Source: Candidatus Omnitrophota bacterium (GTDB lineage: Bacteria > Omnitrophota > Gorgyraeia > Gygaellales > Profunditerraquicolaceae). From it: a DNA stretch of 64,000 nt. The notes under the pieces are model-generated. The model saw nothing but the letters and a program-made list of their open reading frames with translations, did no database searches and had not been told where the DNA came from. Each line of letters begins with the position of its first letter. Position 1 is the first letter of the stretch. The DNA lies in the NCBI GenBank assembly GCA_025453395.1, contig JALOQK010000001.1, forward strand, positions 10,244-74,243. Reading direction: 5' to 3'. Made by a program: the position numbers and the translations under genes. Positions 1-64,000 of this stretch are shown piece after piece.

Positions 1-666
1 CTATATATGCAATAAATGTTCGTTAGCTTTAAGCCAACTTACGTGTTTTTTATAATCGGGGATAAGCGCCCTGACCTTACACCAGAAATTCGCTGAATGA
101 TTCCGCTCTTTTATATGCGCAAGCTCATGCGCCAGCACGCAATCAATTACCTCTAACGGCGCCATGGCCAATCTCCAGCTAAAATTCAAGCTACTCTTAT
201 TCGCGCAAGAACCCCAGCGCTTCTGGGCGCCGGTAATTGCGATAGACATATTATCAACTCCTGCTTGCCTCGCATACCAAGCTATCCGCTCTTCTATTCT
301 TTGCTTGATCTGGCTCTTATACCATTCTTTAAGATTCTCTTTTGCCTTTAAAAGCATGCTTCTTGGAAAATATAAATATTCTCCGATTGATATCTGTTTT
401 TCATCCACGATTTTCAGTCTAAAAGCCTCTCCCAGATACAAAAATTCTTCTCCATCAACAAATTCTTTAGGCCTAGTTTTTGGCCGGGATTGAATATCGC
501 TTATCTTTCTTTTAATCCAGGAACTTTTCTTACTCACAAGCTTTTCAATATAATCAAGCGGCAAGCGCATAGGCGCGCGCACCGTCAAAGCCGCATCCGG
601 GCTTATAACCAGCGCAACTGTCCGACGCTTGGACCTAATAATCTTATGTATTTTAATCTGTTCCAT
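1..666 (-). CDS. YgjP/DUF45-family zinc metallohydrolase (M48-like)
   Basis: 221 aa; HELAHxxExNHSxxFW zinc-binding signature near the C-terminus; TAG stop at bases 1-3, so the gene is complete. Confidence 0.65.
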   Translation of the reverse strand: MEQIKIHKIIRSKRRTVALVISPDAALTVRAPMRLPLDYIEKLVSKKSSWIKRKISDIQSRPKTRPKEFVDGEEFLYLGEAFRLKIVDEKQISIGEYLYFPRSMLLKAKENLKEWYKSQIKQRIEERIAWYARQAGVDNMSIAITGAQKRWGSCANKSSLNFSWRLAMAPLEVIDCVLAHELAHIKERNHSANFWCKVRALIPDYKKHVSWLKANEHLLHI

Positions 667-672
667 ATTAGA

Positions 673-942
673 TTAGCGAAAATTATAGTGTTTGCGCACA
701 GCTTTCTTAATATCCCATACGCAAGAAAGGCCTTTGGGGAAAGTTACAAAATCCCCCTTGCCAAAACTTATCTTCTGTCCGTCTTTTGGCTCTATCACGA
801 CTTCGCCTTCTAAGATATAACACTCTTCTACCGAATCATAATGCCAGTTAAACCGCGAAACTTCTTTGGCCCAGATAGGCCATTCAAAAACCCCCATCTC
901 GTCAAGCTCTTCCTGGCTTAACTTCTGAACTTTGATTTCCAT
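673..942 (-). CDS. cupin-fold protein (cupin_3/DUF861-like)
   Basis: 89 aa single cupin barrel; pattern FEWPIW...ILEGEVVIE...GDFVTFPKG matches small cupin_3 proteins. Confidence 0.55.
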   Translation of the reverse strand: MEIKVQKLSQEELDEMGVFEWPIWAKEVSRFNWHYDSVEECYILEGEVVIEPKDGQKISFGKGDFVTFPKGLSCVWDIKKAVRKHYNFR

Positions 943-955
943 AAAACAGCTCCTT

Positions 956-1156
956 TTATCTGCCGCTTTTGGTTTTTATGAAATTCTCCATTGAACGGTC
1001 ATAGGTGCGCCCAGCTTTTTTATCAAAATAACAAGCCGGCAGTTCATTGTTTGAGCGATGATAGGCAATACATTCACAACACACTCCATGCCTGGGACAC
1101 CCGGGATAAGTGCAGTTACATACCGCATCATTCTTTTTCTTATTTAAGCAGTCCAT
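956..1156 (-). CDS. small cysteine-rich protein, probable metal-binding
   Basis: 66 aa with 9 Cys ([17 protein letters not shown]...ACYF). No other domain recognisable. Confidence 0.45.
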
Positions 1157-1194
1157 TTTCTCTTAAGCGCAAGGTGCGCCCATATTCCAACAAC

Positions 1195-2184
1195 CTACCT
1201 TATGATCTTCCATTCTTTTTTCGCTGAAATCATTTTACGGCATAATGTTATATCTTGCTCGGTAAATAAAGAAACCTCTTTTCGCGCAGGAAAATCTTCC
1301 AACATTATTCCCAGCGCCTCGGCTGCCCAATACCTTGCAGGCAAAAGTATTGTATCGTCTGACTCGTACAGCGGCCCCTCATCACTATTTAAGTACTTCG
1401 CCAAAACAGGAATTACCTCTGGTTGGCGTATATATTGCAGGCGGCTAAATAAGACGCTATATCTCATCATCTTGTCTTTCTCCTGCTCTACTAATTGGAT
1501 ACACCGTATTATATCCTCTTTGCTTCCCATGCGCGCCCGTGCCCTGCGCGCAGCCCAGCTAGTTGTTCCGTACCAACTACCGGCATGTTCTTTTTTCTCA
1601 TATTGACGTTCGTCTTCAAGAAGATTTTTCAATAACGACAGTATCGATTTTATATCTGCCACGCCGCAAATAAGTATAATATTATGAAAATCTCTACTGG
1701 AATCTGATTTCGCGTAATATGATAAAAAATCATTCTCCAGCCACTTCTTTGTATCTCTAGAAAAATCTGATGCGGTGAAATCTAAAAGACACTTAGCTAC
1801 ATGCGGTTGCACAAGAGGAGAAGAATCTGCCAGCGATCTGGTAAGAATACCAACGATACGGATGCGATCAGCCTTGAGGGGAGCGTTATTTACCCCTATT
1901 TGCCACAGCATTGCACAAGAAATATACCTGACGTGTTCTGAATCATCATGCATGTATCGTTCAAGGAAAGGCAATAAATTTACACCATAAGTTTCTACTA
2001 ATTGATTGGTCCTTATTGTAACTGCTTCTCTGTTCTTGGTCTGACTCATCAAAGTTGCAAGCGAGCTTTCCATTTCCGATAAAGAAGTTTCTTTTTCTTG
2101 GGAATAGCCAGAAGCCAGAATAACTGTTCCTGTGAAAACGAAACTGAATAGCAAATAAATCATTACTCTGAATTTTATCGACAT
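1195..2184 (-). CDS. secreted HEAT/PBS-lyase-like repeat protein
   Basis: 329 aa; hydrophobic N-terminal signal/anchor; repeated D-x-x-VR/VQ...A-x-x-L helical motifs typical of HEAT_2 repeats. Confidence 0.45.
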   Translation of the reverse strand: MSIKFRVMIYLLFSFVFTGTVILASGYSQEKETSLSEMESSLATLMSQTKNREAVTIRTNQLVETYGVNLLPFLERYMHDDSEHVRYISCAMLWQIGVNNAPLKADRIRIVGILTRSLADSSPLVQPHVAKCLLDFTASDFSRDTKKWLENDFLSYYAKSDSSRDFHNIILICGVADIKSILSLLKNLLEDERQYEKKEHAGSWYGTTSWAARRARARMGSKEDIIRCIQLVEQEKDKMMRYSVLFSRLQYIRQPEVIPVLAKYLNSDEGPLYESDDTILLPARYWAAEALGIMLEDFPARKEVSLFTEQDITLCRKMISAKKEWKIIR

Positions 2185-2363
2185 AAGTATCTAGTCTTAA
2201 AAGAATCACCCATTTTTTGCTCTCACAATAAAGGGGACGATTCTATTTATTCCATTATCAGGAATCATAGAAACGCCCCCTTTTGGTTGTGCTCATCACA
2301 GAAACTATATTATGGCTCGACAGAGCCCTTATTTAAGGTACGCCGCCGCATTCGCTGGGCTTA

Positions 2364-2406
2364 CTCCGGCTCGTCAGAGCCTCGCCGGAGTCCGTTTTTC
2401 TTTTTT
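2364..2406 (+). terminator. plus-strand hairpin plus T-run (ctccggc...gccggag tccgtttttctttttt)
   Basis: 7-bp GC-rich stem followed by a T-tract. No plus-strand ORF lies upstream, which suggests a small plus-strand transcript within the repeat. Confidence 0.35.
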
Positions 2407-2436
2407 AAAGGTACAGCGGCGCATTCGTTAGGATTA

Positions 2437-2479
2437 CTCCGGCTCGTCAGAGCCTCGCCGGAGTCCGTTTTTCTTTTTC
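2437..2479 (+). terminator. second copy of the plus-strand hairpin plus T-run
   Basis: Exact tandem duplicate of the 2364-2406 structure. Confidence 0.35.
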
Positions 2480-2487
2480 TATATGTT

Positions 2488-2517
2488 GCGAGAAATTATC
2501 TCCAGATAATTTCTCGC
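2488..2517. repeat. perfect 14-bp-arm palindrome (gcgagaaattatct cc agataatttctcgc) 16 nt past the tRNA-Ser(GCT) 3' end
   Basis: Perfect inverted repeat. It is nested inside a longer imperfect IR (ccgtttttctt...aagaaaaacgg). A near-identical palindrome lies at 32372-32399 beside tRNA-Ser(CGA). Confidence 0.6.
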
Positions 2518-2533
2518 ATTAAGGAAGAAAAAC

Positions 2534-2621
2534 GGAGAGGCTGGGATTTGAACCCAGGGACCCAGTTTCCCAGGTCAACTCATTAGCAGTGAGTTGCTTT
2601 CGACCACTCAGCCACCTCTCC
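2534..2621 (-). tRNA. tRNA-Ser (anticodon GCT)
   Basis: Manual fold. Acceptor GGAGAGG/CCTCTCC+G; D-arm GTGGCTGAGTGGTCGAAAGC; anticodon stem-loop ACTCA-CTGCTAA-TGAGT gives GCT; long variable arm; T-loop GGTTCAAATCC. Confidence 0.8.
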
Positions 2622-2623
2622 TT

Positions 2624-2744
2624 GAGCACAAAAATCTTTTATCCAGCGAAACTTCGCGAAGCGAAGTAAGAGCACAAAAATCTTTTATCCAGCGAAACTT
2701 CGCGAAGCGAAGTAAGAGCACAAAAATCTTTTATCTATCTCACC
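2624..2744. repeat. 2.6 copies of a 46-bp tandem repeat directly 5' of tRNA-Ser(GCT)
   Basis: Unit gagcacaaaaatcttttatccagcgaaacttcgcgaagcgaagtaa. Copies abut with no spacers. The same unit, with one substitution, is repeated at 32506-32684 upstream of tRNA-Ser(CGA). Confidence 0.7.
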
Positions 2745-2775
2745 TTGGAATAAAGGATTGCCAAGTGCGCATTTG

Positions 2776-3528
2776 CTATGCAGACTTTACCAAAATATCC
2801 AATTCCTGCTGGAATGATTGCTCGCTAATGCGCGCGTCAAAGAACATCGTAGCCTGAGCATTCAACCAGGTATCTTTAATCCTTCCGATATCCCGCTTTT
2901 GATGAATACCAGAATCATCAAAGTTAGCGTCTGAATACAGCAAAATCGAAGTATCCTGATTCTTGGATTTCTTTAGCGCAAGCATAAACTGTCCCGCGTC
3001 CTGCGTTACAAGATTAAGATGGACAATAAGCAGATTATATTTAAATTTATTGACCTCTTCCCAGAAAAGCCTCTCTTCATTAACCGGGCTGATCACGTAA
3101 TTATATTTATGCAAAGCAAGCGATACCCGGTCCACCAAAGAGGTATTGTCTGTCAATACCAGCGCCTTGGTCTGAAGTAAAGACGTAACCCGATTCACCA
3201 ACATCCCCGCATCACAAGGTTTGTCCAGAAAATCATCAACCCCAAAAACCTCAAAAGTATCCTTCATCCTGTTCTTAGCTGTAAGCATGACAACCTTGAT
3301 CCCGCGGGTAGCCAGATCCTGGCGGATTTTCTTAAACAAAGTAAACCCGTCCATTACCGGCATAATATGGTCCAAAATTATCAAATCCGGCTTCTGTCTC
3401 TGGATCTTATTCCAGGCCTCTTGTCCATCTGAAGCAACATCAACAGAAAACCCCTCAGACTCAAAACGAGCCTTTAGCACTTTCTGCACATCAACTTCAT
3501 CATCAACAACCATTATTTTCTTATTCAT
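2776..3528 (-). CDS. response regulator: receiver domain plus C-terminal receiver-like domain lacking the phospho-Asp
   Basis: N-terminal MNKKIMVVDDE...DLIILDHIMP...VVMLTA...DKP receiver. The C-terminal half aligns with the C-terminal domain of the 5896-7026 product (KALVLTD.../...LLIVHLN...) and has no Asp at the phosphorylation site. ATG at 3528 is preferred over the upstream extension. Confidence 0.7.
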   Translation of the reverse strand: MNKKIMVVDDEVDVQKVLKARFESEGFSVDVASDGQEAWNKIQRQKPDLIILDHIMPVMDGFTLFKKIRQDLATRGIKVVMLTAKNRMKDTFEVFGVDDFLDKPCDAGMLVNRVTSLLQTKALVLTDNTSLVDRVSLALHKYNYVISPVNEERLFWEEVNKFKYNLLIVHLNLVTQDAGQFMLALKKSKNQDTSILLYSDANFDDSGIHQKRDIGRIKDTWLNAQATMFFDARISEQSFQQELDILVKSA

Positions 3529-3548
3529 TTGACCTTTCCTTTTAGAAA

Positions 3549-4013
3549 TTATTGATTTTGCGCGCGCTTCTTGCGGAAGAATTCTGTCAAAAGACCAGCG
3601 CAATCTTCTTTTAAGACGCCGCCTTGCGCCTTTATGCGATGATTCAATTTTTTACTTGCGGCGATATTAAACACCGAGCCGCAGGCGCCGGTTTTAGGGT
3701 CGGCCGCGCCAAAAAATACATTTTTTACCCTGGCTAAGACAAGCGCTCCGGCGCACATACTGCAAGGTTCAATTGTAACATATAGCGCTGCGCCATTCAA
3801 CCACTTCTGCTGCAGATAATTTGTTGCGCTTGTTAAAGCGATCATCTCGGCGTGCGCGGTAGGATCTTTGAGGCGCTCAACCTGGTTATGTGCGCGGGAA
3901 ATTATCTTCCCCTCATGCACAATCACGCAGCCAACCGGAACCTCATCCTCTTCAAAGGCTTCTCTGGCCTCTTTCAAGGCCTCAAGCATGTAAAATTCAT
4001 CTAATTTCTTCAT
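3549..4013 (-). CDS. tadA: tRNA-specific adenosine-34 deaminase
   Basis: 154 aa; HAEMIAL...PCSMCAGAL zinc-binding CDA signature. Confidence 0.85.
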   Translation of the reverse strand: MKKLDEFYMLEALKEAREAFEEDEVPVGCVIVHEGKIISRAHNQVERLKDPTAHAEMIALTSATNYLQQKWLNGAALYVTIEPCSMCAGALVLARVKNVFFGAADPKTGACGSVFNIAASKKLNHRIKAQGGVLKEDCAGLLTEFFRKKRAQNQ

Positions 4014-4199
4014 GAAAGCTAAAAATTAAAAGCGTAAAACGAAAAACCACATCGTAAAATTCAAAATTTTTAATTTTAAATTATAGCTTTGCGTTTTTAG
4101 TTTTGCGCTTTTAGCTTTAAAAGCGCGCCCAGCCCTTCGACTCGTCCGCCAAAATGCGGCGTCCTCGCTCAGGACGGGCGTTGACTTGCAACAAATATA

Positions 4200-4273
4200 C
4201 GCGCCCAGCAGGAGTTGAACCTGCAACAACTTGCTCCGTAGGCAAGTGCTCTATCCAATTGAGCTATGGGCGC
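4200..4273 (-). tRNA. tRNA-Arg (anticodon ACG)
   Basis: Manual fold. Acceptor GCGCCCA/TGGGCGC+G; anticodon stem-loop CTTGC-CTACGGA-GCAAG gives ACG; T-loop GGTTCAACTCC. Confidence 0.8.
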
Positions 4274-4318
4274 ATAGTAAATGCGCGCTTGAGCCTGCCG
4301 GCAGGCAGGCAATACCGC
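4274..4318 (-). promoter_or_regulatory. conserved 5' leader/promoter element shared by both tRNA-Arg genes
   Basis: atagtaaatgcgcgcttgagcctgccggcaggcaggcaataccgc recurs at 48549-48590 with 2-3 changes. It contains the 14-bp palindrome gcctgccggcaggc and a gcgcat/atgcgc inverted repeat overlapping the tRNA 5' end. Confidence 0.4.
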
Positions 4319-4463
4319 ATAAGCGCAAGGTGCGCAAAATTTGTATGGTCGCACAAAAGAGTTTTTATTATAACCTATTTTATCGCTTATTCAAGGAGAT
4401 TGTTTTATTGCTACCCGGAATTGTTTCATAATCTTATGCGCTGCATTGGTTTAGCTAAAGCGT

Positions 4464-4712
4464 CTACTCTTTTATTTCCTCCAGTTCCTTGGCGCGCTGG
4501 GCCTGGATGCCTTCAATCTTGCTCTTGGTGTCATTAACAATGGATTTATAACTTGTGGTGCTTATGCCCTGCTCGTTAAGGGCTTTTTGAGTTTGCGTAT
4601 CGGTAATAACCGAGCCCTTCTTAAAATATTTATTCATCAGCTGAAAGTATAAAAACAAAACTATAACCGTAACAATCAATATCTCTATTAAAGCAAAACC
4701 TTTTTTAAGCAT
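4464..4712 (-). CDS. prepilin-type N-terminal cleavage/methylation domain protein (short type IV pilin or pseudopilin)
   Basis: MLKKG|FALIEILIV: Gly(-1), Phe(+1), Glu(+5) and a hydrophobic helix; 82 aa. Confidence 0.7.
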   Translation of the reverse strand: MLKKGFALIEILIVTVIVLFLYFQLMNKYFKKGSVITDTQTQKALNEQGISTTSYKSIVNDTKSKIEGIQAQRAKELEEIKE

Positions 4713-4720
4713 CCTGCCTC

Positions 4721-5896
4721 CTACTTATTATCTGCGATCTGCTTAATGTAATTTATCGGAACGGCAAAATTTACATTTTGCGAGAAAAGAAACGAAGCTA
4801 AAGTCGTAATCCCCACTACTTCCCCGTATTCATTCAAGACCGGCCCGCCGCTAGACCCCGGAGAAACCGGCGCGGTCATCTGCAAAAGTTTCATTTTATC
4901 ATTTGAGCGTATCGCGCTTATCACCCCTGTTGAAACCGACCGCTCAAAACCTGAAGGATTTCCCAAAACCACAATATCCTGACCGTTCACCAGTCGGTCT
5001 GAATCTCCGGCAAAAAGAACCGGTAGATTTTCCGCCTTGATCTTAATCAAAGCTATGTCCAGATCCGGTACCCCCTTGATAAAATACGCCTCTTTATAGG
5101 TCTTATCCCCGATTTTTACTTCGACTTGCGCCGCCGATTCTACCACGTGGAAATTGGTCGCGATCACTCCGTCGCCTGAAACCACAAACCCGCTTCCCAA
5201 ACCAAGCCGCGTTCCGTATTTATTCTTAGTGGTAATCGTGGCCACCGCAGGCATGCATTTCTGAGAGATGTCTGTGGAACTCATCTTTTTTCTTTTTCTG
5301 CGGCTTAAAAAACTTAATTTAAAATTACCTATCTCCTGCATGGAGGCGCGCTTAAGCAAAACCCCCTTCTTGGGTTTATTCACCATGGCAATAATACTTT
5401 CAAACGGATTTCGCGCCTGGTCTTTATTGTCATCTTTATAACACTGCAGGGTGTAGGCGGTAAATAACGAAATAAAAATAATGCTTAAGATTACTTTGGT
5501 TACCTTCTTGAAACGCGCGCCCGCCCAAAGATTGATCATCCCCAATGGCGAGAGAGGCGGAATAAGGGTAAAGAAAACAAACCGCTTGCGAAAATACCAT
5601 TTCAAGTTCTTTTCATTCTTATCGCGCAGGAGGTTTGAAACAATCACCATCACAAACCACGATACGATCAGACTGCCGTGAAAAATAACTATTCCTAAAA
5701 GATTGTTCCTGCCTGCCGCATATCCCAACATGGCATTGCCCCATAAAATAAGCAAAAACCCCAGAATAAGCGGATGGTCCCCCAGGTTAGCGATAAACCA
5801 GTTTTTCGCCTTTTCGGGAGTAGCCCTTTTTATCTTGCGCCGGGAAACCCGAAGATACCTTCTGATTTTATTCTTTTTCTTTTTCTTTTTCATCAT
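4721..5896 (-). CDS. membrane-anchored trypsin-like (S1C/HtrA-type) serine protease with poly-Lys N-terminus
   Basis: The C-terminal domain has GSGFVV...IATNFHVV...GNPSG...GSSGGPV catalytic signatures. The N-terminal half has several TM helices. The start is probably the MMKKKKKK Met pair, overlapping the upstream stop. Confidence 0.7.
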   Translation of the reverse strand: MMKKKKKKNKIRRYLRVSRRKIKRATPEKAKNWFIANLGDHPLILGFLLILWGNAMLGYAAGRNNLLGIVIFHGSLIVSWFVMVIVSNLLRDKNEKNLKWYFRKRFVFFTLIPPLSPLGMINLWAGARFKKVTKVILSIIFISLFTAYTLQCYKDDNKDQARNPFESIIAMVNKPKKGVLLKRASMQEIGNFKLSFLSRRKRKKMSSTDISQKCMPAVATITTKNKYGTRLGLGSGFVVSGDGVIATNFHVVESAAQVEVKIGDKTYKEAYFIKGVPDLDIALIKIKAENLPVLFAGDSDRLVNGQDIVVLGNPSGFERSVSTGVISAIRSNDKMKLLQMTAPVSPGSSGGPVLNEYGEVVGITTLASFLFSQNVNFAVPINYIKQIADNK

Positions 5897-7026
5897 TAGA
5901 GCAGAGTTGGTATCTGTCCGAGGCACTTCTCCACCATCCCCGGGAAATCCTCCTCGGCGACCCTTAAGTCAAAAAAATTATCCGCCTTTGCTTCCAGCCA
6001 CTTGTTAGAGATCTCGCGCAGCACAACAATGTTTCCTGTTTCTGTCCCGGGGGTCTTAGAATTAGAATAAATAATAACCGGGGTATCCTTATTTTTATCT
6101 TTTTTTATAAGCGCTATAAACTGCGCGGGCTCATAATTAACCACAGATGGCACATAAACTACAATGAATTTATATTTAGAAAGCGCTAGATTCTCAAACA
6201 TTTCCTTTTCAGTTTTTACCAAAACCGCTTTACAGCCTCTATCCCAAATATCCTGGCCTATTTTCTTAGCTAATCCGTCGGCATCACAAAGCACAAGCGC
6301 CTTGGGCAAAAGAAGCTCTTTGGCAAGGTCCACAAGCTCTCCCGCGTCAAAGGGTTTAGGCATAAACGCGTCTGCCCCTGCCATTTCAAAAGAATCTTTT
6401 AACGGCCCCCGGGCGGTTAAAACAATTACCGGGATACTTGAGGCGTAGGGGTCGCTTTTAATTATCTTAAAAAATTCATACCCATTCATTACCGGCATCA
6501 TAAAATCAAGTATGATCAGGTCCGGAGATTCAGATTTTACTTTCTCAAGGCCCTCTTGGCCGTTGGTGGCGGTTACCACCGCATAGCGGTTCGCTCTAAA
6601 ACGCACCTCCAGGACTTTTAACAGATCTGCTTCATCATCAATAATAAGCACCTTTTTCCCGCGGATCTCTCCTAAAAACTTACGCGCCTTGCCCGCGACT
6701 ATCCCCGGAAGAAAAGGCTTCCTAAAAGAATCATTGATCTGCCCCTCTTCAAAAAGCTCCATCATGCTGCCGTACTCACTGGCGACAATAATCGGAATAT
6801 CCTTAGTTTCATGGTCTTTTTTAAGTTTGGCCGCGAGCTGATAACCATTAATCTTAGGCAAAATCACGTCCATTATAATCAGATTCGGAACTTGCGTCTT
6901 AGCTTTCATAAACCCGTCTTCACCGTCAAAGGCCACAACCACATCATAACGCTGGGCCTCAAGCTCTTTGCGCATCAACTCCAAGACTTCCACATCATCA
7001 TCAACAATGAGTATCTTCTTTGCCAT
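5896..7026 (-). CDS. tandem-receiver response regulator (REC-REC) with C-terminal pseudo-receiver domain
   Basis: Two canonical receivers (ILIVDDD...LIIMDVILP...K; VLIIDDE...LIILDFMMP...K). The third CheY-like domain has the Asp replaced (KFIVVYVP). Confidence 0.75.
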   Translation of the reverse strand: MAKKILIVDDDVEVLELMRKELEAQRYDVVVAFDGEDGFMKAKTQVPNLIIMDVILPKINGYQLAAKLKKDHETKDIPIIVASEYGSMMELFEEGQINDSFRKPFLPGIVAGKARKFLGEIRGKKVLIIDDEADLLKVLEVRFRANRYAVVTATNGQEGLEKVKSESPDLIILDFMMPVMNGYEFFKIIKSDPYASSIPVIVLTARGPLKDSFEMAGADAFMPKPFDAGELVDLAKELLLPKALVLCDADGLAKKIGQDIWDRGCKAVLVKTEKEMFENLALSKYKFIVVYVPSVVNYEPAQFIALIKKDKNKDTPVIIYSNSKTPGTETGNIVVLREISNKWLEAKADNFFDLRVAEEDFPGMVEKCLGQIPTLL

Positions 7027-7031
7027 AATAC

Positions 7032-7406
7032 TTATTCACTTATCCTTTTTTGTATTTCACCTAAAAGATCATTTGGCTCATAAGGCTTGGCAATAAAAAA
7101 ATTACCTCCGGATTCCCTGCCGATATGCTCCTCGTCATTTTTCGTCACCAGGCAAGTCAGGAATATAACCGGAATATTCTTAGTTCCAGGATCCTGCTTT
7201 AATGCTGCCGCCACGTCCGCGCCGCTAATATCCGGCATCATAAGGTCCAAAAGGATTAAATCCGGTTTTTCTTTCTTGGCCAAGAATATAGCGTCCTCTC
7301 CATTATTGGCCTTTAGTACCGCATAGCCGGTTTTTGAAAGCCTTTGATCCAAAACTTTCAAGACATTCTGCTCGTCATCAACTACAAGTATTCTTTTCTG
7401 TGCCAT
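7032..7406 (-). CDS. single-domain response regulator (CheY-like)
   Basis: MAQKRILVVDDE...DLILLDLMMP...IFLT...KP; ATG at 7404-7406. Confidence 0.8.
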   Translation of the reverse strand: MAQKRILVVDDEQNVLKVLDQRLSKTGYAVLKANNGEDAIFLAKKEKPDLILLDLMMPDISGADVAAALKQDPGTKNIPVIFLTCLVTKNDEEHIGRESGGNFFIAKPYEPNDLLGEIQKRISE

Positions 7407-7422
7407 AAAATTATCCCCTTTC

Positions 7423-7791
7423 TTAACTAAGAAATTTTTTCGCCTTATTAACCAATCCTGCAGAATCAAACGGCTTAAGCAAGTAATCATCCGCCTTAAC
7501 CTGTTTTATCTTCTCATCAAGCTGATCCACGCTTGCGGTAAAAATTACCACCTTTATATTCTTTAACTTCTCATCGCTTTTAATTTGCTGACAAACATTG
7601 TACCCGTCTATTATAGGAAGGCGCAAATCCAGAAACATCATGTCTGGAGCAGTCTGCCGGACAAAATCCAAAGCCTGCTGGCCATTAATAGCGGTAAAAA
7701 CTTCGTAGCCGGCCATTTTCAAACGCACTATCGCTACCTTTAACACATCTGGCTCATCATCAACAACAAGTATCCTCTTAGGCATGGTCAT
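7423..7791 (-). CDS. single-domain response regulator (CheY-like)
   Basis: RILVVDDEPD...DMMFLDLRLP...VVIFTAS...LLKPFD. Confidence 0.8.
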   Translation of the reverse strand: MTMPKRILVVDDEPDVLKVAIVRLKMAGYEVFTAINGQQALDFVRQTAPDMMFLDLRLPIIDGYNVCQQIKSDEKLKNIKVVIFTASVDQLDEKIKQVKADDYLLKPFDSAGLVNKAKKFLS

Positions 7792-10553
7792 ACCCTCCGC
7801 TCTACAATAGGCAACAAGAAAGAAAATGTTGCGCCCTGTCCATATGTTGACTCTACCCAGATTTTCCCTCTATGGATCTCAATTATTTTTTTAGCGATTG
7901 CCAAACCTAGCCCCGTTCCGCCAACCTTACGCTCATTGGGAGATTCAAGCTGGCTGAACATTTGAAATAATCTATCTTTGTCTTCTTCTTTTATCCCCGG
8001 GCCGGTATCGCGCACAGATACTATCTCAACATTGCCATGCCTGCCGGTACAAACAGTGATCCCCCCTTGTTGGGTGAACTTCAAAGCGTTATTCATCAGA
8101 TTAGTCAATACCTGAATAATTTTATCCCGGTCAATTTTTATATCCGGCAGAGCTTCTTCCAAACTCATCTCTAAAGTCAAATTCTTAGCTTCTATTAAAG
8201 GCCGCATAGCCTGAACAACTTCTGATACAAGAGAATTAAGGTTTCCCTCTTTGATCTTAAAGACCATCGCCCCGGCGTCTAATTTCTGAAAATCCAATAC
8301 CTCATTAATAAGCCGCGCTAATCTGTCCATATTTTTACGGGCAATATCCAAGAATTCTTTCTGCTCGTCGTTAAGAGGCCCCAGCGTTAGATCCTGCACA
8401 AGCGCGATGCCTTCCTTTATCGCGGTCAAGGGAGTCCTTAACTCATGCGAAACAACTGAAATGAAATCCGACTTTACATGCAAAGCCTTTTCAAGGTCCT
8501 GGCTGTATTTCTCCATTTTATCCTTAGCCTCTGTTAGGTCTTCAAGGATATTAAGGGTGGCTTCCTGGACACGGCTTAGTTCTTTGGTGCGCTCTTCAAC
8601 TTTCTCCTCGAGATGTCTTGAGAAATCCTCTATTCTGTGTTTAGCAACAATAAGCGCGTCCTGCTGCTTTTTAAGCTGAACAATCATTTCCCTGAAGGCT
8701 TCTGCGAATTGTTCAATTTCATCTCCGGTCTTAATGTCTATCGGATAATCCCATTCTCCGGCGATGATCCTCTCTGCGGCTATATTCAGCTTCCTGATCG
8801 GCACAGAGAACCGCATCCCGATTTTTAAACTCAAGAATATTGCGATAGAGATTACAACAAGCATAAGCAATACCATCCCGATTATCAAATTTCCTAATGA
8901 AGCAAATAATTCTTCAATATCCTGCAAAACGCAGACATACCAAATTACTCCGTTTTTACGCAAGATCTGATTGTCTATCCTGTAAATGGAATTGAAAGAG
9001 CCGCGGCGTTTGCCAGTATCTTCTATCCTCCCGGACATCAAATCACTTCTACTTAAAGCCTTAAGTATGTCCTTTTCGCTAAACAACTGCGCGCTAAAAG
9101 GTTTTATATTTTCATGAAAGATTACGTTTCCTTTTCCATCAACTAAAGCCGCATGCCCGGTTATCCCAGCGCGATATTTCTTAAGTGGAGAGAAAAACAG
9201 CCCTATCTCAATATATTCTTTAGCCGCTCCAAGAGCCTGCCCTGCCTGATCAAAGACCGGCAAAGCTATAGGAATACTCAAGGCGTTGCTTGACTGATCC
9301 ATCTCGATATCACCGACAAAAATATCACCTTTACCTTGTGAATAGGCCTTCTGCCACCATAGCTCATCCGCCTGATAAAAATCAGTTGTTTTACGAGAGG
9401 CAGCAACCAATCCACCATAACGGTCTGTCAGAAATATCTCGGCCACTTCCCTATCCACATCTGCCAACTCTTTCAAGTCTAAACTTACCGGACTTTCCAA
9501 AAGACTCAATAATTCAGGCGCATCAGAAGCCCATAAAACATCTTTTTTGAGCATGTCTTCTACAATAGCTTCCGAAGCAACAGAAGAATATTGGGCATTC
9601 TGCTCAATAACCGCCTGCCTCCACCGGTTCTTTCCCAAATGTACCTGAAACTCATATATCTTGTTGTCGATCATATGGCCTATGGAATAAGAAAGCGCCT
9701 TGGCAACTTCTAACTGTTTACTTTTAATATCTCTAACCATAAATTGATACATCCACGAAATAATGATCACGCAAGTCAACAAAACAGAAATAACCGCCAC
9801 CGAAGAAAAAACAATAGAGAACCTTCCGGTAATACCGCGGCGTATCTCTATGCGCTTTTTATCTCCATAAAAATAAACTCCAGTTAAGAAAAAGAAACTT
9901 AAGGCCAGGATGATCGCGCAAATCATCCGGTAAAACTGGACAGGCACTCCAGTTAAATCATTAAAATTAGGATAATTGATAAAAGAGGCAAAAATAAAAT
10001 CTGCTTTGGGCACAACAATTCCGCTTAATACCCCATAAGCAAAGAAAGTTACGGAAGCAACCCACGTAGAAACTAAAACAGGCCTGGGGACTTGCTTCAT
10101 ATCTGCTTGAGAGTAAATAGAATATAGCCCTATGGCAGTCATCCATGTACCGGGCAGACAAAGGAAATAACGCGCGATTATTCCGGAAATAAGAAAGTCT
10201 TTTGTTAAAAAATACCCGAATAGCCATACAGCTACTACCGGCACCCATAGGTATTTCAAATATCTTAAATTATTATTTGCTTTGAAAATGACCCGAACCC
10301 CGAAAATAACCAAAAAAATAAAAGATAATGGAAGAAGAATTGCCCCCACAGTTTTAAGAATTGCCACATCAAACGGCTTGCCTATTAATATCAAAAGGTC
10401 AACCCACTCATTTATCCCGTGGATGAACCCGAATACTCCGATCATCCATAAATTATCGGATAAACCAAACAGGTCATTTTTCTTGGGCATCAACGAGATA
10501 ACAAGGCCCATCAGTAAAAATGCCAAACCGTAAAAGAAAAAGATTACAAGCAT
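7788..10553 (-). CDS. sensor histidine kinase: N-terminal ~8-TM domain, extracytoplasmic sensor region, HAMP, HisKA, HATPase_c
   Basis: 921 aa. H-box SHELRTPLTAI; N-box NLMNNALKFT; G1 DTGPGI; G2 GGTGLGLAI. A HAMP-like segment follows the last TM. No receiver domain. Confidence 0.85.
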   Translation of the reverse strand: MLVIFFFYGLAFLLMGLVISLMPKKNDLFGLSDNLWMIGVFGFIHGINEWVDLLILIGKPFDVAILKTVGAILLPLSFIFLVIFGVRVIFKANNNLRYLKYLWVPVVAVWLFGYFLTKDFLISGIIARYFLCLPGTWMTAIGLYSIYSQADMKQVPRPVLVSTWVASVTFFAYGVLSGIVVPKADFIFASFINYPNFNDLTGVPVQFYRMICAIILALSFFFLTGVYFYGDKKRIEIRRGITGRFSIVFSSVAVISVLLTCVIIISWMYQFMVRDIKSKQLEVAKALSYSIGHMIDNKIYEFQVHLGKNRWRQAVIEQNAQYSSVASEAIVEDMLKKDVLWASDAPELLSLLESPVSLDLKELADVDREVAEIFLTDRYGGLVAASRKTTDFYQADELWWQKAYSQGKGDIFVGDIEMDQSSNALSIPIALPVFDQAGQALGAAKEYIEIGLFFSPLKKYRAGITGHAALVDGKGNVIFHENIKPFSAQLFSEKDILKALSRSDLMSGRIEDTGKRRGSFNSIYRIDNQILRKNGVIWYVCVLQDIEELFASLGNLIIGMVLLMLVVISIAIFLSLKIGMRFSVPIRKLNIAAERIIAGEWDYPIDIKTGDEIEQFAEAFREMIVQLKKQQDALIVAKHRIEDFSRHLEEKVEERTKELSRVQEATLNILEDLTEAKDKMEKYSQDLEKALHVKSDFISVVSHELRTPLTAIKEGIALVQDLTLGPLNDEQKEFLDIARKNMDRLARLINEVLDFQKLDAGAMVFKIKEGNLNSLVSEVVQAMRPLIEAKNLTLEMSLEEALPDIKIDRDKIIQVLTNLMNNALKFTQQGGITVCTGRHGNVEIVSVRDTGPGIKEEDKDRLFQMFSQLESPNERKVGGTGLGLAIAKKIIEIHRGKIWVESTYGQGATFSFLLPIVERRV

Positions 10554-10560
10554 TTATCCA

Positions 10561-11085
10561 CTACCTTTGTTTTAACTGTGATTCTAGTTGGACAATTTGA
10601 GCTTTAAGTTCTTTCATCTTCAATTCCCTGTCCACGGTAATCCTTTGAAAACGCTCTAAGGCCTCTATCCTTTTGTGTAGCTCATCCTCTATTTTCTTGC
10701 GCTCGCTTATATCCTTAGCAACGTGCACAACTCCAGCATATTCATTATTTTCATCAAAAATGGGAGATGTAGTCACTAGCAGAGGAAAACCTATTGCCGG
10801 GTCATTAACTTCTTCTACATGCGCAAAATGATCAGCGTTAGTTTTCTCTAAGGGACATAAATGCCAAGGGCTATTAGATTTATGCATCACTTCGAAGCAT
10901 TTCATTCCTACAATCTGATCATAAGTTTTCTGCAAAAGATCCAAAGCCGCTTTATTGGCCTTGACTATTGTATGGTTCTTATCAATTATTAAGATCGTGT
11001 CTGAAATAGCGTTAAAGGTCCTGTCCCATGCGTCATGGCTTTTTCTTAAACGATCTTCCAATCCCCTGCGCTCTAGGTCATCCAT
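10561..11085 (-). CDS. PAS-domain protein with C-terminal coiled coil
   Basis: 174 aa; PAS fold pattern (FNAISDTILIIDKNHTIVKANKAAL...AGVVHVAKDISERK). Conserved Cys/His residues (CFEVMH...HLCP) may bind a cofactor. Confidence 0.6.
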   Translation of the reverse strand: MDDLERRGLEDRLRKSHDAWDRTFNAISDTILIIDKNHTIVKANKAALDLLQKTYDQIVGMKCFEVMHKSNSPWHLCPLEKTNADHFAHVEEVNDPAIGFPLLVTTSPIFDENNEYAGVVHVAKDISERKKIEDELHKRIEALERFQRITVDRELKMKELKAQIVQLESQLKQR

Positions 11086-11086
11086 C

Positions 11087-13195
11087 TTATGCCTCTTTCC
11101 TTCTTAAAAGCATCTTTACACGCGCCAAGATTTTATCCGCATCAAAAGGCTTAGTAATATAATCATCTGCTCCGAAATCAAGCCCGGCGATTTCGCTTTC
11201 CTTATCCTGGCGCGCGGTCAAAATTATTACTGGAACAGAAGCAGTCTGAAGACTGGAACGCAATTTCTTCACCGCTTCAAAACCGTTTACCTTAGGCATT
11301 GTTACATCAGAAATAATTAAATCCGGCTTTTGCTTGTACGCTAACTCCACAAGCTCGCCCCCGTCGCGAGCCATGTCCACTTCGTATCCGGCAGCCAAGA
11401 GCCTTCTTTGCAAGACCTGCAAAATATCTTCTTCATCATCAGCAATCAAAATCTTAAAGACCTGCCCGGTTTTCTTGGATTTCTGCGACAACTGCTCCTC
11501 TTGGCTTATTCCGACTACCTTGATTACTTCTTCTAAAGTCGTAACCCCATCAGCTACTTTCTGCATCCCGGATTTTAACAAAGGCACCATACCGCTATTT
11601 TTTGCCTCCTGAAACAGGCTGTCCTCATTGACTTTCTGACTTATTAACTGTTTTAACCTATCATTGATAATAACTAACTCAAATATTCCGGTGCGGCCCA
11701 AATAACCGGAAAAAGCGCATTTTTCACATCCCTTGCCCCTATAAAATTTCGTGATGTTTAATTCCTGAATATAAGGCATTAATTTTTCCTTGATATCAGC
11801 AAGCGGCGCATCTTCGGTTTTACAATGAGGACAGATAATCCTGATCAAACGCTGTGCGATGATTATATTTAACGATGAAGCTATGATATACGGCTGCAGG
11901 CCTATATCTAAAAGCCGGGTCACAGTAGCTATGGCGCTATTAGTGTGCACTGTAGAAAAAACCTGATGGCCGGTCAATGCCGAACGAAAGGCGATATCCG
12001 CGGTATCGCGGTCGCGGATCTCTCCGACCATAATCACATTAGGATCTTGGCGCAGGATATTCCTTAGTCCATTGGCAAAAGTGACATCCTTGGCAAGATT
12101 AACCTGCATTTGATTGACCCCGTCAATAAGGTACTCAATGGGATCTTCTATGGTAATAATATTCTTGGCCTCGGTCTTGACAAAATTCAAGGCCGCGTAA
12201 ATAGTCGTGGTCTTTCCAGAGCCTGTCGGCCCAGTGACTAAATTCATTCCTTGCGGTTTCTTAAGCGTTTCTTTTAACATCTGAACTTCTCTTGTGGAAA
12301 GCCCAATTTGATCTAAAGGTTTTCTTGCTTCCTGCGGATCCAATATCCTGATCGCGATAGACTCTCCGTAAAAAGCAGGCAAAATCGAAACCCTAAGATC
12401 GATCTGTCTATTACCTAAAGTAACCTTGATCCTACCGTCTTGGGGCTTGCGGCTCTCCGCAATATCAAGATGCGCGAGGATCTTGATCCTGGCAGATAAC
12501 GACAAATGAAAATTAATCGGGATCTCAAGTATATTCCTCAAGTCGCCATCCACGCGATAGCGAATAATAGAAATCTTTTCTTTAGGCTCTATGTGGATAT
12601 CTGAGGCGCGCGCCTTGATGGCGTCGGATAAAATAATATTAGCAAGTCTTATTGCCGGAGAATTCTCGTATTTTACAGACACATCAGAATAATCTTCAGG
12701 AACACTGTCCTGAATAAGCTGCAGCTGCTCGGATTCATGAAAATTTTTCAATATGTCATATACCGAATCATCCGAATTATAATGCGTGTCTATTAATTTT
12801 GTTATTTGACTTCTAGCAGCAAAAACAAGCTGCAATTTAACTGCGGGAACGGCCATTTTTATGTCATCGATAGCCAGCACATCCTGCGGGTCGCTTATTG
12901 CCAAGGCTAAATTATCATTTTCTTTGCGCAAAGGAAAAACCCCGTGCCTGCGGGCAATCGCATAGGGAAGAAGCTTTGTTGCGGCTGGATCGATTTTTTC
13001 CTGGGAAATATCTATTATCGGAAGCTTAAAAAATCTCGATGATGCGGCAAGGATATTTTCTTCGCTTATAAAACCCATCTCCACTAATAATTCCTGTATG
13101 GGTTTCTTAGCGCCGATCTGCTTGGTCTTAGCGTCGTTTAATTGACTAGCGGTGATAAGATTTTCGTTGAGCAAGAATTCCGCTAAATTGGGCAT
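11087..13195 (-). CDS. GspE/PilB-family secretion ATPase with GspE_N-like N-domain and fused C-terminal receiver domain
   Basis: 702 aa. N-terminal GspE_N-like region; Walker A GPTGSGKTTT; Asp/His boxes; tetracysteine CPHCK...CEKCAFSG. The last ~120 aa form a canonical receiver (ILIADDEED...LIISDVTMP...ILTARQD...KPFD). Confidence 0.8.
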   Translation of the reverse strand: MPNLAEFLLNENLITASQLNDAKTKQIGAKKPIQELLVEMGFISEENILAASSRFFKLPIIDISQEKIDPAATKLLPYAIARRHGVFPLRKENDNLALAISDPQDVLAIDDIKMAVPAVKLQLVFAARSQITKLIDTHYNSDDSVYDILKNFHESEQLQLIQDSVPEDYSDVSVKYENSPAIRLANIILSDAIKARASDIHIEPKEKISIIRYRVDGDLRNILEIPINFHLSLSARIKILAHLDIAESRKPQDGRIKVTLGNRQIDLRVSILPAFYGESIAIRILDPQEARKPLDQIGLSTREVQMLKETLKKPQGMNLVTGPTGSGKTTTIYAALNFVKTEAKNIITIEDPIEYLIDGVNQMQVNLAKDVTFANGLRNILRQDPNVIMVGEIRDRDTADIAFRSALTGHQVFSTVHTNSAIATVTRLLDIGLQPYIIASSLNIIIAQRLIRIICPHCKTEDAPLADIKEKLMPYIQELNITKFYRGKGCEKCAFSGYLGRTGIFELVIINDRLKQLISQKVNEDSLFQEAKNSGMVPLLKSGMQKVADGVTTLEEVIKVVGISQEEQLSQKSKKTGQVFKILIADDEEDILQVLQRRLLAAGYEVDMARDGGELVELAYKQKPDLIISDVTMPKVNGFEAVKKLRSSLQTASVPVIILTARQDKESEIAGLDFGADDYITKPFDADKILARVKMLLRRKEA

Positions 13196-13196
13196 A

Positions 13197-13571
13197 CTAT
13201 GCGGTATTTTTACCTAAAACTTCCCTTATAATGCCAAGAAGCGATTCCCAATCATAAGGTTTTTCAACATAAACCTCTGCGCCTTCTTGTTTGGCGATAT
13301 CCTTGTATTGCGGATCAGACATACCGGATAATATAACAACCGGGATACTCATCGTCTGCGAAGAGAGCTTAAGATTTTTTAAGACAGATATCCCACCGCC
13401 TGAAGGGATCATAAGGTCCAGAATGATCAAATCCGGCCTTTCTTTAATGCTGGAAGAAAGCCCTTGATAAGCATCCAAGGCTGCCAAAACTTGGAAGCCC
13501 GCAGCGTGCAGCCTTTTGGATAAAACAGCATTTACATCAACTTCATCTTCAATGATCAGGATTTTAGCCAT
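13197..13571 (-). CDS. single-domain response regulator (CheY-like)
   Basis: MAKILIIEDE...DLIILDLMIP...VVILSG...EKPYD; stop 2 nt before the GspE-receiver start. Confidence 0.8.
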   Translation of the reverse strand: MAKILIIEDEVDVNAVLSKRLHAAGFQVLAALDAYQGLSSSIKERPDLIILDLMIPSGGGISVLKNLKLSSQTMSIPVVILSGMSDPQYKDIAKQEGAEVYVEKPYDWESLLGIIREVLGKNTA

Positions 13572-13635
13572 ATAAATAAGGGTTATGTTTGTTTATCTAA
13601 TTATATCTTTTACAATAAGTTAAGCAATAAATATT

Positions 13636-14499
13636 TTACCTAGAAAATTTCCTCTTACGAACAACCCCACTAGCGCGTTTCTGCCACGGCGGCCTGTTGC
13701 TTGTTGTGCCTTCGCGCTTTACCCATGGCTTGCTTGCTGGAGCGCCTGCACTTTCGCTTCTTTGCCACGGCCTGCGCGCGCCCTCTTTCTTTTGCCACGG
13801 CTTAACCGGGCCTTCGCGTTTCTGCCAAAGGCCGGTTTTATCTTCGGATTTCTGCCAAGGCGGGCGGCTTGTTGCGCCTTCGCGTTTTTGCCACGGGGGC
13901 CTGTTGCTTGTTGTGCCTTCGCGTTTTTGCCACGGGGGCCTGTTGCTTGTTGTGCCTTCGCGTTTTTGCCACGGCCGCGCCTGTCCTTCAGGCGGCTTTT
14001 CTCCTCGATTTTTCTCCCACGGTTTAGAATATGGCGCCTTCTTGCGCCAACGCATGGGATTTTCTTTAAATTTCCTTTCGGGCATAGGTCCGGTAATTCC
14101 TGATTCGGCCCGGCGCATCATAAAACTGCGGGTGCGCCTGCCTTTCTTATATTCACCTGTTCTTTCAAAAGTAAACGCCTTAGGATGCAACTCTTTATGC
14201 TCTGGGCGTTGGTATTCGTGATGCGGCTTCTTTTCTTTCGGAACTTCTCTTTCCGGCTTCTTAGGCAATGCCGGCATGACATTTATGGCTCTTCCTAAAA
14301 TTTCTTTTCCGTTTAACGCCTCAATTGCCCTGCGCGCCTCTTCGTCGTCGGGCATCTCCACAAAACCAAATCCCCGCGAGTGCTTGCCTTTTTTGTCCAT
14401 CACAATCACAATGGAAGAAACTTTTCCATGCGCCATAAATTCCTGATAGACATCTGTCTCTTTCGCGTCAAATGATAAATTCCCTACAAAAATATTCAT
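13636..14499 (-). CDS. RRM-type RNA-binding protein with basic C-terminal tail of PWQKREG(TTSNR) tandem repeats
   Basis: N-terminal RNP-2 (IFVGNL) and RNP-1 (RGFGFVEM) motifs. The tail carries about 9 degenerate copies of R-P-P-W-Q-K-R-E-G-T-T-S-N. Confidence 0.75.
   Translation of the reverse strand: MNIFVGNLSFDAKETDVYQEFMAHGKVSSIVIVMDKKGKHSRGFGFVEMPDDEEARRAIEALNGKEILGRAINVMPALPKKPEREVPKEKKPHHEYQRPEHKELHPKAFTFERTGEYKKGRRTRSFMMRRAESGITGPMPERKFKENPMRWRKKAPYSKPWEKNRGEKPPEGQARPWQKREGTTSNRPPWQKREGTTSNRPPWQKREGATSRPPWQKSEDKTGLWQKREGPVKPWQKKEGARRPWQRSESAGAPASKPWVKREGTTSNRPPWQKRASGVVRKRKFSR
13877..13973. repeat. 39-bp exact tandem repeat (2.5 copies) inside the RRM gene tail
   Basis: ccttcgcgtttttgccacgggggcctgttgcttgttgtg occurs twice exactly and once partially. 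It encodes the PWQKREGTTSNRP units. Confidence 0.8.
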
Positions 14500-14568
14500 T
14501 TTATACCTGTCCTTTCAATATGCTGCCGCAGAAAGCGGCATACTTTGCCTTCAAATAGGCAAAGGTAC

Positions 14569-15126
14569 CTAAAAACAATTTAATATTCCCATAATCCCAA
14601 ACAATATAAAAATAACTGCACTTATCCACTTAATTGTCTTCTCCGGAATATGCTTGCGCATCACAACTCCGACGATAATACCAAAGGCATCTGCAATGAG
14701 CATGCCACATGTGGTGCCCATAAGAACACCAAGCATGTTCTGATATTTAATTGCCAAACTGATTGTGGCTAACTGCGTTTTATCCCCCATCTCTGCAAGG
14801 AAAAACGCGATTGCCACTGTGACAACCGGACCAAACTTACTTTTTTTCTTATCTTCGCCATGCAATTCATCGCCACGCAAAGTCCACAGGCCAAAGATAA
14901 TAAATGAAAAGGAAGCTAAAAAAGAAATAACCCCCATGGGGATAACAGTAGTTAAAAAACGCCCTGTTATTACCGCCAAGGAATGGTTGAGAATGGTGGC
15001 GATAAAGACCGCGAGTAATACTTTGCCAGCGTTATAGCGCGCGGCAAAGGCCATTGCCAAAAGCTGGGTTTTATCTCCGGTCTCAGCCAAAACCACAAAA
15101 ATCAAAGAACTTATAAAAGCTGTCAT
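14569..15126 (-). CDS. UPF0016/GDT1-family cation (Mn2+/Ca2+) transporter
   Basis: 185 aa, 6 TM, two E-x-G-D-K-T motifs (AETGDKTQL, AEMGDKTQL). Confidence 0.75.
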   Translation of the reverse strand: MTAFISSLIFVVLAETGDKTQLLAMAFAARYNAGKVLLAVFIATILNHSLAVITGRFLTTVIPMGVISFLASFSFIIFGLWTLRGDELHGEDKKKSKFGPVVTVAIAFFLAEMGDKTQLATISLAIKYQNMLGVLMGTTCGMLIADAFGIIVGVVMRKHIPEKTIKWISAVIFILFGIMGILNCF

Positions 15127-15129
15127 ATT

Positions 15130-18100
15130 TTACAGGCTGTGATATTCCTGTAAAGCCTTTGGGGCAAGGCACCCCCTTAGCGCTTCTTCAATTGCTTCAA
15201 TACTTGCCCGCGCTGCGGCCATGGTAGTAATATAAGGAATTTTAAGTTGAATAGCCATAATCCTTATATAACTATCGTCAAATTTGCTGTCTCTTCCGGC
15301 GGGAGTATTAATGACTGCCTGTATCTGGCTGTTTTTTATGGCGTCGGTAATATTGGGCCTGCCCTCATGAAGTTTTTTAATAAGCGTGTTTTCAATCCCA
15401 TTCTTTTCCAAGAACGCGCTTGTACTTGTGGTGGAAAGAATATTAAACCCGGATTTCTTCAAACGCTTAGCAATATCCAGCAGCTCTGGTTTATCTTTAT
15501 CATTTACCGTCAAAAGTATACTTCCTTTAAGGGGCAGTTTAAATCCGGCGGCTTCCTGCGCTTTGTAAAACGCGGCGCCAAAAGTATCAGCCATGCCCAT
15601 GACTTCTCCGGTTGCTTTCATTTCCGGGCCCAATACAGGATCAACCTCCGGAAACATGTTAAATGGAAACACTGCTTCTTTTACTCCAGTCCAGGTGATC
15701 TTGCGCTTCTTTAGCAATTCCGGAAAATCTTTGAGTTTCTTTCCCAGCATAAGATCTGTGGCAATGCGCGCGATGCGATACCCGGTAACTTTTGCTACCA
15801 AAGGCACTGTGCGCGAAGCGCGCGGGTTTGCCTCTAAAATATAAACTTTATCATTGCAGATTGCGTATTGAATATTCATCAAACCCACCACTCCCAAAGT
15901 CAAAGCTATTTTATCGGTGTAATCGCGGATGATCTTTAAATGCTCTTCTTTGATCGTGCGCGGAGGAATAGCGCAGGCAGAATCTCCCGAATGAACGCCG
16001 GCGTATTCAATATGCTCCATTACTGCCGCAACAAAAGTCTCTTTCCCGTCGCAAAGAGCGTCCACTTCTGTTTCAAGCGCGTTATCTAGAAAACGATCTA
16101 TTAACATGGGATATTCGGGTCTGACTTGTATTGCTTCAGTAGCGTATTTAGTAAGCATTTGCTGGTCGTAAATTATCTGCATACCACGGCCACCCAAGAC
16201 AAACGACGGCCTGACCATCAAAGGATAACCAATGCGCCCGGCAATGGCAACTGCCTCATCTAAGGAACGCGCAGTGCCGCTTTCCGGTTGCGGAATATCA
16301 AGCTCAATCATTTTCTGACGGAAAAGCTCTCTGTCCTCGGCAAAAGCAATACTTTCCGGAGTGGTGCCTAAGATCTTTACGCCGGATTCTTTTAATTCCT
16401 GCGCAATATTAAGCGGAGTCTGTCCCCCGAATTGCACAATCACCCCTTCTGGCTTTTCTTTTTCATAAATTGCCAAAACATCTTCCACAGTCAAAGGCTC
16501 AAAATAAAGTTTATTAGAAGTGTCATAATCCGTAGAAACTGTTTCCGGGTTGCAATTGATCATTATAGATTCATACCCAGCGTCGCGAAGGGCAAACGCC
16601 GCGTGCACACAGGTGTAATCAAATTCAATGCCCTGTCCAATGCGGTTTGGCCCACCGCCTAAGATCATGATCTTTTTATTTTTGGATACCTCTACTTCGT
16701 CTTTTCCGGGGCTGTAAGTAGAATAATAATAGGCAGCATCTTCAACACCACTTACCGGGACTTTTTCATAGCGCACGTGTTTGCCTAATTTCAGACGACG
16801 CTGGCGCACAATTTTTTCTTTGATATTATAAAGCTTGGCGATGTAGCGGTCAGAAAAACCCCATTCTTTGGCTTTTATCAAATCGCTATCGGGTAACTTC
16901 TCCCATGCAGAAGAAAGAAGTTTTTCTTCAAATTCCACAAGCTCTTTCATCTCTTTGATAAACCATTCTCCGATGTGAGTCATGGAATATAATTCCTCAA
17001 CGCTTATGCCTTTTCGTAAGGCCTCATACATAAGAAAAACACGCTGGCTTGAAGGCATAGCAAGGCGCGACTTTAATTCAGTAAGCGAAAGGTCCTTAAA
17101 ATTATTGGCGCCTCCTAAGCCATATCTACCAATTTCTAAAGAGCGGATAGATTTCTGAAATGCCTCTTTAAAAGTCTTCCCGATACTCATTACCTCGCCC
17201 ACGGCCTTCATCTGGGTGCCTAAAACATCTTTGGCCTTAGGGAACTTCTCAAAAGCCCAACGCGAGAATTTTATGACCACATAATCTCCGCTTGGAGTGT
17301 ATTTTTCTAGTGTCCCGTCGCGCCAATAAGGGATCTCGTCCAGATTAAATCCCGCGGCTAGCCTCGTAGAAACCATAGCAATAGGAAATCCGGTTGCCTT
17401 AGAGGCCAAAGCTGACGAACGCGAAGTGCGCGGATTAATCTCAATGACCACTAGGCGCCCGTCTTTTTTATTATGCGCGAATTGTATGTTTGTCCCACCC
17501 ACAACTCCGATAGCATCAACGATCTTGTAAGAGAGTTCCTGCATCTTTTTCTGCAATGCTTGCGGCACGGTCAACATAGGAGCTACACAGAAACTATCCC
17601 CTGTATGTACCCCCATAGCGTCAATATTTTCAATAAAACAAACCGTTATTTTTTGATTTTTCTGGTCGCGCACCACTTCAAGCTCAAGCTCTTCCCAGCC
17701 GATCACTGCTTCTTCAATTAATACCTGATGCACTAAACTTAAGTTCAAGCCGCGCTGGGCAACAACCTGAAGCTCCTCCACATTATAAACGATCCCGCTT
17801 CCTGTGCCGCCCATAGTGTATGCCGGGCGCACTACAACCGGATAGGAAAGTTTCTCGGCGATTTTCTGCGCCTCTTCCACGCTTAAGGCAATCTCTGAGC
17901 GAGGAACAGGAATCCCCAAATTTTTCATAGTCTCTTTAAAAACTTCCCTGTCCTCGCCGCGCTCAATGGCATCGGCTTTAACCCCGATAACTTCTACACC
18001 GTATTTCTTTAATACTCCGGATTTAGAAAGGCTTGAGGCAAGGTTCAATCCAGTCTGACCGCCTAGATTTGGCAATAAGGCGTCGGGTTTTTCTTTGGCG

Positions 18101-18333
18101 ATGATTTTCTCTAGACATTCCGGGGTCAAAGGCTCAATATAAGTCTTATCCGCCATTTCCGGATCAGTCATGATGGTGGCCGGATTAGAGTTAACTAAAA
18201 CTATTTCGTAACCGGCTTTTTTCAAGGCCTTGCAGGCTTGGGTGCCGGAATAATCAAATTCGCACGCCTGTCCGATAATTATTGGCCCAGAACCAATGAT
18301 CAATACTTTCTTGATGTCCGAACGCCGCGGCAT
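15130..18333 (-). CDS. carB: carbamoyl-phosphate synthase large subunit
   Basis: 1067 aa with duplicated ATP-grasp halves; start MPRRSDIKKVLIIGSGPI; GGAGGG Shine-Dalgarno 6 nt upstream of the ATG at 18333. Confidence 0.9.
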   Translation of the reverse strand: MPRRSDIKKVLIIGSGPIIIGQACEFDYSGTQACKALKKAGYEIVLVNSNPATIMTDPEMADKTYIEPLTPECLEKIIAKEKPDALLPNLGGQTGLNLASSLSKSGVLKKYGVEVIGVKADAIERGEDREVFKETMKNLGIPVPRSEIALSVEEAQKIAEKLSYPVVVRPAYTMGGTGSGIVYNVEELQVVAQRGLNLSLVHQVLIEEAVIGWEELELEVVRDQKNQKITVCFIENIDAMGVHTGDSFCVAPMLTVPQALQKKMQELSYKIVDAIGVVGGTNIQFAHNKKDGRLVVIEINPRTSRSSALASKATGFPIAMVSTRLAAGFNLDEIPYWRDGTLEKYTPSGDYVVIKFSRWAFEKFPKAKDVLGTQMKAVGEVMSIGKTFKEAFQKSIRSLEIGRYGLGGANNFKDLSLTELKSRLAMPSSQRVFLMYEALRKGISVEELYSMTHIGEWFIKEMKELVEFEEKLLSSAWEKLPDSDLIKAKEWGFSDRYIAKLYNIKEKIVRQRRLKLGKHVRYEKVPVSGVEDAAYYYSTYSPGKDEVEVSKNKKIMILGGGPNRIGQGIEFDYTCVHAAFALRDAGYESIMINCNPETVSTDYDTSNKLYFEPLTVEDVLAIYEKEKPEGVIVQFGGQTPLNIAQELKESGVKILGTTPESIAFAEDRELFRQKMIELDIPQPESGTARSLDEAVAIAGRIGYPLMVRPSFVLGGRGMQIIYDQQMLTKYATEAIQVRPEYPMLIDRFLDNALETEVDALCDGKETFVAAVMEHIEYAGVHSGDSACAIPPRTIKEEHLKIIRDYTDKIALTLGVVGLMNIQYAICNDKVYILEANPRASRTVPLVAKVTGYRIARIATDLMLGKKLKDFPELLKKRKITWTGVKEAVFPFNMFPEVDPVLGPEMKATGEVMGMADTFGAAFYKAQEAAGFKLPLKGSILLTVNDKDKPELLDIAKRLKKSGFNILSTTSTSAFLEKNGIENTLIKKLHEGRPNITDAIKNSQIQAVINTPAGRDSKFDDSYIRIMAIQLKIPYITTMAAARASIEAIEEALRGCLAPKALQEYHSL

Positions 18334-18431
18334 AAAATTCCCTCCTTGCCTAGAAAAGGCACACCGGCGCAATTCAAATAAGCGCCGGGTGTTGCCTAAT
18401 AATTACACACCTGGCCGACCGGGGTGCATAT

Positions 18432-18746
18432 CTACATCCCTATTTCTTTAAACATTATTTTATAATAAGACTCTATTGATTTGAACGCCTGAACCGACAA
18501 AACCCATAGAATATAAGATATAACTGCGACAATAACAGTGACGATGATTTTATTTCTTTGGCTTATCCTGGGATTTAGCCACAATAGCGGCAAGGCAAGA
18601 GGGCCCACGCATAAAAAAGCGGTAACCAATATTGAAGTCTTAAGATACCAAGGCACCTGCGGCTTTTCCTCCAGCATACTGCCGCAATGCTTGCATTTTA
18701 TAGCTTCATCTTGAATTTCTTCCGCGCAAAACGGGCATTTTTTCAT
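18432..18746 (-). CDS. zinc-ribbon membrane protein
   Basis: CPFC...CKHCG ribbon followed by two TM helices. Confidence 0.5.
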
Positions 18747-18808
18747 GGCTACTCCACCCCTGTGGAGTCTTAAAGACTATACATAAAACCCCTGCTAATG
18801 TCAAGCGC

Positions 18809-19192
18809 TTACTCGTTGCTATCTCGGACCTTGGCGCGCAGGGATTTCTTCTGTGAATGCCTGCGTTTTGCCTCTAAAACCTTTAGTTTCGCCTGGCGCG
18901 ATCTCTTACGCTTTTGCCTGCGGATTTTCTCAATGCGTTTTTTCTCTTCGGAAAGCTCGCCCAAAACTTGGGATTCAATTTTCTTTAACAAAATCCTGCG
19001 GGCGAGAAAGCGATTTTGAGCTTGCGAGCGTTCTTGCTGGCATTTAACTTCAATACCAGTTGGGATATGACGCAAGAAAACACAAGTAGCGACTTTATTC
19101 ACATTCTGACCGCCGGGGCCTTGAGCGCGGATAAATTTCTCTTCCAAGTCACTCTCCCGCACCCCCAACCGCGCCATCATTTCTTTTATCAT
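18809..19192 (-). CDS. arfB: alternative ribosome-rescue factor / peptidyl-tRNA hydrolase (ArfB/YaeJ family)
   Basis: 127 aa; GGQ motif ([10 protein letters not shown]) plus a highly basic C-terminal tail. Confidence 0.75.
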
Positions 19193-19379
19193 ATTGTAGA
19201 CGCTTTAGCTAACCTCATGCAACACAAATAATTACAAAACAATTCCGGGTGACGATTTATTAACACCTTAAGCTTATATCTAATTTATTATACCTTTGCC
19301 TATCTCACCTTGGCACAAGCGATGTTCTCCTTACACATTATATCCCCCTCATATTGTTTTAACAACTATTTATGCCGGC

Positions 19380-20474
19380 TTAATAGAGCCTGCCTGCGAG
19401 CATAAAATATATGCCGAAGGCACAGAGCATAACTGCGCAGAAAACATAAAAAACATAAAGCAGTAACCGAAAACGACAAGCGCAGGCAATGGCAATGAAA
19501 CAGGGAAAAATCACACTTAAGAACCTGCCCATAGATTGCAAACTGGTTAAAACAGGCGTGATGATCAGACAAAAAGCAAACAACGCATACCCGGCCTTTA
19601 AATAGCGCAGGACATTCCTCAGTGAAAAAATAAAAAAAAGCGTTAAGATAACGTAGAAAAGATAAAGAATGGCCTTGTCATCGGCCAGAAAATTACTAAA
19701 GGCATAATTCAAGCGGCTGAAGTTAAACAGGCCCCTTTCCCAGGCTAGTTCAGTAGAACGCAGCATAAATAAAGGATTTGTCCCGAACCTCATCCAAAGA
19801 TAACCCATATAAAATAAAAACCCCAGCGGAATAATCAAAAGGCAGTAAAAATTTGCCCTTATCCTTCTGCGGTCAAACTCAATCTTTTCCAGATAACGCA
19901 GGATCAAAGCCGGCAACAGGAAAAGCCCGACAGCCCTGCTGGCAGAGCAAAACATCGCGGATAAAGCCGCCTTACCCCAGTTGTCTCTTTCCGCATAATA
20001 AAAACTTAATACTGCCAAAAGCAGGAATAATGATTCAGCGTAAGCGGTAGAATAAAAAAATGAAAAAGGGAAAAGCGCCAACAGCAAGGTAGAATCCCAG
20101 GCCGCGCGTTCACCAAATTGCTGCTGCACAAGTTTATATAGAAAAACCAGCGCCAGTAAAAAACAGGCATTTGAGATTATAACTGCGGTAAGCGCAAGGT
20201 TATGAAAAAAGAGATTAAAAAAGAAAACCAGCATGGGGTATAGCGGGAAGAAAACAATATTCGAGCGGCCCGAGGGAACATAGGAGTAGCCGTTTTCTAC
20301 GATAGAGAAATACCACCCGCTATCAGCCCGCGCCCAATGTCGCAGCCATGCATCCAGGCTCAAGGGCGCTCCTAAATTATGCATACTGCAGGCAAATGCG
20401 GCATAAACTGCCGATAGCAAAAGTATCCGGCTGATAAGAAAAATAAATAAAGGTGCGGCCTGTTTTCTATTCAT
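19380..20474 (-). CDS. polytopic membrane protein, GT-C-type (PIG-V/DUF2029-like) glycosyltransferase candidate
   Basis: 364 aa, ~10 TM; motifs DSGWYFSIVENGY and FFPLYP resemble mannosyltransferase-type GT-C families. Confidence 0.4.
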   Translation of the reverse strand: MNRKQAAPLFIFLISRILLLSAVYAAFACSMHNLGAPLSLDAWLRHWARADSGWYFSIVENGYSYVPSGRSNIVFFPLYPMLVFFFNLFFHNLALTAVIISNACFLLALVFLYKLVQQQFGERAAWDSTLLLALFPFSFFYSTAYAESLFLLLAVLSFYYAERDNWGKAALSAMFCSASRAVGLFLLPALILRYLEKIEFDRRRIRANFYCLLIIPLGFLFYMGYLWMRFGTNPLFMLRSTELAWERGLFNFSRLNYAFSNFLADDKAILYLFYVILTLFFIFSLRNVLRYLKAGYALFAFCLIITPVLTSLQSMGRFLSVIFPCFIAIACACRFRLLLYVFYVFCAVMLCAFGIYFMLAGRLY

Positions 20475-20492
20475 CGCTCCTACAGCCCCCTA

Positions 20493-22019
20493 TCACCAAT
20501 CAATGGGAAAATAATCTTTTAAAAACTTTCCGCACCAATGTTCACCACTTAAGATTCCGTGAAAAAATGGATCGCACGCCCTTGCCGCTCCGTCCACAAT
20601 ATCTAACGGCGGCTGGAAATCATGTTTTTCTTTTTTGTAAGCAGCCAATGCTGCCGGGTCCTCATCAGTCACCCATCCTGTATCCACCGCATTCATAAAA
20701 ATTCCATATTTTGCCAAATCACCGGAAGAAGTGTGCGTCAACATATTTAAGGCGGCCTTGGCCATATTCGTATGCGGGTGGCGCGAATCTTTTTCAAAGC
20801 GGAAAAATTTCCCCTCCATCGCCGAAACATTCACAATATGTTTGCATCCGGTATTATCGCGTTTCATCATATTGGATAATTTATTACACAAAACAAATGG
20901 CGCGATAGAATTAACTAACTGCAGCTCCAGCATCTCGGCGGTAGGAACTTCGCCCAAACGCAAACGCCAGCTATTAACCTTACGCAAATCCACCTGCTGT
21001 AAATCCGCATCAAGCTTCCCAACAGGGAAAACTTCTTCCACCGCCAAACCCTGATCATAGGAATAAGGTATTTGCGAAAGTTTCGCCGAGGCGCGCAATC
21101 CCACACCGGTTATTTTCCCGTCCCAAGCTACAGGAAGGTTGGATTCTTTTGGCGCATCAAGCCTGCTTTTGCATTCTTCAAAATGCGCCAAAGGCATTCG
21201 CGTTCTTTCAGGTAAATCTTGAAAATTTAAATTCTCATTTTGCATAAGATGCGCGTAAAATCCCGGCGGCCGGCGCACAGTCTGGGCGGCGTTATTGATT
21301 AAAATATCAAGCCGGTCATATTTTTGTTGAATATAAGAGCAAAAAAGCTCAACACTTGGGATGTGGCGCAAGTCTAATCCATAAATATGCAAACGATCTG
21401 CCCACTTAGCGTAATCCTCTTCTTTGGAAAATCTTAAAGCCGAATCAATGGGAAATCTAGTTGTGGCAACAACCTTAGCCCCTGCGCGAAGCATCATCAA
21501 TGTTGCCTGATAACCGATCTTTAAGCGCGAACCAGTGATTAAAGCAGTCTTCCCCTCAAGAGGCGCGGTCTGAAACCTTTTTTGATAATTAAATTCCGCG
21601 CAAGATGGGCACATAGAATCATAGAAAAAATGCAGTTTTTTATATTCGGCTTTGCAGATATAACAATTCCGGGGAGATTTTAATTCGCTAAAGTGTTTCG
21701 GATCAATATTTTCTTGAGTAATTATTTTTGGCGCGCTAAAAACAGCTTCTTCTCTGGCCTTGCGGATGCCGGTATTTGCCCGGGCAAAGCGTTCCAACTT
21801 CAGCACCCTTTGAGTCTTGGCTTGCTTAATATCCTTATTGCGCTTCTTAATCTCATTTCTGTCTGGATAAGCTAAACGACCAGCGGCTTTCATCAAAGCA
21901 ACACGTTGCTGCTGGGAAAGAAGCATCAATTGCGAGCTGTCTTGGGCTAGAGCCTGAACGAATGCTATGTTCGCTGATATTTCTTCTTGAGTAAGATTAT
22001 TTTTCTTACGCATTAACAT
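20493..22019 (-). CDS. extended SDR-family oxidoreductase with N-terminal coiled/Zn-ribbon extension
   Basis: 508 aa; Rossmann [15 protein letters not shown]; NNAAQ. The region where YxxxK is expected reads [11 protein letters not shown]. The N-terminal 150 aa include CYIC...CPSC. Confidence 0.55.
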
Positions 22020-22021
22020 TC

Positions 22022-22516
22022 TTAACGATAATTTCCAAAAGCTAACGGCAGGGAAAAATCAAGAGTCCTTAAGTGCGCGATAACTTGCTGTAAATCATCT
22101 TTTTTAGCTGAGGATACCTTTATTTTCTCGCCTTCAATTTGGGTTTGCACTTTTAGGCCCAAATTCTTAATGATCGTATTTAACTCTTTTGCTCTCTCCT
22201 TATCAATACCCATATTGATTTCTACTTTCTGACGTAAATAACCCTCGAAAGCTTTTTCCGGGTCATTAAATTTCAGAGACTTTAATGATATCCCGCGCTT
22301 GGCCATACGAGTAACCAGCATATCGGTAAGCGCCCGAAGTTTAAAATCATTATCCGCAACTAAAGTAACCAGTTTTTCCTTACGGTCAAAGACAATCGAG
22401 GCCTTACTGTCCTTAAAATCATACCTCTGGGCAAGCTCTTTGGTTGCCTGATTCACCGCGTTATCCATTTCCTGCAAGTCAACTTCCGAAACAATATCAA
22501 AAGAAAAATTCGCCAT
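22022..22516 (-). CDS. yajQ: YajQ-family nucleotide-binding protein (UPF0234)
   Basis: 164 aa; characteristic start [16 protein letters not shown] and YajQ length. Confidence 0.75.
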
Positions 22517-22661
22517 GTTTAGTTTTCCTCTCTAATCATACCCGGATTTTATTTGTAAATCATTATCCCACATCGGTTTAGCTAAAGCGTCTACTGAACT
22601 AGAAAAGGCGGTTCTCATTCTTCCGTTATCAGGAATCACAGAGCCGCCTGTCTTGCTCAAC

Positions 22662-23639
22662 CTATAGATAAGTTTTTTTGTCCAGATAAGAAGTATAATC
22701 TTTTATTGCTTCTTCAAGTGAAGTGAATTTATGTTTACACCCGCAGGCGCTTAATTTATCCATCTTGGCTTGAGTATAATATTGATACTGCCCCTTTATT
22801 TCAGGCGGCATTTCAATATATTCTATTTTTGGGGATTTTCCTAAAGACGAGAACATGGAAAGCGCCACATCGTTCCAACTGCGCGCTTTTCCGGTACCTA
22901 AGTTATAAATTCCTGTCTTATCTAGATTCTTATAAAAATAATACATGACTTCAACAGCGTCTTTGACGTAAATAAAATCCCTTTTCTGCTCACCGTCTTT
23001 ATAACCTTCGCAATAAGATTTAAAAAGCCGCATTGACTTGCCCTCTTTTAATTCATCAAAACGCTTGCAGATAACACTCATCATCTCTTTTTTATGGTAT
23101 TCATTTGGGCCAAAGACATTGAAAAACTTTAATCCCACAGCTTTCTTAAGTAGATCATTCCGCAACAGCCACAGATCAAAGAGGTGTTTGGTGTAACCGT
23201 AAATATTAAGCGGCTGTAAACCTGACAAAGATTTTTCGGCATCATCATAGCCTAAACAGCCGTCTCCGTAAGTCGCTGCTGATGAAGCATAAATAAACTT
23301 GGCCTTATGAGAGAACGCCCACAAAGCAAGCCGCTTGGAATATTCGTAGTTGTTTTTTAAAAAATAAGAGGCGTCATTAAGGATAGTTGAACTGCAGGCG
23401 CCCATGTGAACAACTGTTTTTATTTCAGGCAGTTTCCCAGACTCTAAAATATCCAGAAAATCATTCTTCTGGATATAATCAATAAACTTCTTTCCGGAAA
23501 GATTCTTCCACTTATCGCCTGAATCAAGGTTATCCACAACGATAATATCGCTTACTCCCTGCTGGTTAAGCTTCCACAAGAAGCAACTTCCGATGAATCC
23601 TGCCCCGCCGGTTAAAATAGTGATTTCTCTCTTAGCCAT
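22662..23639 (-). CDS. hldD: ADP-L-glycero-D-manno-heptose 6-epimerase
   Basis: 325 aa; TGGAGFIGS NAD-binding motif; extended-SDR epimerase pattern. Confidence 0.75.
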   Translation of the reverse strand: MAKREITILTGGAGFIGSCFLWKLNQQGVSDIIVVDNLDSGDKWKNLSGKKFIDYIQKNDFLDILESGKLPEIKTVVHMGACSSTILNDASYFLKNNYEYSKRLALWAFSHKAKFIYASSAATYGDGCLGYDDAEKSLSGLQPLNIYGYTKHLFDLWLLRNDLLKKAVGLKFFNVFGPNEYHKKEMMSVICKRFDELKEGKSMRLFKSYCEGYKDGEQKRDFIYVKDAVEVMYYFYKNLDKTGIYNLGTGKARSWNDVALSMFSSLGKSPKIEYIEMPPEIKGQYQYYTQAKMDKLSACGCKHKFTSLEEAIKDYTSYLDKKTYL

Positions 23640-23703
23640 AATTGAATATTATACTATAAGTTACACAAGAAATAAAGGGGGCAATTCCATTAAAGCGCCC
23701 CTT

Positions 23704-24702
23704 TTACCATCTCCACCCCGCGCCAATAAGCACAGCCTTTTCTTTCTTTTCCGCAAGAAGGCGCAAATAAATCTGCCCGTTTCCTTTAAAAATATCACGC
23801 GACAGTTCTAACTCAGCGCATATTTTCTTATTCAAGCTGTTCCTAAGCTTAAATGATACTGTGCCTTTATCTCTAAGCTTGGCCTCTGCGCCAAAAACAA
23901 TTTCCTGTATTTTCCTTTCGCCGCAGCGCACTTCAAAAACCAAACCTATGTCTTCCTTTATCTTCCATTGGCCAAACAGAGTAACTACGCGCTTGAGCGG
24001 ATTATTCTTGCGCGATAGTACGATACCCAATTCATATTTAATAAATCCGTCTTTAAACAAGCCTGCGCTTATACGAAAATCAAATGCCGAGCCTGAATCC
24101 GCGTCTAAAACATAAGATAATCTCGCCTTATCTTTGATGTCCCAATACCCTTTAAAAATAAGAGTATGGATATCTTTGTTTCTGCGAACCAGATTCTTTC
24201 TTTGATAAGAATAGATGATCTGGTATTTTTCATTTATTTCCCATGCTCCTTGAAAAACCAGAATATCAGATTCGCCTTGCCCCTTATCTACTTCAAAAGT
24301 AAGCCGGTTGCGCTTATCCACCTGCCAGCAGCCGGAAAGCTCTAAGGTATAAAGCGAAGTCATGCCGTTTTTTGTATGAGTGGTAACCGCAAAAAGAAGC
24401 GAATTACTTTTGACATCCAGTATTTCACCCTGCAAGGTCAACTGCTGGCCAAAAGTTTCCCTTTTTGACTGGTCCAAGGTAAGGCGCAGCTTGTGATCTT
24501 CTGTTAAAGACCAGATACCTTTTAATTTCAGTTGATGCGGGGATTTTACTCCTTTAGGAACAGGATATTTTACATGGTAAGATAAAATATTTTGGCTGGA
24601 TATCTTGAATTGCCCGTCTAAAACCTTTCTTGATCCGCGCAAGGCGCTGTTCTTAACCGTTATCCTATTATACGGGTCAAGCTCATATCTTATTTTTTCC
24701 AT
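23704..24702 (-). CDS. hypothetical beta-rich protein built from ~6 periodic G-x-W-x-[IV] repeats
   Basis: 332 aa, no signal peptide. Repeats LKGIWSLTEDHKLRLTL, LSGCWQVDKRNRLTFEV, FQGAWEINEKYQIIYSY, FKGYWDIKDKARLSYVL, LFGQWKIKEDIGLVFEV at ~45-aa spacing. Confidence 0.4.
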   Translation of the reverse strand: MEKIRYELDPYNRITVKNSALRGSRKVLDGQFKISSQNILSYHVKYPVPKGVKSPHQLKLKGIWSLTEDHKLRLTLDQSKRETFGQQLTLQGEILDVKSNSLLFAVTTHTKNGMTSLYTLELSGCWQVDKRNRLTFEVDKGQGESDILVFQGAWEINEKYQIIYSYQRKNLVRRNKDIHTLIFKGYWDIKDKARLSYVLDADSGSAFDFRISAGLFKDGFIKYELGIVLSRKNNPLKRVVTLFGQWKIKEDIGLVFEVRCGERKIQEIVFGAEAKLRDKGTVSFKLRNSLNKKICAELELSRDIFKGNGQIYLRLLAEKKEKAVLIGAGWRW

Positions 24703-24703
24703 A

Positions 24704-25960
24704 TTACTTATTAGCTGTTATCTTCCCTGCGAGTTGGCTCTGGTAAGCGTCCAGGGCCGCAGGGAACGGCGAGAGCGTGCGCTTGATCACTCCCTGCACA
24801 ACCGATACTGCCATGCCGTAATTAGTGATAGCCACGCCTGCCTCTTTGGCCTTCTGGATACGAAAAAGCATTTCCCTGCGAGTCAGCATGCAACCTCCGC
24901 AGTGAATGACTAATTTATACTCGCTTAAATTCTCCGGATAATCTTTTCCGGAAGAAACATCAATCTGGATATCCCCTCCTATATATTGGCGCAGCCACCT
25001 GGGGATCTTGACCCTGCCGATATCGTCCTCAATGGCGTGATGACTGCAGGCCTCGGAAATCAAAACCTTATCTTGGGGTTTAAGCTTTTCAATGACTGCC
25101 GCGCCGCGGGCAGCCTCAATCAAATCTCCTTTGTAACGGGAAAAGAGAATGGAAAAAGTCGTGCATTTAACATTAACCGGCGTATCGGCAACCATCTTCA
25201 ACACCACTTGGGAATCACAGACCACAATATCTGGAGGATTTTTTAATTTATCAAGCACTGCGGCGTATTCCCTTTCCTTAACTACCACAACCCCTGAATC
25301 ATTATCCAAGGCATCGCGGATTGCCTGCACCTGCGGCAAGATAAGCCTGCCCTTAGGCGCCTGTAAATCTATCGGAACGATCAAAACCGCCAATCCTGCG
25401 GCAGGAAGAAGGTCTCCAATTAAAGGCGGCGGATTCAGAAATTCATCCGGGCAGACATTAAGGATATGCTCTTTCAAGGCGTTCAGGTATTTATCGCGAT
25501 TGGCAAGGTCCAGGCTGGAACAGGAAATAACCCGCGGCACTTTTATCCCGGAAAGAAATTCCTCATCAGGCGCTTTCAGATCAGTTTTATTCACAACCGC
25601 GATAAGCGGAATTTTTCTTTTTTGGGCCTCTTCAACAACCTGATTCTCATAAGCGTCCCAGTTTCCCGCTTCTGTTAAAAGCACAATCACATCCGAACGG
25701 TCAAAGACCTTGCGGGTTTTCTTAAGCCTTGCCTCGCCCAGAAGCGAGCTGTCATCAAGCCCGGCAGTATCCAGAAACACAACTGGCCCCACCGGCAATA
25801 ATTCCATTGTTTTTTCCACCACATCGGTAGTAGTTCCGGCGATAGAAGATGTGATAGCAATATCCTGCCCGGCAACCAGGTTCAGGAAACTTGATTTGCC
25901 GACATTAGTCCTGCCGAAGATACCAATATGCAAACGCAGTGATTTAGGAGTTTTTTTCAT
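24704..25960 (-). CDS. hydF: [FeFe]-hydrogenase H-cluster maturation GTPase
   Basis: 418 aa; N-terminal GTPase (GRTNVGKSS, DTAG); operonic with the hydG-like gene and the TM1266-like gene. Confidence 0.7.
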   Translation of the reverse strand: MKKTPKSLRLHIGIFGRTNVGKSSFLNLVAGQDIAITSSIAGTTTDVVEKTMELLPVGPVVFLDTAGLDDSSLLGEARLKKTRKVFDRSDVIVLLTEAGNWDAYENQVVEEAQKRKIPLIAVVNKTDLKAPDEEFLSGIKVPRVISCSSLDLANRDKYLNALKEHILNVCPDEFLNPPPLIGDLLPAAGLAVLIVPIDLQAPKGRLILPQVQAIRDALDNDSGVVVVKEREYAAVLDKLKNPPDIVVCDSQVVLKMVADTPVNVKCTTFSILFSRYKGDLIEAARGAAVIEKLKPQDKVLISEACSHHAIEDDIGRVKIPRWLRQYIGGDIQIDVSSGKDYPENLSEYKLVIHCGGCMLTRREMLFRIQKAKEAGVAITNYGMAVSVVQGVIKRTLSPFPAALDAYQSQLAGKITANK

Positions 25961-27350
25961 CTTGTTTGTAGCCTAAAGAAATAAGGTTATACGGATCAAA
26001 TACCTTATCTATCAATTGCTTCCCCAGTTTCTCCTCAAGAAACAAGCGCAGGTCTTCTTTCGCGGATTTTCTGAATTCATCAAGAAGCGCTTGCGCTCTA
26101 TCGTAACCGATATAAGGCAATAAAGCGGTAACAATCGCCGGGCTTCTGTTAAAATACCAGAGGCATTTTTCCGGATTGGCGATTATCCCGGAGGCGTGCG
26201 CGGCAAATATACGGTTTGTATTGATTAAAACATCCAGCGACTCAAGCAATGCCTGAGCAATAGAGGGCATAAACTCATTTATCTGCAGGCTTCCTGAAGA
26301 ACAGGATTGAGTGATAATAAGGTCATTAGCAATAACTTTCATCCCGGCTTGCGCAACTACTTCCAAGATCACCGGATTAATTTTCCCCGGCATAATTGAA
26401 GAGCCGGCTTGCGCTTTGGCTAGAGAAATCTCTCCCAAAAGATTCAACAAGCGCAGGTCATGGGAAATTTTTATTAAATTTGAAGCATGGGCTTTTAATA
26501 TTCCGGAAACCTCCACAAAGCTATCGCTGTTGGCGGTCTGGTCAAGCACTGTCTCGCCTCTTGCCAAGCCAAGGCCGGTCGCCTGGCGCAGGGTTTCTAT
26601 GACTAAGAAAATATAACTGCGCGGCGCGGTTAAACCTGTGCCTACCGCGGTCCCGCCGATATTAACCAAACGCAAGCGCTCTTCGCATTTAAAAGCCCTC
26701 CAGCGGTCGCGGGCAACAGCCTCGCTAAAGGCGCTAAATTCCAAACCCAAAGTTATGGGAACAGCTTCCTGTAATTCGGTCCGGCCGATTTTAACAACCT
26801 TAGCGAATTCCTTTTCTTTTTTCTGAAAAACTCCCTGAAGCCCGGCGATCTGTGCGCTTAATTCCCGGAATTTAAAGATAGCCGCAATCTTTAAAGCTGT
26901 AGGATATGTGTCGTTGGTAGATTGATTGAGATTAACGTCCTGGATCGGATTGACCAAAGTATAATCGCCAATTTTTCCGCCCAAGATTTCAATCGCGCGA
27001 TTAGCCAAAACTTCGTTCACATTCATATTGGTAGATGTTCCGGAGCCGCCTTGCAAAGCATCAACCGGAAAGGATTCAATAAATTTCCCCTCTGCAATTT
27101 CATCGCAAGCCTGAATGATCGCGCCAGCTTTTTGATCATCCAGAAGTTTTAATTCGCGATTTGCCTGGGCGCAGGCTTTTTTCACCAGGCAATAAGCCTT
27201 GATCAAGGAAAAATTTACTTTTTGCCCGGTAAGCGGGAAATTCTCCAGCGCCCTTTGAGTATGGATTCCCCAATAAACACCTGAGGCGATTTTCATTTCA
27301 CCAAGCGAATCTTTTTCTCTGCGATATTCCATATTCACCTTTAAAAACAC
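25944..27350 (-). CDS. aspartate ammonia-lyase / fumarase class II family protein (hydrogenase-maturation-associated AspA-like)
   Basis: 468 aa; GSSIMPGKINP signature; overlaps hydF and hydG by 17 and 10 nt. Confidence 0.75.
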   Translation of the reverse strand: MFLKVNMEYRREKDSLGEMKIASGVYWGIHTQRALENFPLTGQKVNFSLIKAYCLVKKACAQANRELKLLDDQKAGAIIQACDEIAEGKFIESFPVDALQGGSGTSTNMNVNEVLANRAIEILGGKIGDYTLVNPIQDVNLNQSTNDTYPTALKIAAIFKFRELSAQIAGLQGVFQKKEKEFAKVVKIGRTELQEAVPITLGLEFSAFSEAVARDRWRAFKCEERLRLVNIGGTAVGTGLTAPRSYIFLVIETLRQATGLGLARGETVLDQTANSDSFVEVSGILKAHASNLIKISHDLRLLNLLGEISLAKAQAGSSIMPGKINPVILEVVAQAGMKVIANDLIITQSCSSGSLQINEFMPSIAQALLESLDVLINTNRIFAAHASGIIANPEKCLWYFNRSPAIVTALLPYIGYDRAQALLDEFRKSAKEDLRLFLEEKLGKQLIDKVFDPYNLISLGYKQDEKNS

Positions 27351-28849
27351 AAGTCGCGCTCGCCGTTTTTTATCCGGCGGTGATATTCTTTAAAAGAATT
27401 TAAAATACTGGAAGAAAAATCAGCCGGCACCCTTTTTTCAATTTCGGCGATTTCACGGGCAATCAATCCTTCACCCATCTTCCTGGTATCATCGCTTGCA
27501 AAATCTTCCAGCCATTCCTGAAAAGTCAAAACCGCGTTCAATTTACACAAACACCCCTCTTTGCCGCTTTTTAACATACCCATAATATTATCCCCGGTTC
27601 TTCCGCAGCGGTAACCGGCAGTGCAAAAAGAAGTAATATATCCCATTGACGCCAGATCGCAGATCACCTCATCAAGCGAGCGGCTGTCGCCTAAAATAAA
27701 CTGCTGGATATTTTCCTCCTGCGTGTCCCCGCGTTCGCTGTAGGCTCCGATACCGACTTTGGAAGAAGCATCACGCTGGGTGCACATGGCTATAACTTCC
27801 CGCATCACTGAAGGGTTTTCCCTGCAGGTAACAATCATTCCGGCATAAGGTATAGACAGCCTCAACACTGCGACTAATTTCTTAAAATCTTCATCGCTGA
27901 CCAAGTACCCGGTATTTTTGACAAAAGGGGTATTTGCCGCCGGCTCAAGCCTGGGGAAAGACACGGTGTGCGGGCCAATACCAAAAAAACTTTCCAGGTC
28001 GCGGGCATGAGAAAGTAATCCCATTACTTCAAAGCGCCAATCATAAAGCCCAAACAGCGCTCCGATAGCCACATCATCAATTCCGGCTTCCATTGCCCGG
28101 TGCAAACTATAAAGCCGCCAGAGGTAATCGCCTTTTATGGTCTGCGCGGGATGCACCAGGCTATAAGTCTGGCGATGATAAGTCTCCTGAAAGATCTGGA
28201 AAGTCCCTATCCCCGCGGCTTTGACCTGTTTATAATCTGCGATACTCATAGAAGCGGCATTGACATTTACCCTGCGGATAGCCCCCTCGCCGCGGCGGGC
28301 CTTGACTTTTACCGCGTAAATCTGGCGCATTACTTCACAGATATAATCCGCTCCCGACGCAGGATGCTCACCAAAAACCACAATCAGCCTCTTATGCCCC
28401 AGATTTCCAGCAAGCACTTCTGCTTCTTTGCGCACTTCATCAAGGCTTAATCTCCTGCGCTTAATAACCTGATTCTCCCCGCGAAACCCGCAATAGGCGC
28501 AATTATTCACGCACAAGCTTGAGCAGTAAAGCGGCGCGAAAGTCACTATCCGGTTGTCGTAAACTTTTCTTTTGATGCGCGCGGCAGCCTGGAATATCTG
28601 TTCCCATAAATCTTGGCCTTGCACATTAAGCAAAGCCGCAGTTTCCGCCAACTCAAGTGTCTGAACATCCAAAGCTTTCTGGATAATATCCCGTATCTTG
28701 CCAGGGTCAACATTCCGCTTGGCTTCCAACAAACGCGCAATCTGCGGTTCGTCTATAAAACACCTGCCGCCTTTAAGATATTTGGCGTTCTCTTCTTCCC
28801 TGATCACTTCTTTCTTCCAATTCTTAGCTTGTTCCAGAATATTCTGCAT
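27341..28849 (-). CDS. hydG: [FeFe]-hydrogenase maturase HydG (ThiH-like radical SAM tyrosine lyase)
   Basis: 502 aa; CVNNCAYCGF radical-SAM motif; GHKRL; C-terminal extra Cys cluster (CTAGYRC...GCLC). Confidence 0.7.
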   Translation of the reverse strand: MQNILEQAKNWKKEVIREEENAKYLKGGRCFIDEPQIARLLEAKRNVDPGKIRDIIQKALDVQTLELAETAALLNVQGQDLWEQIFQAAARIKRKVYDNRIVTFAPLYCSSLCVNNCAYCGFRGENQVIKRRRLSLDEVRKEAEVLAGNLGHKRLIVVFGEHPASGADYICEVMRQIYAVKVKARRGEGAIRRVNVNAASMSIADYKQVKAAGIGTFQIFQETYHRQTYSLVHPAQTIKGDYLWRLYSLHRAMEAGIDDVAIGALFGLYDWRFEVMGLLSHARDLESFFGIGPHTVSFPRLEPAANTPFVKNTGYLVSDEDFKKLVAVLRLSIPYAGMIVTCRENPSVMREVIAMCTQRDASSKVGIGAYSERGDTQEENIQQFILGDSRSLDEVICDLASMGYITSFCTAGYRCGRTGDNIMGMLKSGKEGCLCKLNAVLTFQEWLEDFASDDTRKMGEGLIAREIAEIEKRVPADFSSSILNSFKEYHRRIKNGERDLCF

Positions 28850-28853
28850 ATTT

Positions 28854-29108
28854 TTAAACCTTAGCCAGGGTACTTTTCACGGTCACGCTCTTAAACATCC
28901 CTAACTTTCCGGTCAGTGCTCCGATTTCATCAGTAGTACCGTCCACGATCAGAGTGATCACATTCACTTTGCGTTCATGATAAGGAAAGCCCATTCTGGC
29001 GATGATGATCTTGCCGAATTCAGTTAAGATTTGATTCACTTTAGGCGCTGCTTCTTCTCTTTTTTTGATGATAACTACTACCGCTCCCAAATGTTTTTCC
29101 ATATCCAT
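28854..29108 (-). CDS. TM1266-like small protein associated with [FeFe]-hydrogenase maturation clusters
   Basis: ~84 aa starting at MDMEKHLGAVVVII. Members of this family typically sit beside hydE/F/G. The longer ORF to 29186 is probably an over-extension. Confidence 0.5.
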   Translation of the reverse strand: MDMEKHLGAVVVIIKKREEAAPKVNQILTEFGKIIIARMGFPYHERKVNVITLIVDGTTDEIGALTGKLGMFKSVTVKSTLAKV

Positions 29109-29269
29109 TCCTTTCTTTTGGTTACTAACAAATAAAAACCCCCGAGCCCTAAAAAAACAAAGCTGGGGGTAAAATTTTATTTTCATTACCCCCTCGGATT
29201 CAGAATACCTCCCTGTTCCTCAGGTATACCTTAATTATAGCACTAAAAGAAATATTGTAAAGCTTCCAG

Positions 29270-29460
29270 AAATAAAAATAAAAGGGCGTTTCTATTTCCC
29301 CATCATGAAACCATGTGAAATCATAGAGACGTCCCCCTGTTATTATAGGAATTAGATTCCGGTTCGGCAGAGCATTTATTTAAGGTACAGCGGCGCATTC
29401 GCTAGGATTACTCCGGTTCGGCAGAGCATTTATTTAAGGTACGGCGCCGCATTCGCTCAC
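29270..29460. repeat. tRNA-Ser-associated repeat element, copy 2, with internal 54-bp tandem unit
   Basis: Homologous blocks to 2190-2480. The unit ggttcggcagagcatttatttaaggtacRgcgScgcattcgct occurs twice. Confidence 0.6.
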
Positions 29461-29494
29461 TCGGCTTATCGCCTCGTGATGCTCATTGCGGCAT

Positions 29495-29529
29495 CCGTAA
29501 ATTTTTTCTTTGTCAGAAAAAATTTACGG
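29495..29529. repeat. perfect 15-bp-arm palindrome (ccgtaaattttttct ttgtc agaaaaaatttacgg) overlapping the tRNA-Ser(GGA) 3' end
   Basis: Perfect inverted repeat. Its right arm ends in the CGG that begins the tRNA 3' acceptor strand. Confidence 0.6.
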
Positions 29530-29612
29530 AGAGGGAGGGATTCGAACCCTCGGAGCCTTGCGACTCACGTGTTCTCCAGACACGCCCGTTACGACCGCTT
29601 CGGTACCTCTCC
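29527..29612 (-). tRNA. tRNA-Ser (anticodon GGA)
   Basis: Manual fold. Acceptor GGAGAGG/CCTCTCC+G; anticodon stem-loop CGTGT-CTGGAGA-ACACG gives GGA; long variable arm; T-loop GGTTCGAATCC. It directly abuts the glgP stop. Confidence 0.8.
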
Positions 29613-31622
29613 TTAATCTTTACGCTTCCAAATTTTCTCTTTATATTGATCCAGCATCCGGTAGGTATTGAAATACGCCCCCGCGCACAAGCAGTTTATC
29701 ATCATATCGATCCAGGGCGAGGAAACATCGACCTGCCCTTTTTTATTGGTCGTATAATAAATCCGCGCCATTTCCCCAAGGGCATCATACAACTGACGAG
29801 AATCTTCATTCATCTTTAAATCATGTTCGTTGCCTATATCCGTACCGTTAAACCTATAACCGAAGATCTTGCCTATCCCCTTATCTTCAGCCTCTACCAC
29901 CCATCCGTCAAGAGTGCTAACTTGAAGCACGCCGTTTAAAATCGCCTTCATGCCGCTTGTGCCGGATGCTTCAAAAGGCGGCAGCGGGTTATTAAGCCAA
30001 ATATCCACGCTTGAAATCAATTTCTTGGCAATAGAAATCCCGTAATTCTCAAGCATAACAATTTTAAAAAGGTCATACGATCCGGAAAGCTGGTCTATTT
30101 TATCAAGCAGCTGATTAATATAGGTAAAACCCAGATTGTCTTTTGGATGAGCTTTCCCGGCGAGGATTACCTGCAAGGGGCCGAATTTCTTGGCGATATC
30201 AATAAGCGCCTGGGCGTCTTGAAGGATCATCCCCGGGCGTTTGTAAGAAGCGATCCTGCGCGCCCAGCAAATAGTTAAAACATCTTTATTAATCTTCCAT
30301 TTCTCAAGCATATTACAGAAATCGGCTTTATTCTCCTGATGCGCCTGCCAGATATCAAAGCGGAAATTCATATCGCTGGCTAATTTCTTGGTTTTATCTA
30401 ATCCCATGGGATTTGCCCTAACATCTCCAATGGATGAAGAATATTTCTCAAGAAGCGCCTTAAATCTATCCGACATCCAGGTGTGAGAATGCACGCCGTT
30501 TGTCACATATTGTACCTTATCCTTATAACGGGGAAACTGCAGATGCATGACTCTTTGATGGCTTAAGGCAACCGCGTTTACTGCCCGGGATGCGTTTATG
30601 GAAAGTAGCGTCAGGTTTACTGTATCGTTATTTTCTTTACCCAATGCCTCTATTAACGCGCAGTCTTCGCTCTTAAGAATCGCGCTTAGATCGCTCACAG
30701 GATAACGGTCATGCCCGGCGGCAACCGGAGTATGGCAGGTATAAACAAAATGCTGGGATAATTCTTTTATTCCGTCGGCAGGGACGCCGCGGGCCCTGCC
30801 CACAAAAGCAAATACCGCGTGGCCTTCATTCATATGATAGGTATTGATCTTATACTTTAATTCATCTACCGCAAGAGCCCCTCCCATACCTAATACGATC
30901 CTCTGCATAATTTGCGCGGTCAGGCTTTCGCTTCTATATAACTGGTCGGTCAAACGGCGAAAACTGCCTTCATTCTCCGGAACATCCGCGTCAAGAAGCA
31001 CCAAAGGTATGACATAATCATGCTTATAGCTATAGACATAATATTTCCAAAGTTTCAAATATAGGTTGCAATTACGTAAAGACACAACAACTTTATTCTT
31101 TAGCGGAACTAGCCCCGGATACGAATGCGCGTGCCAATGCATTGCCTCGGGGAACTGGCCGTATTTAAAAAAGAACCTCTGGCGGAAATATCCGGTATTC
31201 CATAATATCCCCACTCCCACCGCCGGAAGATGATAATCCGCCATAGTCTTTAAAGTATCCCCTGCTAAAACCCCCAATCCTCCGCTATATATGGGAAGAT
31301 CCTCCAGGGAATCCAGTTTCAAAGTGAAAAAATAATCTGCCAAGCGGTAATTGGAGAAAACTTCGTGCTCTGCGACTTTATTCCTGGAATCAGTTAAACG
31401 CACAGACTGGAACCTATTATAAAAACTTGTTGCCAGGCCGTATTCCATGGAAAAATAGGCCAGAGGATTTTCTTTCTCTGATCTTAGGCGCTTCTCGGCT
31501 TCTATAATAGAGCCTAGCGGAAACCCGAAATATTTACCGTCTTTTATATCAACGCTGTAAATATTATCAAAATCATCCACCTCTACCAATGATAGAAATT
31601 CTTCTAACTGCTTGTCTGGCAT
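29613..31622 (-). CDS. glgP: alpha-glucan (glycogen/maltodextrin) phosphorylase, GT35
   Basis: 669 aa; AYFSMEYGL; YSGGLGVLAGD; PLP site EASGTSGMKAILNG. Confidence 0.85.
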   Translation of the reverse strand: MPDKQLEEFLSLVEVDDFDNIYSVDIKDGKYFGFPLGSIIEAEKRLRSEKENPLAYFSMEYGLATSFYNRFQSVRLTDSRNKVAEHEVFSNYRLADYFFTLKLDSLEDLPIYSGGLGVLAGDTLKTMADYHLPAVGVGILWNTGYFRQRFFFKYGQFPEAMHWHAHSYPGLVPLKNKVVVSLRNCNLYLKLWKYYVYSYKHDYVIPLVLLDADVPENEGSFRRLTDQLYRSESLTAQIMQRIVLGMGGALAVDELKYKINTYHMNEGHAVFAFVGRARGVPADGIKELSQHFVYTCHTPVAAGHDRYPVSDLSAILKSEDCALIEALGKENNDTVNLTLLSINASRAVNAVALSHQRVMHLQFPRYKDKVQYVTNGVHSHTWMSDRFKALLEKYSSSIGDVRANPMGLDKTKKLASDMNFRFDIWQAHQENKADFCNMLEKWKINKDVLTICWARRIASYKRPGMILQDAQALIDIAKKFGPLQVILAGKAHPKDNLGFTYINQLLDKIDQLSGSYDLFKIVMLENYGISIAKKLISSVDIWLNNPLPPFEASGTSGMKAILNGVLQVSTLDGWVVEAEDKGIGKIFGYRFNGTDIGNEHDLKMNEDSRQLYDALGEMARIYYTTNKKGQVDVSSPWIDMMINCLCAGAYFNTYRMLDQYKEKIWKRKD

Positions 31623-31700
31623 GTTTATACTAAACTCCTTTTTAACATTATAACACGTTATCTTATTTACGCTATATACTTAACTATGCAAAGGCTAAAA

Positions 31701-31787
31701 CGGTGGGGCAGGGATTCGAACCCTGGGTGGACTTGCGCCCACAACAGTTTTCAAGACTGCCGCTTTCAACCGCTCAGCCACCCCACC
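31701..31787 (-). tRNA. tRNA-Ser (anticodon TGA)
   Basis: Manual fold. Acceptor GGTGGGG/CCCCACC+G; D-arm GTGGCTGAGCGGTTGAAAGC; anticodon stem-loop GCAGT-CTTGAAA-ACTGT gives TGA; long variable arm; T-loop GGTTCGAATCC. Confidence 0.75.
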
Positions 31788-31803
31788 AGAATTTCCTATA
31801 ATC

Positions 31804-32088
31804 CTAACTATTCCAAAAGAAAATCAAGATCCCCAAGCCGCACAACACGCACACCGCTGCAAATATAATCTTGTGCCGCAAAAGCCAGTGATGAAAAACG
31901 TAAACATTCTTCTCTAAAGCGGGAAAGGAGATTTTTCTTATGCCGCCGACTTCTTTAGAGAGCCGGCTTTCTAATCTTTCATAATCCTCTGCCCTGAGAA
32001 GCAGAAAAAACGACCCGCCGATAAGAATAAAAAAACTCAATGATATCTGAAAAACTTTGAAAAGATTTACAATAACTTCATTGTCCAT
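31804..32088 (-). CDS. small membrane protein (hypothetical)
   Basis: 94 aa with two hydrophobic helices; no recognisable family. Confidence 0.35.
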   Translation of the reverse strand: MDNEVIVNLFKVFQISLSFFILIGGSFFLLLRAEDYERLESRLSKEVGGIRKISFPALEKNVYVFHHWLLRHKIIFAAVCVLCGLGILIFFWNS

Positions 32089-32317
32089 ACATGCCCTCCT
32101 CGTAAAATAGTTTTAATCCCCGAATACTCAAACTTTTTAACATATAAAAATTAAGGTGCGGCGCCGAAACCAGTCTATCGCAGACACTACGCTCGCTACG
32201 GACCTTGTCGGGCCGTTTAACGTCTGCTAAGATACCAAAACCAGTGGTTTTAGTATCCGCCTTTTGCCGCCAGTGGCGACAACAAAATACTTAACTCGCT
32301 GCTGGCTTTGTCATTAA

Positions 32318-32362
32318 GGCACTGGTTCGCCAGAGGCTCACCAGTGCCGTTTTTTCTTTTTC
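32318..32362 (+). terminator. plus-strand rho-independent terminator (ggcactgg...ccagtgcc gttttttcttttt)
   Basis: 8-bp stem, 15-nt loop, T-tract. No plus-strand ORF lies upstream, so it may terminate an sRNA from ~32150-32360. Confidence 0.4.
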
Positions 32363-32371
32363 TATATGTTT

Positions 32372-32399
32372 CGAGAAATTATCTTCAGATAATTTCTCG
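32372..32399. repeat. palindrome cgagaaattatct tc agataatttctcg 3' of tRNA-Ser(CGA)
   Basis: Same palindrome as 2488-2517 with a 2-nt loop change. It is nested in the larger IR ccgttttttctttt...aaagaaaaaacgg. Confidence 0.6.
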
Positions 32400-32416
32400 C
32401 ACAAGGAAAGAAAAAA

Positions 32417-32504
32417 CGGAGAGGGTGAGATTCGAACTCACGTGAGCCTTACGGCCCAACCGCTTTTCGAGAGCGGCCCGTTATGACCACTTCGGTACCT
32501 CTCC
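32417..32504 (-). tRNA. tRNA-Ser (anticodon CGA)
   Basis: Manual fold. Acceptor GGAGAGG/CCTCTCC+G; anticodon stem-loop CCGCT-CTCGAAA-AGCGG gives CGA; long variable arm; T-loop AGTTCGAATCT. Confidence 0.8.
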
Positions 32505-32505
32505 T

Positions 32506-32684
32506 TGAGCACAAGAATCTTTTATCTAGCGAAACTTCGCGAAGCGAAGTAAGAGCACAAGAATCTTTTATCTAGCGAAACTTCGCGAAGCGAAGTAAGA
32601 GCACAGTAAGAGCACAAGAATCTTTTATCCAGCGAAACTTCGCGAAGCGAAGTACGAGCACAAGAATCTTTTATCTAGCGAAAT
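32506..32684. repeat. ~3.8 copies of the 46-bp tandem repeat directly 5' of tRNA-Ser(CGA)
   Basis: Unit gagcacaagaatcttttatctagcgaaacttcgcgaagcgaagtaa. It is the same family as 2624-2744. One unit is truncated to 11 bp. Confidence 0.7.
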
Positions 32685-32815
32685 ACCACCGAATATGCCA
32701 AAATTATGGAACAGAATTTTGGCATATCTTATGAGGTGGTATAATCATAAAACTTAAATTTCAAATAAATTATCACCCGCCAACGCTTTATGGCGGGCAA
32801 AAATCTTTATCTAGC

Positions 32816-33508
32816 TTATTTTCTAAATAGGAAAAGCTGTTCGTAGGCCCTCTGGAAAATAAACCCTGCCCGGTCAAGAAAATTCCTGCAGAAAATCACG
32901 AAATCAAAACCCTTTAAAATAACGCTAAGGCACAAAGAAAGAAGAAAGATATTTATGATATAGATAAGCGAAAACCCAAAAAGGTAATTGGCTTTTAAGG
33001 CATCCTCTTTCTTGGTGCGCAAAGTCTTGGCGGAATAAACAAGATGCAAGCTCAAAGAGAATGCCGCCCAGAAAATAAAATACCCCAACAATCCTTCAAA
33101 CGCCCAGGATAAACAAGCATATAAAACAAGAAGAAGGATTGTATAAACCGGTAAAAGGTACGGCGCGATCCTCACCAGGGGCCTGACAAAAGTAAATATC
33201 CATTCCAGTATTTTCTGCCCGCGGGTGTAAATTTTTGCTGGTTCCCAGACAAAAAGATAAATTAATAAAAAGGCGGCTATCCCCCACCAGAAAATATCCT
33301 GGATTGCGGGATCAACTTGCATAAACTGGCTGTAGAAAGCGCTGGATATGGAATAAACAAAAGGAAGAAGCAATATTCCAAGAATAAATTTGACAAAAAT
33401 AAAAAGCCACTTTGCCCAACCGGAAAGCTTACTTTTAATTTCCGAAGCCATTGGCGAAGGTTCCGGGCCTTCCGCAGGTATATTTTTAAAAAATTCTTTC
33501 TCTGCCAT
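32816..33508 (-). CDS. polytopic membrane protein (hypothetical)
   Basis: 230 aa, ~6 TM. The true start is probably the internal Met (MASEIKSK, ~33451), because the long form overlaps the serS 3' end. Confidence 0.4.
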
Positions 33509-34754
33509 CGAAATAGGGCCTCAAGTTTTCCGGGATAACGACCGACCCGTCTTTTTGTTGATAATTTTCTAAGATCGCGATAACTGTGCGCGCTAAAGCC
33601 ACCCCTGAACCGTTTAAAGTGTGCACATAATCCAACTTCTTGGTATCCTTGCGCCGGAATTTAATATTGGCGCGGCGGGCCTGGAAATTCTCAAAATTAC
33701 TGCAGCTTGAGACTTCAAACCACTTATCGCTTCCTGCGGCATAAGCCTCTAGATCATAGCACTTGCTGGCGGCGAAACTTACATCCTGCGTGGAAAGAAG
33801 CACCACCCGATACGGCAGGCCTAATAATTGCAAAACCTCCTCGGCATTGCCCACTAATTTTTCCAACTCATCATAGGAATCTTCCGGCTTTACAAATTTA
33901 ACCATCTCTACTTTATCAAACTGATGCACGCGCGATAAACCCTTGGTGTCTTTTCCGTACGAGCCAGCTTCACGGCGAAAACAAGCACTGTAGGCAGCAT
34001 AATAAATAGGGAGATTTTCTTCCTCAAGAATATCATCACGGAAAATATTGGTTACCGGAACTTCTGCTGTGGGGATAAGAAATAAATCATCGTCTTTTAA
34101 TTTATACATATCCTCTTCCAACTTTGGAAGCTGCCCAGTGCCGGTCATCGAAGCGCGATTCACTAAAAACGGCGGGAATATTTCTGTGTATCCGTGTTTC
34201 TTGGTGTGTAAATCAAGCATAAAATTAATAAGCGCTCTTTCAAGCCGCGCGCCTAAGCCTTTATAAAGTATCCAATTTGAACCGGTGATTTTGGTGCCGC
34301 GCGGAAAATCAACGATATCTAATTTTTGGCAGATTTCTGTATGCGGCACAGGTTTAAAGTCGAACTTCGCAGGCTGACCCCAACTTCTTACAATCTTATT
34401 ATTTGAAGCATCGCCTTTGGGCAAAGAAACATGCGGGATATTGGGGATAGTCATGGCGATTTTCTTCATTGCCTCGTCAAGCGAGCGCTCTTCCTGTTCC
34501 AAAGAAGAAATCTTCTCGGAAATTTCTTTCATGGACGCAATCACCGGTTTGGCGTCTTGTTTTTCCTTAAGAAGCCGGCTTATTTCGTCGTTAGCTTTAT
34601 TTCTTTGAGCACGCAAAGATTCCATTTCTGTAGAAATCTTACGGCGGGATTCATCAAGATTTAAGAATTCATCAAGCCCAAGAGATAGATTCCTATCCTT
34701 AAGCGCCTGCCTTACTACATCCGGATTTTCGCGAATAAATTTAATATCTAACAT
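33486..34754 (-). CDS. serS: seryl-tRNA synthetase
   Basis: 422 aa; N-terminal coiled-coil arm plus class II core (motif 2 FRREAGS, motif 3 [15 protein letters not shown]). Confidence 0.9.
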
Positions 34755-34784
34755 ATTTACTCCCTAACCCTTATCACTTAACCC

Positions 34785-36239
34785 TTAACCCTTAATTACC
34801 CCTAACGGACGCATCCTGCAGACGCGTTTCGCCAAACCTGCCTCATGCACCACGCGCACCACATCATTCACATCCTTATACGCCGCAGGAGCTTCCTCCA
34901 CAATTGTGTCGCGCCCTGAAGCCTTTACAATTATACCCTTGGATTGCAAATCTTTCAATAGGATATCTTTATTTATTAAACGCAAGGCAGATGTGCGGGA
35001 TTTGACTCTACCCGCGCCATGACAAGCAGAGCCAAAGGTTTCGTCCATGGCTTTTTGCGTGCCGAACAAAAGATATGAATTTCTCCCCATATCACCGGGA
35101 ATAATTACCGGCTGGCCAAACTGGCGGTATTTATCCGGCAAGGCGGGATGCCCCGGGCCAAAGGCGCGGGTGGCGCCCTTTCTATGCACACATAAAGCTT
35201 TCTGCTCTTTTCCAACCATGTGTTTCTCTATTTTAGCGATATTATGCGCCACATCATAAAGCAAACGCATGCCTAATTTCTCCCAAGATTTACTAAAGAC
35301 GCGCGCGAAAACTTCCCGGGACAAATGCATCAAACACTGACGATTCGCCCAAGCGTAATTTGCCGCGCATTTCATTGCTCCTAAATAAGCCTTGCCTTCT
35401 TGAGAGTTAACCGGCGCGCAAGCAAGCTGGCGGTCCGGAACAGTAATGGAATATTTTTGCATGCAACCGACCATTTCTCTGGCATAATCATCGCAGATTT
35501 GATAACCAAACCCCCGCGATCCAGAATGAATCATCACAGTTACCTGCCCCAAACGCAATTCCAGCGCGTCGCAAATTTCGCGGTCATAAAGCTGGTCAAT
35601 TACCTGCACTTCCAAAAAATGATTTCCTGAACCCAATGTCCCGGACTGCGATTGCCCTCGTTTATAGGCCTTCTCTGAGACCATATCAGGAAGCGCGCCT
35701 TGCATACATCCGTTTTCTTCAGTATAAATTAAATCCTCATCTATGCCAAAACCCCTTTTCACCGCCCAACCCGCGCCCTTAAGTAATATTTCTTTTTCTT
35801 CTCTGGCGCTTAAGCGGATATCACCTTCAGAGCCCACCCCTGATGGAATATCAGAAAACAAAGCATAGACTAAAGTTTCGAGTTTATCTTTAACTTCATC
35901 ATAATCAAGGTACGTAGTCAAAAGCCTGATGCCGCAATTTATATCATACCCTACCCCTCCGGGAGAAATAACTCCTGCTTCTTCCGGGTCGGTTGCCGCC
36001 ACCCCTCCGATCGGAAAGCCAAAACCCCAGTGTATATCCGGCATGGCCAAAGACGCTCTAACAATCCCCGGCAAGAACGCCACATTTGCCACCTGTTGGA
36101 CAGCTTTATCCTGCAAAATATCCTTAAGAAGTTTTTCATCCGCGTAAATAATGCCCGGCACGCGCATGCCGCCAGTTTTAGGAACGCGCCAGCGAAAATC
36201 GTCAATTTTCTCTAATTTTATTTCAGACATCAAAGACAA
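34785..36239 (-). CDS. rtcB: RtcB-family RNA 3'-phosphate ligase
   Basis: 484 aa; conserved SGNHFLEVQ, His/Cys metal ligands, C-terminal GRV. Confidence 0.85.
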   Translation of the reverse strand: MSLMSEIKLEKIDDFRWRVPKTGGMRVPGIIYADEKLLKDILQDKAVQQVANVAFLPGIVRASLAMPDIHWGFGFPIGGVAATDPEEAGVISPGGVGYDINCGIRLLTTYLDYDEVKDKLETLVYALFSDIPSGVGSEGDIRLSAREEKEILLKGAGWAVKRGFGIDEDLIYTEENGCMQGALPDMVSEKAYKRGQSQSGTLGSGNHFLEVQVIDQLYDREICDALELRLGQVTVMIHSGSRGFGYQICDDYAREMVGCMQKYSITVPDRQLACAPVNSQEGKAYLGAMKCAANYAWANRQCLMHLSREVFARVFSKSWEKLGMRLLYDVAHNIAKIEKHMVGKEQKALCVHRKGATRAFGPGHPALPDKYRQFGQPVIIPGDMGRNSYLLFGTQKAMDETFGSACHGAGRVKSRTSALRLINKDILLKDLQSKGIIVKASGRDTIVEEAPAAYKDVNDVVRVVHEAGLAKRVCRMRPLGVIKG

Positions 36240-36645
36240 CCTGGGCCTGGTAACCGCGCGGGGTTTGGGAAAGCTTAAGTTCGTGGTAGGTAGCAGCTTT
36301 TATTTCAGTATTAACTTTATAATGATTCATATCTACGCCCACAGCAACAGCATCTATGAATTTGTCACTTACCTGATTGATCTTAAAATCCTCAAAAACC
36401 ATTGATTCCGTCTGCGACAAATACAATAATTGATTCAGCCAATTCACTAAAAGCTCTTCAGCGTTAGCGCCTTTTTGCATCACAACCATTTGATGGCTTT
36501 CTGTTTTAGAGGGATTGACTTTTTGAGCAGAAATATCAAAAAGCGCCAAGCCAGCATTACGGAAAAGGCCAGATAAGTCTTTTGCCTGCACCCGCATGCC
36601 GATATCTGCGGTATGATCTAAGATCTGGTAAAAATCTTTTCCCAT
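36223..36645 (-). CDS. archease (RtcB activator)
   Basis: 140 aa; DHTADIGMRV signature; overlaps the rtcB start. Confidence 0.75.
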   Translation of the reverse strand: MGKDFYQILDHTADIGMRVQAKDLSGLFRNAGLALFDISAQKVNPSKTESHQMVVMQKGANAEELLVNWLNQLLYLSQTESMVFEDFKINQVSDKFIDAVAVGVDMNHYKVNTEIKAATYHELKLSQTPRGYQAQVVFDV

Positions 36646-36653
36646 AGGATAAC

Positions 36654-38435
36654 TTATCTGGAATAAACCGGCCGCGCGCAGTAATGGGTATGCAGAAGCT
36701 CTTCGGATTTCTCGCCTAATGGCTTTTCCAGAAACTCCTCGTATAATTTTTTAACCGCCGGATTCTCATGGGACTTGCGGATAGGCTTATTTTTATCTTC
36801 CTCGTAAATAGCCTGCATTCTTTTCTGGCGCACTTCTGTATTAGTGGGCAAAGGCTGGCCGCCTCCGCCGATACACCCGCCGGGGCAGGTCATAATCTCA
36901 ATAAAAGCATATGGAGACTTTCCGGATTTTATTTCATCAAGCAATACGCGCGCTTTGCTTAAAGAACTTGCCACCGCCACTTTTATTTTTAAGCCATCAA
37001 TATCCACTTCCGCGGTTTTGATTCCATCTAAACCGCGCAAATTCTCAAAGTCTAGTTTTTCAAGCGTTTTTCCTGTTAACACTTCATAGGCGGTGCGCAG
37101 CGCCGCCTCCATAACTCCGCCGGTTGCGCCGAAAATTACTGCCGCGCCGGTTGAAACTCCCAGAGGTTCATCAAAATTCTCATCTTTTAATTCATTAAAA
37201 CATATCCCCGCCTCTTGTATCATGCGCGCGGCCTCGCGGGTAGTTAAAACATAATCCACGTCAAAAAACGCCTCTTCATCCTTAAGTTTCATCTTATCTT
37301 TCCAATATAAAAAGGCGCTTTTCATTTCCGCTCGCTTGGCCTCAAATTTCTTGGCAGTGCAGGGCATAATAGAAACTACCACAATATTTCTGGGGTCAAC
37401 GCCCATCTTTTGGGCGTAATAAGTCTTGGCAATTGCCCCGAACATCTGCTGGGGAGATTTACAGCTTGATACGTGTTTTAAGGCCTCAGGATAAAAATGC
37501 TCGGCAAACTTAATCCAGCCTGGCGAGCAGGAAGTAATCATCGGCAAAACACCTTTATGCTTAATGCGCTCAATCAACTCAAAACCTTCCTCCATAATGG
37601 TAAGATCGGCGCTAAACTGCGTATCAAAAACCTTATTGAATCCCATACGGCGAAGCGCGGCTGCCATTTTGCCGGTAGCCAAACTCCCCGCAGGCATGCC
37701 GAATTCCTCGCCTATGGAAGCGCGCACTGCCGGAGCAGTTTCCACTAAAACTATTTTTTTAGGGTCTGACAGATCCCGCCATACATTTTCAATCGCGCTT
37801 TGCTCAATAATCGCGCCGGTTGGACAAACCAATAAACATTGCCCGCAGTTAATACATTCAACATTGCCCAGGCCCATCTCCATAAAAGTTGAAACGTAGC
37901 TTAACTTACCGCGGTGTATAGTATCAATGGCATTTACCGACTGCACTTTAGAGCAGACCGCGATACAACGCCGGCACAAAATACATTTATCCGCGTCACG
38001 GATCAGAGAAGGAGAAGTCTTATCTACTGTAATGCCGGATTTAAGCGCCTTGACAAAAGGGGCATCTCTGACCCCCATATCATGCGCCAGGCGGCGCAAT
38101 TCGCAATGCTGATTGCGGTCGCAAAAAAAACAATCTTCAGGATGAGACGCAAGCAGCAATTCCAGATTTGTCTTGCGCGCGCGGCGCACACGCTGGCTGT
38201 TAGTAAGAATCTCCATGCCGTTGTTTACCGCGGTAACACATGAGCGCAAAAGCGTCTTTGCCCCCTTTACTTCCACGACACAAATAGAACAGCTGGCCTC
38301 TTCACTTATACCTTCAAGATAACAAAGCGTCGGGATGACAATCCCGGCGCTTCTGCAGGCTGCAAGTATCGTTGAGCCCTGAGGAACCTCTATATCTTTT
38401 CCGTCAATTTTTATGCGCACATTATTTTCCGGCAT
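36654..38435 (-). CDS. hydA: [FeFe] hydrogenase catalytic subunit HydA (M3 architecture: 2Fe-2S + accessory 4Fe-4S domains + H-domain)
   Basis: 593 aa. Motif L2 MPCTAKKFE and L3 EIMTCPGGCIGGGGQP are canonical. L1 reads ITSCSPGW (tgc tcg on the coding strand) instead of TSCCPGW. Confidence 0.85.
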   Translation of the reverse strand: MPENNVRIKIDGKDIEVPQGSTILAACRSAGIVIPTLCYLEGISEEASCSICVVEVKGAKTLLRSCVTAVNNGMEILTNSQRVRRARKTNLELLLASHPEDCFFCDRNQHCELRRLAHDMGVRDAPFVKALKSGITVDKTSPSLIRDADKCILCRRCIAVCSKVQSVNAIDTIHRGKLSYVSTFMEMGLGNVECINCGQCLLVCPTGAIIEQSAIENVWRDLSDPKKIVLVETAPAVRASIGEEFGMPAGSLATGKMAAALRRMGFNKVFDTQFSADLTIMEEGFELIERIKHKGVLPMITSCSPGWIKFAEHFYPEALKHVSSCKSPQQMFGAIAKTYYAQKMGVDPRNIVVVSIMPCTAKKFEAKRAEMKSAFLYWKDKMKLKDEEAFFDVDYVLTTREAARMIQEAGICFNELKDENFDEPLGVSTGAAVIFGATGGVMEAALRTAYEVLTGKTLEKLDFENLRGLDGIKTAEVDIDGLKIKVAVASSLSKARVLLDEIKSGKSPYAFIEIMTCPGGCIGGGGQPLPTNTEVRQKRMQAIYEEDKNKPIRKSHENPAVKKLYEEFLEKPLGEKSEELLHTHYCARPVYSR

Positions 38436-38449
38436 GGCATTTCCTTCTT

Positions 38450-41400
38450 TTATTCAATAAGCGCTTCCTCTTTCACGTCGCAACGCAGGCAACGCGAAGC
38501 TTCAATATCAACCTGTTTTCTTGATAATCCTTGCGAAACTTCCTTAAAATTACAAAGGCGTGATCCGACCGGGAGAAACTTTCCGGATTGTTTGGACTGT
38601 CTTGCCGGCTTAAGAGGAACTTTATTCCTGTATTCATGCTTTTTAAATAACTTAATAAACCTATCCTTACCGGTTAACTCTTTATCAATTACCTGCGCCG
38701 CTTTCTTGCCATAACCCATGGCTTCAACCGCGGTAGAAGGCCCGGTAACCAAATCCCCTCCCGCGTAATAACCGCTTACGTTGGCCTTGAGGGTAAAACC
38801 ATCAATCTTGACCGTGCCGTTTTTATTAAGATTGATCCCGCTTTCCCTGATAAATTCCGAATCCACGCGCTCGCCGATAGCCACCATCACCGTATCGCAG
38901 GGGATCTGGTAAGTTTCATTAGTTGCCTCGGGGATTTTTCTGCCCGCAAAGTCATAGCCTCCGGGCAGCATCTTAACAACTTCAAGCGCCTTTACCTTTT
39001 TTTGCGCATCAGCCAATATCGCCTTGGGAGAAGCAAGAAAAACAAATTTAATGCCCTCAGCTTCGGCCTCTCTTATCTCGTCTTTATTCGCTGGCATATC
39101 CTGCTTTTCTCTGCGGTAAACAACCGTAACTTTTGCGCCCAGCCTCCAGGCGGTGCGCGCGGCATCAATAGCGGCGTTACCAGCCCCGATAATCAAAACT
39201 TCCTTTCCGATGTCAATTTTCTTGCCTAGAAGAACTTCTTCCAGGAAATGCGTAGCCGAATAAACACCCGGGAATTCTTCTCCGGGGATCTGCAAAAACA
39301 TGCTTTGGTAAGAACCGGTTGCCAAAAATACCGCATCGTAATCCTGCCTTATTTGTTTAAGCCTTTCAGAATTTACTTTCTTATTAAAAACAAATTTTAC
39401 TCCCAGCTTTTTAATAAAGCCTAATTCCTTGGCAAGGATCTTTTTGGGCAGGCGATACTCAGGTATCCCGTAACGCAAAATACCGCCTGGTTGGGATTTT
39501 TCTTCGAAGACAACTACTTCGTGGCCTAAGCGCACAAGATAAAAAGCTGCGGTAAAACCTGCGGGGCCGGCTCCGATGACCGCAACTTTCTTGCCGGTCT
39601 TAGGCATTTTCTCCTTGATAAAACGCCTCAGGACTTCAGGTTCTTTCTTTAGCTTATACACCTGGTCCGCGACAAATCTGTGCACTTCGCCTTGAGAAAC
39701 TGGCTGGTCAAGGTCTTCCCTGCGACAACGCATCTTGCAATGGAAATGACAAATCCTGCCTGAAGAAGAGGGTATGGGATTATCCCGGTAGATCAGGTCA
39801 AAAGCATCTAAAAGCCTGTCTTCTTTTATAAGTTCCAGGAAACCGGGGATATTCATATGCAAAGGGCAGCTGTTTTCGCAAGGAGAAAGAAAAAGCGTCT
39901 TACACACGCCTGCATCGCAATGTTTTCCCTGAATATGTTCAAGATATTCATTGCGGAAATATTTCATAGTAGTTAATATTGGATTTGGCCCGGTCTGGCC
40001 AAGCCCGCAGAGGGCGGTATCTTTAATTACCTCGCCTAAACTTTCCAGCTGCAACAATTGCCCAAGATTTGCTTTACCCTCAGCAATAGCATTCAAGGTA
40101 TTAAGCGACTGATATAGGCCTTCACGGCAGGGAGTGCATTTTCCGCAAGATTCAGAAGTAGTAAACTCGGTAAAATAACGCGCTACATCCACCATGCAAT
40201 TGTCATCGTCCATAACCACCATCCCGCCTGAACCCATAATCGCGCCAAGCGCATTTAAGGATTCATAGTCTACAGGGGTCTTAAATAATTCTACAGGGAT
40301 ACATCCTCCGGAAGGGCCTCCGGTCTGCACAGCTTTGACTTTTTTCTTAGTCCCGGTACCTTGCCCGATATTATAGATTAACGTAAGAAGAGATTCGCCT
40401 AAAGCAAGCTCAACTAATCCGGTATTTTTTATTTTCCCCACCAAAGAAAAGACTTTTGTGCCTGAGCTTTTTTCTGTGCCGGTCTGGTTAAACCAGCTTC
40501 CGCCTTTGGCGATGATCGCCGGAATGTTACAGTATGTTTCCACATTATTGATATTTGTAGGCTTATTCCAAATCCCCTTTTGGGCGGGAAACGGCGGACG
40601 CGGACACGGCATGCCTCTTCTTCCTTCAATAGAAGCAATAAGCGCAGTTTCTTCGCCGCAGACAAAGGCCCCTGCCCCCTCAACAAGATGTATATCAAAG
40701 CAAAAATTACTGCCTAAAATGTTTTTCCCCAAAAACCCGTATTCCTGCGCTTGAAGGATAGCTTTCTGCAAACGCTCAACCGCAAGAGGATATTCCGCGC
40801 GGATATAAATAATGCCTTCATTTCCGCCCATGGCAAAGGCTGCGATAAGCATGCCTTCAATAAGCATATGCGGGTCGCTTTCAATTTCATTGCGATTCAT
40901 ATATGCTCCGGGATCGCCCTCATCAGCATTGCAGACAATATATTTCTTGTCCGCTTTTTCCTGTTTCATTAACTCCCATTTTCTCCCTGTAGGAAAACCC
41001 GCGCCTCCTCTGCCGCGAAGCTTTGACAACTTTACTTCTTCTATGACTTGTTCTGGCGACATACCGTTTATAACCTTAGCAATACTGCTATATCCGCCAA
41101 CAGCAATATACTCTTGGATATCTTCGGGATTAATCAGGCCGCAATCTCGCAAGACGATTTTTTTCTGCCATTTAAAGAAATCTACTTGATTCCATAAAGG
41201 TATCGCATCCAACCCTTGCCCATAAGTAATCTGGCCGGTTAAGTGATCCCATTTCTCTATACGGCAAAGGGCTTTTTTCTCCGGAATATTGCCACGGGAA
41301 ACAGCATCAAGTATTGCCTTAACATCTTTGGTTGTGACTTTCTGAAGAATAACAAGCGGATTTCCCGGAATAGCGATATTTACCAATGGCTCATTCACGC

Positions 41401-41605
41401 AAAAACCAAAACAACCTACCTTGGTAAGATTAATCTTGAGTTTTCTTTTAGTAATGCCACTAGCAAATGCTTTATAGACCTGGTCCGCGCCGTTACCTAT
41501 GCCACAGGTACCTAAACCCACGGCAATGCGCGGCCTGTCAGTAAAGATTTTACTCAAACCCTTTTCTCTGACCACTTGCAAATCATTCAGATTCATAATC
41601 TTCAT
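38450..41605 (-). CDS. NuoF-like (51-kDa, FMN/NADH) flavoprotein fused to a GltD-like FAD/NAD(P)H oxidoreductase domain; hydrogenase diaphorase subunit
   Basis: 1051 aa. The N-terminal region has a thioredoxin-like segment plus GRGGAGFPTGRKW FMN site and 4Fe-4S Cys clusters. The C-terminal ~450 aa have two dinucleotide folds (VAVIGAGPAGFTAA; VLIIGAGNAAIDAA), typical of glutamate synthase small-subunit-like reductases. Confidence 0.75.
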   Translation of the reverse strand: MKIMNLNDLQVVREKGLSKIFTDRPRIAVGLGTCGIGNGADQVYKAFASGITKRKLKINLTKVGCFGFCVNEPLVNIAIPGNPLVILQKVTTKDVKAILDAVSRGNIPEKKALCRIEKWDHLTGQITYGQGLDAIPLWNQVDFFKWQKKIVLRDCGLINPEDIQEYIAVGGYSSIAKVINGMSPEQVIEEVKLSKLRGRGGAGFPTGRKWELMKQEKADKKYIVCNADEGDPGAYMNRNEIESDPHMLIEGMLIAAFAMGGNEGIIYIRAEYPLAVERLQKAILQAQEYGFLGKNILGSNFCFDIHLVEGAGAFVCGEETALIASIEGRRGMPCPRPPFPAQKGIWNKPTNINNVETYCNIPAIIAKGGSWFNQTGTEKSSGTKVFSLVGKIKNTGLVELALGESLLTLIYNIGQGTGTKKKVKAVQTGGPSGGCIPVELFKTPVDYESLNALGAIMGSGGMVVMDDDNCMVDVARYFTEFTTSESCGKCTPCREGLYQSLNTLNAIAEGKANLGQLLQLESLGEVIKDTALCGLGQTGPNPILTTMKYFRNEYLEHIQGKHCDAGVCKTLFLSPCENSCPLHMNIPGFLELIKEDRLLDAFDLIYRDNPIPSSSGRICHFHCKMRCRREDLDQPVSQGEVHRFVADQVYKLKKEPEVLRRFIKEKMPKTGKKVAVIGAGPAGFTAAFYLVRLGHEVVVFEEKSQPGGILRYGIPEYRLPKKILAKELGFIKKLGVKFVFNKKVNSERLKQIRQDYDAVFLATGSYQSMFLQIPGEEFPGVYSATHFLEEVLLGKKIDIGKEVLIIGAGNAAIDAARTAWRLGAKVTVVYRREKQDMPANKDEIREAEAEGIKFVFLASPKAILADAQKKVKALEVVKMLPGGYDFAGRKIPEATNETYQIPCDTVMVAIGERVDSEFIRESGINLNKNGTVKIDGFTLKANVSGYYAGGDLVTGPSTAVEAMGYGKKAAQVIDKELTGKDRFIKLFKKHEYRNKVPLKPARQSKQSGKFLPVGSRLCNFKEVSQGLSRKQVDIEASRCLRCDVKEEALIE

Positions 41606-42126
41606 TTTTTCTTCTTTCGGGCAATCCCTTGCACGATCTGACGTAATTTACTTTCAGTCATATGGCCGTAGATAACTCCATCCACCTCTACAACCGGCGC
41701 CAACGCGCACTGGCCAAAACAAGCCACTGTCCTTAAGGTAAATTTATTGTCCGCAGTAGTTAAAAATAGCTTCTCGCCCTGATGATGGCCCTCTTCTTTC
41801 AGGCCTAGAAGCTGTTTAAGATATTCCAGAATATTTTTTGAGCGTCGGGTATGGCAGGCAGTGCCGCGGCAGATAATAATAGTATGGTCGCCTTGGGGCT
41901 TAAGATTAAAAAAAGCGTAAAAAGTAACTACCCCGTAGATTTTGGCAAGAGGGATATTGGTTTTTTGAGAAATGTATTCTAATGTTTCCTGAGGAAGATA
42001 CTTGTGGCAATTTAGCTGCTGGACTTCTTCTAATATGCCCAAAAGCGCTCCGGGATTCGAGCCATATTTAGCAATTACCCGGTCTATCTTTTTGGTATGG
42101 TTACTTTGCGTGGACATTTCCGCCAT
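41602..42126 (-). CDS. NuoE-like [2Fe-2S] thioredoxin-fold subunit of the hydrogenase (HydC/HndA type)
   Basis: 174 aa; CRGTAC...CFGQCALAP Cys pattern. There is a 4-nt overlap with the downstream flavoprotein gene. Confidence 0.75.
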   Translation of the reverse strand: MAEMSTQSNHTKKIDRVIAKYGSNPGALLGILEEVQQLNCHKYLPQETLEYISQKTNIPLAKIYGVVTFYAFFNLKPQGDHTIIICRGTACHTRRSKNILEYLKQLLGLKEEGHHQGEKLFLTTADNKFTLRTVACFGQCALAPVVEVDGVIYGHMTESKLRQIVQGIARKKKK

Positions 42127-42253
42127 TTCCGTTAAAGAATTAGCCAGCTATAATTAACGCTTATATTAGCATCAACTTATGCCTGTGTCTATTTCTTTTT
42201 AGGATCCGCTTAGCAGATGATATTTTCTTAAGAGGATTATCGGAAAATTCAAC

Positions 42254-42326
42254 TGGGCCATGCGGGAGTCGAACCTGCGACCTTGACATTAAGAGTGTCC
42301 TGCTCTACCAATTGAGCTAATGGCCC
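42254..42326 (-). tRNA. tRNA-Lys (anticodon CTT)
   Basis: Manual fold. Acceptor GGGCCAT/ATGGCCC+A; D-arm GCTCAATTGGTAGAGC; anticodon loop CTCTTAA gives CTT; T-arm GCAGGTTCGACTCCCGC with one mismatch. Confidence 0.7.
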
Positions 42327-42458
42327 TATATTCTTTATATGTAAGAGCCATTAGCGGAATCCTCCGAAGCGGAATGAATTCCCCAAAGGCCCTAATCTAT
42401 TATAGTGGAGGGATATTCTATCCTAAAATACCCCGGTTTGCAAGGCAGATTTTCATTC

Positions 42459-43871
42459 TTAATCCACTATCTGATATTCCTCTGCTCTCTTGTGAAGCAA
42501 TCGGTTTATTTCGGGGACAATAACGCCTGCGTCTAAATTCTTGGCAATAAACATGGCCATATCCAAGCAGTGATCCACATTATAGTAATCTGACATACCA
42601 AGCCTTCCTGTATATATTATATTCTCAATAGAATTTAATTCTTTAAAAATCTTATCTTTTTTCTCCTGAAAACCAAGCTCATACACAGGATAAAAAGCCG
42701 GAATCCTGACTAAACAGCTATCCAGGACCTGATTCTTATTTACAATCTTTAAGCCCTCTAACCCCTTAACGCAAAGCGCCAGGATTTCTCCATCTGGTTT
42801 CTTAAAAAGGCCGCTTTTTACTTCGCTTGTAAAATCACAGCAGATAACTGTCTTATCTTCAGGAAAACCCTTGGTCGAAATAAGCTTTTGCTCTGAGATG
42901 CGCGAAAAAACAAGCTCCTTATCCGGACAGAAAACCCAATGATCATTCAAACAACTTGGCTTATCTATTAGAAAATAAGCGATCATACTGTGGCGCATCT
43001 TCAAAAAGTTATCTTCTTGGTTAATTTTCCTATCATCAGGAAATAATAAAGAAGTAACCTCATTTAAAGGAATAGAAGAAACCAGCATATCACAGTCTAT
43101 GGCCTGTTTATTATCAAATACAACTGTCTTTATTCTCTTCTCCTCCATGATAAATTTAACCGGTTTCTGGCACGTGCGGATTATATGACCCGACCTTAGA
43201 AGATTGTTAGCTAAGCCATCACAAACCTGGTAAAAACCTTCCTGAGGGTAAAAAAAGTGGCTGGCGTCAGTAAACTTACTTTCCTTCTTTATATTTAAGA
43301 GGCGAAAAACAAGGTCGTACATATTCCTGACAGGAATTCTTTTCTTGGCAATCTGGGCGCTTAACTCTTTTGGATCTCCCCAGACTTTATACGCTAACGG
43401 TAAGAAAACCGTCTGGTAAATCTTATTGCCAAAGATATTCTTACAGTATTCTTCATAGGTAGAAGCTTCTTTCAAGAATGGCGTGCGCAGAAGTGTAAGC
43501 AATACTGAAATACTTAAATGGATAACTTCTATTGGGTTAAAAACCTTAACCAATTGCACCAATTTCACCGGATAATCCATCAATTTCCCGCGCAGAATAA
43601 TCTTATGCTTCTTTTCTACTGTCTTAAGCGTGCTATTTGAAATCTTCATAAATTCATCCATGATCCCCGGGATAACAGAATAAACCTTGTGCGGACCGTA
43701 ATCAAGTTTTATGCCTTTAAAATCATAATACCCGCACAATCCCCCCAGCCTATTTTCCTTCTCGCAAAGAACAATATCATACTTATTCAGTTTAGACAAT
43801 TCCCACGCGGCAGTTAAACCGCTTATACCGCCTCCTAAAACAATAACCTTTTGCTTATTTTTATTATTCAT
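42459..43871 (-). CDS. FAD-dependent oxidoreductase, UDP-galactopyranose-mutase (Glf)-like
   Basis: N-terminal VIVLGGGISGLTAA FAD fold; C-terminal YTGRLG-x-Y-x-Y-x-x-DMA resembles the Glf GRLGxYxYxDMD motif. The ATG at 43871 is preferred because the ORF-track start at 43886 is TTG. Confidence 0.5.
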   Translation of the reverse strand: MNNKNKQKVIVLGGGISGLTAAWELSKLNKYDIVLCEKENRLGGLCGYYDFKGIKLDYGPHKVYSVIPGIMDEFMKISNSTLKTVEKKHKIILRGKLMDYPVKLVQLVKVFNPIEVIHLSISVLLTLLRTPFLKEASTYEEYCKNIFGNKIYQTVFLPLAYKVWGDPKELSAQIAKKRIPVRNMYDLVFRLLNIKKESKFTDASHFFYPQEGFYQVCDGLANNLLRSGHIIRTCQKPVKFIMEEKRIKTVVFDNKQAIDCDMLVSSIPLNEVTSLLFPDDRKINQEDNFLKMRHSMIAYFLIDKPSCLNDHWVFCPDKELVFSRISEQKLISTKGFPEDKTVICCDFTSEVKSGLFKKPDGEILALCVKGLEGLKIVNKNQVLDSCLVRIPAFYPVYELGFQEKKDKIFKELNSIENIIYTGRLGMSDYYNVDHCLDMAMFIAKNLDAGVIVPEINRLLHKRAEEYQIVD

Positions 43872-44829
43872 CTTTTTTCCGGGCAATCATTAAATATTGA
43901 CTGGCAAAATAAGGCAGAAGCATTTCTTTAATGGGCATAAACGCATACGGAAACCTTGCAATCTTGGCCAAAGGCTTAGAATACACTTCCAAACGGCTGG
44001 CTAAATAATCATAGCTTAATTTTTGAAAGTGCATTTTATGGGAGATTCTTTTGAAACCATGCTTATCCAAATATGCCGTAAGCGTTTTAGGCGTAAAATA
44101 ATAAAGGTGCACCGAAAGTAAAAACCACCAATGCCTTCCTGAAAGACGCGCCAAGAAATCATCTATGCGCGGATAATTAATCACCAAAAGCCCCCCGGGT
44201 TTTAATATCCGATTTATTTCTTTTAGTGTTTCACCCGGAGAAGCAACATGCTCTAAAACATCCCACAAGGTAACAATATCAAAACTTTTATCCGGCAATT
44301 TCGCTTCTTCTAATACCCCGCAAAACATCTTAACAGCGTAATTCTTCCTGGCAAATTCACACAGCCACTTGGAAGGCTCTACCCCTAAAGCATCATACCC
44401 GGCATCCCGGGCAACCCTGACAAAAATCCCGGAAGCCGCCCCCACATCCAATAAATTTCCTGACCTGCACAAACCTTGAATGGCTTTAAGGCAGTTCTTA
44501 AACGTTTGACTTCTGCCTTTTTCCTGCGAAACATACTGCTTATCCTCAGCCAAAGAATAGCTTTTAACGATTAATTCCTGTTTTGCCCGAGGCGAAAGAT
44601 AAATCAAGCCGCATTTCTTACAGCGCACGGCCTGCTCAAAGAATATCTGGCTGCTCGCGGAGGAATAGATCTTTAACAACTCATCTTTTGCCTTGGGAAT
44701 CTTTGTTGGGTCTGAAGCAAAAATAACTTCGCTTTCCAAAGAAGAACTGCCGCAAAAGTCACACGGCACATCTTCATAGAGATCAAGAGAGAAGTGCTTA
44801 TTTTCTAAAGGTCTGGTAGCCATAGGCAA
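43864..44829 (-). CDS. class I SAM-dependent methyltransferase with N-terminal zinc ribbon
   Basis: CDFCGS...CKKCG ribbon; motif I LLDVGAASGIF; 321 aa. Confidence 0.7.
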   Translation of the reverse strand: MPMATRPLENKHFSLDLYEDVPCDFCGSSSLESEVIFASDPTKIPKAKDELLKIYSSASSQIFFEQAVRCKKCGLIYLSPRAKQELIVKSYSLAEDKQYVSQEKGRSQTFKNCLKAIQGLCRSGNLLDVGAASGIFVRVARDAGYDALGVEPSKWLCEFARKNYAVKMFCGVLEEAKLPDKSFDIVTLWDVLEHVASPGETLKEINRILKPGGLLVINYPRIDDFLARLSGRHWWFLLSVHLYYFTPKTLTAYLDKHGFKRISHKMHFQKLSYDYLASRLEVYSKPLAKIARFPYAFMPIKEMLLPYFASQYLMIARKKDE

Positions 44830-46159
44830 AATCTACGAACAATCTTCCCTGAATACTTGATTTAAATAGTTTCTTGATCAAGAAACTAGGCCTTAAATAA
44901 AAACGCCTGTGAAAATCATTATAATAAAAATTAAGCTTATCCCAACTAAGCGTATCATGCTGGTATATTTGGCTGGGATTGTGAAAATTATAACAGGCCC
45001 AATCTTGCGTCTTTATAAGGCCCTGCTGCTTATACTCATCGTAAATGCTTGTCCCGGGAAAAGGCACCATAATAGTTGCCTTGGCAAAATCGGGGTTTAG
45101 TCTTATGGCAAAGTCTATTGTCTTGTTAATGCTTCTTTCAGTTTCACCCGGAAACCCCAGCATAAAAAACCCCACCAACTCAAGGCCTGCTTTCTTAATC
45201 ATTCGGCTTGCGCGAAATGCCTGCTCTATTGTAATGCCTTTATTGATCTTATCAAGCATTTCCTGACAGCCGCTTTCAAACCCCACGCCCACCTGATAAC
45301 ATCCGGCTTTCCTGGCAAGCTTCAAGAATTCATCATCGATGCGATCTACCCTTACACCTGTTCTTAAATTCCAAGTCATATTGATATTGCTTCTAATAAT
45401 TGCCTCGCAGATTTCTTTTGCTTTACTAATATCAGTAGTAAATTGATCATCCAAAACATGAAATTCCCGATACCCCAGCTTCTTTAAGATAAATAGCTCC
45501 TCAACAACCCTCTTGGCAGACTTGATCCGGAATTTCCTGCCATGCACTGTCTTGTTACAAAAAGTGCAATTAAAAACACAGCCCCTGCTCATTTCTATGG
45601 GCCCCACGGGATTATTTCTGGCAATCATCCCGGGACAGGAATAGTTATTTATGTCAAACAAATGCAAAGCAGGAAACGGCAGATCCTCTATCGGCAATTC
45701 GCCGCCCTTCTCTATTATCTTGGAAACTTTCTGGCCTCGCGCTATTTTCTTGATAATCTGTTCGCCTTCGCCAACAACTGCAATATCAAAAGAGGATTCT
45801 CTCAAAACCTCTTGGGGAAGCGAAGAAGCGTGCGGCCCGCCTATAATTGTAAGGATATTTCTCGATACAGACTTGGCAATCTGACTTATTCTTGAGGCTT
45901 CGTAGAAAAGCGGCGTGGTTGAAGTAACCCCGACCATATCAGGCTCAAAATCCAGGATCCTGCTTCTGACTTGCTGCCAGATATCGTTTGCGCAAAAAGC
46001 GGATAAATCAATTATGCTTACATCTATTCCCTCTTCAATAAGGCTGGCGGCGATCATTGCCAAAGACATAACCGGCAATCTGGGAACAGCAGCCCTTATC
46101 TTGGATTTACTGTAAACACTAACCGAGCTGGGAGGATTAAATAAAATACATTTCTTCAT
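44798..46159 (-). CDS. B12-binding radical SAM protein (class B)
   Basis: N-terminal cobalamin-binding fold (ILFNPP...VSIIDL); radical SAM CVFNCTFCNK; 453 aa. Confidence 0.75.
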   Translation of the reverse strand: MKKCILFNPPSSVSVYSKSKIRAAVPRLPVMSLAMIAASLIEEGIDVSIIDLSAFCANDIWQQVRSRILDFEPDMVGVTSTTPLFYEASRISQIAKSVSRNILTIIGGPHASSLPQEVLRESSFDIAVVGEGEQIIKKIARGQKVSKIIEKGGELPIEDLPFPALHLFDINNYSCPGMIARNNPVGPIEMSRGCVFNCTFCNKTVHGRKFRIKSAKRVVEELFILKKLGYREFHVLDDQFTTDISKAKEICEAIIRSNINMTWNLRTGVRVDRIDDEFLKLARKAGCYQVGVGFESGCQEMLDKINKGITIEQAFRASRMIKKAGLELVGFFMLGFPGETERSINKTIDFAIRLNPDFAKATIMVPFPGTSIYDEYKQQGLIKTQDWACYNFHNPSQIYQHDTLSWDKLNFYYNDFHRRFYLRPSFLIKKLFKSSIQGRLFVDFAYGYQTFRK

Positions 46160-48066
46160 TTTAATATGTCAAACCAAACCAGTTTCCCGTCCTTATCAAA
46201 ATAACCGATACTATGCGCGATAATCAAAAAGCCCTCGTCGTAAAATCTTGGCCTTTTTGCCCCAATAATCTTCCCAAAAACAACTATATCCCTGTCTTCG
46301 ACCCTTTGGGCGATCCTCTGGGTAAAGCCGGGAAAAATGATCTTATTCTCGATGTATACGGCTCTTGGGAAAGGCAAAGGTTTTAGGGCCCAATATTCCG
46401 GATGATGCTCTGCCATACCCTGGCCAGGCCCAAGATAAAAAGCATGAAAACTTCTATAGCGCAAAGGATAATAACAATACGCTGCGTCAACTCTCTCAAA
46501 AGAAGGCTGCGGCCACATTATATGTATTGTCCGCATATCCGTAGGGGTTAAAATTTCACCCAGATGGCCAAATTTTTGCCTTATCTGGTCTTCTGTAACC
46601 TCAAAGCGCCTTGTATCTTTACCTGATAAATTCGCCAACCTTAAAAAAAGGGGAATCGCTATTAAACACGCAAAGAATATAATATACAGCTTGATTATTT
46701 GAGGATAAAAAGTCTTTGGCGTAAATCCAAACTCTGCTTTAACATTTTTCTTGCCCTGGAAGCCTTCAAACAGAACAAATACCCCTGCTGCCAGCAGGCA
46801 ATACATAACAATCTCCAAGGACATCCATTCACGGTCTCCTCCCATGCCGCCGTTAAATAATAATGATAATAACATCCCGGCAAAATATAAAATTATGAAT
46901 ATGCGCTGATGCCTTGGCGCAAAAAATAAAATACGCAATAATCCAATTACGGCAAAAACATTGAAGAATAATCTATTCTTCAATAATAAAATAACCAATG
47001 CCGCGATAAATAATATCGCCTTGCCCCTCTTGGCTTTTAAAGAAAACAATTGCTTGATCCTTTCCCGGTCGTAAAAATACAAAAGAAGAATCAGGAATAT
47101 GCATGCCACAAAATACGCTCCGCCCGTTTTTTCATTGCTAAAAGCGCCGAAGATGTCTCTTGCGAAGAATTTAAAGGTCCACCTTAAACCCTCAAGCAAA
47201 TTTTCCGGATGCTCAACTGCTTGCTTTAGCGCCCCCAAATACAAGGCCTTCACCATGCCGGGGTTATCGTTTTGGATATAAGAAATAGCTACGTTTTTAT
47301 CCGAATAGATATCCGATGTAAACCCTGTTCCGCGATGCGCCTGCTGCCAGATCCTTATTGCAAAAACCTCGTTTGATTCAGTAGTGCAATAAAACTTAAC
47401 TGAAAAAAGATAAAAACTTATCCCCATAAAAACTGATAAGACAGCAACTAGCGTGAGTTTCAGCGATTTCTTGGAAAAGCCGTTTAAGAAAACCGGGAAC
47501 AAGGCAACTGTTACAAGCGACAGGAAATCCCAAGGCCTTATGGTTTGCGCTAAGGCAATAAAAAAACACGCCATAAAATAATGATTTAGAGAAAAATCAT
47601 GGAAACTTCTTATTATTAAAGCAAAGGCTATAACTAAAAGCGGCTGGGCCAGAACCTCTGTGGCAAGGCTTAACTGTAAAGGCGCATTCCACATGGCAAG
47701 AAACGACAAAAATACTACTATAAATATATTATTACGCAGATCCTTTAAAAGATAAAAAGCAGTCAAGAAACTTGCTATATTTAAGAATATAAAAAAGGCT
47801 GAATATAAAACATAATTATATTTAAACAAGAATCCCAGGATTGTTAAAACTAGCGGGAATATCGGCCTGCCGGGCAGCTTAATTCCATCAACGATATCCT
47901 TTGCGCAATCAAGCCATAACAAGGCGTCATTAATAGGATGCAGCCCCATCCTGAAAACGCCAATCTGATAATTACCGGCTGTCGGCAGAAGGATCATTAA
48001 ACGAAAAGAAACAAGCGCCAATATTAAAACCAGGCAAAATAAGATAAAGCGTTTGCTCATAAGCAA
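46156..48066 (-). CDS. large polytopic membrane protein (≥12 TM) with C-terminal soluble domain; GT-C-like glycosyltransferase candidate
   Basis: 636 aa, hydrophobic N-terminal 450 aa. No specific family recognised. It overlaps the rSAM start by 4 nt. Confidence 0.4.
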   Translation of the reverse strand: MLMSKRFILFCLVLILALVSFRLMILLPTAGNYQIGVFRMGLHPINDALLWLDCAKDIVDGIKLPGRPIFPLVLTILGFLFKYNYVLYSAFFIFLNIASFLTAFYLLKDLRNNIFIVVFLSFLAMWNAPLQLSLATEVLAQPLLVIAFALIIRSFHDFSLNHYFMACFFIALAQTIRPWDFLSLVTVALFPVFLNGFSKKSLKLTLVAVLSVFMGISFYLFSVKFYCTTESNEVFAIRIWQQAHRGTGFTSDIYSDKNVAISYIQNDNPGMVKALYLGALKQAVEHPENLLEGLRWTFKFFARDIFGAFSNEKTGGAYFVACIFLILLLYFYDRERIKQLFSLKAKRGKAILFIAALVILLLKNRLFFNVFAVIGLLRILFFAPRHQRIFIILYFAGMLLSLLFNGGMGGDREWMSLEIVMYCLLAAGVFVLFEGFQGKKNVKAEFGFTPKTFYPQIIKLYIIFFACLIAIPLFLRLANLSGKDTRRFEVTEDQIRQKFGHLGEILTPTDMRTIHIMWPQPSFERVDAAYCYYPLRYRSFHAFYLGPGQGMAEHHPEYWALKPLPFPRAVYIENKIIFPGFTQRIAQRVEDRDIVVFGKIIGAKRPRFYDEGFLIIAHSIGYFDKDGKLVWFDILK

Positions 48067-48123
48067 ATAGTAATATACATTGTGCTTTTATGATATAATA
48101 ATTTAGATAAAAAGGAGGTGTTT

Positions 48124-48450
48124 ATGGATATTAATTTATTCCTTACTAATACACAACAAATGCTGGCCCCTTATTTGGAGCAATTAAGGTTATTTAAATT
48201 TTCAGTATTAAACCCGGTGATCTGGGCCATCGCGCTTATCGTTTTCTTTATACTCTCCCGCAACTGGAACGCTAATAAAGCCTTTAGCTTTTGCATAATC
48301 ACGCTTCTTATACTTTTTAGCCAAACATTTGTCAGCGACCACCTTAGTTCATCTTATGCGCTGGTGTTTGACTCATCTGTAGTCAGAATAATATTCGCGG
48401 TATTTTTCTTTATTGTCCTCTTATATTATATTTTTATACGCGAGGATTAA
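48124..48450 (+). CDS. small membrane protein (hypothetical); the only plus-strand gene supported in the window
   Basis: ATG at 48124 is preceded by a perfect AAAGGAGG Shine-Dalgarno 5 nt upstream; 3 TM helices. It is divergent from the large membrane-protein gene. Confidence 0.5.
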   Translation: MDINLFLTNTQQMLAPYLEQLRLFKFSVLNPVIWAIALIVFFILSRNWNANKAFSFCIITLLILFSQTFVSDHLSSSYALVFDSSVVRIIFAVFFFIVLLYYIFIRED

Positions 48451-48475
48451 AGCCTTCGCTGATTAATATTTTACA

Positions 48476-48548
48476 CACGCCCGAGTGGAGTCGAACCACC
48501 AATAGCCAGTTCCGAAGACTGGTGCCCTATCCATTAGGCTACGGGCGC
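48476..48548 (-). tRNA. tRNA-Arg (anticodon TCG)
   Basis: Manual fold. Acceptor GCGCCCG/CGGGCGT (G1-U72 wobble) +G; anticodon stem-loop CCAGT-CTTCGGA-ACTGG gives TCG; T-loop GGTTCGACTCC. Confidence 0.7.
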
Positions 48549-48590
48549 ATAGTAAATGCGCGACTTGCGCCTGCCGGCAGGCAATACCGC
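48549..48590 (-). promoter_or_regulatory. second copy of the conserved tRNA-Arg 5' leader/promoter element
   Basis: atagtaaatgcgcgacttgcgcctgccggcaggcaataccgc versus 4274-4318. Confidence 0.4.
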
Positions 48591-48653
48591 CGCAGAAAGC
48601 GGCGCAGCTTACATCCATTTATACAAGAAGAAACGCAATACCCGCAAATCTTC

Positions 48654-49367
48654 CTATATAATCTGGCAATTATCGCCTAAGAATTCTTTTATTTCCTTAA
48701 GCCGGTTTGCGCTTGGCGCGTTTATCCCGGGCTGCGCAGTAACCCGCACCGGAGAATTAAGCTGTATTTTGTCGGGATTAATTCTCAGGATAGCCTTTTT
48801 CAAACTCACTACATGTTCTCGGCTGTCATTTATCCCAGCAATCAACATCACCTCAAGCCAAATCTTGCCCTTATATTCCTTTCGCAAACAAATAAGGCTT
48901 TTTATGATATCTTTAACCTTTATTCCGGGTAAAGGGCAATCTACGCGCCGGAAAATATCCTGGCTGACAGCGTCAAGCGATGGGATAATCAAATCTGCCT
49001 GAAGGATCTGTTTTCTGACCTTCTGCCTGGTCAAAAGAAAACTGTTGGTAATTACCGCAACCGGGATATTAGTGATTTTCTTAACCTGGCCGATCAAATA
49101 ACCAATTTCACTGTGCAACAACGGCTCCCCGCTGCCAGAAAAAGTAATATAATCTACCTTTTCATCGGCATGAGCTTTCAACCAGCTTTTTAGCTCTTTA
49201 ATCACCTGCGGGGAAGCAACATATTCCTTAAGGCGCATAGTTTTATGGGTAACCCTGCCAAGCTGACAATATACACAATCAAAAGTACATGTCTTATATG
49301 GGGTTAGATTAATGCCTAAAGAATTGCCTAGTCTACGGGATTTTAAAGGTCCGAATATGTATTTCAT
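48654..49367 (-). CDS. radical SAM domain protein (small, MoaA/anSME-activase-like core)
   Basis: 237 aa; CTFDCVYCQLG CxxxCxxC motif; FSGSGEPLL glycine-rich SAM motif. Confidence 0.65.
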   Translation of the reverse strand: MKYIFGPLKSRRLGNSLGINLTPYKTCTFDCVYCQLGRVTHKTMRLKEYVASPQVIKELKSWLKAHADEKVDYITFSGSGEPLLHSEIGYLIGQVKKITNIPVAVITNSFLLTRQKVRKQILQADLIIPSLDAVSQDIFRRVDCPLPGIKVKDIIKSLICLRKEYKGKIWLEVMLIAGINDSREHVVSLKKAILRINPDKIQLNSPVRVTAQPGINAPSANRLKEIKEFLGDNCQII

Positions 49368-49434
49368 GGCATAAAATAAAACTCGCTTTCAAAAGATACT
49401 TAAGGTCTTTAGAAAGCGAGTTTGATAAATAAAA

Positions 49435-49707
49435 TTACTTGACTTCAATTATGCTATTTTGCGTACCAAAAGAATTAGCGATATTGCTTGAGCTGGGGTC
49501 ATTTACCCAGTTCCCATCAACAAAAAATTTATATTCATACCTTCCGGGCTTAAGGCTCTTCTTAATCATCCAGCTGCCCTTAATCCCCTTCTTAGCTTTA
49601 ATGGAGCCTGTATCCCAATTATTAAAATTACCTGCTAAGCTGACACACTTGGCGCTAGGCGCGTAAAGCTTAAATTCAACCGTCTTTGACCGCATTGTTT
49701 TAACCAT
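49435..49707 (-). CDS. CBM48/AMPK-beta-like glycogen-binding domain protein
   Basis: 90 aa; VEFKLYAPSAKCVSLAGNFNNWD...YEYKFFVDGNWVNDP early-set/CBM48 pattern. Confidence 0.65.
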   Translation of the reverse strand: MVKTMRSKTVEFKLYAPSAKCVSLAGNFNNWDTGSIKAKKGIKGSWMIKKSLKPGRYEYKFFVDGNWVNDPSSSNIANSFGTQNSIIEVK

Positions 49708-49785
49708 CCCACCCTCCTTTGTTAAGTAGTTATACCTAACAATTCAGTTTATGTCAAGAAGTTTGTATCATCTTGTCATGTAATG

Positions 49786-50589
49786 CTATACGCTTACTAT
49801 TGAGATGTCGTTTCTTTGCGCCAAAAGAATGCTCTGTTCTGGGTCGATAAAAAGGGTTTTCCCTGCCTCAAAAGCAAGGCAAGAACAGCCCGCGTGAATC
49901 ATAGTTTTAATAGTATTTAAACCCACAACCGGAACGTCAAAGCGCAAATCCTGGCAAGGCTTACTTACTTTTACAATCACGGTTTTACGCCCGCCCACAA
50001 TGCCTGCGCGGCGGATCAAATTGTCTGTCCCTTCCAACGCCTCAACCGCTACGATGGCCTTATTTTTGACTGCCACAGCCTGCCCTATATCCAAAAGCGC
50101 GATCTCTTTGGCAAGCGCGAATCCAAAATACACATCCTCCCAAGTATCAAAGCCAGGGGCATTCTTAGTAAGCTGCCCCTTCTTGGGCATATAATCTTCT
50201 AAAAACAATGTAGAGCTAATAAGCGTTATCCCGTGCTCTTCTAATTTCGAGGCAATCGCTGCGAATATTGTATCCGCGCGCCTGTCTTTTAAATCCTGCA
50301 ACAAAGCCGATAAGGCCGGGTCATTATTTACTTCTTTACTAAAAAGCCTCCATGGGCTTATTTGCCCGGCCATAACCACCTTTGTAACTTCTTCGGACTT
50401 AAATATATCAAACATCCTGGAGAACCGGCTTAAATCTAACCAGTAAACTTTGTCCACCAGGCGCGATATACTGCGGCAGGTATCGCCTTTTATGGCGATG
50501 GCCACTGTTCCCAAACCTTTTTTCTTTGCTTCTTTAGCAAAAAGCAATGGGAATTTACGGTTACCGGCGATTATTCCTATTTTTTCCAT
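49786..50589 (-). CDS. lpxI: UDP-2,3-diacylglucosamine hydrolase, LpxI/DUF1009 family
   Basis: 267 aa; MEKIGIIAGNRKFP start typical of LpxI; sits in the lpx cluster. Confidence 0.65.
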   Translation of the reverse strand: MEKIGIIAGNRKFPLLFAKEAKKKGLGTVAIAIKGDTCRSISRLVDKVYWLDLSRFSRMFDIFKSEEVTKVVMAGQISPWRLFSKEVNNDPALSALLQDLKDRRADTIFAAIASKLEEHGITLISSTLFLEDYMPKKGQLTKNAPGFDTWEDVYFGFALAKEIALLDIGQAVAVKNKAIVAVEALEGTDNLIRRAGIVGGRKTVIVKVSKPCQDLRFDVPVVGLNTIKTMIHAGCSCLAFEAGKTLFIDPEQSILLAQRNDISIVSV

Positions 50590-50592
50590 TGT

Positions 50593-51408
50593 TTAATCGT
50601 TTGATCTAAAACGGCAGGAACGGCTTAATCCCCTTTCAGAACTAAGGATAAAATTCAAAAGATAGCTTAGCTCATCATTAAGGGTAATTTCCTGTTTGAT
50701 TTTTTCTACCGCGTGCTTTGGTGAAATGCCAGAATTAAAAACAAAACGAAAGGCCTTATCCAAACTATCAATCGCTTCTTTCTTGATCCCGTGGCGCCTT
50801 AGGCCAATTAAATTAAGCCCGTAAACTTTAGCCGGATGCCCGTCGCAAGTAGAAAATGGCGGGATATCCTGAACCACTTTAGAACAACCGCCAATGATAG
50901 AAAGCATGCCTACGCGCACAAACTGATGAACCGCCACAAGTCCCCCGATAACAGCTTTGTCTTCTACGGTTACATGCCCTGCTAAAGTAGCATTGTTGGC
51001 AAAAATACAATTATTTCCTACCTGGCAATCATGAGCCACATGCGAATAAGCCATCAATAAATTATTATTGCCAATAATGGTTTTACCACCGTCGGATGTC
51101 CCGGGATTAAGCGTGCAATACTCGCGGATAATATTGTTATCGCCTATTTCAAGAAAACTATGTTCTCCCTTATATTTTAGATCTTGCGGTGCGCTTCCCA
51201 CTACTGCGCCTGTGTAAATCTGGCAATCTTTGCCCATAGTGGTATTCCCGTCAATCAGGCAGTGCGCGCCGATCTTAGAATTATCGCCTATTGCCACATT
51301 ATCAGTGATAATCGCATACGCCCCCACAGAAATATTCTTGCCTAACTTGGCTTTCTCAGAAATTATCGCTGTTTTATGTATCATGTTCTTAAGGCTCCAC
51401 AATAGCAA
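50593..51408 (-). CDS. lpxA: acyl-ACP--UDP-GlcNAc O-acyltransferase
   Basis: 271 aa; left-handed beta-helix hexapeptide repeats; LpxA-type C-terminal helical domain. Confidence 0.85.
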   Translation of the reverse strand: MLLWSLKNMIHKTAIISEKAKLGKNISVGAYAIITDNVAIGDNSKIGAHCLIDGNTTMGKDCQIYTGAVVGSAPQDLKYKGEHSFLEIGDNNIIREYCTLNPGTSDGGKTIIGNNNLLMAYSHVAHDCQVGNNCIFANNATLAGHVTVEDKAVIGGLVAVHQFVRVGMLSIIGGCSKVVQDIPPFSTCDGHPAKVYGLNLIGLRRHGIKKEAIDSLDKAFRFVFNSGISPKHAVEKIKQEITLNDELSYLLNFILSSERGLSRSCRFRSND

Positions 51409-52693
51409 ACATCAATTCCGCTTCTGCTACCACTTTTCCATCTACCCTGGCCTTGCCAAAGACTTGGCCGGTGCGAGACTTTACTTTTCCTACGATCACT
51501 TCAAAAACAAGCTGATCCCCCGGGACAACCGTCTTCCTGAATTTTACATTATTCATAGTCATGAAGAACGCCAGCTTCCCCCTGTTTTCCGGCACAGCAA
51601 GCATCATTACTCCTCCCACCTGCGCCATGGCCTCTAAAATAATCACCCCCGGCATAACCGGTTTGCCCGGGAAATGCCCCTTAAAAAAATAATCATTCAT
51701 GGTAACATTCTTGATCCCCACGGCGCGCTTGCCTAATTCTATTTCGGTGATCCTGTCCACAAAAAGAAACGGCTCTCTGTGCGGCAGGATAGCCATAATC
51801 TTCTCAACATCAAGCAGGTCTCCGGAATTAATTACCAAATCTTGTCTGGAACTGTTAGCAGATTGATCCATGATTTTTTTCATCATATTCACGTTTAAGG
51901 CGTGCCCGCTTTTTACCGCCACGATATGCGCCTTTAAAACTCCTGTTAAAAGATACGCGTCTCCAATAAGATCTAATATTTTATGCCGGACAAATTCATT
52001 GCTAAAACGAAGCTTATTCTTGATCACCCCTGTTTTGCCTACGACCAGAGTATTATCATAATTAGCCCCCAGGCCAAGCCCGTTTTTCTGTAAAAGCCCT
52101 GCTTCTTCTTCAAGACAAAATGTGCGCGAAGGCGCGATTTCTTTCTTAATATATTCTGGGGTTATAACGGCCTCAAAAAAATCGCTTTTAATAAAATCAT
52201 CGTTATATTGTAAAGTATAAGAAATCTTGAATTCATTGCTTGGAAAAACTGCCAAAGATGCTGCGCCTGCATGTATCATCATCGGCTCTTTAACAACAAA
52301 AACATTGCGCGGTTTGGACTGTTTAGCCACCCCCGCCTTTTCAAGCGCTTCTATAAAAAGAAGGCTGCTTCCGTCCATGCCGGGCAATTCCTCATGGTCG
52401 ATCTCTACGATCAGATTATCAATTTCCATAGCGCGCAAGGCAGCCATCAGATGCTCAATAGTAAATACTTGCGCCCCATCCTTTGAAATACAGGTACAGC
52501 GCGGGCTTGACGACTGTGAAAGGGCATTCTCCACGCAGGCCTTAACCTGCGGCTTATTCTGAAGGTCAACCCGCACAAAAATAATCCCCGTATCTTCAAC
52601 AGCCGGCTTAAAGACAACAGTTGCAATTTTTCCTGTATGAAGGCCTATGCCTTTTAAGGAAAACTCGCGCGCGATAGTATTTTGATTATTCAT
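51389..52693 (-). CDS. lpxC/fabZ: bifunctional LpxC (UDP-3-O-acyl-GlcNAc deacetylase) / FabZ (3-hydroxyacyl-ACP dehydratase) fusion
   Basis: 434 aa. N-terminal LpxC fold with HKILDLIGD and conserved His/Asp. The C-terminal 145 aa are a hotdog FabZ (FKGHFPGKPVMPGVIILEAMAQ). Confidence 0.85.
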   Translation of the reverse strand: MNNQNTIAREFSLKGIGLHTGKIATVVFKPAVEDTGIIFVRVDLQNKPQVKACVENALSQSSSPRCTCISKDGAQVFTIEHLMAALRAMEIDNLIVEIDHEELPGMDGSSLLFIEALEKAGVAKQSKPRNVFVVKEPMMIHAGAASLAVFPSNEFKISYTLQYNDDFIKSDFFEAVITPEYIKKEIAPSRTFCLEEEAGLLQKNGLGLGANYDNTLVVGKTGVIKNKLRFSNEFVRHKILDLIGDAYLLTGVLKAHIVAVKSGHALNVNMMKKIMDQSANSSRQDLVINSGDLLDVEKIMAILPHREPFLFVDRITEIELGKRAVGIKNVTMNDYFFKGHFPGKPVMPGVIILEAMAQVGGVMMLAVPENRGKLAFFMTMNNVKFRKTVVPGDQLVFEVIVGKVKSRTGQVFGKARVDGKVVAEAELMFAIVEP

Positions 52694-52695
52694 AT

Positions 52696-53730
52696 TTATT
52701 TCTTAATCCTGGATTCCAACTCTTCTATTTTCTTCTTTAATTCTTTTATCGTTTGATAAAGCCTGGGCAAATTCTGCACGCAGGCATTTACCTTGATCGC
52801 CTGTTCATGGATTCTTGCCGGATAGCCGGATACGATCGTCCCGGCAGAAACAGACTTAGTTACCCCTGCCTGCGCTGCGACAATCGCGCCGTCTCCAACA
52901 GTCAAATGGCCGGATAAACCTGCTTGCCCGGCCAAAGTAACATTATCCCCGATGATATTACTTCCGGAAATCCCTACCTGCGCAATTACCAAACAATTCT
53001 TTCCGATAACAACATTATGAGCTATCTGCACCAGATTATCTATCTTGGTGCCCTTGCCGATTAAAGTTTTGTCAAAACGCGCCCTGTCAATGGTAACATT
53101 AGCGCCTATCTCTACATCATCTTCCACAACTACTGTCCCAAGCTGCGGGATTTTCTGATGTTTGCCCTCTACGGCAACAAAACCAAAACCATCAGAACCA
53201 ACTACTGTGCCACTATGGATAATCACCCTGTCTGCAATAGAAACATTTTCCCGGATGCAAACATGAGAATAGATAAGAGTGTCTTTGCCGATTTTCGCCT
53301 GGTAACCAATATAGGATAAAGGATAGATAACCGTGTTATCCCCGATAACTGCTTTATCCGCGACAACAGTATACGCGCCCAAAGAAACATTCTTTCCTAA
53401 AACAACCCCCTTGCCTATTATTGCCGTAGGGGCAATTCCCGCGGGATGCTTAACCTCTAAATCCAGAAAATGCGCGGCAAGTTTTGAAAAAGCAAGCGAA
53501 GGGTCATCAACGCGGATAACCGGCTTAGAAATACCCGTTACATCTCTTGCGGTAATAATCGCTTTTGCTTTAGTCTCTTTGACAAAGGGAAGATACTTAG
53601 GATTAGCAAGAAAAGTAATATCGCCCTGTCCAGCTTCTTTTATCCCGCAGATTCCGGTAATAACTATATTACCGTCTCCAAGAAGTTCGCCCTCTAATAA
53701 CTGAGCAATTTCCTTAAGGCTCTTTTGCAT
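52696..53730 (-). CDS. lpxD: UDP-3-O-acylglucosamine N-acyltransferase
   Basis: 344 aa; N-terminal LpxD domain plus hexapeptide beta-helix. Confidence 0.85.
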
Positions 53731-53739
53731 GCCCTTATC

Positions 53740-54258
53740 TTATTTCTTATAGGTACTATTTAACATCTCTATAATCTTATCCGTAACATCCATGCCTTTG
53801 GGCTGATAGGCAACCGCCGCGGCATCAAAGATCATAGTATAGCCTTCCTTCTCTGCGTACTCGGTGATTGTTTTCTTGATATCCTGCGAAAGCTCCATCG
53901 CCCTCTGCCCCTGCTCTTTACGAAGGTCTGACTGTCTCTGCTGAGCTAAACTCTGCAGCTCTTTGTATTTACCTTCAAACTCAGAAGCCTTGGTTTCTTT
54001 TTCTTTATCGCTTAAAAGAGCAATTTTATCCCTTAAGGTCTTTACTTCATTTTGTTTTTTATCAAGCTCTGCCGTGTACGCGGCCTGCTTATCCTCAAGA
54101 AGCTTGGTATAATCTTTGGCCTTACTATACGCGTCGCCTATCCTGTCAATGCTGACATAACCAAATTTGTAATCTGCCCCAAAACAATTAAGCGCCACTA
54201 ACATCGCGATAATCCCCACGAACAAAGATGTTTTCTTCATTGCTGTTTCTCCTTTCAA
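53740..54258 (-). CDS. skp: periplasmic chaperone Skp/OmpH
   Basis: 172 aa; signal peptide; long coiled-coil with Lys/Glu-rich arms. Confidence 0.75.
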   Translation of the reverse strand: MKGETAMKKTSLFVGIIAMLVALNCFGADYKFGYVSIDRIGDAYSKAKDYTKLLEDKQAAYTAELDKKQNEVKTLRDKIALLSDKEKETKASEFEGKYKELQSLAQQRQSDLRKEQGQRAMELSQDIKKTITEYAEKEGYTMIFDAAAVAYQPKGMDVTDKIIEMLNSTYKK

Positions 54259-54279
54259 GTTTTTATTATTTTTAAAAGA

Positions 54280-56625
54280 TTAGAAGCCGTGGCTTATATT
54301 AAAATGGAATTTCCCGCTTTTGGTGTCTTCGCCAGGCTCTTTATTAAGTGGGATACCATAATCAAGCATCAAAGGGCCAATAGGAGTTTTTACTCTAACA
54401 CCTAAGCCAATGCCAGTCTTAAAGCCTCCTTTGCCTAAATCATTTTGCTTAGCCCAAACATTGCCTACATCATAAAACGCTGCCAATTTCAAGAAATCGT
54501 ATAGTGGATAAAGATATTCAATATTGCCAATAAGCAGCGCCTCGCCACCCAAGGGATCTTTAGAAACTGGGTCAATTGGCCCAACCTTGCGCTCATCATA
54601 ACCGCGCACAGTCGTAGCGCCTCCAGCAAAAAATCTTTCGTATATTGGAATTTCATCGGAGTTGCCATAAGGGCTTGCCAAACCAAGTCTGCCGCGGAAT
54701 TCCAAAGATGAATTCCTCCATAAAGGCACAAAGTGCGATGCCCTGCCGAAAAATTTAGTAAAATCTTTGCTTGCTCCCAATGGGCCACCGGCAACCTCCA
54801 TAGAACCGGTTAATAAATCCCCTTTCACAGGAGAAAAGACATTGTCCCTGCTATCAAAAGACATGCCAAACTGGACGCTGCTTATAGTGTTCTTGCCTAT
54901 TTCTTTTCTTAAGTCATTAGTAGCATCATCTGAAATATTGCTTATATCAATCTGATCATAACGATACATAAGATCTGCTTTTACATATTCTGAAATTTCT
55001 TTTCCCAAGCGCAAATCCCCTCCGGTAACATCCTCATCGTAACCGTAACCTACATTCTGCTCTCTTTTATGGCTTCTTTTATAGGCATCAAATCCAAAAG
55101 ATACCGGATAATCAAACATCCACGGCTCGGTAAAACTCAAATCAAAACCGCTGCTTAAATTACCTAAAGAAGCGCGCAGCCTTAAGTCTTGGCCGGCTCC
55201 GGTAAAATAGGGGAAATTCCTCCAGTCAAAATTTTTCTGCTCTATCTCTACAAAGCCGATAAACTGCTCAACAGTACTATAGCCTCCGCCAAAACTAAAA
55301 GACCCGGTCTTGGATTCTTTAACATCCACAATAAGGTCCTTTTTATCCGGAACAGAGGTATCTTTTGTATCGTAACTTACCTCTTCAAAAAATCCTAAAT
55401 TCTGCAGGCGCTCTTTGCTGCGCCTTAATTTCTCTCCATCAAATTTATCTGCGGGATGAATCCTTAATTCACGCCTAACCACTATATCCTTGGTCTTGAC
55501 ATTACCGGTAACCATGATTTTATCCACATAGGCGATCTGATTCTCGGTAATCTTATAAGAAATATCTACGCGGTTTGTATCAGCATTTAAAGAGGCAGAG
55601 CTTGTTATGTCAGCGGATATGTAACCTTTGTCAAAATACAAAGAACGGATGCTTGCGGAGTCATCCTTAACTGCTTCGTGGCTAAAAACTTTTCCGCTTG
55701 AACAAGCCTTTATTTGCGCCAATATATCCTTAAGGCTTACGTCATTATTCCCCTCAATCACAACATTGCCGACATAATAACGTTTTCCCTCGGTAATAAT
55801 AATGTTAACATACAGCCAGTTATTCTTCTTGCCATCAGCTCTTACCTGAGACAGCACATCCGCGTCAGTATAACCTTCGCGGGCGTAAAAAGATTTTACC
55901 CTCTCAACGTCTTCTTTTAACACCTCATCCTTAAGTATGCCGGCGTTAAAAAGCCAGGCACTTTTGGTCTTTAACAATTTCTTGATCCTTTTGGCGGGAT
56001 ACGCCTTATTGCCTTCGATATTAATGCCCTTTATGATAACTTTCTTGCCCTCGTCTACTTTAAATTCAATTTTGACCTTGCCATTTTCAGGATTGGCAGA
56101 AACATCGTAATTTATCTTAACCTGGCTAAAGCCTATCTTCTCGTACATCTTTATCAGGGTCTTTACGTCATCACCTAAATTCGGATAATCCAGATACTGC
56201 CCTTGCTTGGATTTGAGGCTTTCTTTCAGCTTTTCATCGCGGGCAGTCAAACGGTTGATGCCGGAAAAGGAAATTTTCTCAATAAGCGGACGCTCAACAA
56301 CGTTAATAATAAGTTTAATTCCATCATTGTAATCTTGGGTATCTATCTTGATATCGCTAAAAAAGCCCAGAATATAAAGCCGCTTCAGGTCATCGCTTAT
56401 CACATTTTCCTGATAGGCTGACCCCACGCGGGTTTTTATCTTGGAAATTATAGTATTGGAACTAATAGACTTATTGCCTTTTATTTCAATAGCGGTAACC
56501 AGTTTTTCCTGTTTAGCGGCGGCCGCAGAAGTTTCTTTTTCAACAGCTTGTTGAGAAAACGCGGCAGGGATTAAAAATAAAAAAAAGATCGCCGCAAGGT
56601 AAAAAGCTATATATTTTTTGGGCAT
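54280..56625 (-). CDS. bamA: outer membrane protein assembly factor BamA
   Basis: 781 aa; signal peptide; POTRA repeats; C-terminal Omp85 barrel ending ...NISHGF. Confidence 0.85.
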   Translation of the reverse strand: MPKKYIAFYLAAIFFLFLIPAAFSQQAVEKETSAAAAKQEKLVTAIEIKGNKSISSNTIISKIKTRVGSAYQENVISDDLKRLYILGFFSDIKIDTQDYNDGIKLIINVVERPLIEKISFSGINRLTARDEKLKESLKSKQGQYLDYPNLGDDVKTLIKMYEKIGFSQVKINYDVSANPENGKVKIEFKVDEGKKVIIKGINIEGNKAYPAKRIKKLLKTKSAWLFNAGILKDEVLKEDVERVKSFYAREGYTDADVLSQVRADGKKNNWLYVNIIITEGKRYYVGNVVIEGNNDVSLKDILAQIKACSSGKVFSHEAVKDDSASIRSLYFDKGYISADITSSASLNADTNRVDISYKITENQIAYVDKIMVTGNVKTKDIVVRRELRIHPADKFDGEKLRRSKERLQNLGFFEEVSYDTKDTSVPDKKDLIVDVKESKTGSFSFGGGYSTVEQFIGFVEIEQKNFDWRNFPYFTGAGQDLRLRASLGNLSSGFDLSFTEPWMFDYPVSFGFDAYKRSHKREQNVGYGYDEDVTGGDLRLGKEISEYVKADLMYRYDQIDISNISDDATNDLRKEIGKNTISSVQFGMSFDSRDNVFSPVKGDLLTGSMEVAGGPLGASKDFTKFFGRASHFVPLWRNSSLEFRGRLGLASPYGNSDEIPIYERFFAGGATTVRGYDERKVGPIDPVSKDPLGGEALLIGNIEYLYPLYDFLKLAAFYDVGNVWAKQNDLGKGGFKTGIGLGVRVKTPIGPLMLDYGIPLNKEPGEDTKSGKFHFNISHGF

Positions 56626-56694
56626 AATATAAAGGTTAGATTTATTAATAATATATTTGACTCAATATAGCATAGCTTTAATAAAAAGTAAATA

Positions 56695-58029
56695 TTATTC
56701 AAGGCGTGCCAGATTCTCAAAACGGGTATATTCTTTAATAAAGGCCAGTTTTACCGAACCCACCGGGCCGTTACGCTGTTTGGCAAGGATGATCTCTGCT
56801 GTGCCCTGATTATCCGGAGTGGGATTGTAGTATTCTTCCCTTAAGATCAAAACTACCACATCCGCGTCCTGCTCAATAGCGCCGGACTCCCTCAAATCTG
56901 ATAACTGCGGCCTATGGTCATTGCGAGATTCTACCGCGCGCGACAACTGGCTGATGGCAATTAGCGGCACATTCAATTCGCGCGCCAAAGCCTTCAATGA
57001 CCGCGATATCTCGGAAATCTCCTGTTGGCGGCTTTCTACCGAAGAAGAACCGCGCATAAGCTGCATATAATCCAGAATGATCAATTTTATATCATGATGC
57101 GCCTTAAGCCTTCTGGCCTTAGCGCGAAGCTCCATTACTGAAATAGCCGGAGTATCGTCTATGAATATCGGCGCCTCGGATAATTTACCGGCTGCGGCAG
57201 TAAGCTTCGGCCAATCAGAAGCGGCTAAATAACCTGTGCGCACCTTATGCGCGTCAACTTTGGCGTGCGCGCAAAGCATTCTCTGCACAAGCTGTTCCTT
57301 GGACATTTCAAGGCTGAAAACCGCTACGGGGATTTTCTCCACTACCCCCGCATGTTCAGCCATGCATAAAGCAAAAGCGCTCTTGCCCATGGAAGGCCTT
57401 CCCGCGATAATGATCAAATCCGAAGGCTGCAAACCGGCAGTCTTTAAATCAAAATCAATATACCCTGTGGGGACCCCCGTGACATGGGCCTTATTCTGAT
57501 ATAAACGGTCAATAGTTTCAATACTGTCTTTGATGATCTCTTTAAGATGCAGCGCTGTCCCGCGCTGATGCCGGTCGCTTATTTCAAAAACAAGCCGCTC
57601 CGCCTGATCCACCATCTGATCCACATCGCCTTGGCTTTCATAACACAAAGAAACAATGCGGGTAGCATTATTGATCAGGGTGCGCAGGATACTTTTTTCC
57701 TTGATAATATTTACGTAATGCCGGATGTTGGCTGCGGTAGGTACAGAATTAGCCAGGGAAGTAAGAAGGCTGGCCCCTCCTATTTGCTCAAGAAGCCCCT
57801 TTACTTTTAATTCGTCGGTAAGAGTAATTAGGTCAACCGCTTTATTGGCATTATACAGGTCAAGTATAGACTCATAGATCTTGCGGTGGGAATCTTTATA
57901 AAATGAATTTATTTCAAGGTTTTCTACCGCTTGGGCGATCGCCTCTTCGTCCATGAGCATGGACCCTAAGGCTGCCATTTCCGCTTCTAAATTCTGCGGT
58001 TGGAGTTTGTCTATGGAGAGTTCGGGCAT
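56695..58029 (-). CDS. dnaB: replicative DNA helicase
   Basis: 444 aa; N-terminal DnaB domain; Walker A GRPSMGKSAFAL; RecA-like core. Confidence 0.9.
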   Translation of the reverse strand: MPELSIDKLQPQNLEAEMAALGSMLMDEEAIAQAVENLEINSFYKDSHRKIYESILDLYNANKAVDLITLTDELKVKGLLEQIGGASLLTSLANSVPTAANIRHYVNIIKEKSILRTLINNATRIVSLCYESQGDVDQMVDQAERLVFEISDRHQRGTALHLKEIIKDSIETIDRLYQNKAHVTGVPTGYIDFDLKTAGLQPSDLIIIAGRPSMGKSAFALCMAEHAGVVEKIPVAVFSLEMSKEQLVQRMLCAHAKVDAHKVRTGYLAASDWPKLTAAAGKLSEAPIFIDDTPAISVMELRAKARRLKAHHDIKLIILDYMQLMRGSSSVESRQQEISEISRSLKALARELNVPLIAISQLSRAVESRNDHRPQLSDLRESGAIEQDADVVVLILREEYYNPTPDNQGTAEIILAKQRNGPVGSVKLAFIKEYTRFENLARLE

Positions 58030-58388
58030 AATAAAAGTTTAAAAGTTAAAGCGAAAAACTAAAAATTATAATTCAAAAGTAAAAAGTTAGAAACCAAAGC
58101 AAAAACTTAAAGAAGAAAAACAAACAAAATCAAAAGAGCAAATCAAAAACAGAAATTTAAAAATTTAAAATCAAATAATACCAACACATTTAACCTAAAA
58201 TACGATAATCTTAGAATTTTAACTTATATTTTAAACTTAACTTCTGACTCACCAATAATAATTTTTAATTTTATCGGATTTATTTTTGCCTTACTTTGAT
58301 TTGTTTTTGTTTTATTCTGTCTTATTTCCCTTCTTGTTTCTTACTTTTTAATTTTTACTTATAGTTTTAAATTTTTACTTTTGACTTT
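58030..58388. repeat. AT-rich low-complexity intergenic region with iterated AAAAGTAAAAAG / TTTTTACTTTT motifs
   Basis: ~360 bp, more than 80% A+T, with many 7-8-bp-phased A-tract repeats. Similar motif runs lie upstream of tadA (4030-4130) and glmU (63360-63410). Confidence 0.6.
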
Positions 58389-58832
58389 TTACTTTTTTAC
58401 TATCCACACTTTAATTTTAGTAATTACTTCCGGATGAAGCTTCACTGTAACTTCATATATACCTAAAGACTTAGCCGGCTCATCAAGAATGATCTTGTTT
58501 TTATCAATTTCTATGCCTTCATCTTTAAGCTCCGAGATTATATCTTGAACGCTTATGCTGCCGTAAAGCTTATCATCATCTTTGGTCAGAACAGGCAAGG
58601 TAAGAGACACCTTATCAAGCTTATTTTTTAATTCTAAAGCCTGCTCTTTATCCTTTTGCTGTTTTTGGTCAGCATGTTTTTTGTCATCTTCTAGTTTCTT
58701 CAAGTTAACACTGTTGACTGGAACAGCTAATTTATTGGGGATAAGGAAATTCCTGGCAAAACCGTCCTTGGCCTTGATGATTTGCCCAGCCTTACCGATC
58801 CGCTCCACATCCCGCGTAAGGATGACTTCCAT
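58389..58832 (-). CDS. rplI: 50S ribosomal protein L9
   Basis: 147 aa; MEVILTRDVERIGKAGQIIKAKDGFARNFLIP. Confidence 0.9.
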   Translation of the reverse strand: MEVILTRDVERIGKAGQIIKAKDGFARNFLIPNKLAVPVNSVNLKKLEDDKKHADQKQQKDKEQALELKNKLDKVSLTLPVLTKDDDKLYGSISVQDIISELKDEGIEIDKNKIILDEPAKSLGIYEVTVKLHPEVITKIKVWIVKK

Positions 58833-58865
58833 AAAAACCTCCCGCTTATAAAAATAAAATTCTGA

Positions 58866-59135
58866 TTAAGAACGCACGTAAGGTATCAAAGAAAGAAAGC
58901 GCGCTTTCTTAAGCGCCTCTGATGCCATTCTCTGGTGACGGGCGCAATTTCCGGTAGCGCGCACAGAAGCAATCTTGCCCCTGTCGCGGACATAAAACTC
59001 TAATCTCCTGACATCTTTATAGTCAACGCCTTTTACCTTCTCAAGGCACATCCTGCAAACCTTCTTCCTTAAGATGCCAAGCTTATTCTTATCTTTCTTA
59101 AGGTTCTTTTTAAAAAGTGGTTTCTTATCCCTCAT
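58866..59135 (-). CDS. rpsR: 30S ribosomal protein S18
   Basis: 89 aa; YKDVRRLEFYVRDRGKI motif. Confidence 0.9.
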   Translation of the reverse strand: MRDKKPLFKKNLKKDKNKLGILRKKVCRMCLEKVKGVDYKDVRRLEFYVRDRGKIASVRATGNCARHQRMASEALKKARFLSLIPYVRS

Positions 59136-59574
59136 TTAGATTGTCCTCGCTTTCTTCCAACCAGCTTGCTTCGCTTGTAGATTCAGATGAAGCAGGCGCG
59201 GCCTGTTGTTGCGCAGCAGCGTCAGGGGCTTTTCCTTCGCCGGGCTTGCCTCCCAAAAATTGCACTCTTTCCGCGCGCACCTCAATAACGCTTTTTTTCT
59301 GCCCGGTATTGTCTTCCCATGAGCGCGACTGAAGCCTGCCCTCAATAAAAACCGAACGGCCTTTTTGTAAATACTGGTTACAGACTTCCGCCTGTTTATC
59401 CCAAACTACCACGGTAATAAAACAAACTTCCTCTTTTTGTTCCTGATTACGGTCACGGTACTTGCGATTTATAGCCATTCGCAAATTAGCAACAGCAGTA
59501 CCCTGCGGGGTATAACGTAATTCCGGGTCTTTAGTAAGATTGCCGATCAACAAAACTTTATTCAGGCTTGCCAT
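59125..59574 (-). CDS. ssb: single-stranded DNA-binding protein
   Basis: 149 aa; OB fold (NKVLLIGNLTKDPELRYT); disordered Gln/Ala-rich tail ending EDNLNEG. Confidence 0.85.
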   Translation of the reverse strand: MASLNKVLLIGNLTKDPELRYTPQGTAVANLRMAINRKYRDRNQEQKEEVCFITVVVWDKQAEVCNQYLQKGRSVFIEGRLQSRSWEDNTGQKKSVIEVRAERVQFLGGKPGEGKAPDAAAQQQAAPASSESTSEASWLEESEDNLNEG

Positions 59575-59589
59575 ATATGGCTCCTTTTC

Positions 59590-59880
59590 TTAAGCCTCAA
59601 GGCGGGTAATTAAAAACCTTAAGATATTTTCGTTAAGCGTGTAAATCTGCTTTAATTTTACTATTCCCTGCGGCGGCATATTAAAACCGATCAAATAATA
59701 AACTGCCTCGCTGAATTTCTTAATCGGGAAATACAATTTCTTCCTATCTGACCAAACTCCAGAAGAAGAAACCACGCCTTCATTTTTCACGATTAGTTCC
59801 GCAAGATGCGAAAACAAAGTTTTTCTCGCCTCTTCCGGAAGATCCGGCCTGACAAGAACCATTACTTCATACTTATTCAT
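59590..59880 (-). CDS. rpsF: 30S ribosomal protein S6
   Basis: 96 aa; MNKYEVMVLVRPDL. Confidence 0.85.
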   Translation of the reverse strand: MNKYEVMVLVRPDLPEEARKTLFSHLAELIVKNEGVVSSSGVWSDRKKLYFPIKKFSEAVYYLIGFNMPPQGIVKLKQIYTLNENILRFLITRLEA

Positions 59881-60463
59881 TACACTGCTCCTTGTTTACT
59901 TTTTTATTAAAGATTTCCATTGCCTTATTAATGCCAAACTCCGCCCAGATATAACAACATTGCACTGCTTTTCTTAAGATCTGCTCTTTTTCGCCATTTT
60001 CCGATTGGGTAAATCTGGAAAGAACATATTCTGATACAAAATCCTTATCCTTGGGCCTTCCAATGCCAAGGCGCAGGCGGCAAAAATCCTTATCTTTAAG
60101 GCTTGAAGCTATGGATTCAAGGCCATGATGCCCGGCGCTTGAACCGCCTTGTTTTATTTTCATCCTGCCTAACTGCAGATCCAGGTCATCGCAGATTATC
60201 AAAATATCTCCGGAGGCAACCTTAAACTTACCCGCCAGATATTTGATGCTTGCCCCGGAAAGATTCATAAAAGTAAGAGGCCGGGCTAAAATAAATTCCT
60301 TACCTTTATAATGCATGCGGCAGAAAGCAGTCTTGCTAAAAATACCTTTTTTAAGAACAACGCCCTGTTTACGGGCAAGCGCCTCAATCGCATCAAATCC
60401 TATATTGTGGCGTGAGCCTAAATAGGCTTTACCCGGATTACCCAAACCAGCAATAAGTTTCAT
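59873..60463 (-). CDS. pth: peptidyl-tRNA hydrolase
   Basis: 196 aa; MKLIAGLGNPG...RHNIGF Pth signature. Confidence 0.9.
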   Translation of the reverse strand: MKLIAGLGNPGKAYLGSRHNIGFDAIEALARKQGVVLKKGIFSKTAFCRMHYKGKEFILARPLTFMNLSGASIKYLAGKFKVASGDILIICDDLDLQLGRMKIKQGGSSAGHHGLESIASSLKDKDFCRLRLGIGRPKDKDFVSEYVLSRFTQSENGEKEQILRKAVQCCYIWAEFGINKAMEIFNKKVNKEQCNE

Positions 60464-60465
60464 GC

Positions 60466-61140
60466 CTATTTTTTCTCAGGCTCTTGGCCTTCGGCAGCAG
60501 GGACTTCTTTCTTTTCCTTGATCACTTCCAATTCCGGCTTCTCTTCGCCTTCTACTTCCACCGGCACTTCTATTACCGGCTTATTACAAGACAAGGCAAT
60601 AGCATCCATGGGGGTCAGTATTTTCACCCCTTCAGGTACAGCCAAATCCTTAACATGTATGGAATCGCCTAATTTCAAAGAAGTAACATCTACCTCTATA
60701 TGCTTAGGGATATTTAAAGGCAAACATTCAATTTCAATTTCCCAGAGTATGTGCTCTAAAGAGCCGCCTTCCTGCTTCACGCCCACAGGTTCTCCCTTGG
60801 CCGTAAGCGGGATATTCAACTTAATTACCTTGGTAAGCGAAATCTCATTAAAATCCACGTGCACAATATCGCCTTTTACCGGATGATACTGTATTTCTTT
60901 GATCAGGCACGGCCGGTCTTTTTTGACTTTATCATCCTGAATTTTTACCTTAATGACCACGTTCTCAAGGCGGTGCTGGTGCAAAAGGTGGAACAGCTCT
61001 TTATGCGACACCTTAATGGCCTGCGCGTCTTTACCTTCAGCATAGATAACAGCAGGAATAAAGCCTGCGTCGCGGATATCCTTAACTTTTCCTCTTCCTA
61101 TTTCTTCTCTTTTTTGTGCCGCTAAAAATATTTCTTCCAT
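60466..61140 (-). CDS. rplY: 50S ribosomal protein L25 / general stress protein Ctc
   Basis: 224 aa; L25 beta-barrel plus acidic/Lys-rich C-terminal extension. Confidence 0.8.
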   Translation of the reverse strand: MEEIFLAAQKREEIGRGKVKDIRDAGFIPAVIYAEGKDAQAIKVSHKELFHLLHQHRLENVVIKVKIQDDKVKKDRPCLIKEIQYHPVKGDIVHVDFNEISLTKVIKLNIPLTAKGEPVGVKQEGGSLEHILWEIEIECLPLNIPKHIEVDVTSLKLGDSIHVKDLAVPEGVKILTPMDAIALSCNKPVIEVPVEVEGEEKPELEVIKEKKEVPAAEGQEPEKK

Positions 61141-61158
61141 GACTTTAAACTCTCCTTC

Positions 61159-62097
61159 TTAATCAAACAAACAACTCACCGATTCTTCGCGATGAATCCT
61201 CTTGATCGCCTCAGCCAATAAAGGCGCGACAGATAAAACATTGATCCGGGGATTCTTCTTCTCTTCTGTAAGGGGGATACTGTTGGTGATGACCAGCTCC
61301 TCCATATCTTTACATTTATCTATTCTCTCAATCGCCGGGCCGGAAAGAACACCATGGGTAATGGCAGCCCTTATACTTTTTGCGCCTGCCTCTTTTAAGG
61401 CATAGACTGCTTCAATAAGTGAACTTCCCGTAGCGATAAGATCGTCAGTGATAATAGCATGTTTCCCGCGCACCTCTCCTAAAATATGCAAAACCTCTGT
61501 TTTTTCAGGGGAATCGCGCCTTTTATCAATAATGGCAAGCCCTGCAGAAAGCCTCTTGGCATAGGCACGCGCCATTTTAATACTTCCCACATCCGGTGAC
61601 ACAATAACCATATCCTGCATGTGCATTTTCTTAAAATATTCAATAAAAACTCCGATGGCAAAAAGGTGGTCCACCGGAATATCAAAAAACCCCTGGATCT
61701 GCCCGGCATGCAAGTCCATAGTTAATATACGGTCTGCCCCGGCTGTAGTCAAAAGATTGGCCACTAATTTAGCGGTTATAGGAACGCGCGGCTGGTCTTT
61801 TCTGTCCTGGCGGGCATAGCCAAAATAAGGGATAACCGGAGTAATCCGGCTTGCCGAAGCCCTTTTTAAGGCATCAATCATAATTAAAAGCTCTACTAAA
61901 TTATCATTTACCGGGGGGCAGGTCGGCTGCACCAGAAAAACATCTTTACCTCTAACATTTTCATTTACCTGGACTCTAATTTCGCCTTCACTGAACTTAC
62001 CCACCAGCGTATCAGTAATTTTCATCTTAAGATAAGCGCATATCTCTTTGGCAAGTTCACTATGCGCGTTTCCGGAAATCACCGCTAATTTTTCCAT
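61159..62097 (-). CDS. prs: ribose-phosphate pyrophosphokinase
   Basis: 312 aa; PRPP-binding DLHAGQIQGFF and IITDDLIATGSS motifs. Confidence 0.9.
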   Translation of the reverse strand: MEKLAVISGNAHSELAKEICAYLKMKITDTLVGKFSEGEIRVQVNENVRGKDVFLVQPTCPPVNDNLVELLIMIDALKRASASRITPVIPYFGYARQDRKDQPRVPITAKLVANLLTTAGADRILTMDLHAGQIQGFFDIPVDHLFAIGVFIEYFKKMHMQDMVIVSPDVGSIKMARAYAKRLSAGLAIIDKRRDSPEKTEVLHILGEVRGKHAIITDDLIATGSSLIEAVYALKEAGAKSIRAAITHGVLSGPAIERIDKCKDMEELVITNSIPLTEEKKNPRINVLSVAPLLAEAIKRIHREESVSCLFD

Positions 62098-62102
62098 ATA
62101 TC

Positions 62103-63359
62103 CTACCTCTTTTTTAATAATTTAGCTGGAACCCCTACCACAGTTTTACCCGAAGGAACTTTTGTTTTTACTACTACTGACCCCGCCCCTGTCCTGGCAG
62201 AGTTACCGATAGTAACAGGAGATACCAAAACGCTATCCGAACCGATAAAAGCGTTCTTGCCGATAGTAGTATTATGTTTATTCTTGCCGTCAAAATTGGC
62301 GATCACTGTCCCGGCGCCGATATTCACATTCTGCCCTAAAGAGGCATCTCCCAAGTAGCTGAAATGTTTGACAAAAGTGCCGGATTTTATGGAAGAGCGC
62401 ACGCTTTCCACAAAATTGCCTACTACCACATTATTTCCGATTATGGTGCCTTCTCTAAGGTGGGAGCATGGGCCGACTGAACAATGTTTTCCAATTTTAA
62501 CACTTTTTTCAATAACTGTAAAGGGATAAATCACGCTATCCTGTCCAATTTTAGCCCCGTAACTTATAAAGGTTGTATCCGGGCTTATGATGGTAACACC
62601 TTTCTTCATAACCTCTTCATTGATCCTTGCCTGCATAATTTTGTTTGCCTTGGCAAGCTCAATCCGAGAGTTAACTCCTAATGCCTCATTCACATCAGAG
62701 GTTTTAATATTGCCGGTTAATCGAGCGTTTTTGTAAATAATCCCGATGACATCAGTCAGATAATACTCTTTTTTCTTGTTATTGGGCCTGACCTTGGCTA
62801 ATGAGCGCGCAAGATCTTTAGCCTTAAAACACATAATGCCGGTGTTTATTTCTTTGATATTCTTCTGAAAATCATCCGCGTCTTTTTCTTCCACGATCCC
62901 GCAGATACAGGAATATTTATCCCGCAAAATCCTGCCATAGCCTTGCGGCTTGTCCATATCCGCGGTCAAAAGTGTTACCGCGCAATCATTATCTTGGTGA
63001 TACTTAATCAGATCTTTAAGGGTCTTTTCTTTTAAAAGCGGATTATCCGCGTATAAAACCAAAACCGTGCCGGTAAAACCCTTTAGGGCGCGCATCCCCT
63101 CTTTTACCGCATCTGCAGTGCCTAAAAGTTTTTTCTGCTTTACCCTTAAAACTGCTTCGGGTAAAAGTTGGGCTACTTGCGCATAGCCATACCCTAAAAC
63201 AACAGCTGTCTTTGCCGGCTTCAGGCTCTTTGCCAAGTCCAAGACATAATTTATAAGAGGCCGCGAACACAAAAGATGAGCTGCCTTGGGCAGGATGGAT
63301 TTCATGCGCGTGCTTTTTCCCGCCGCCAGAATAATTACCGCTAAATCATTTTTTTTCAT
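62103..63359 (-). CDS. glmU: bifunctional GlcNAc-1-phosphate uridyltransferase / GlcN-1-phosphate acetyltransferase
   Basis: 418 aa; N-terminal nucleotidyltransferase VIILAAGKSTRMKS; C-terminal hexapeptide acetyltransferase. Confidence 0.85.
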   Translation of the reverse strand: MKKNDLAVIILAAGKSTRMKSILPKAAHLLCSRPLINYVLDLAKSLKPAKTAVVLGYGYAQVAQLLPEAVLRVKQKKLLGTADAVKEGMRALKGFTGTVLVLYADNPLLKEKTLKDLIKYHQDNDCAVTLLTADMDKPQGYGRILRDKYSCICGIVEEKDADDFQKNIKEINTGIMCFKAKDLARSLAKVRPNNKKKEYYLTDVIGIIYKNARLTGNIKTSDVNEALGVNSRIELAKANKIMQARINEEVMKKGVTIISPDTTFISYGAKIGQDSVIYPFTVIEKSVKIGKHCSVGPCSHLREGTIIGNNVVVGNFVESVRSSIKSGTFVKHFSYLGDASLGQNVNIGAGTVIANFDGKNKHNTTIGKNAFIGSDSVLVSPVTIGNSARTGAGSVVVKTKVPSGKTVVGVPAKLLKKR

Positions 63360-63407
63360 GATTTCTTATATTCTTGGTTTTGTTTTTTACTTTTTACTTT
63401 TACCTTT

Positions 63408-63950
63408 TTACTTTTTTATATATGCCTTGATAATTTTCTGCTCTGAAACAGGCCTATCGCCGGCATCCACAGCGGTATTCTCTATTTTCTGCACCGCGTC
63501 ATAACCGCCTGTAACTTTACCAAAAATAGTATGGCGCATGTTTAAGTGCGGCGTAGGAACAGTTGTGATAAAAAACTGGCTGCCGTTGGTATTTGGCCCG
63601 GCGTTTGCCATAGCTAAGATTCCCGGGGAATCAAATTTTACGCTTGTTGATACCTCATCTTCAAAAGGCCCGCCCCAGATAGATTCTCCGCCGCGGCCTG
63701 TGCCAGTAGGGTCTCCGCCCTGGATCATGAATTGCTTGATCACGCGGTGAAAAATTATCCCGTTATAATAACCCTTTTCGACTAAACCGACAAAATTTTC
63801 ACAAGTCTTAGGCGCCACATCCGGCATAAGTGTCAATTCAATATTCCCCTGATTTGTTTCCAAAACCACGGTTTGAGCGTCCATCGCCTGTAATCCTCCT
63901 GTGATAAGGTTAAGAAATAAAAACGCCGCAAAAATAATTATTTTCTTCAT
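63408..63950 (-). CDS. ppiB: secreted cyclophilin-type peptidyl-prolyl cis-trans isomerase
   Basis: 180 aa; signal peptide; [15 protein letters not shown]. Confidence 0.85.
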
Positions 63951-64000
63951 TTCTTGTCTCCTTTAGTTGATCTATAATGTTAGTCCCTCGCGTAAGCGCT

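Follow-up and report, generated by a model that had tools for sequence, protein, structure and literature searches.

The closest known counterpart of the hydrogenase considered here is HydA1 of Acetobacterium woodii, in which Ser301 is described as a ligand of the H-cluster [4Fe-4S] subcluster; this enzyme is active and gives a normal FTIR signature (Katsyv et al. 2023, PMC10021017). The HydABC(D) complex to which it belongs is highly active and shows the canonical FTIR states Hox, Hred, HoxH and Hhyd (PMC10021017). According to Kertess et al. (2017, PMC5855289), about 20% of sequences have Ser at this ligand position. The same chemical change was engineered in Chlamydomonas reinhardtii HydA1, where C115S replaces the second Cys of motif L1, beside the relay Cys114 (PMC5855289). 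The C115S protein lost most of its [4Fe-4S] cluster, failed to incorporate the 2Fe subcluster and showed no activity (Kertess et al. 2017, PMC5855289). The motif TSCSPGW has also been described in another uncultured lineage, in the trimeric NuoE/NuoF-type operons of the Melainabacteria ACD20 ‘confurcating’ hydrogenases (Di Rienzi et al. 2013, PMC3787301). The ACD20 enzymes were annotated from the genome only, with a change in motif 3 reported as well, and their likeness to the present system is by description (PMC3787301).

We identified a gene for an [FeFe] hydrogenase catalytic subunit in the window, the whole 64-kb stretch of Omnitrophota DNA that was analysed (Table 1). The predicted HydA contained the Pfam domains Fer2_4, NADH-G_4Fe-4S_3, Fer4_7, Fe_hyd_lg_C (PF02906, E=2.6e-97) and Fe_hyd_SSU (PF02256, E=1.4e-27). 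It scored 880.9 bits against NCBIfam NF040763 (‘NADH-dependent [FeFe] hydrogenase, group A6’; cut-off 765). Its best PDB match was 7q4v_A (E=6e-199), the HydA1 of the electron-bifurcating HydABC(D) of A. woodii (PDB 7Q4V/7Q4W/8A5E), which has the same M3 architecture and 54.5% identity.

Table 1. Features of the hyd locus, by position in the window.
Feature	Position	Strand	Basis
hydF, H-cluster maturation GTPase	24704..25960	-	NCBIfam TIGR03918, 525 bits vs cut-off 326
aspartate ammonia-lyase-like gene, flanked by hydF and hydG	25944..27350	-	NCBIfam NF008909, 561 bits vs cut-off 510
hydG, H-cluster radical SAM maturase	27341..28849	-	NCBIfam TIGR03955, 437 bits vs cut-off 312
hydA, catalytic subunit of an M3-type group A [FeFe] hydrogenase, 593 aa	36654..38435	-	Pfam, NCBIfam and PDB matches
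HydA motif L3 EIMTCPGGCIGGGGQP (M515, ligand C517, bridging C521)	36852..36899	-	ORF translation, alignment
HydA motif L2 MPCTAKKFE (M357, ligand C359, K362)	37341..37367	-	ORF translation, alignment
HydA motif L1 TSCSPGW (T301-W307)	37515..37535	-	direct read; ungapped vs CpI TSCCPGW and A. woodii TSCSPGW
Ser304 codon TCG, [4Fe-4S]H ligand position (CpI Cys300, A. woodii Ser301)	37524..37526	-	
Cys303 codon TGC, proton-relay Cys (CpI Cys299)	37527..37529	-	
hydB variant, 1051 aa	38450..41605	-	Pfam Complex1_51K, NADH_4Fe-4S, Fer4_20, Pyr_redox_2
hydC, NuoE-like thioredoxin-like [2Fe-2S] subunit, 174 aa	41602..42126	-	Pfam 2Fe-2S_thioredx, E=2.4e-42

The plus strand at 37515..37541 reads ccagcctggcgagcaggaagtaatcat, and its reverse complement, ATG ATT ACT TCC TGC TCG CCA GGC TGG, encodes M-I-T-S-C-S-P-G-W, placing L1 in the context P-M-I-T-S-C303-S304-P-G-W. 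Positions 37524..37535 are exactly the codons of T301 (37535-37533), S302, C303 (37529-37527) and S304 (37526-37524). When HydA was aligned to Clostridium pasteurianum CpI, Thermoanaerobacter kivui HydA1 and A. woodii HydA1, the region around the motif was free of gaps, and a separate MAFFT alignment led to the same mapping, in which S304 corresponds to CpI C300 and A. woodii S301. As the two alignment methods gave identical ungapped mappings, a one-residue register shift relative to CpI that would restore the second Cys was ruled out. An earlier note on this DNA had read the motif as TSCSPGW instead of TSCCPGW, had assigned the roles of proton relay and [4Fe-4S]H ligand to the two adjacent positions, the ligand being Ser here, and had called motif L2 (MPCTAKKFE) and motif L3 intact; the direct read of the codons, the alignments and the translated hydA ORF confirmed all of these points. 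HydA carries the relay Cys303 and Ser304 at the ligand position exactly as the group A enzyme of 7Q4V does. It departs from the strict all-Cys textbook form of L1, a form that is not universal in the family (Ser in 18-20%).

The remaining catalytic residues were conserved. C359, C517 and C521 of HydA aligned to CpI C355, C499 and C503, and motifs L2 and L3 fit the patterns MPCxxKxxE and ExMxCxxGCxxGGGQP. Alignment also showed that the CpI proton-pathway residues E279, E282, R286 and S319, and the CpI 2Fe-pocket residues P231, M353, K358, F417, M497 and Q325, are all identical in HydA. CpI S232 is Ala in HydA, as it is in the A. woodii and T. kivui enzymes. The relay Cys (the position of C303) was invariant across all 106 representatives that keep a relay Cys. 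When every Cys column of the H-domain was examined, no compensating extra Cys specific to the Ser class was found; the sole extra Cys, C325 (in SSCKSP), was equally frequent in the Cys class, and C412 was unique to this HydA.

Conservation of the Ser was determined among close and distant homologues. Of the 120 closest clusters, which are 68-100% identical to HydA, 119 had TSCSP[GA]W, in answer to the earlier note's proposal to look for a shared TSCSP in orthologues. In a set of 150 cluster representatives (50% identity), Cys was followed by Ser in 23 and by a second Cys in 102 (18% Ser), in agreement with the ‘about 20%’ of PMC5855289. The Ser was encoded by all six codons (TCC, TCT, TCG, TCA, AGC and AGT) in 35 other genomes, including that of the cultured isolate Ancylomarina longa; this variety of codons points to selection at the amino-acid level. 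An NJ tree (BLOSUM62) was computed from 135 H-domains after masking of the Ser/Cys column. It required about 19 parsimony changes and split the Ser sequences into 13 separate clades, although the number of independent Cys/Ser switches is unreliable in a tree made without ML or bootstrap. On this tree the Ser state was not monophyletic. Judging from these sequences, the Ser state is a clade trait near this HydA and is also scattered elsewhere, and we claim nothing further. When covarying sites were sought by mutual information, the only positions to stand out were CpI F296 and the x of PxW, both of them confounded by phylogeny. The HydA residue at the former site, four upstream of the ligand position, is Ile, and at the level of clades Ser is associated with replacement of this Phe by Ile, Val or Leu. 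This association provides a cheap, testable second-site hypothesis.

S304 is thus a genuine natural variant that is conserved and was known before, with examples that include an active enzyme with a solved structure, and the possible novelty suggested for it earlier did not hold, as the variant had been described in PMC10021017, PMC5855289 and PMC3787301. The analysis shows directly that the motif has Ser, that this Ser maps to the ligand position and is conserved, and that all other catalytic residues are intact. By analogy, we consider it highly probable that S304 is a genuine, selectively maintained Ser replacement of the first [4Fe-4S]H Cys ligand in a catalytically competent group A enzyme, with the Ser oxygen ligating the cubane. 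As in A. woodii HydA1, the hydroxyl or alkoxide oxygen of Ser304 would fill the fourth coordination site of the cubane, while the other three ligands would come from C359, C517 and the bridging C521. C303 would remain the proton relay to the azadithiolate bridge, via E283, S323, E286 and R290. HydG and HydF, both encoded within the window, would assemble the H-cluster, with HydE lying elsewhere, and electrons would reach the HydB/HydC module by way of the F-domain clusters. A direct Fe-O(Ser) bond, the activity of this enzyme and any effect that the O-donor may have in tuning the cluster potential are inferred. The precedent for the Fe-O(Ser) bond is a 3.4 Å cryo-EM map of a 54.5%-identical homologue, and at this resolution serinate ligation and a water-mediated contact are not strictly separable. 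The loss of both cluster and activity in CrHydA1 C115S means that only certain protein contexts accept Ser, and HydB is unlike that of A. woodii, so that the chemistry of the holoenzyme lies outside the reach of the precedent.

The strongest of the alternatives is that Ser304 is not bound to iron, the fourth ligand being solvent (OH-/H2O) or Cys303, in which case the relay would be lost and proton transfer or catalytic bias altered. Kertess et al. (PMC5855289) suggested that Cys114 might be a substitute ligand in CrHydA1 C115A and that such clusters can be completed by solvent; the modest resolution of the A. woodii map and the failure of C115S itself in CrHydA1 point the same way. However, the authors of 7Q4V modeled Ser301 as a ligand (PMC10021017), and the canonical FTIR states and normal activity of the A. 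woodii enzyme are hard to square with a lost relay Cys. Moreover, proteins of the Ser class strictly conserve both the relay Cys and the entire proton path. The hydroxyl itself is argued to matter because the conserved residue is Ser, written with six codons, rather than Ala or Gly. We therefore regard a non-ligating Ser304 as improbable.

Another possibility is that HydA is a non-catalytic, sensory or degenerate homologue like the enzymes of groups C and D. L1 deviations are typical of sensory groups, and two relatives with ~70% identity carry a C-terminal histidine-kinase tail. Against this, Pfam found no PAS or other sensor domain in the 593-aa HydA, and the relay Cys and proton path, which are altered in sensory groups, are intact; HydA accordingly lacks the signalling domain and the altered relay of the groups C/D, HydS-like proteins. 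The group A6 score is over its cut-off, the operon includes NuoF- and NuoE-like subunits with HydG and HydF encoded nearby, and the A. woodii enzyme with the identical motif is highly active. A sensory or degenerate role is thus very improbable. The earlier note had considered unusual cluster ligation or proton transfer of the kind reported for sensory or atypical groups. Unusual cluster ligation stands, in that Ser occupies the ligand position as in A. woodii, whereas the comparison with sensory or atypical groups does not: those groups alter the first (relay) Cys, as in the distant representatives that read TSSCP, TSWCP or TSGCP, and this HydA is a standard M3-type group A enzyme. The remaining alternative, a sequencing or assembly error hiding a Cys codon and a canonical TSCCPGW, which had been raised as a single G-to-C miscall, is effectively refuted: such a miscall is inapplicable because TCG is two base changes away from TGC or TGT, the 1782-nt hydA gene is identical in two other assemblies, one from JGI and one from Logan, Ser is found in 119 of 120 close homologues and in 35 other genomes with six different codons, and the characterised A. 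woodii HydA1 has the same motif.

The genes hydC, hydB and hydA are contiguous on the minus strand, and the NuoE-like HydC and NuoF-like HydB are those expected of a HydABC complex. HydB consists of an N-terminal domain and a NuoF-like FMN/NADH core with a [4Fe-4S] cluster, followed by a GltD/NfnB-like module with 2x[4Fe-4S], FAD and NADPH sites. In a PDB search, residues 26-572 matched NfnB/HydB chains and residues 573-1044 matched NfnA, StnC and NfnI-L; the motifs GAGPAG, GAGNAA and YRR were found at 678, 807 and 830. The C-terminal domain of canonical HydB carries clusters B3/B4 and is the proposed ferredoxin site. Motif and domain searches found no CX2CX2CX3CP motif in HydB, and the usual C-terminal ferredoxin-like domain, which carries two such motifs in canonical HydABC (T. 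maritima/A. woodii/T. kivui type), was absent. The holoenzyme was not filed as a canonical HydABC because HydB after ~572 is GltD-like, with Fer4_20 and Pyr_redox_2 domains. The fusion is widespread in Omnitrophota and Margulisiibacteriota, where it is annotated only as ‘FAD-dependent oxidoreductase’. No description of it was found in the limited collection of literature searched. The HydB-GltD fusion is a more unusual feature than the Ser304 variant and may deserve separate follow-up. As a tentative and rather unlikely proposal, the Ser-ligated HydA of the Omnitrophota clade would serve as catalytic subunit in a so far uncharacterised class of [FeFe] hydrogenase complex, in which an NADPH-type GltD/NfnB module replaces the HydB ferredoxin domain; H2 might then be coupled to NAD(H) at FMN and to NADP(H) at FAD, instead of or besides ferredoxin, and the Ser ligand, together with an aliphatic residue in place of CpI F296, could adjust the [4Fe-4S]H potential to this chemistry.

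The maturase genes hydG and hydF lie on the same strand as the hyd operon. The aspartate ammonia-lyase-like gene between them also occurs within the hyd cluster of a relative. In relatives, hydF-hydG-hydE directly follow hydA; HydE was not found among the ORFs of the window. Scans around the hyd operon for a Rex operator, promoter or terminator gave nothing above chance.

The motif TSCSPxW calls for caution, as it signals neither a defect nor a miscall, and automated screening that insists on a ‘canonical TSCCPxW’ would raise false alarms for about one in five genuine [FeFe] hydrogenases. Natural enzymes with Ser are conserved and widespread and the one tested, that of A. woodii, is active, whereas the engineered Cys-to-Ser change kills Chlamydomonas HydA1. 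This contrast raises the question of which protein features make an O-ligand acceptable and how it affects the cluster potential.

Comparison with the known systems places the locus as follows. A. woodii HydA1 shares with this HydA the L1 decapeptide PMITSCSPGW, including Ser at the Cys-ligand position, as well as the L2/L3 ligands, the proton path and the S232A substitution, and the two proteins fall together in the NJ tree of H-domains. L3 differs, reading MTC...GCIGGGG here versus MAC...GCVNGGG in A. woodii. T. kivui HydA1 (PDB 8A6T; 53.4% identity) and CpI (PDB 4XDC and others; 43.8% identity) have the same fold and cluster set and conserved catalytic residues, but both have the canonical TSCCPxW with a Cys ligand and Phe, not Ile, four residues upstream; CrHydA1, with PMFTSCCPGW, also has Phe at this position. 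HydB of A. woodii is a 599-aa protein with a C-terminal 2x[4Fe-4S] ferredoxin-like domain, in contrast to the 1051-aa HydB described here, which has the GltD-like NADPH module instead. The N-terminal half of this HydB resembles NfnB of Nfn-Bfu (NfnABC, PDB 9N5U) and the ‘HoxF’ chain of Sporomusa Stn (PDB 8OH5), both with E about 1e-190; its C-terminal half resembles, at E about 1e-100, the GltD-like part of NfnA and StnC. In Nfn-Bfu and Stn, however, the GltD-like module is inserted in a HydA-like subunit that has no H-cluster, whereas at this locus the module is joined to the NuoF-like subunit, and the accompanying HydA is a complete hydrogenase.

The hydA product (HydA) contains Fer2_4, NADH-G_4Fe-4S_3, 2x[4Fe-4S] ferredoxin, Fe_hyd_lg_C (E=2.6e-97) and Fe_hyd_SSU Pfam domains. 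These make up the M3 architecture seen in group A [FeFe] hydrogenases of the clostridial and bifurcating kinds. HydA scored 880.9 bits against NCBIfam NF040763 ('NADH-dependent [FeFe] hydrogenase, group A6'; cut-off 765), and an identical protein from a Candidatus Omnitrophica MAG is recorded under the name of this family. We did not find hydE within the 64-kb window, and the 332-aa ORF adjoining hydF (23704..24702) matched no NCBIfam family. In a relative, the same aspartate-ammonia-lyase-like gene is again found among the hyd maturase genes. There was no Rex operator upstream of hydC in the window; a relative carries a Rex-like gene upstream of hydC. The 636-aa ORF at 46156..48066, which precedes the B12-binding radical SAM gene, was without a Pfam or NCBIfam match.

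Features of the hyd region, in window coordinates
Feature	Position	Strand	Remark
hydG, aspartate-ammonia-lyase-like gene, hydF	24704..28849	-	grouped, ~8 kb from hydA
archease and RtcB RNA ligase genes	34785..36645	-	directly after hydA; start 9 nt past hydA stop
hydA	36654..38435	-	593-aa ORF; Pfam and NCBIfam matches
Ile300 codon	37536..37538	-	four residues before Ser304; aligned to CpI F296
NuoF-like gene (hydB)	38450..41605	-	upstream of hydA, same strand
NuoE-like gene (hydC)	41602..42126	-	upstream of hydA, same strand
tRNA-Lys(CTT) gene	42254..42326	-	between hydC and flavin amine-oxidase-like gene
flavin amine-oxidase-like protein	42459..43886	-	in row upstream of hyd operon
SAM methyltransferase	43864..44829	-	in row upstream of hyd operon
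B12-binding radical SAM enzyme	44798..46159	-	in row upstream of hyd operon

The sequence of plus-strand positions 37515..37541 is ccagcctggcgagcaggaagtaatcat; its reverse complement, ATG ATT ACT TCC TGC TCG CCA GGC TGG, encodes M-I-T-S-C-S-P-G-W within the hydA ORF. Thus, TSCSPGW in H-cluster motif L1, as described in the earlier note, was borne out, and the interval that it named, 37524..37535, comprises exactly the codons T301-S302-C303-S304. L2 (MPCTAKKFE) and L3 (EIMTCPGGCIGGGGQP) were both present, as it had also stated. L1 aligned without gaps in phmmer alignments of HydA with the Clostridium pasteurianum hydrogenase (CpI), Thermoanaerobacter kivui HydA1 and Acetobacterium woodii HydA1. 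Residue equivalences were counted along these alignments and an independent MAFFT alignment of 135 H-domains; in both, C303 corresponds to the proton relay CpI C299, and S304 to the [4Fe-4S]H ligand CpI C300 and to A. woodii S301. Neither contained a register shift that would give back the second Cys. We conclude that Ser at the L1 ligand position is real, conserved and correctly located by the earlier note.

This substitution is a natural variant that is already documented, with structural and spectroscopic precedent. The best PDB match of HydA was A. woodii HydA1 (7q4v_A; E=6e-199, 54.5% identity), which has the same PMITSCSPGW sequence. In the A1 cluster of the A. woodii complex HydABC-Aw, one Cys ligand 'is replaced by a serine residue (Ser301Aw)' (Katsyv et al. 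2023, PMC10021017); the resolution of the anaerobic map was 3.4 Å. TSCSPGW was also recorded in Melainabacteria hydrogenases (Di Rienzi et al. 2013, PMC3787301). In Chlamydomonas reinhardtii HydA1 (CrHydA1) the ligand position is C115, adjoining relay C114, and the C115S, C115A and C115D mutations each led to loss of the cubane and of all activity (Kertess et al. 2017, PMC5855289).

HydA most likely has a standard H-cluster, with the cubane held by Ser304 (O), Cys359, Cys517 and bridging Cys521. By analogy with the A. woodii precedent, we infer that Ser304 forms a direct Fe-O bond and that HydA is active. From established iron-sulfur chemistry, an O-donor ligand is expected to stabilize the oxidized cubane and make its potential somewhat more negative, an effect that may matter in HydA. 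A search of the H-domain comparison for an extra Cys restricted to Ser-type sequences found none. It is improbable that solvent or Cys303 serves as the fourth ligand instead of Ser304, although this is the alternative to which we give most weight. The residues of the proton path (E283, E286, R290 and S323), the 2Fe pocket (P235, Q329, M357, K362, F435 and M515) and the remaining cluster ligands (C359, C517 and C521) are the same as in CpI, while CpI S232 is replaced by Ala, likewise in A. woodii and T. kivui. It is very unlikely that HydA is a sensory or degenerate protein. In the functional H-cluster that we favor, protons would reach the azadithiolate amine by way of R290-E286-S323-E283-(water)-C303, and electrons would leave to HydB/HydC through the F-domain clusters: two [4Fe-4S], the His-ligated [4Fe-4S] and the [2Fe-2S].

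We regard a sequencing error concealing a Cys codon as next to impossible, since the S304 codon is TCG, two changes from any Cys codon, the 1782-nt hydA gene is identical throughout in a JGI assembly and in the Logan assembly of SRR12684589, among the 120 protein clusters most similar to HydA (68-100% identity) 118 read TSCSPGW and one TSCSPAW, and Ser occurs in other species through both codon families. The single G-to-C miscall offered in the earlier note is ruled out because TCG to TGT or TGC takes two substitutions. In a survey of 54 motif-bearing loci from genomes of other species, 35 had Ser (TCC 11, TCT 10, TCG 5, AGC 5, AGT 3, TCA 1) and 19 had Cys. The Ser set included FCPU426, Armatimonadetes, many Clostridia and Peptococcaceae, Bacteroidales, Syntrophales, Zixiibacteriota, Selenomonadales and Desulfobotulus, as well as a cultured isolate, Ancylomarina longa. 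The use of both codon families shows selection on the amino acid; repeated Cys/Ser interchange also fits, AGY and TCY each being one step from TGY.

What remains of value is what makes Ser ligation tolerable, together with the adjoining, apparently undescribed HydB-GltD fusion. Among 150 representatives of 50%-identity clusters, 23 were Ser-type versus 102 Cys-type (18% Ser-type), and the seven closest representatives (47-63% identity) were all Ser-type. A rough NJ tree of H-domains, computed after masking of the Ser/Cys column, placed the HydA clade with A. woodii HydA1 and another homolog (P0122). Other Ser sequences were scattered among Cys ones, so that parsimony requires ~19 changes and Ser forms 13 maximal clades, in a tree too crude for counting events. 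At the CpI F296 position, 11 of 13 Ser clades had Ile, Val, Leu or Met, whereas 22 of 26 Cys clades had Phe (Fisher p=5e-5); at x of PxW, Gly occurred in 11 of 13 versus 12 of 26 (p=0.04). Both comparisons are confounded by shared ancestry. We hypothesize that, with a smaller residue at −4, the shorter Ser side chain may be able to contact the iron, a possible second-site accommodation. If so, Phe at this position in CrHydA1 (PMFTSCCPGW) would explain the failure of C115S. An Elusimicrobiota contig (L062) contains two tandem hyd sets with HydA genes at 1837..3618 and 6153..7898; the first encodes TSCSPGW after a GltD-type HydB and the second TTCCPSW after an ordinary 535-aa HydB, indicating that the Ser state follows a paralogous lineage.

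Two independent TSCSPGW-type HydA proteins ~70% identical to ours (P0087 and P0109) have a C-terminal histidine-kinase tail with an H-box-like SFVSHELK and HATPase_c. One such contig has the order HydC, HydB(GltD), HydA::HK, HydG, HydE, response regulator, small ORF, AspA-like lyase and HydF. Such a kinase fusion of a complete, catalytic-type hydrogenase may be an H2- or redox-sensing device. A predicted 4122-aa protein (P0121) has seven H-domains, six with identical motifs (TSCCASW, MPCTVKKTE and EIMMCEGGCMNGAGQ) spaced by exactly 444 residues; this probably reflects a tandem repeat that was wrongly assembled or gene-called.

HydB is 1051 aa long. Residues 26-572 matched NfnB/HydB chains in the PDB (including 9n5u_B, E=1.5e-191; 7q4v_B, E=8e-173), and residues 573-1044 matched the GltD-like parts of NfnA (9n5u_A), StnC (8oh5_C) and NfnI-L (5jca_L). 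HydB is a NuoF-like FMN/NADH core fused with a GltD/NfnB-like 2x[4Fe-4S]+FAD+NADPH module; FAD (GAGPAG at 678) and NADPH-type (GAGNAA at 807 and YRR at 830) signatures were present. CX2CX2CX3CP motifs are absent, and HydB accordingly lacks the ferredoxin-like B3/B4 domain of its canonical counterparts. This ~1045-1055-aa architecture is shared by at least 120 protein clusters, which come mainly from Omnitrophota and Margulisiibacteriota but also Bacteroidales and Deltaproteobacteria, and are annotated merely as 'FAD-dependent oxidoreductase' or 'NuoF'. For 30 of these clusters the length of the longest contig equals that recorded for a Ser-type HydA, which suggests that the two genes share contigs, and the fused hydB directly precedes hydA in two other loci (L003 and L063) and on the P0087 contig. 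Clostridia with Ser-type HydA have an ordinary 600-640-aa HydB, indicating that the fusion and the Ser state can be separated from each other. We do not class the holoenzyme as canonical bifurcating HydABC because the GltD module is in HydB, the B3/B4 domain is missing, and we found no description of a HydB-GltD fusion in the literature searched. In Nfn-Bfu and Stn the GltD-like module resides in a HydA-like subunit without an H-cluster, whereas here it resides in HydB.
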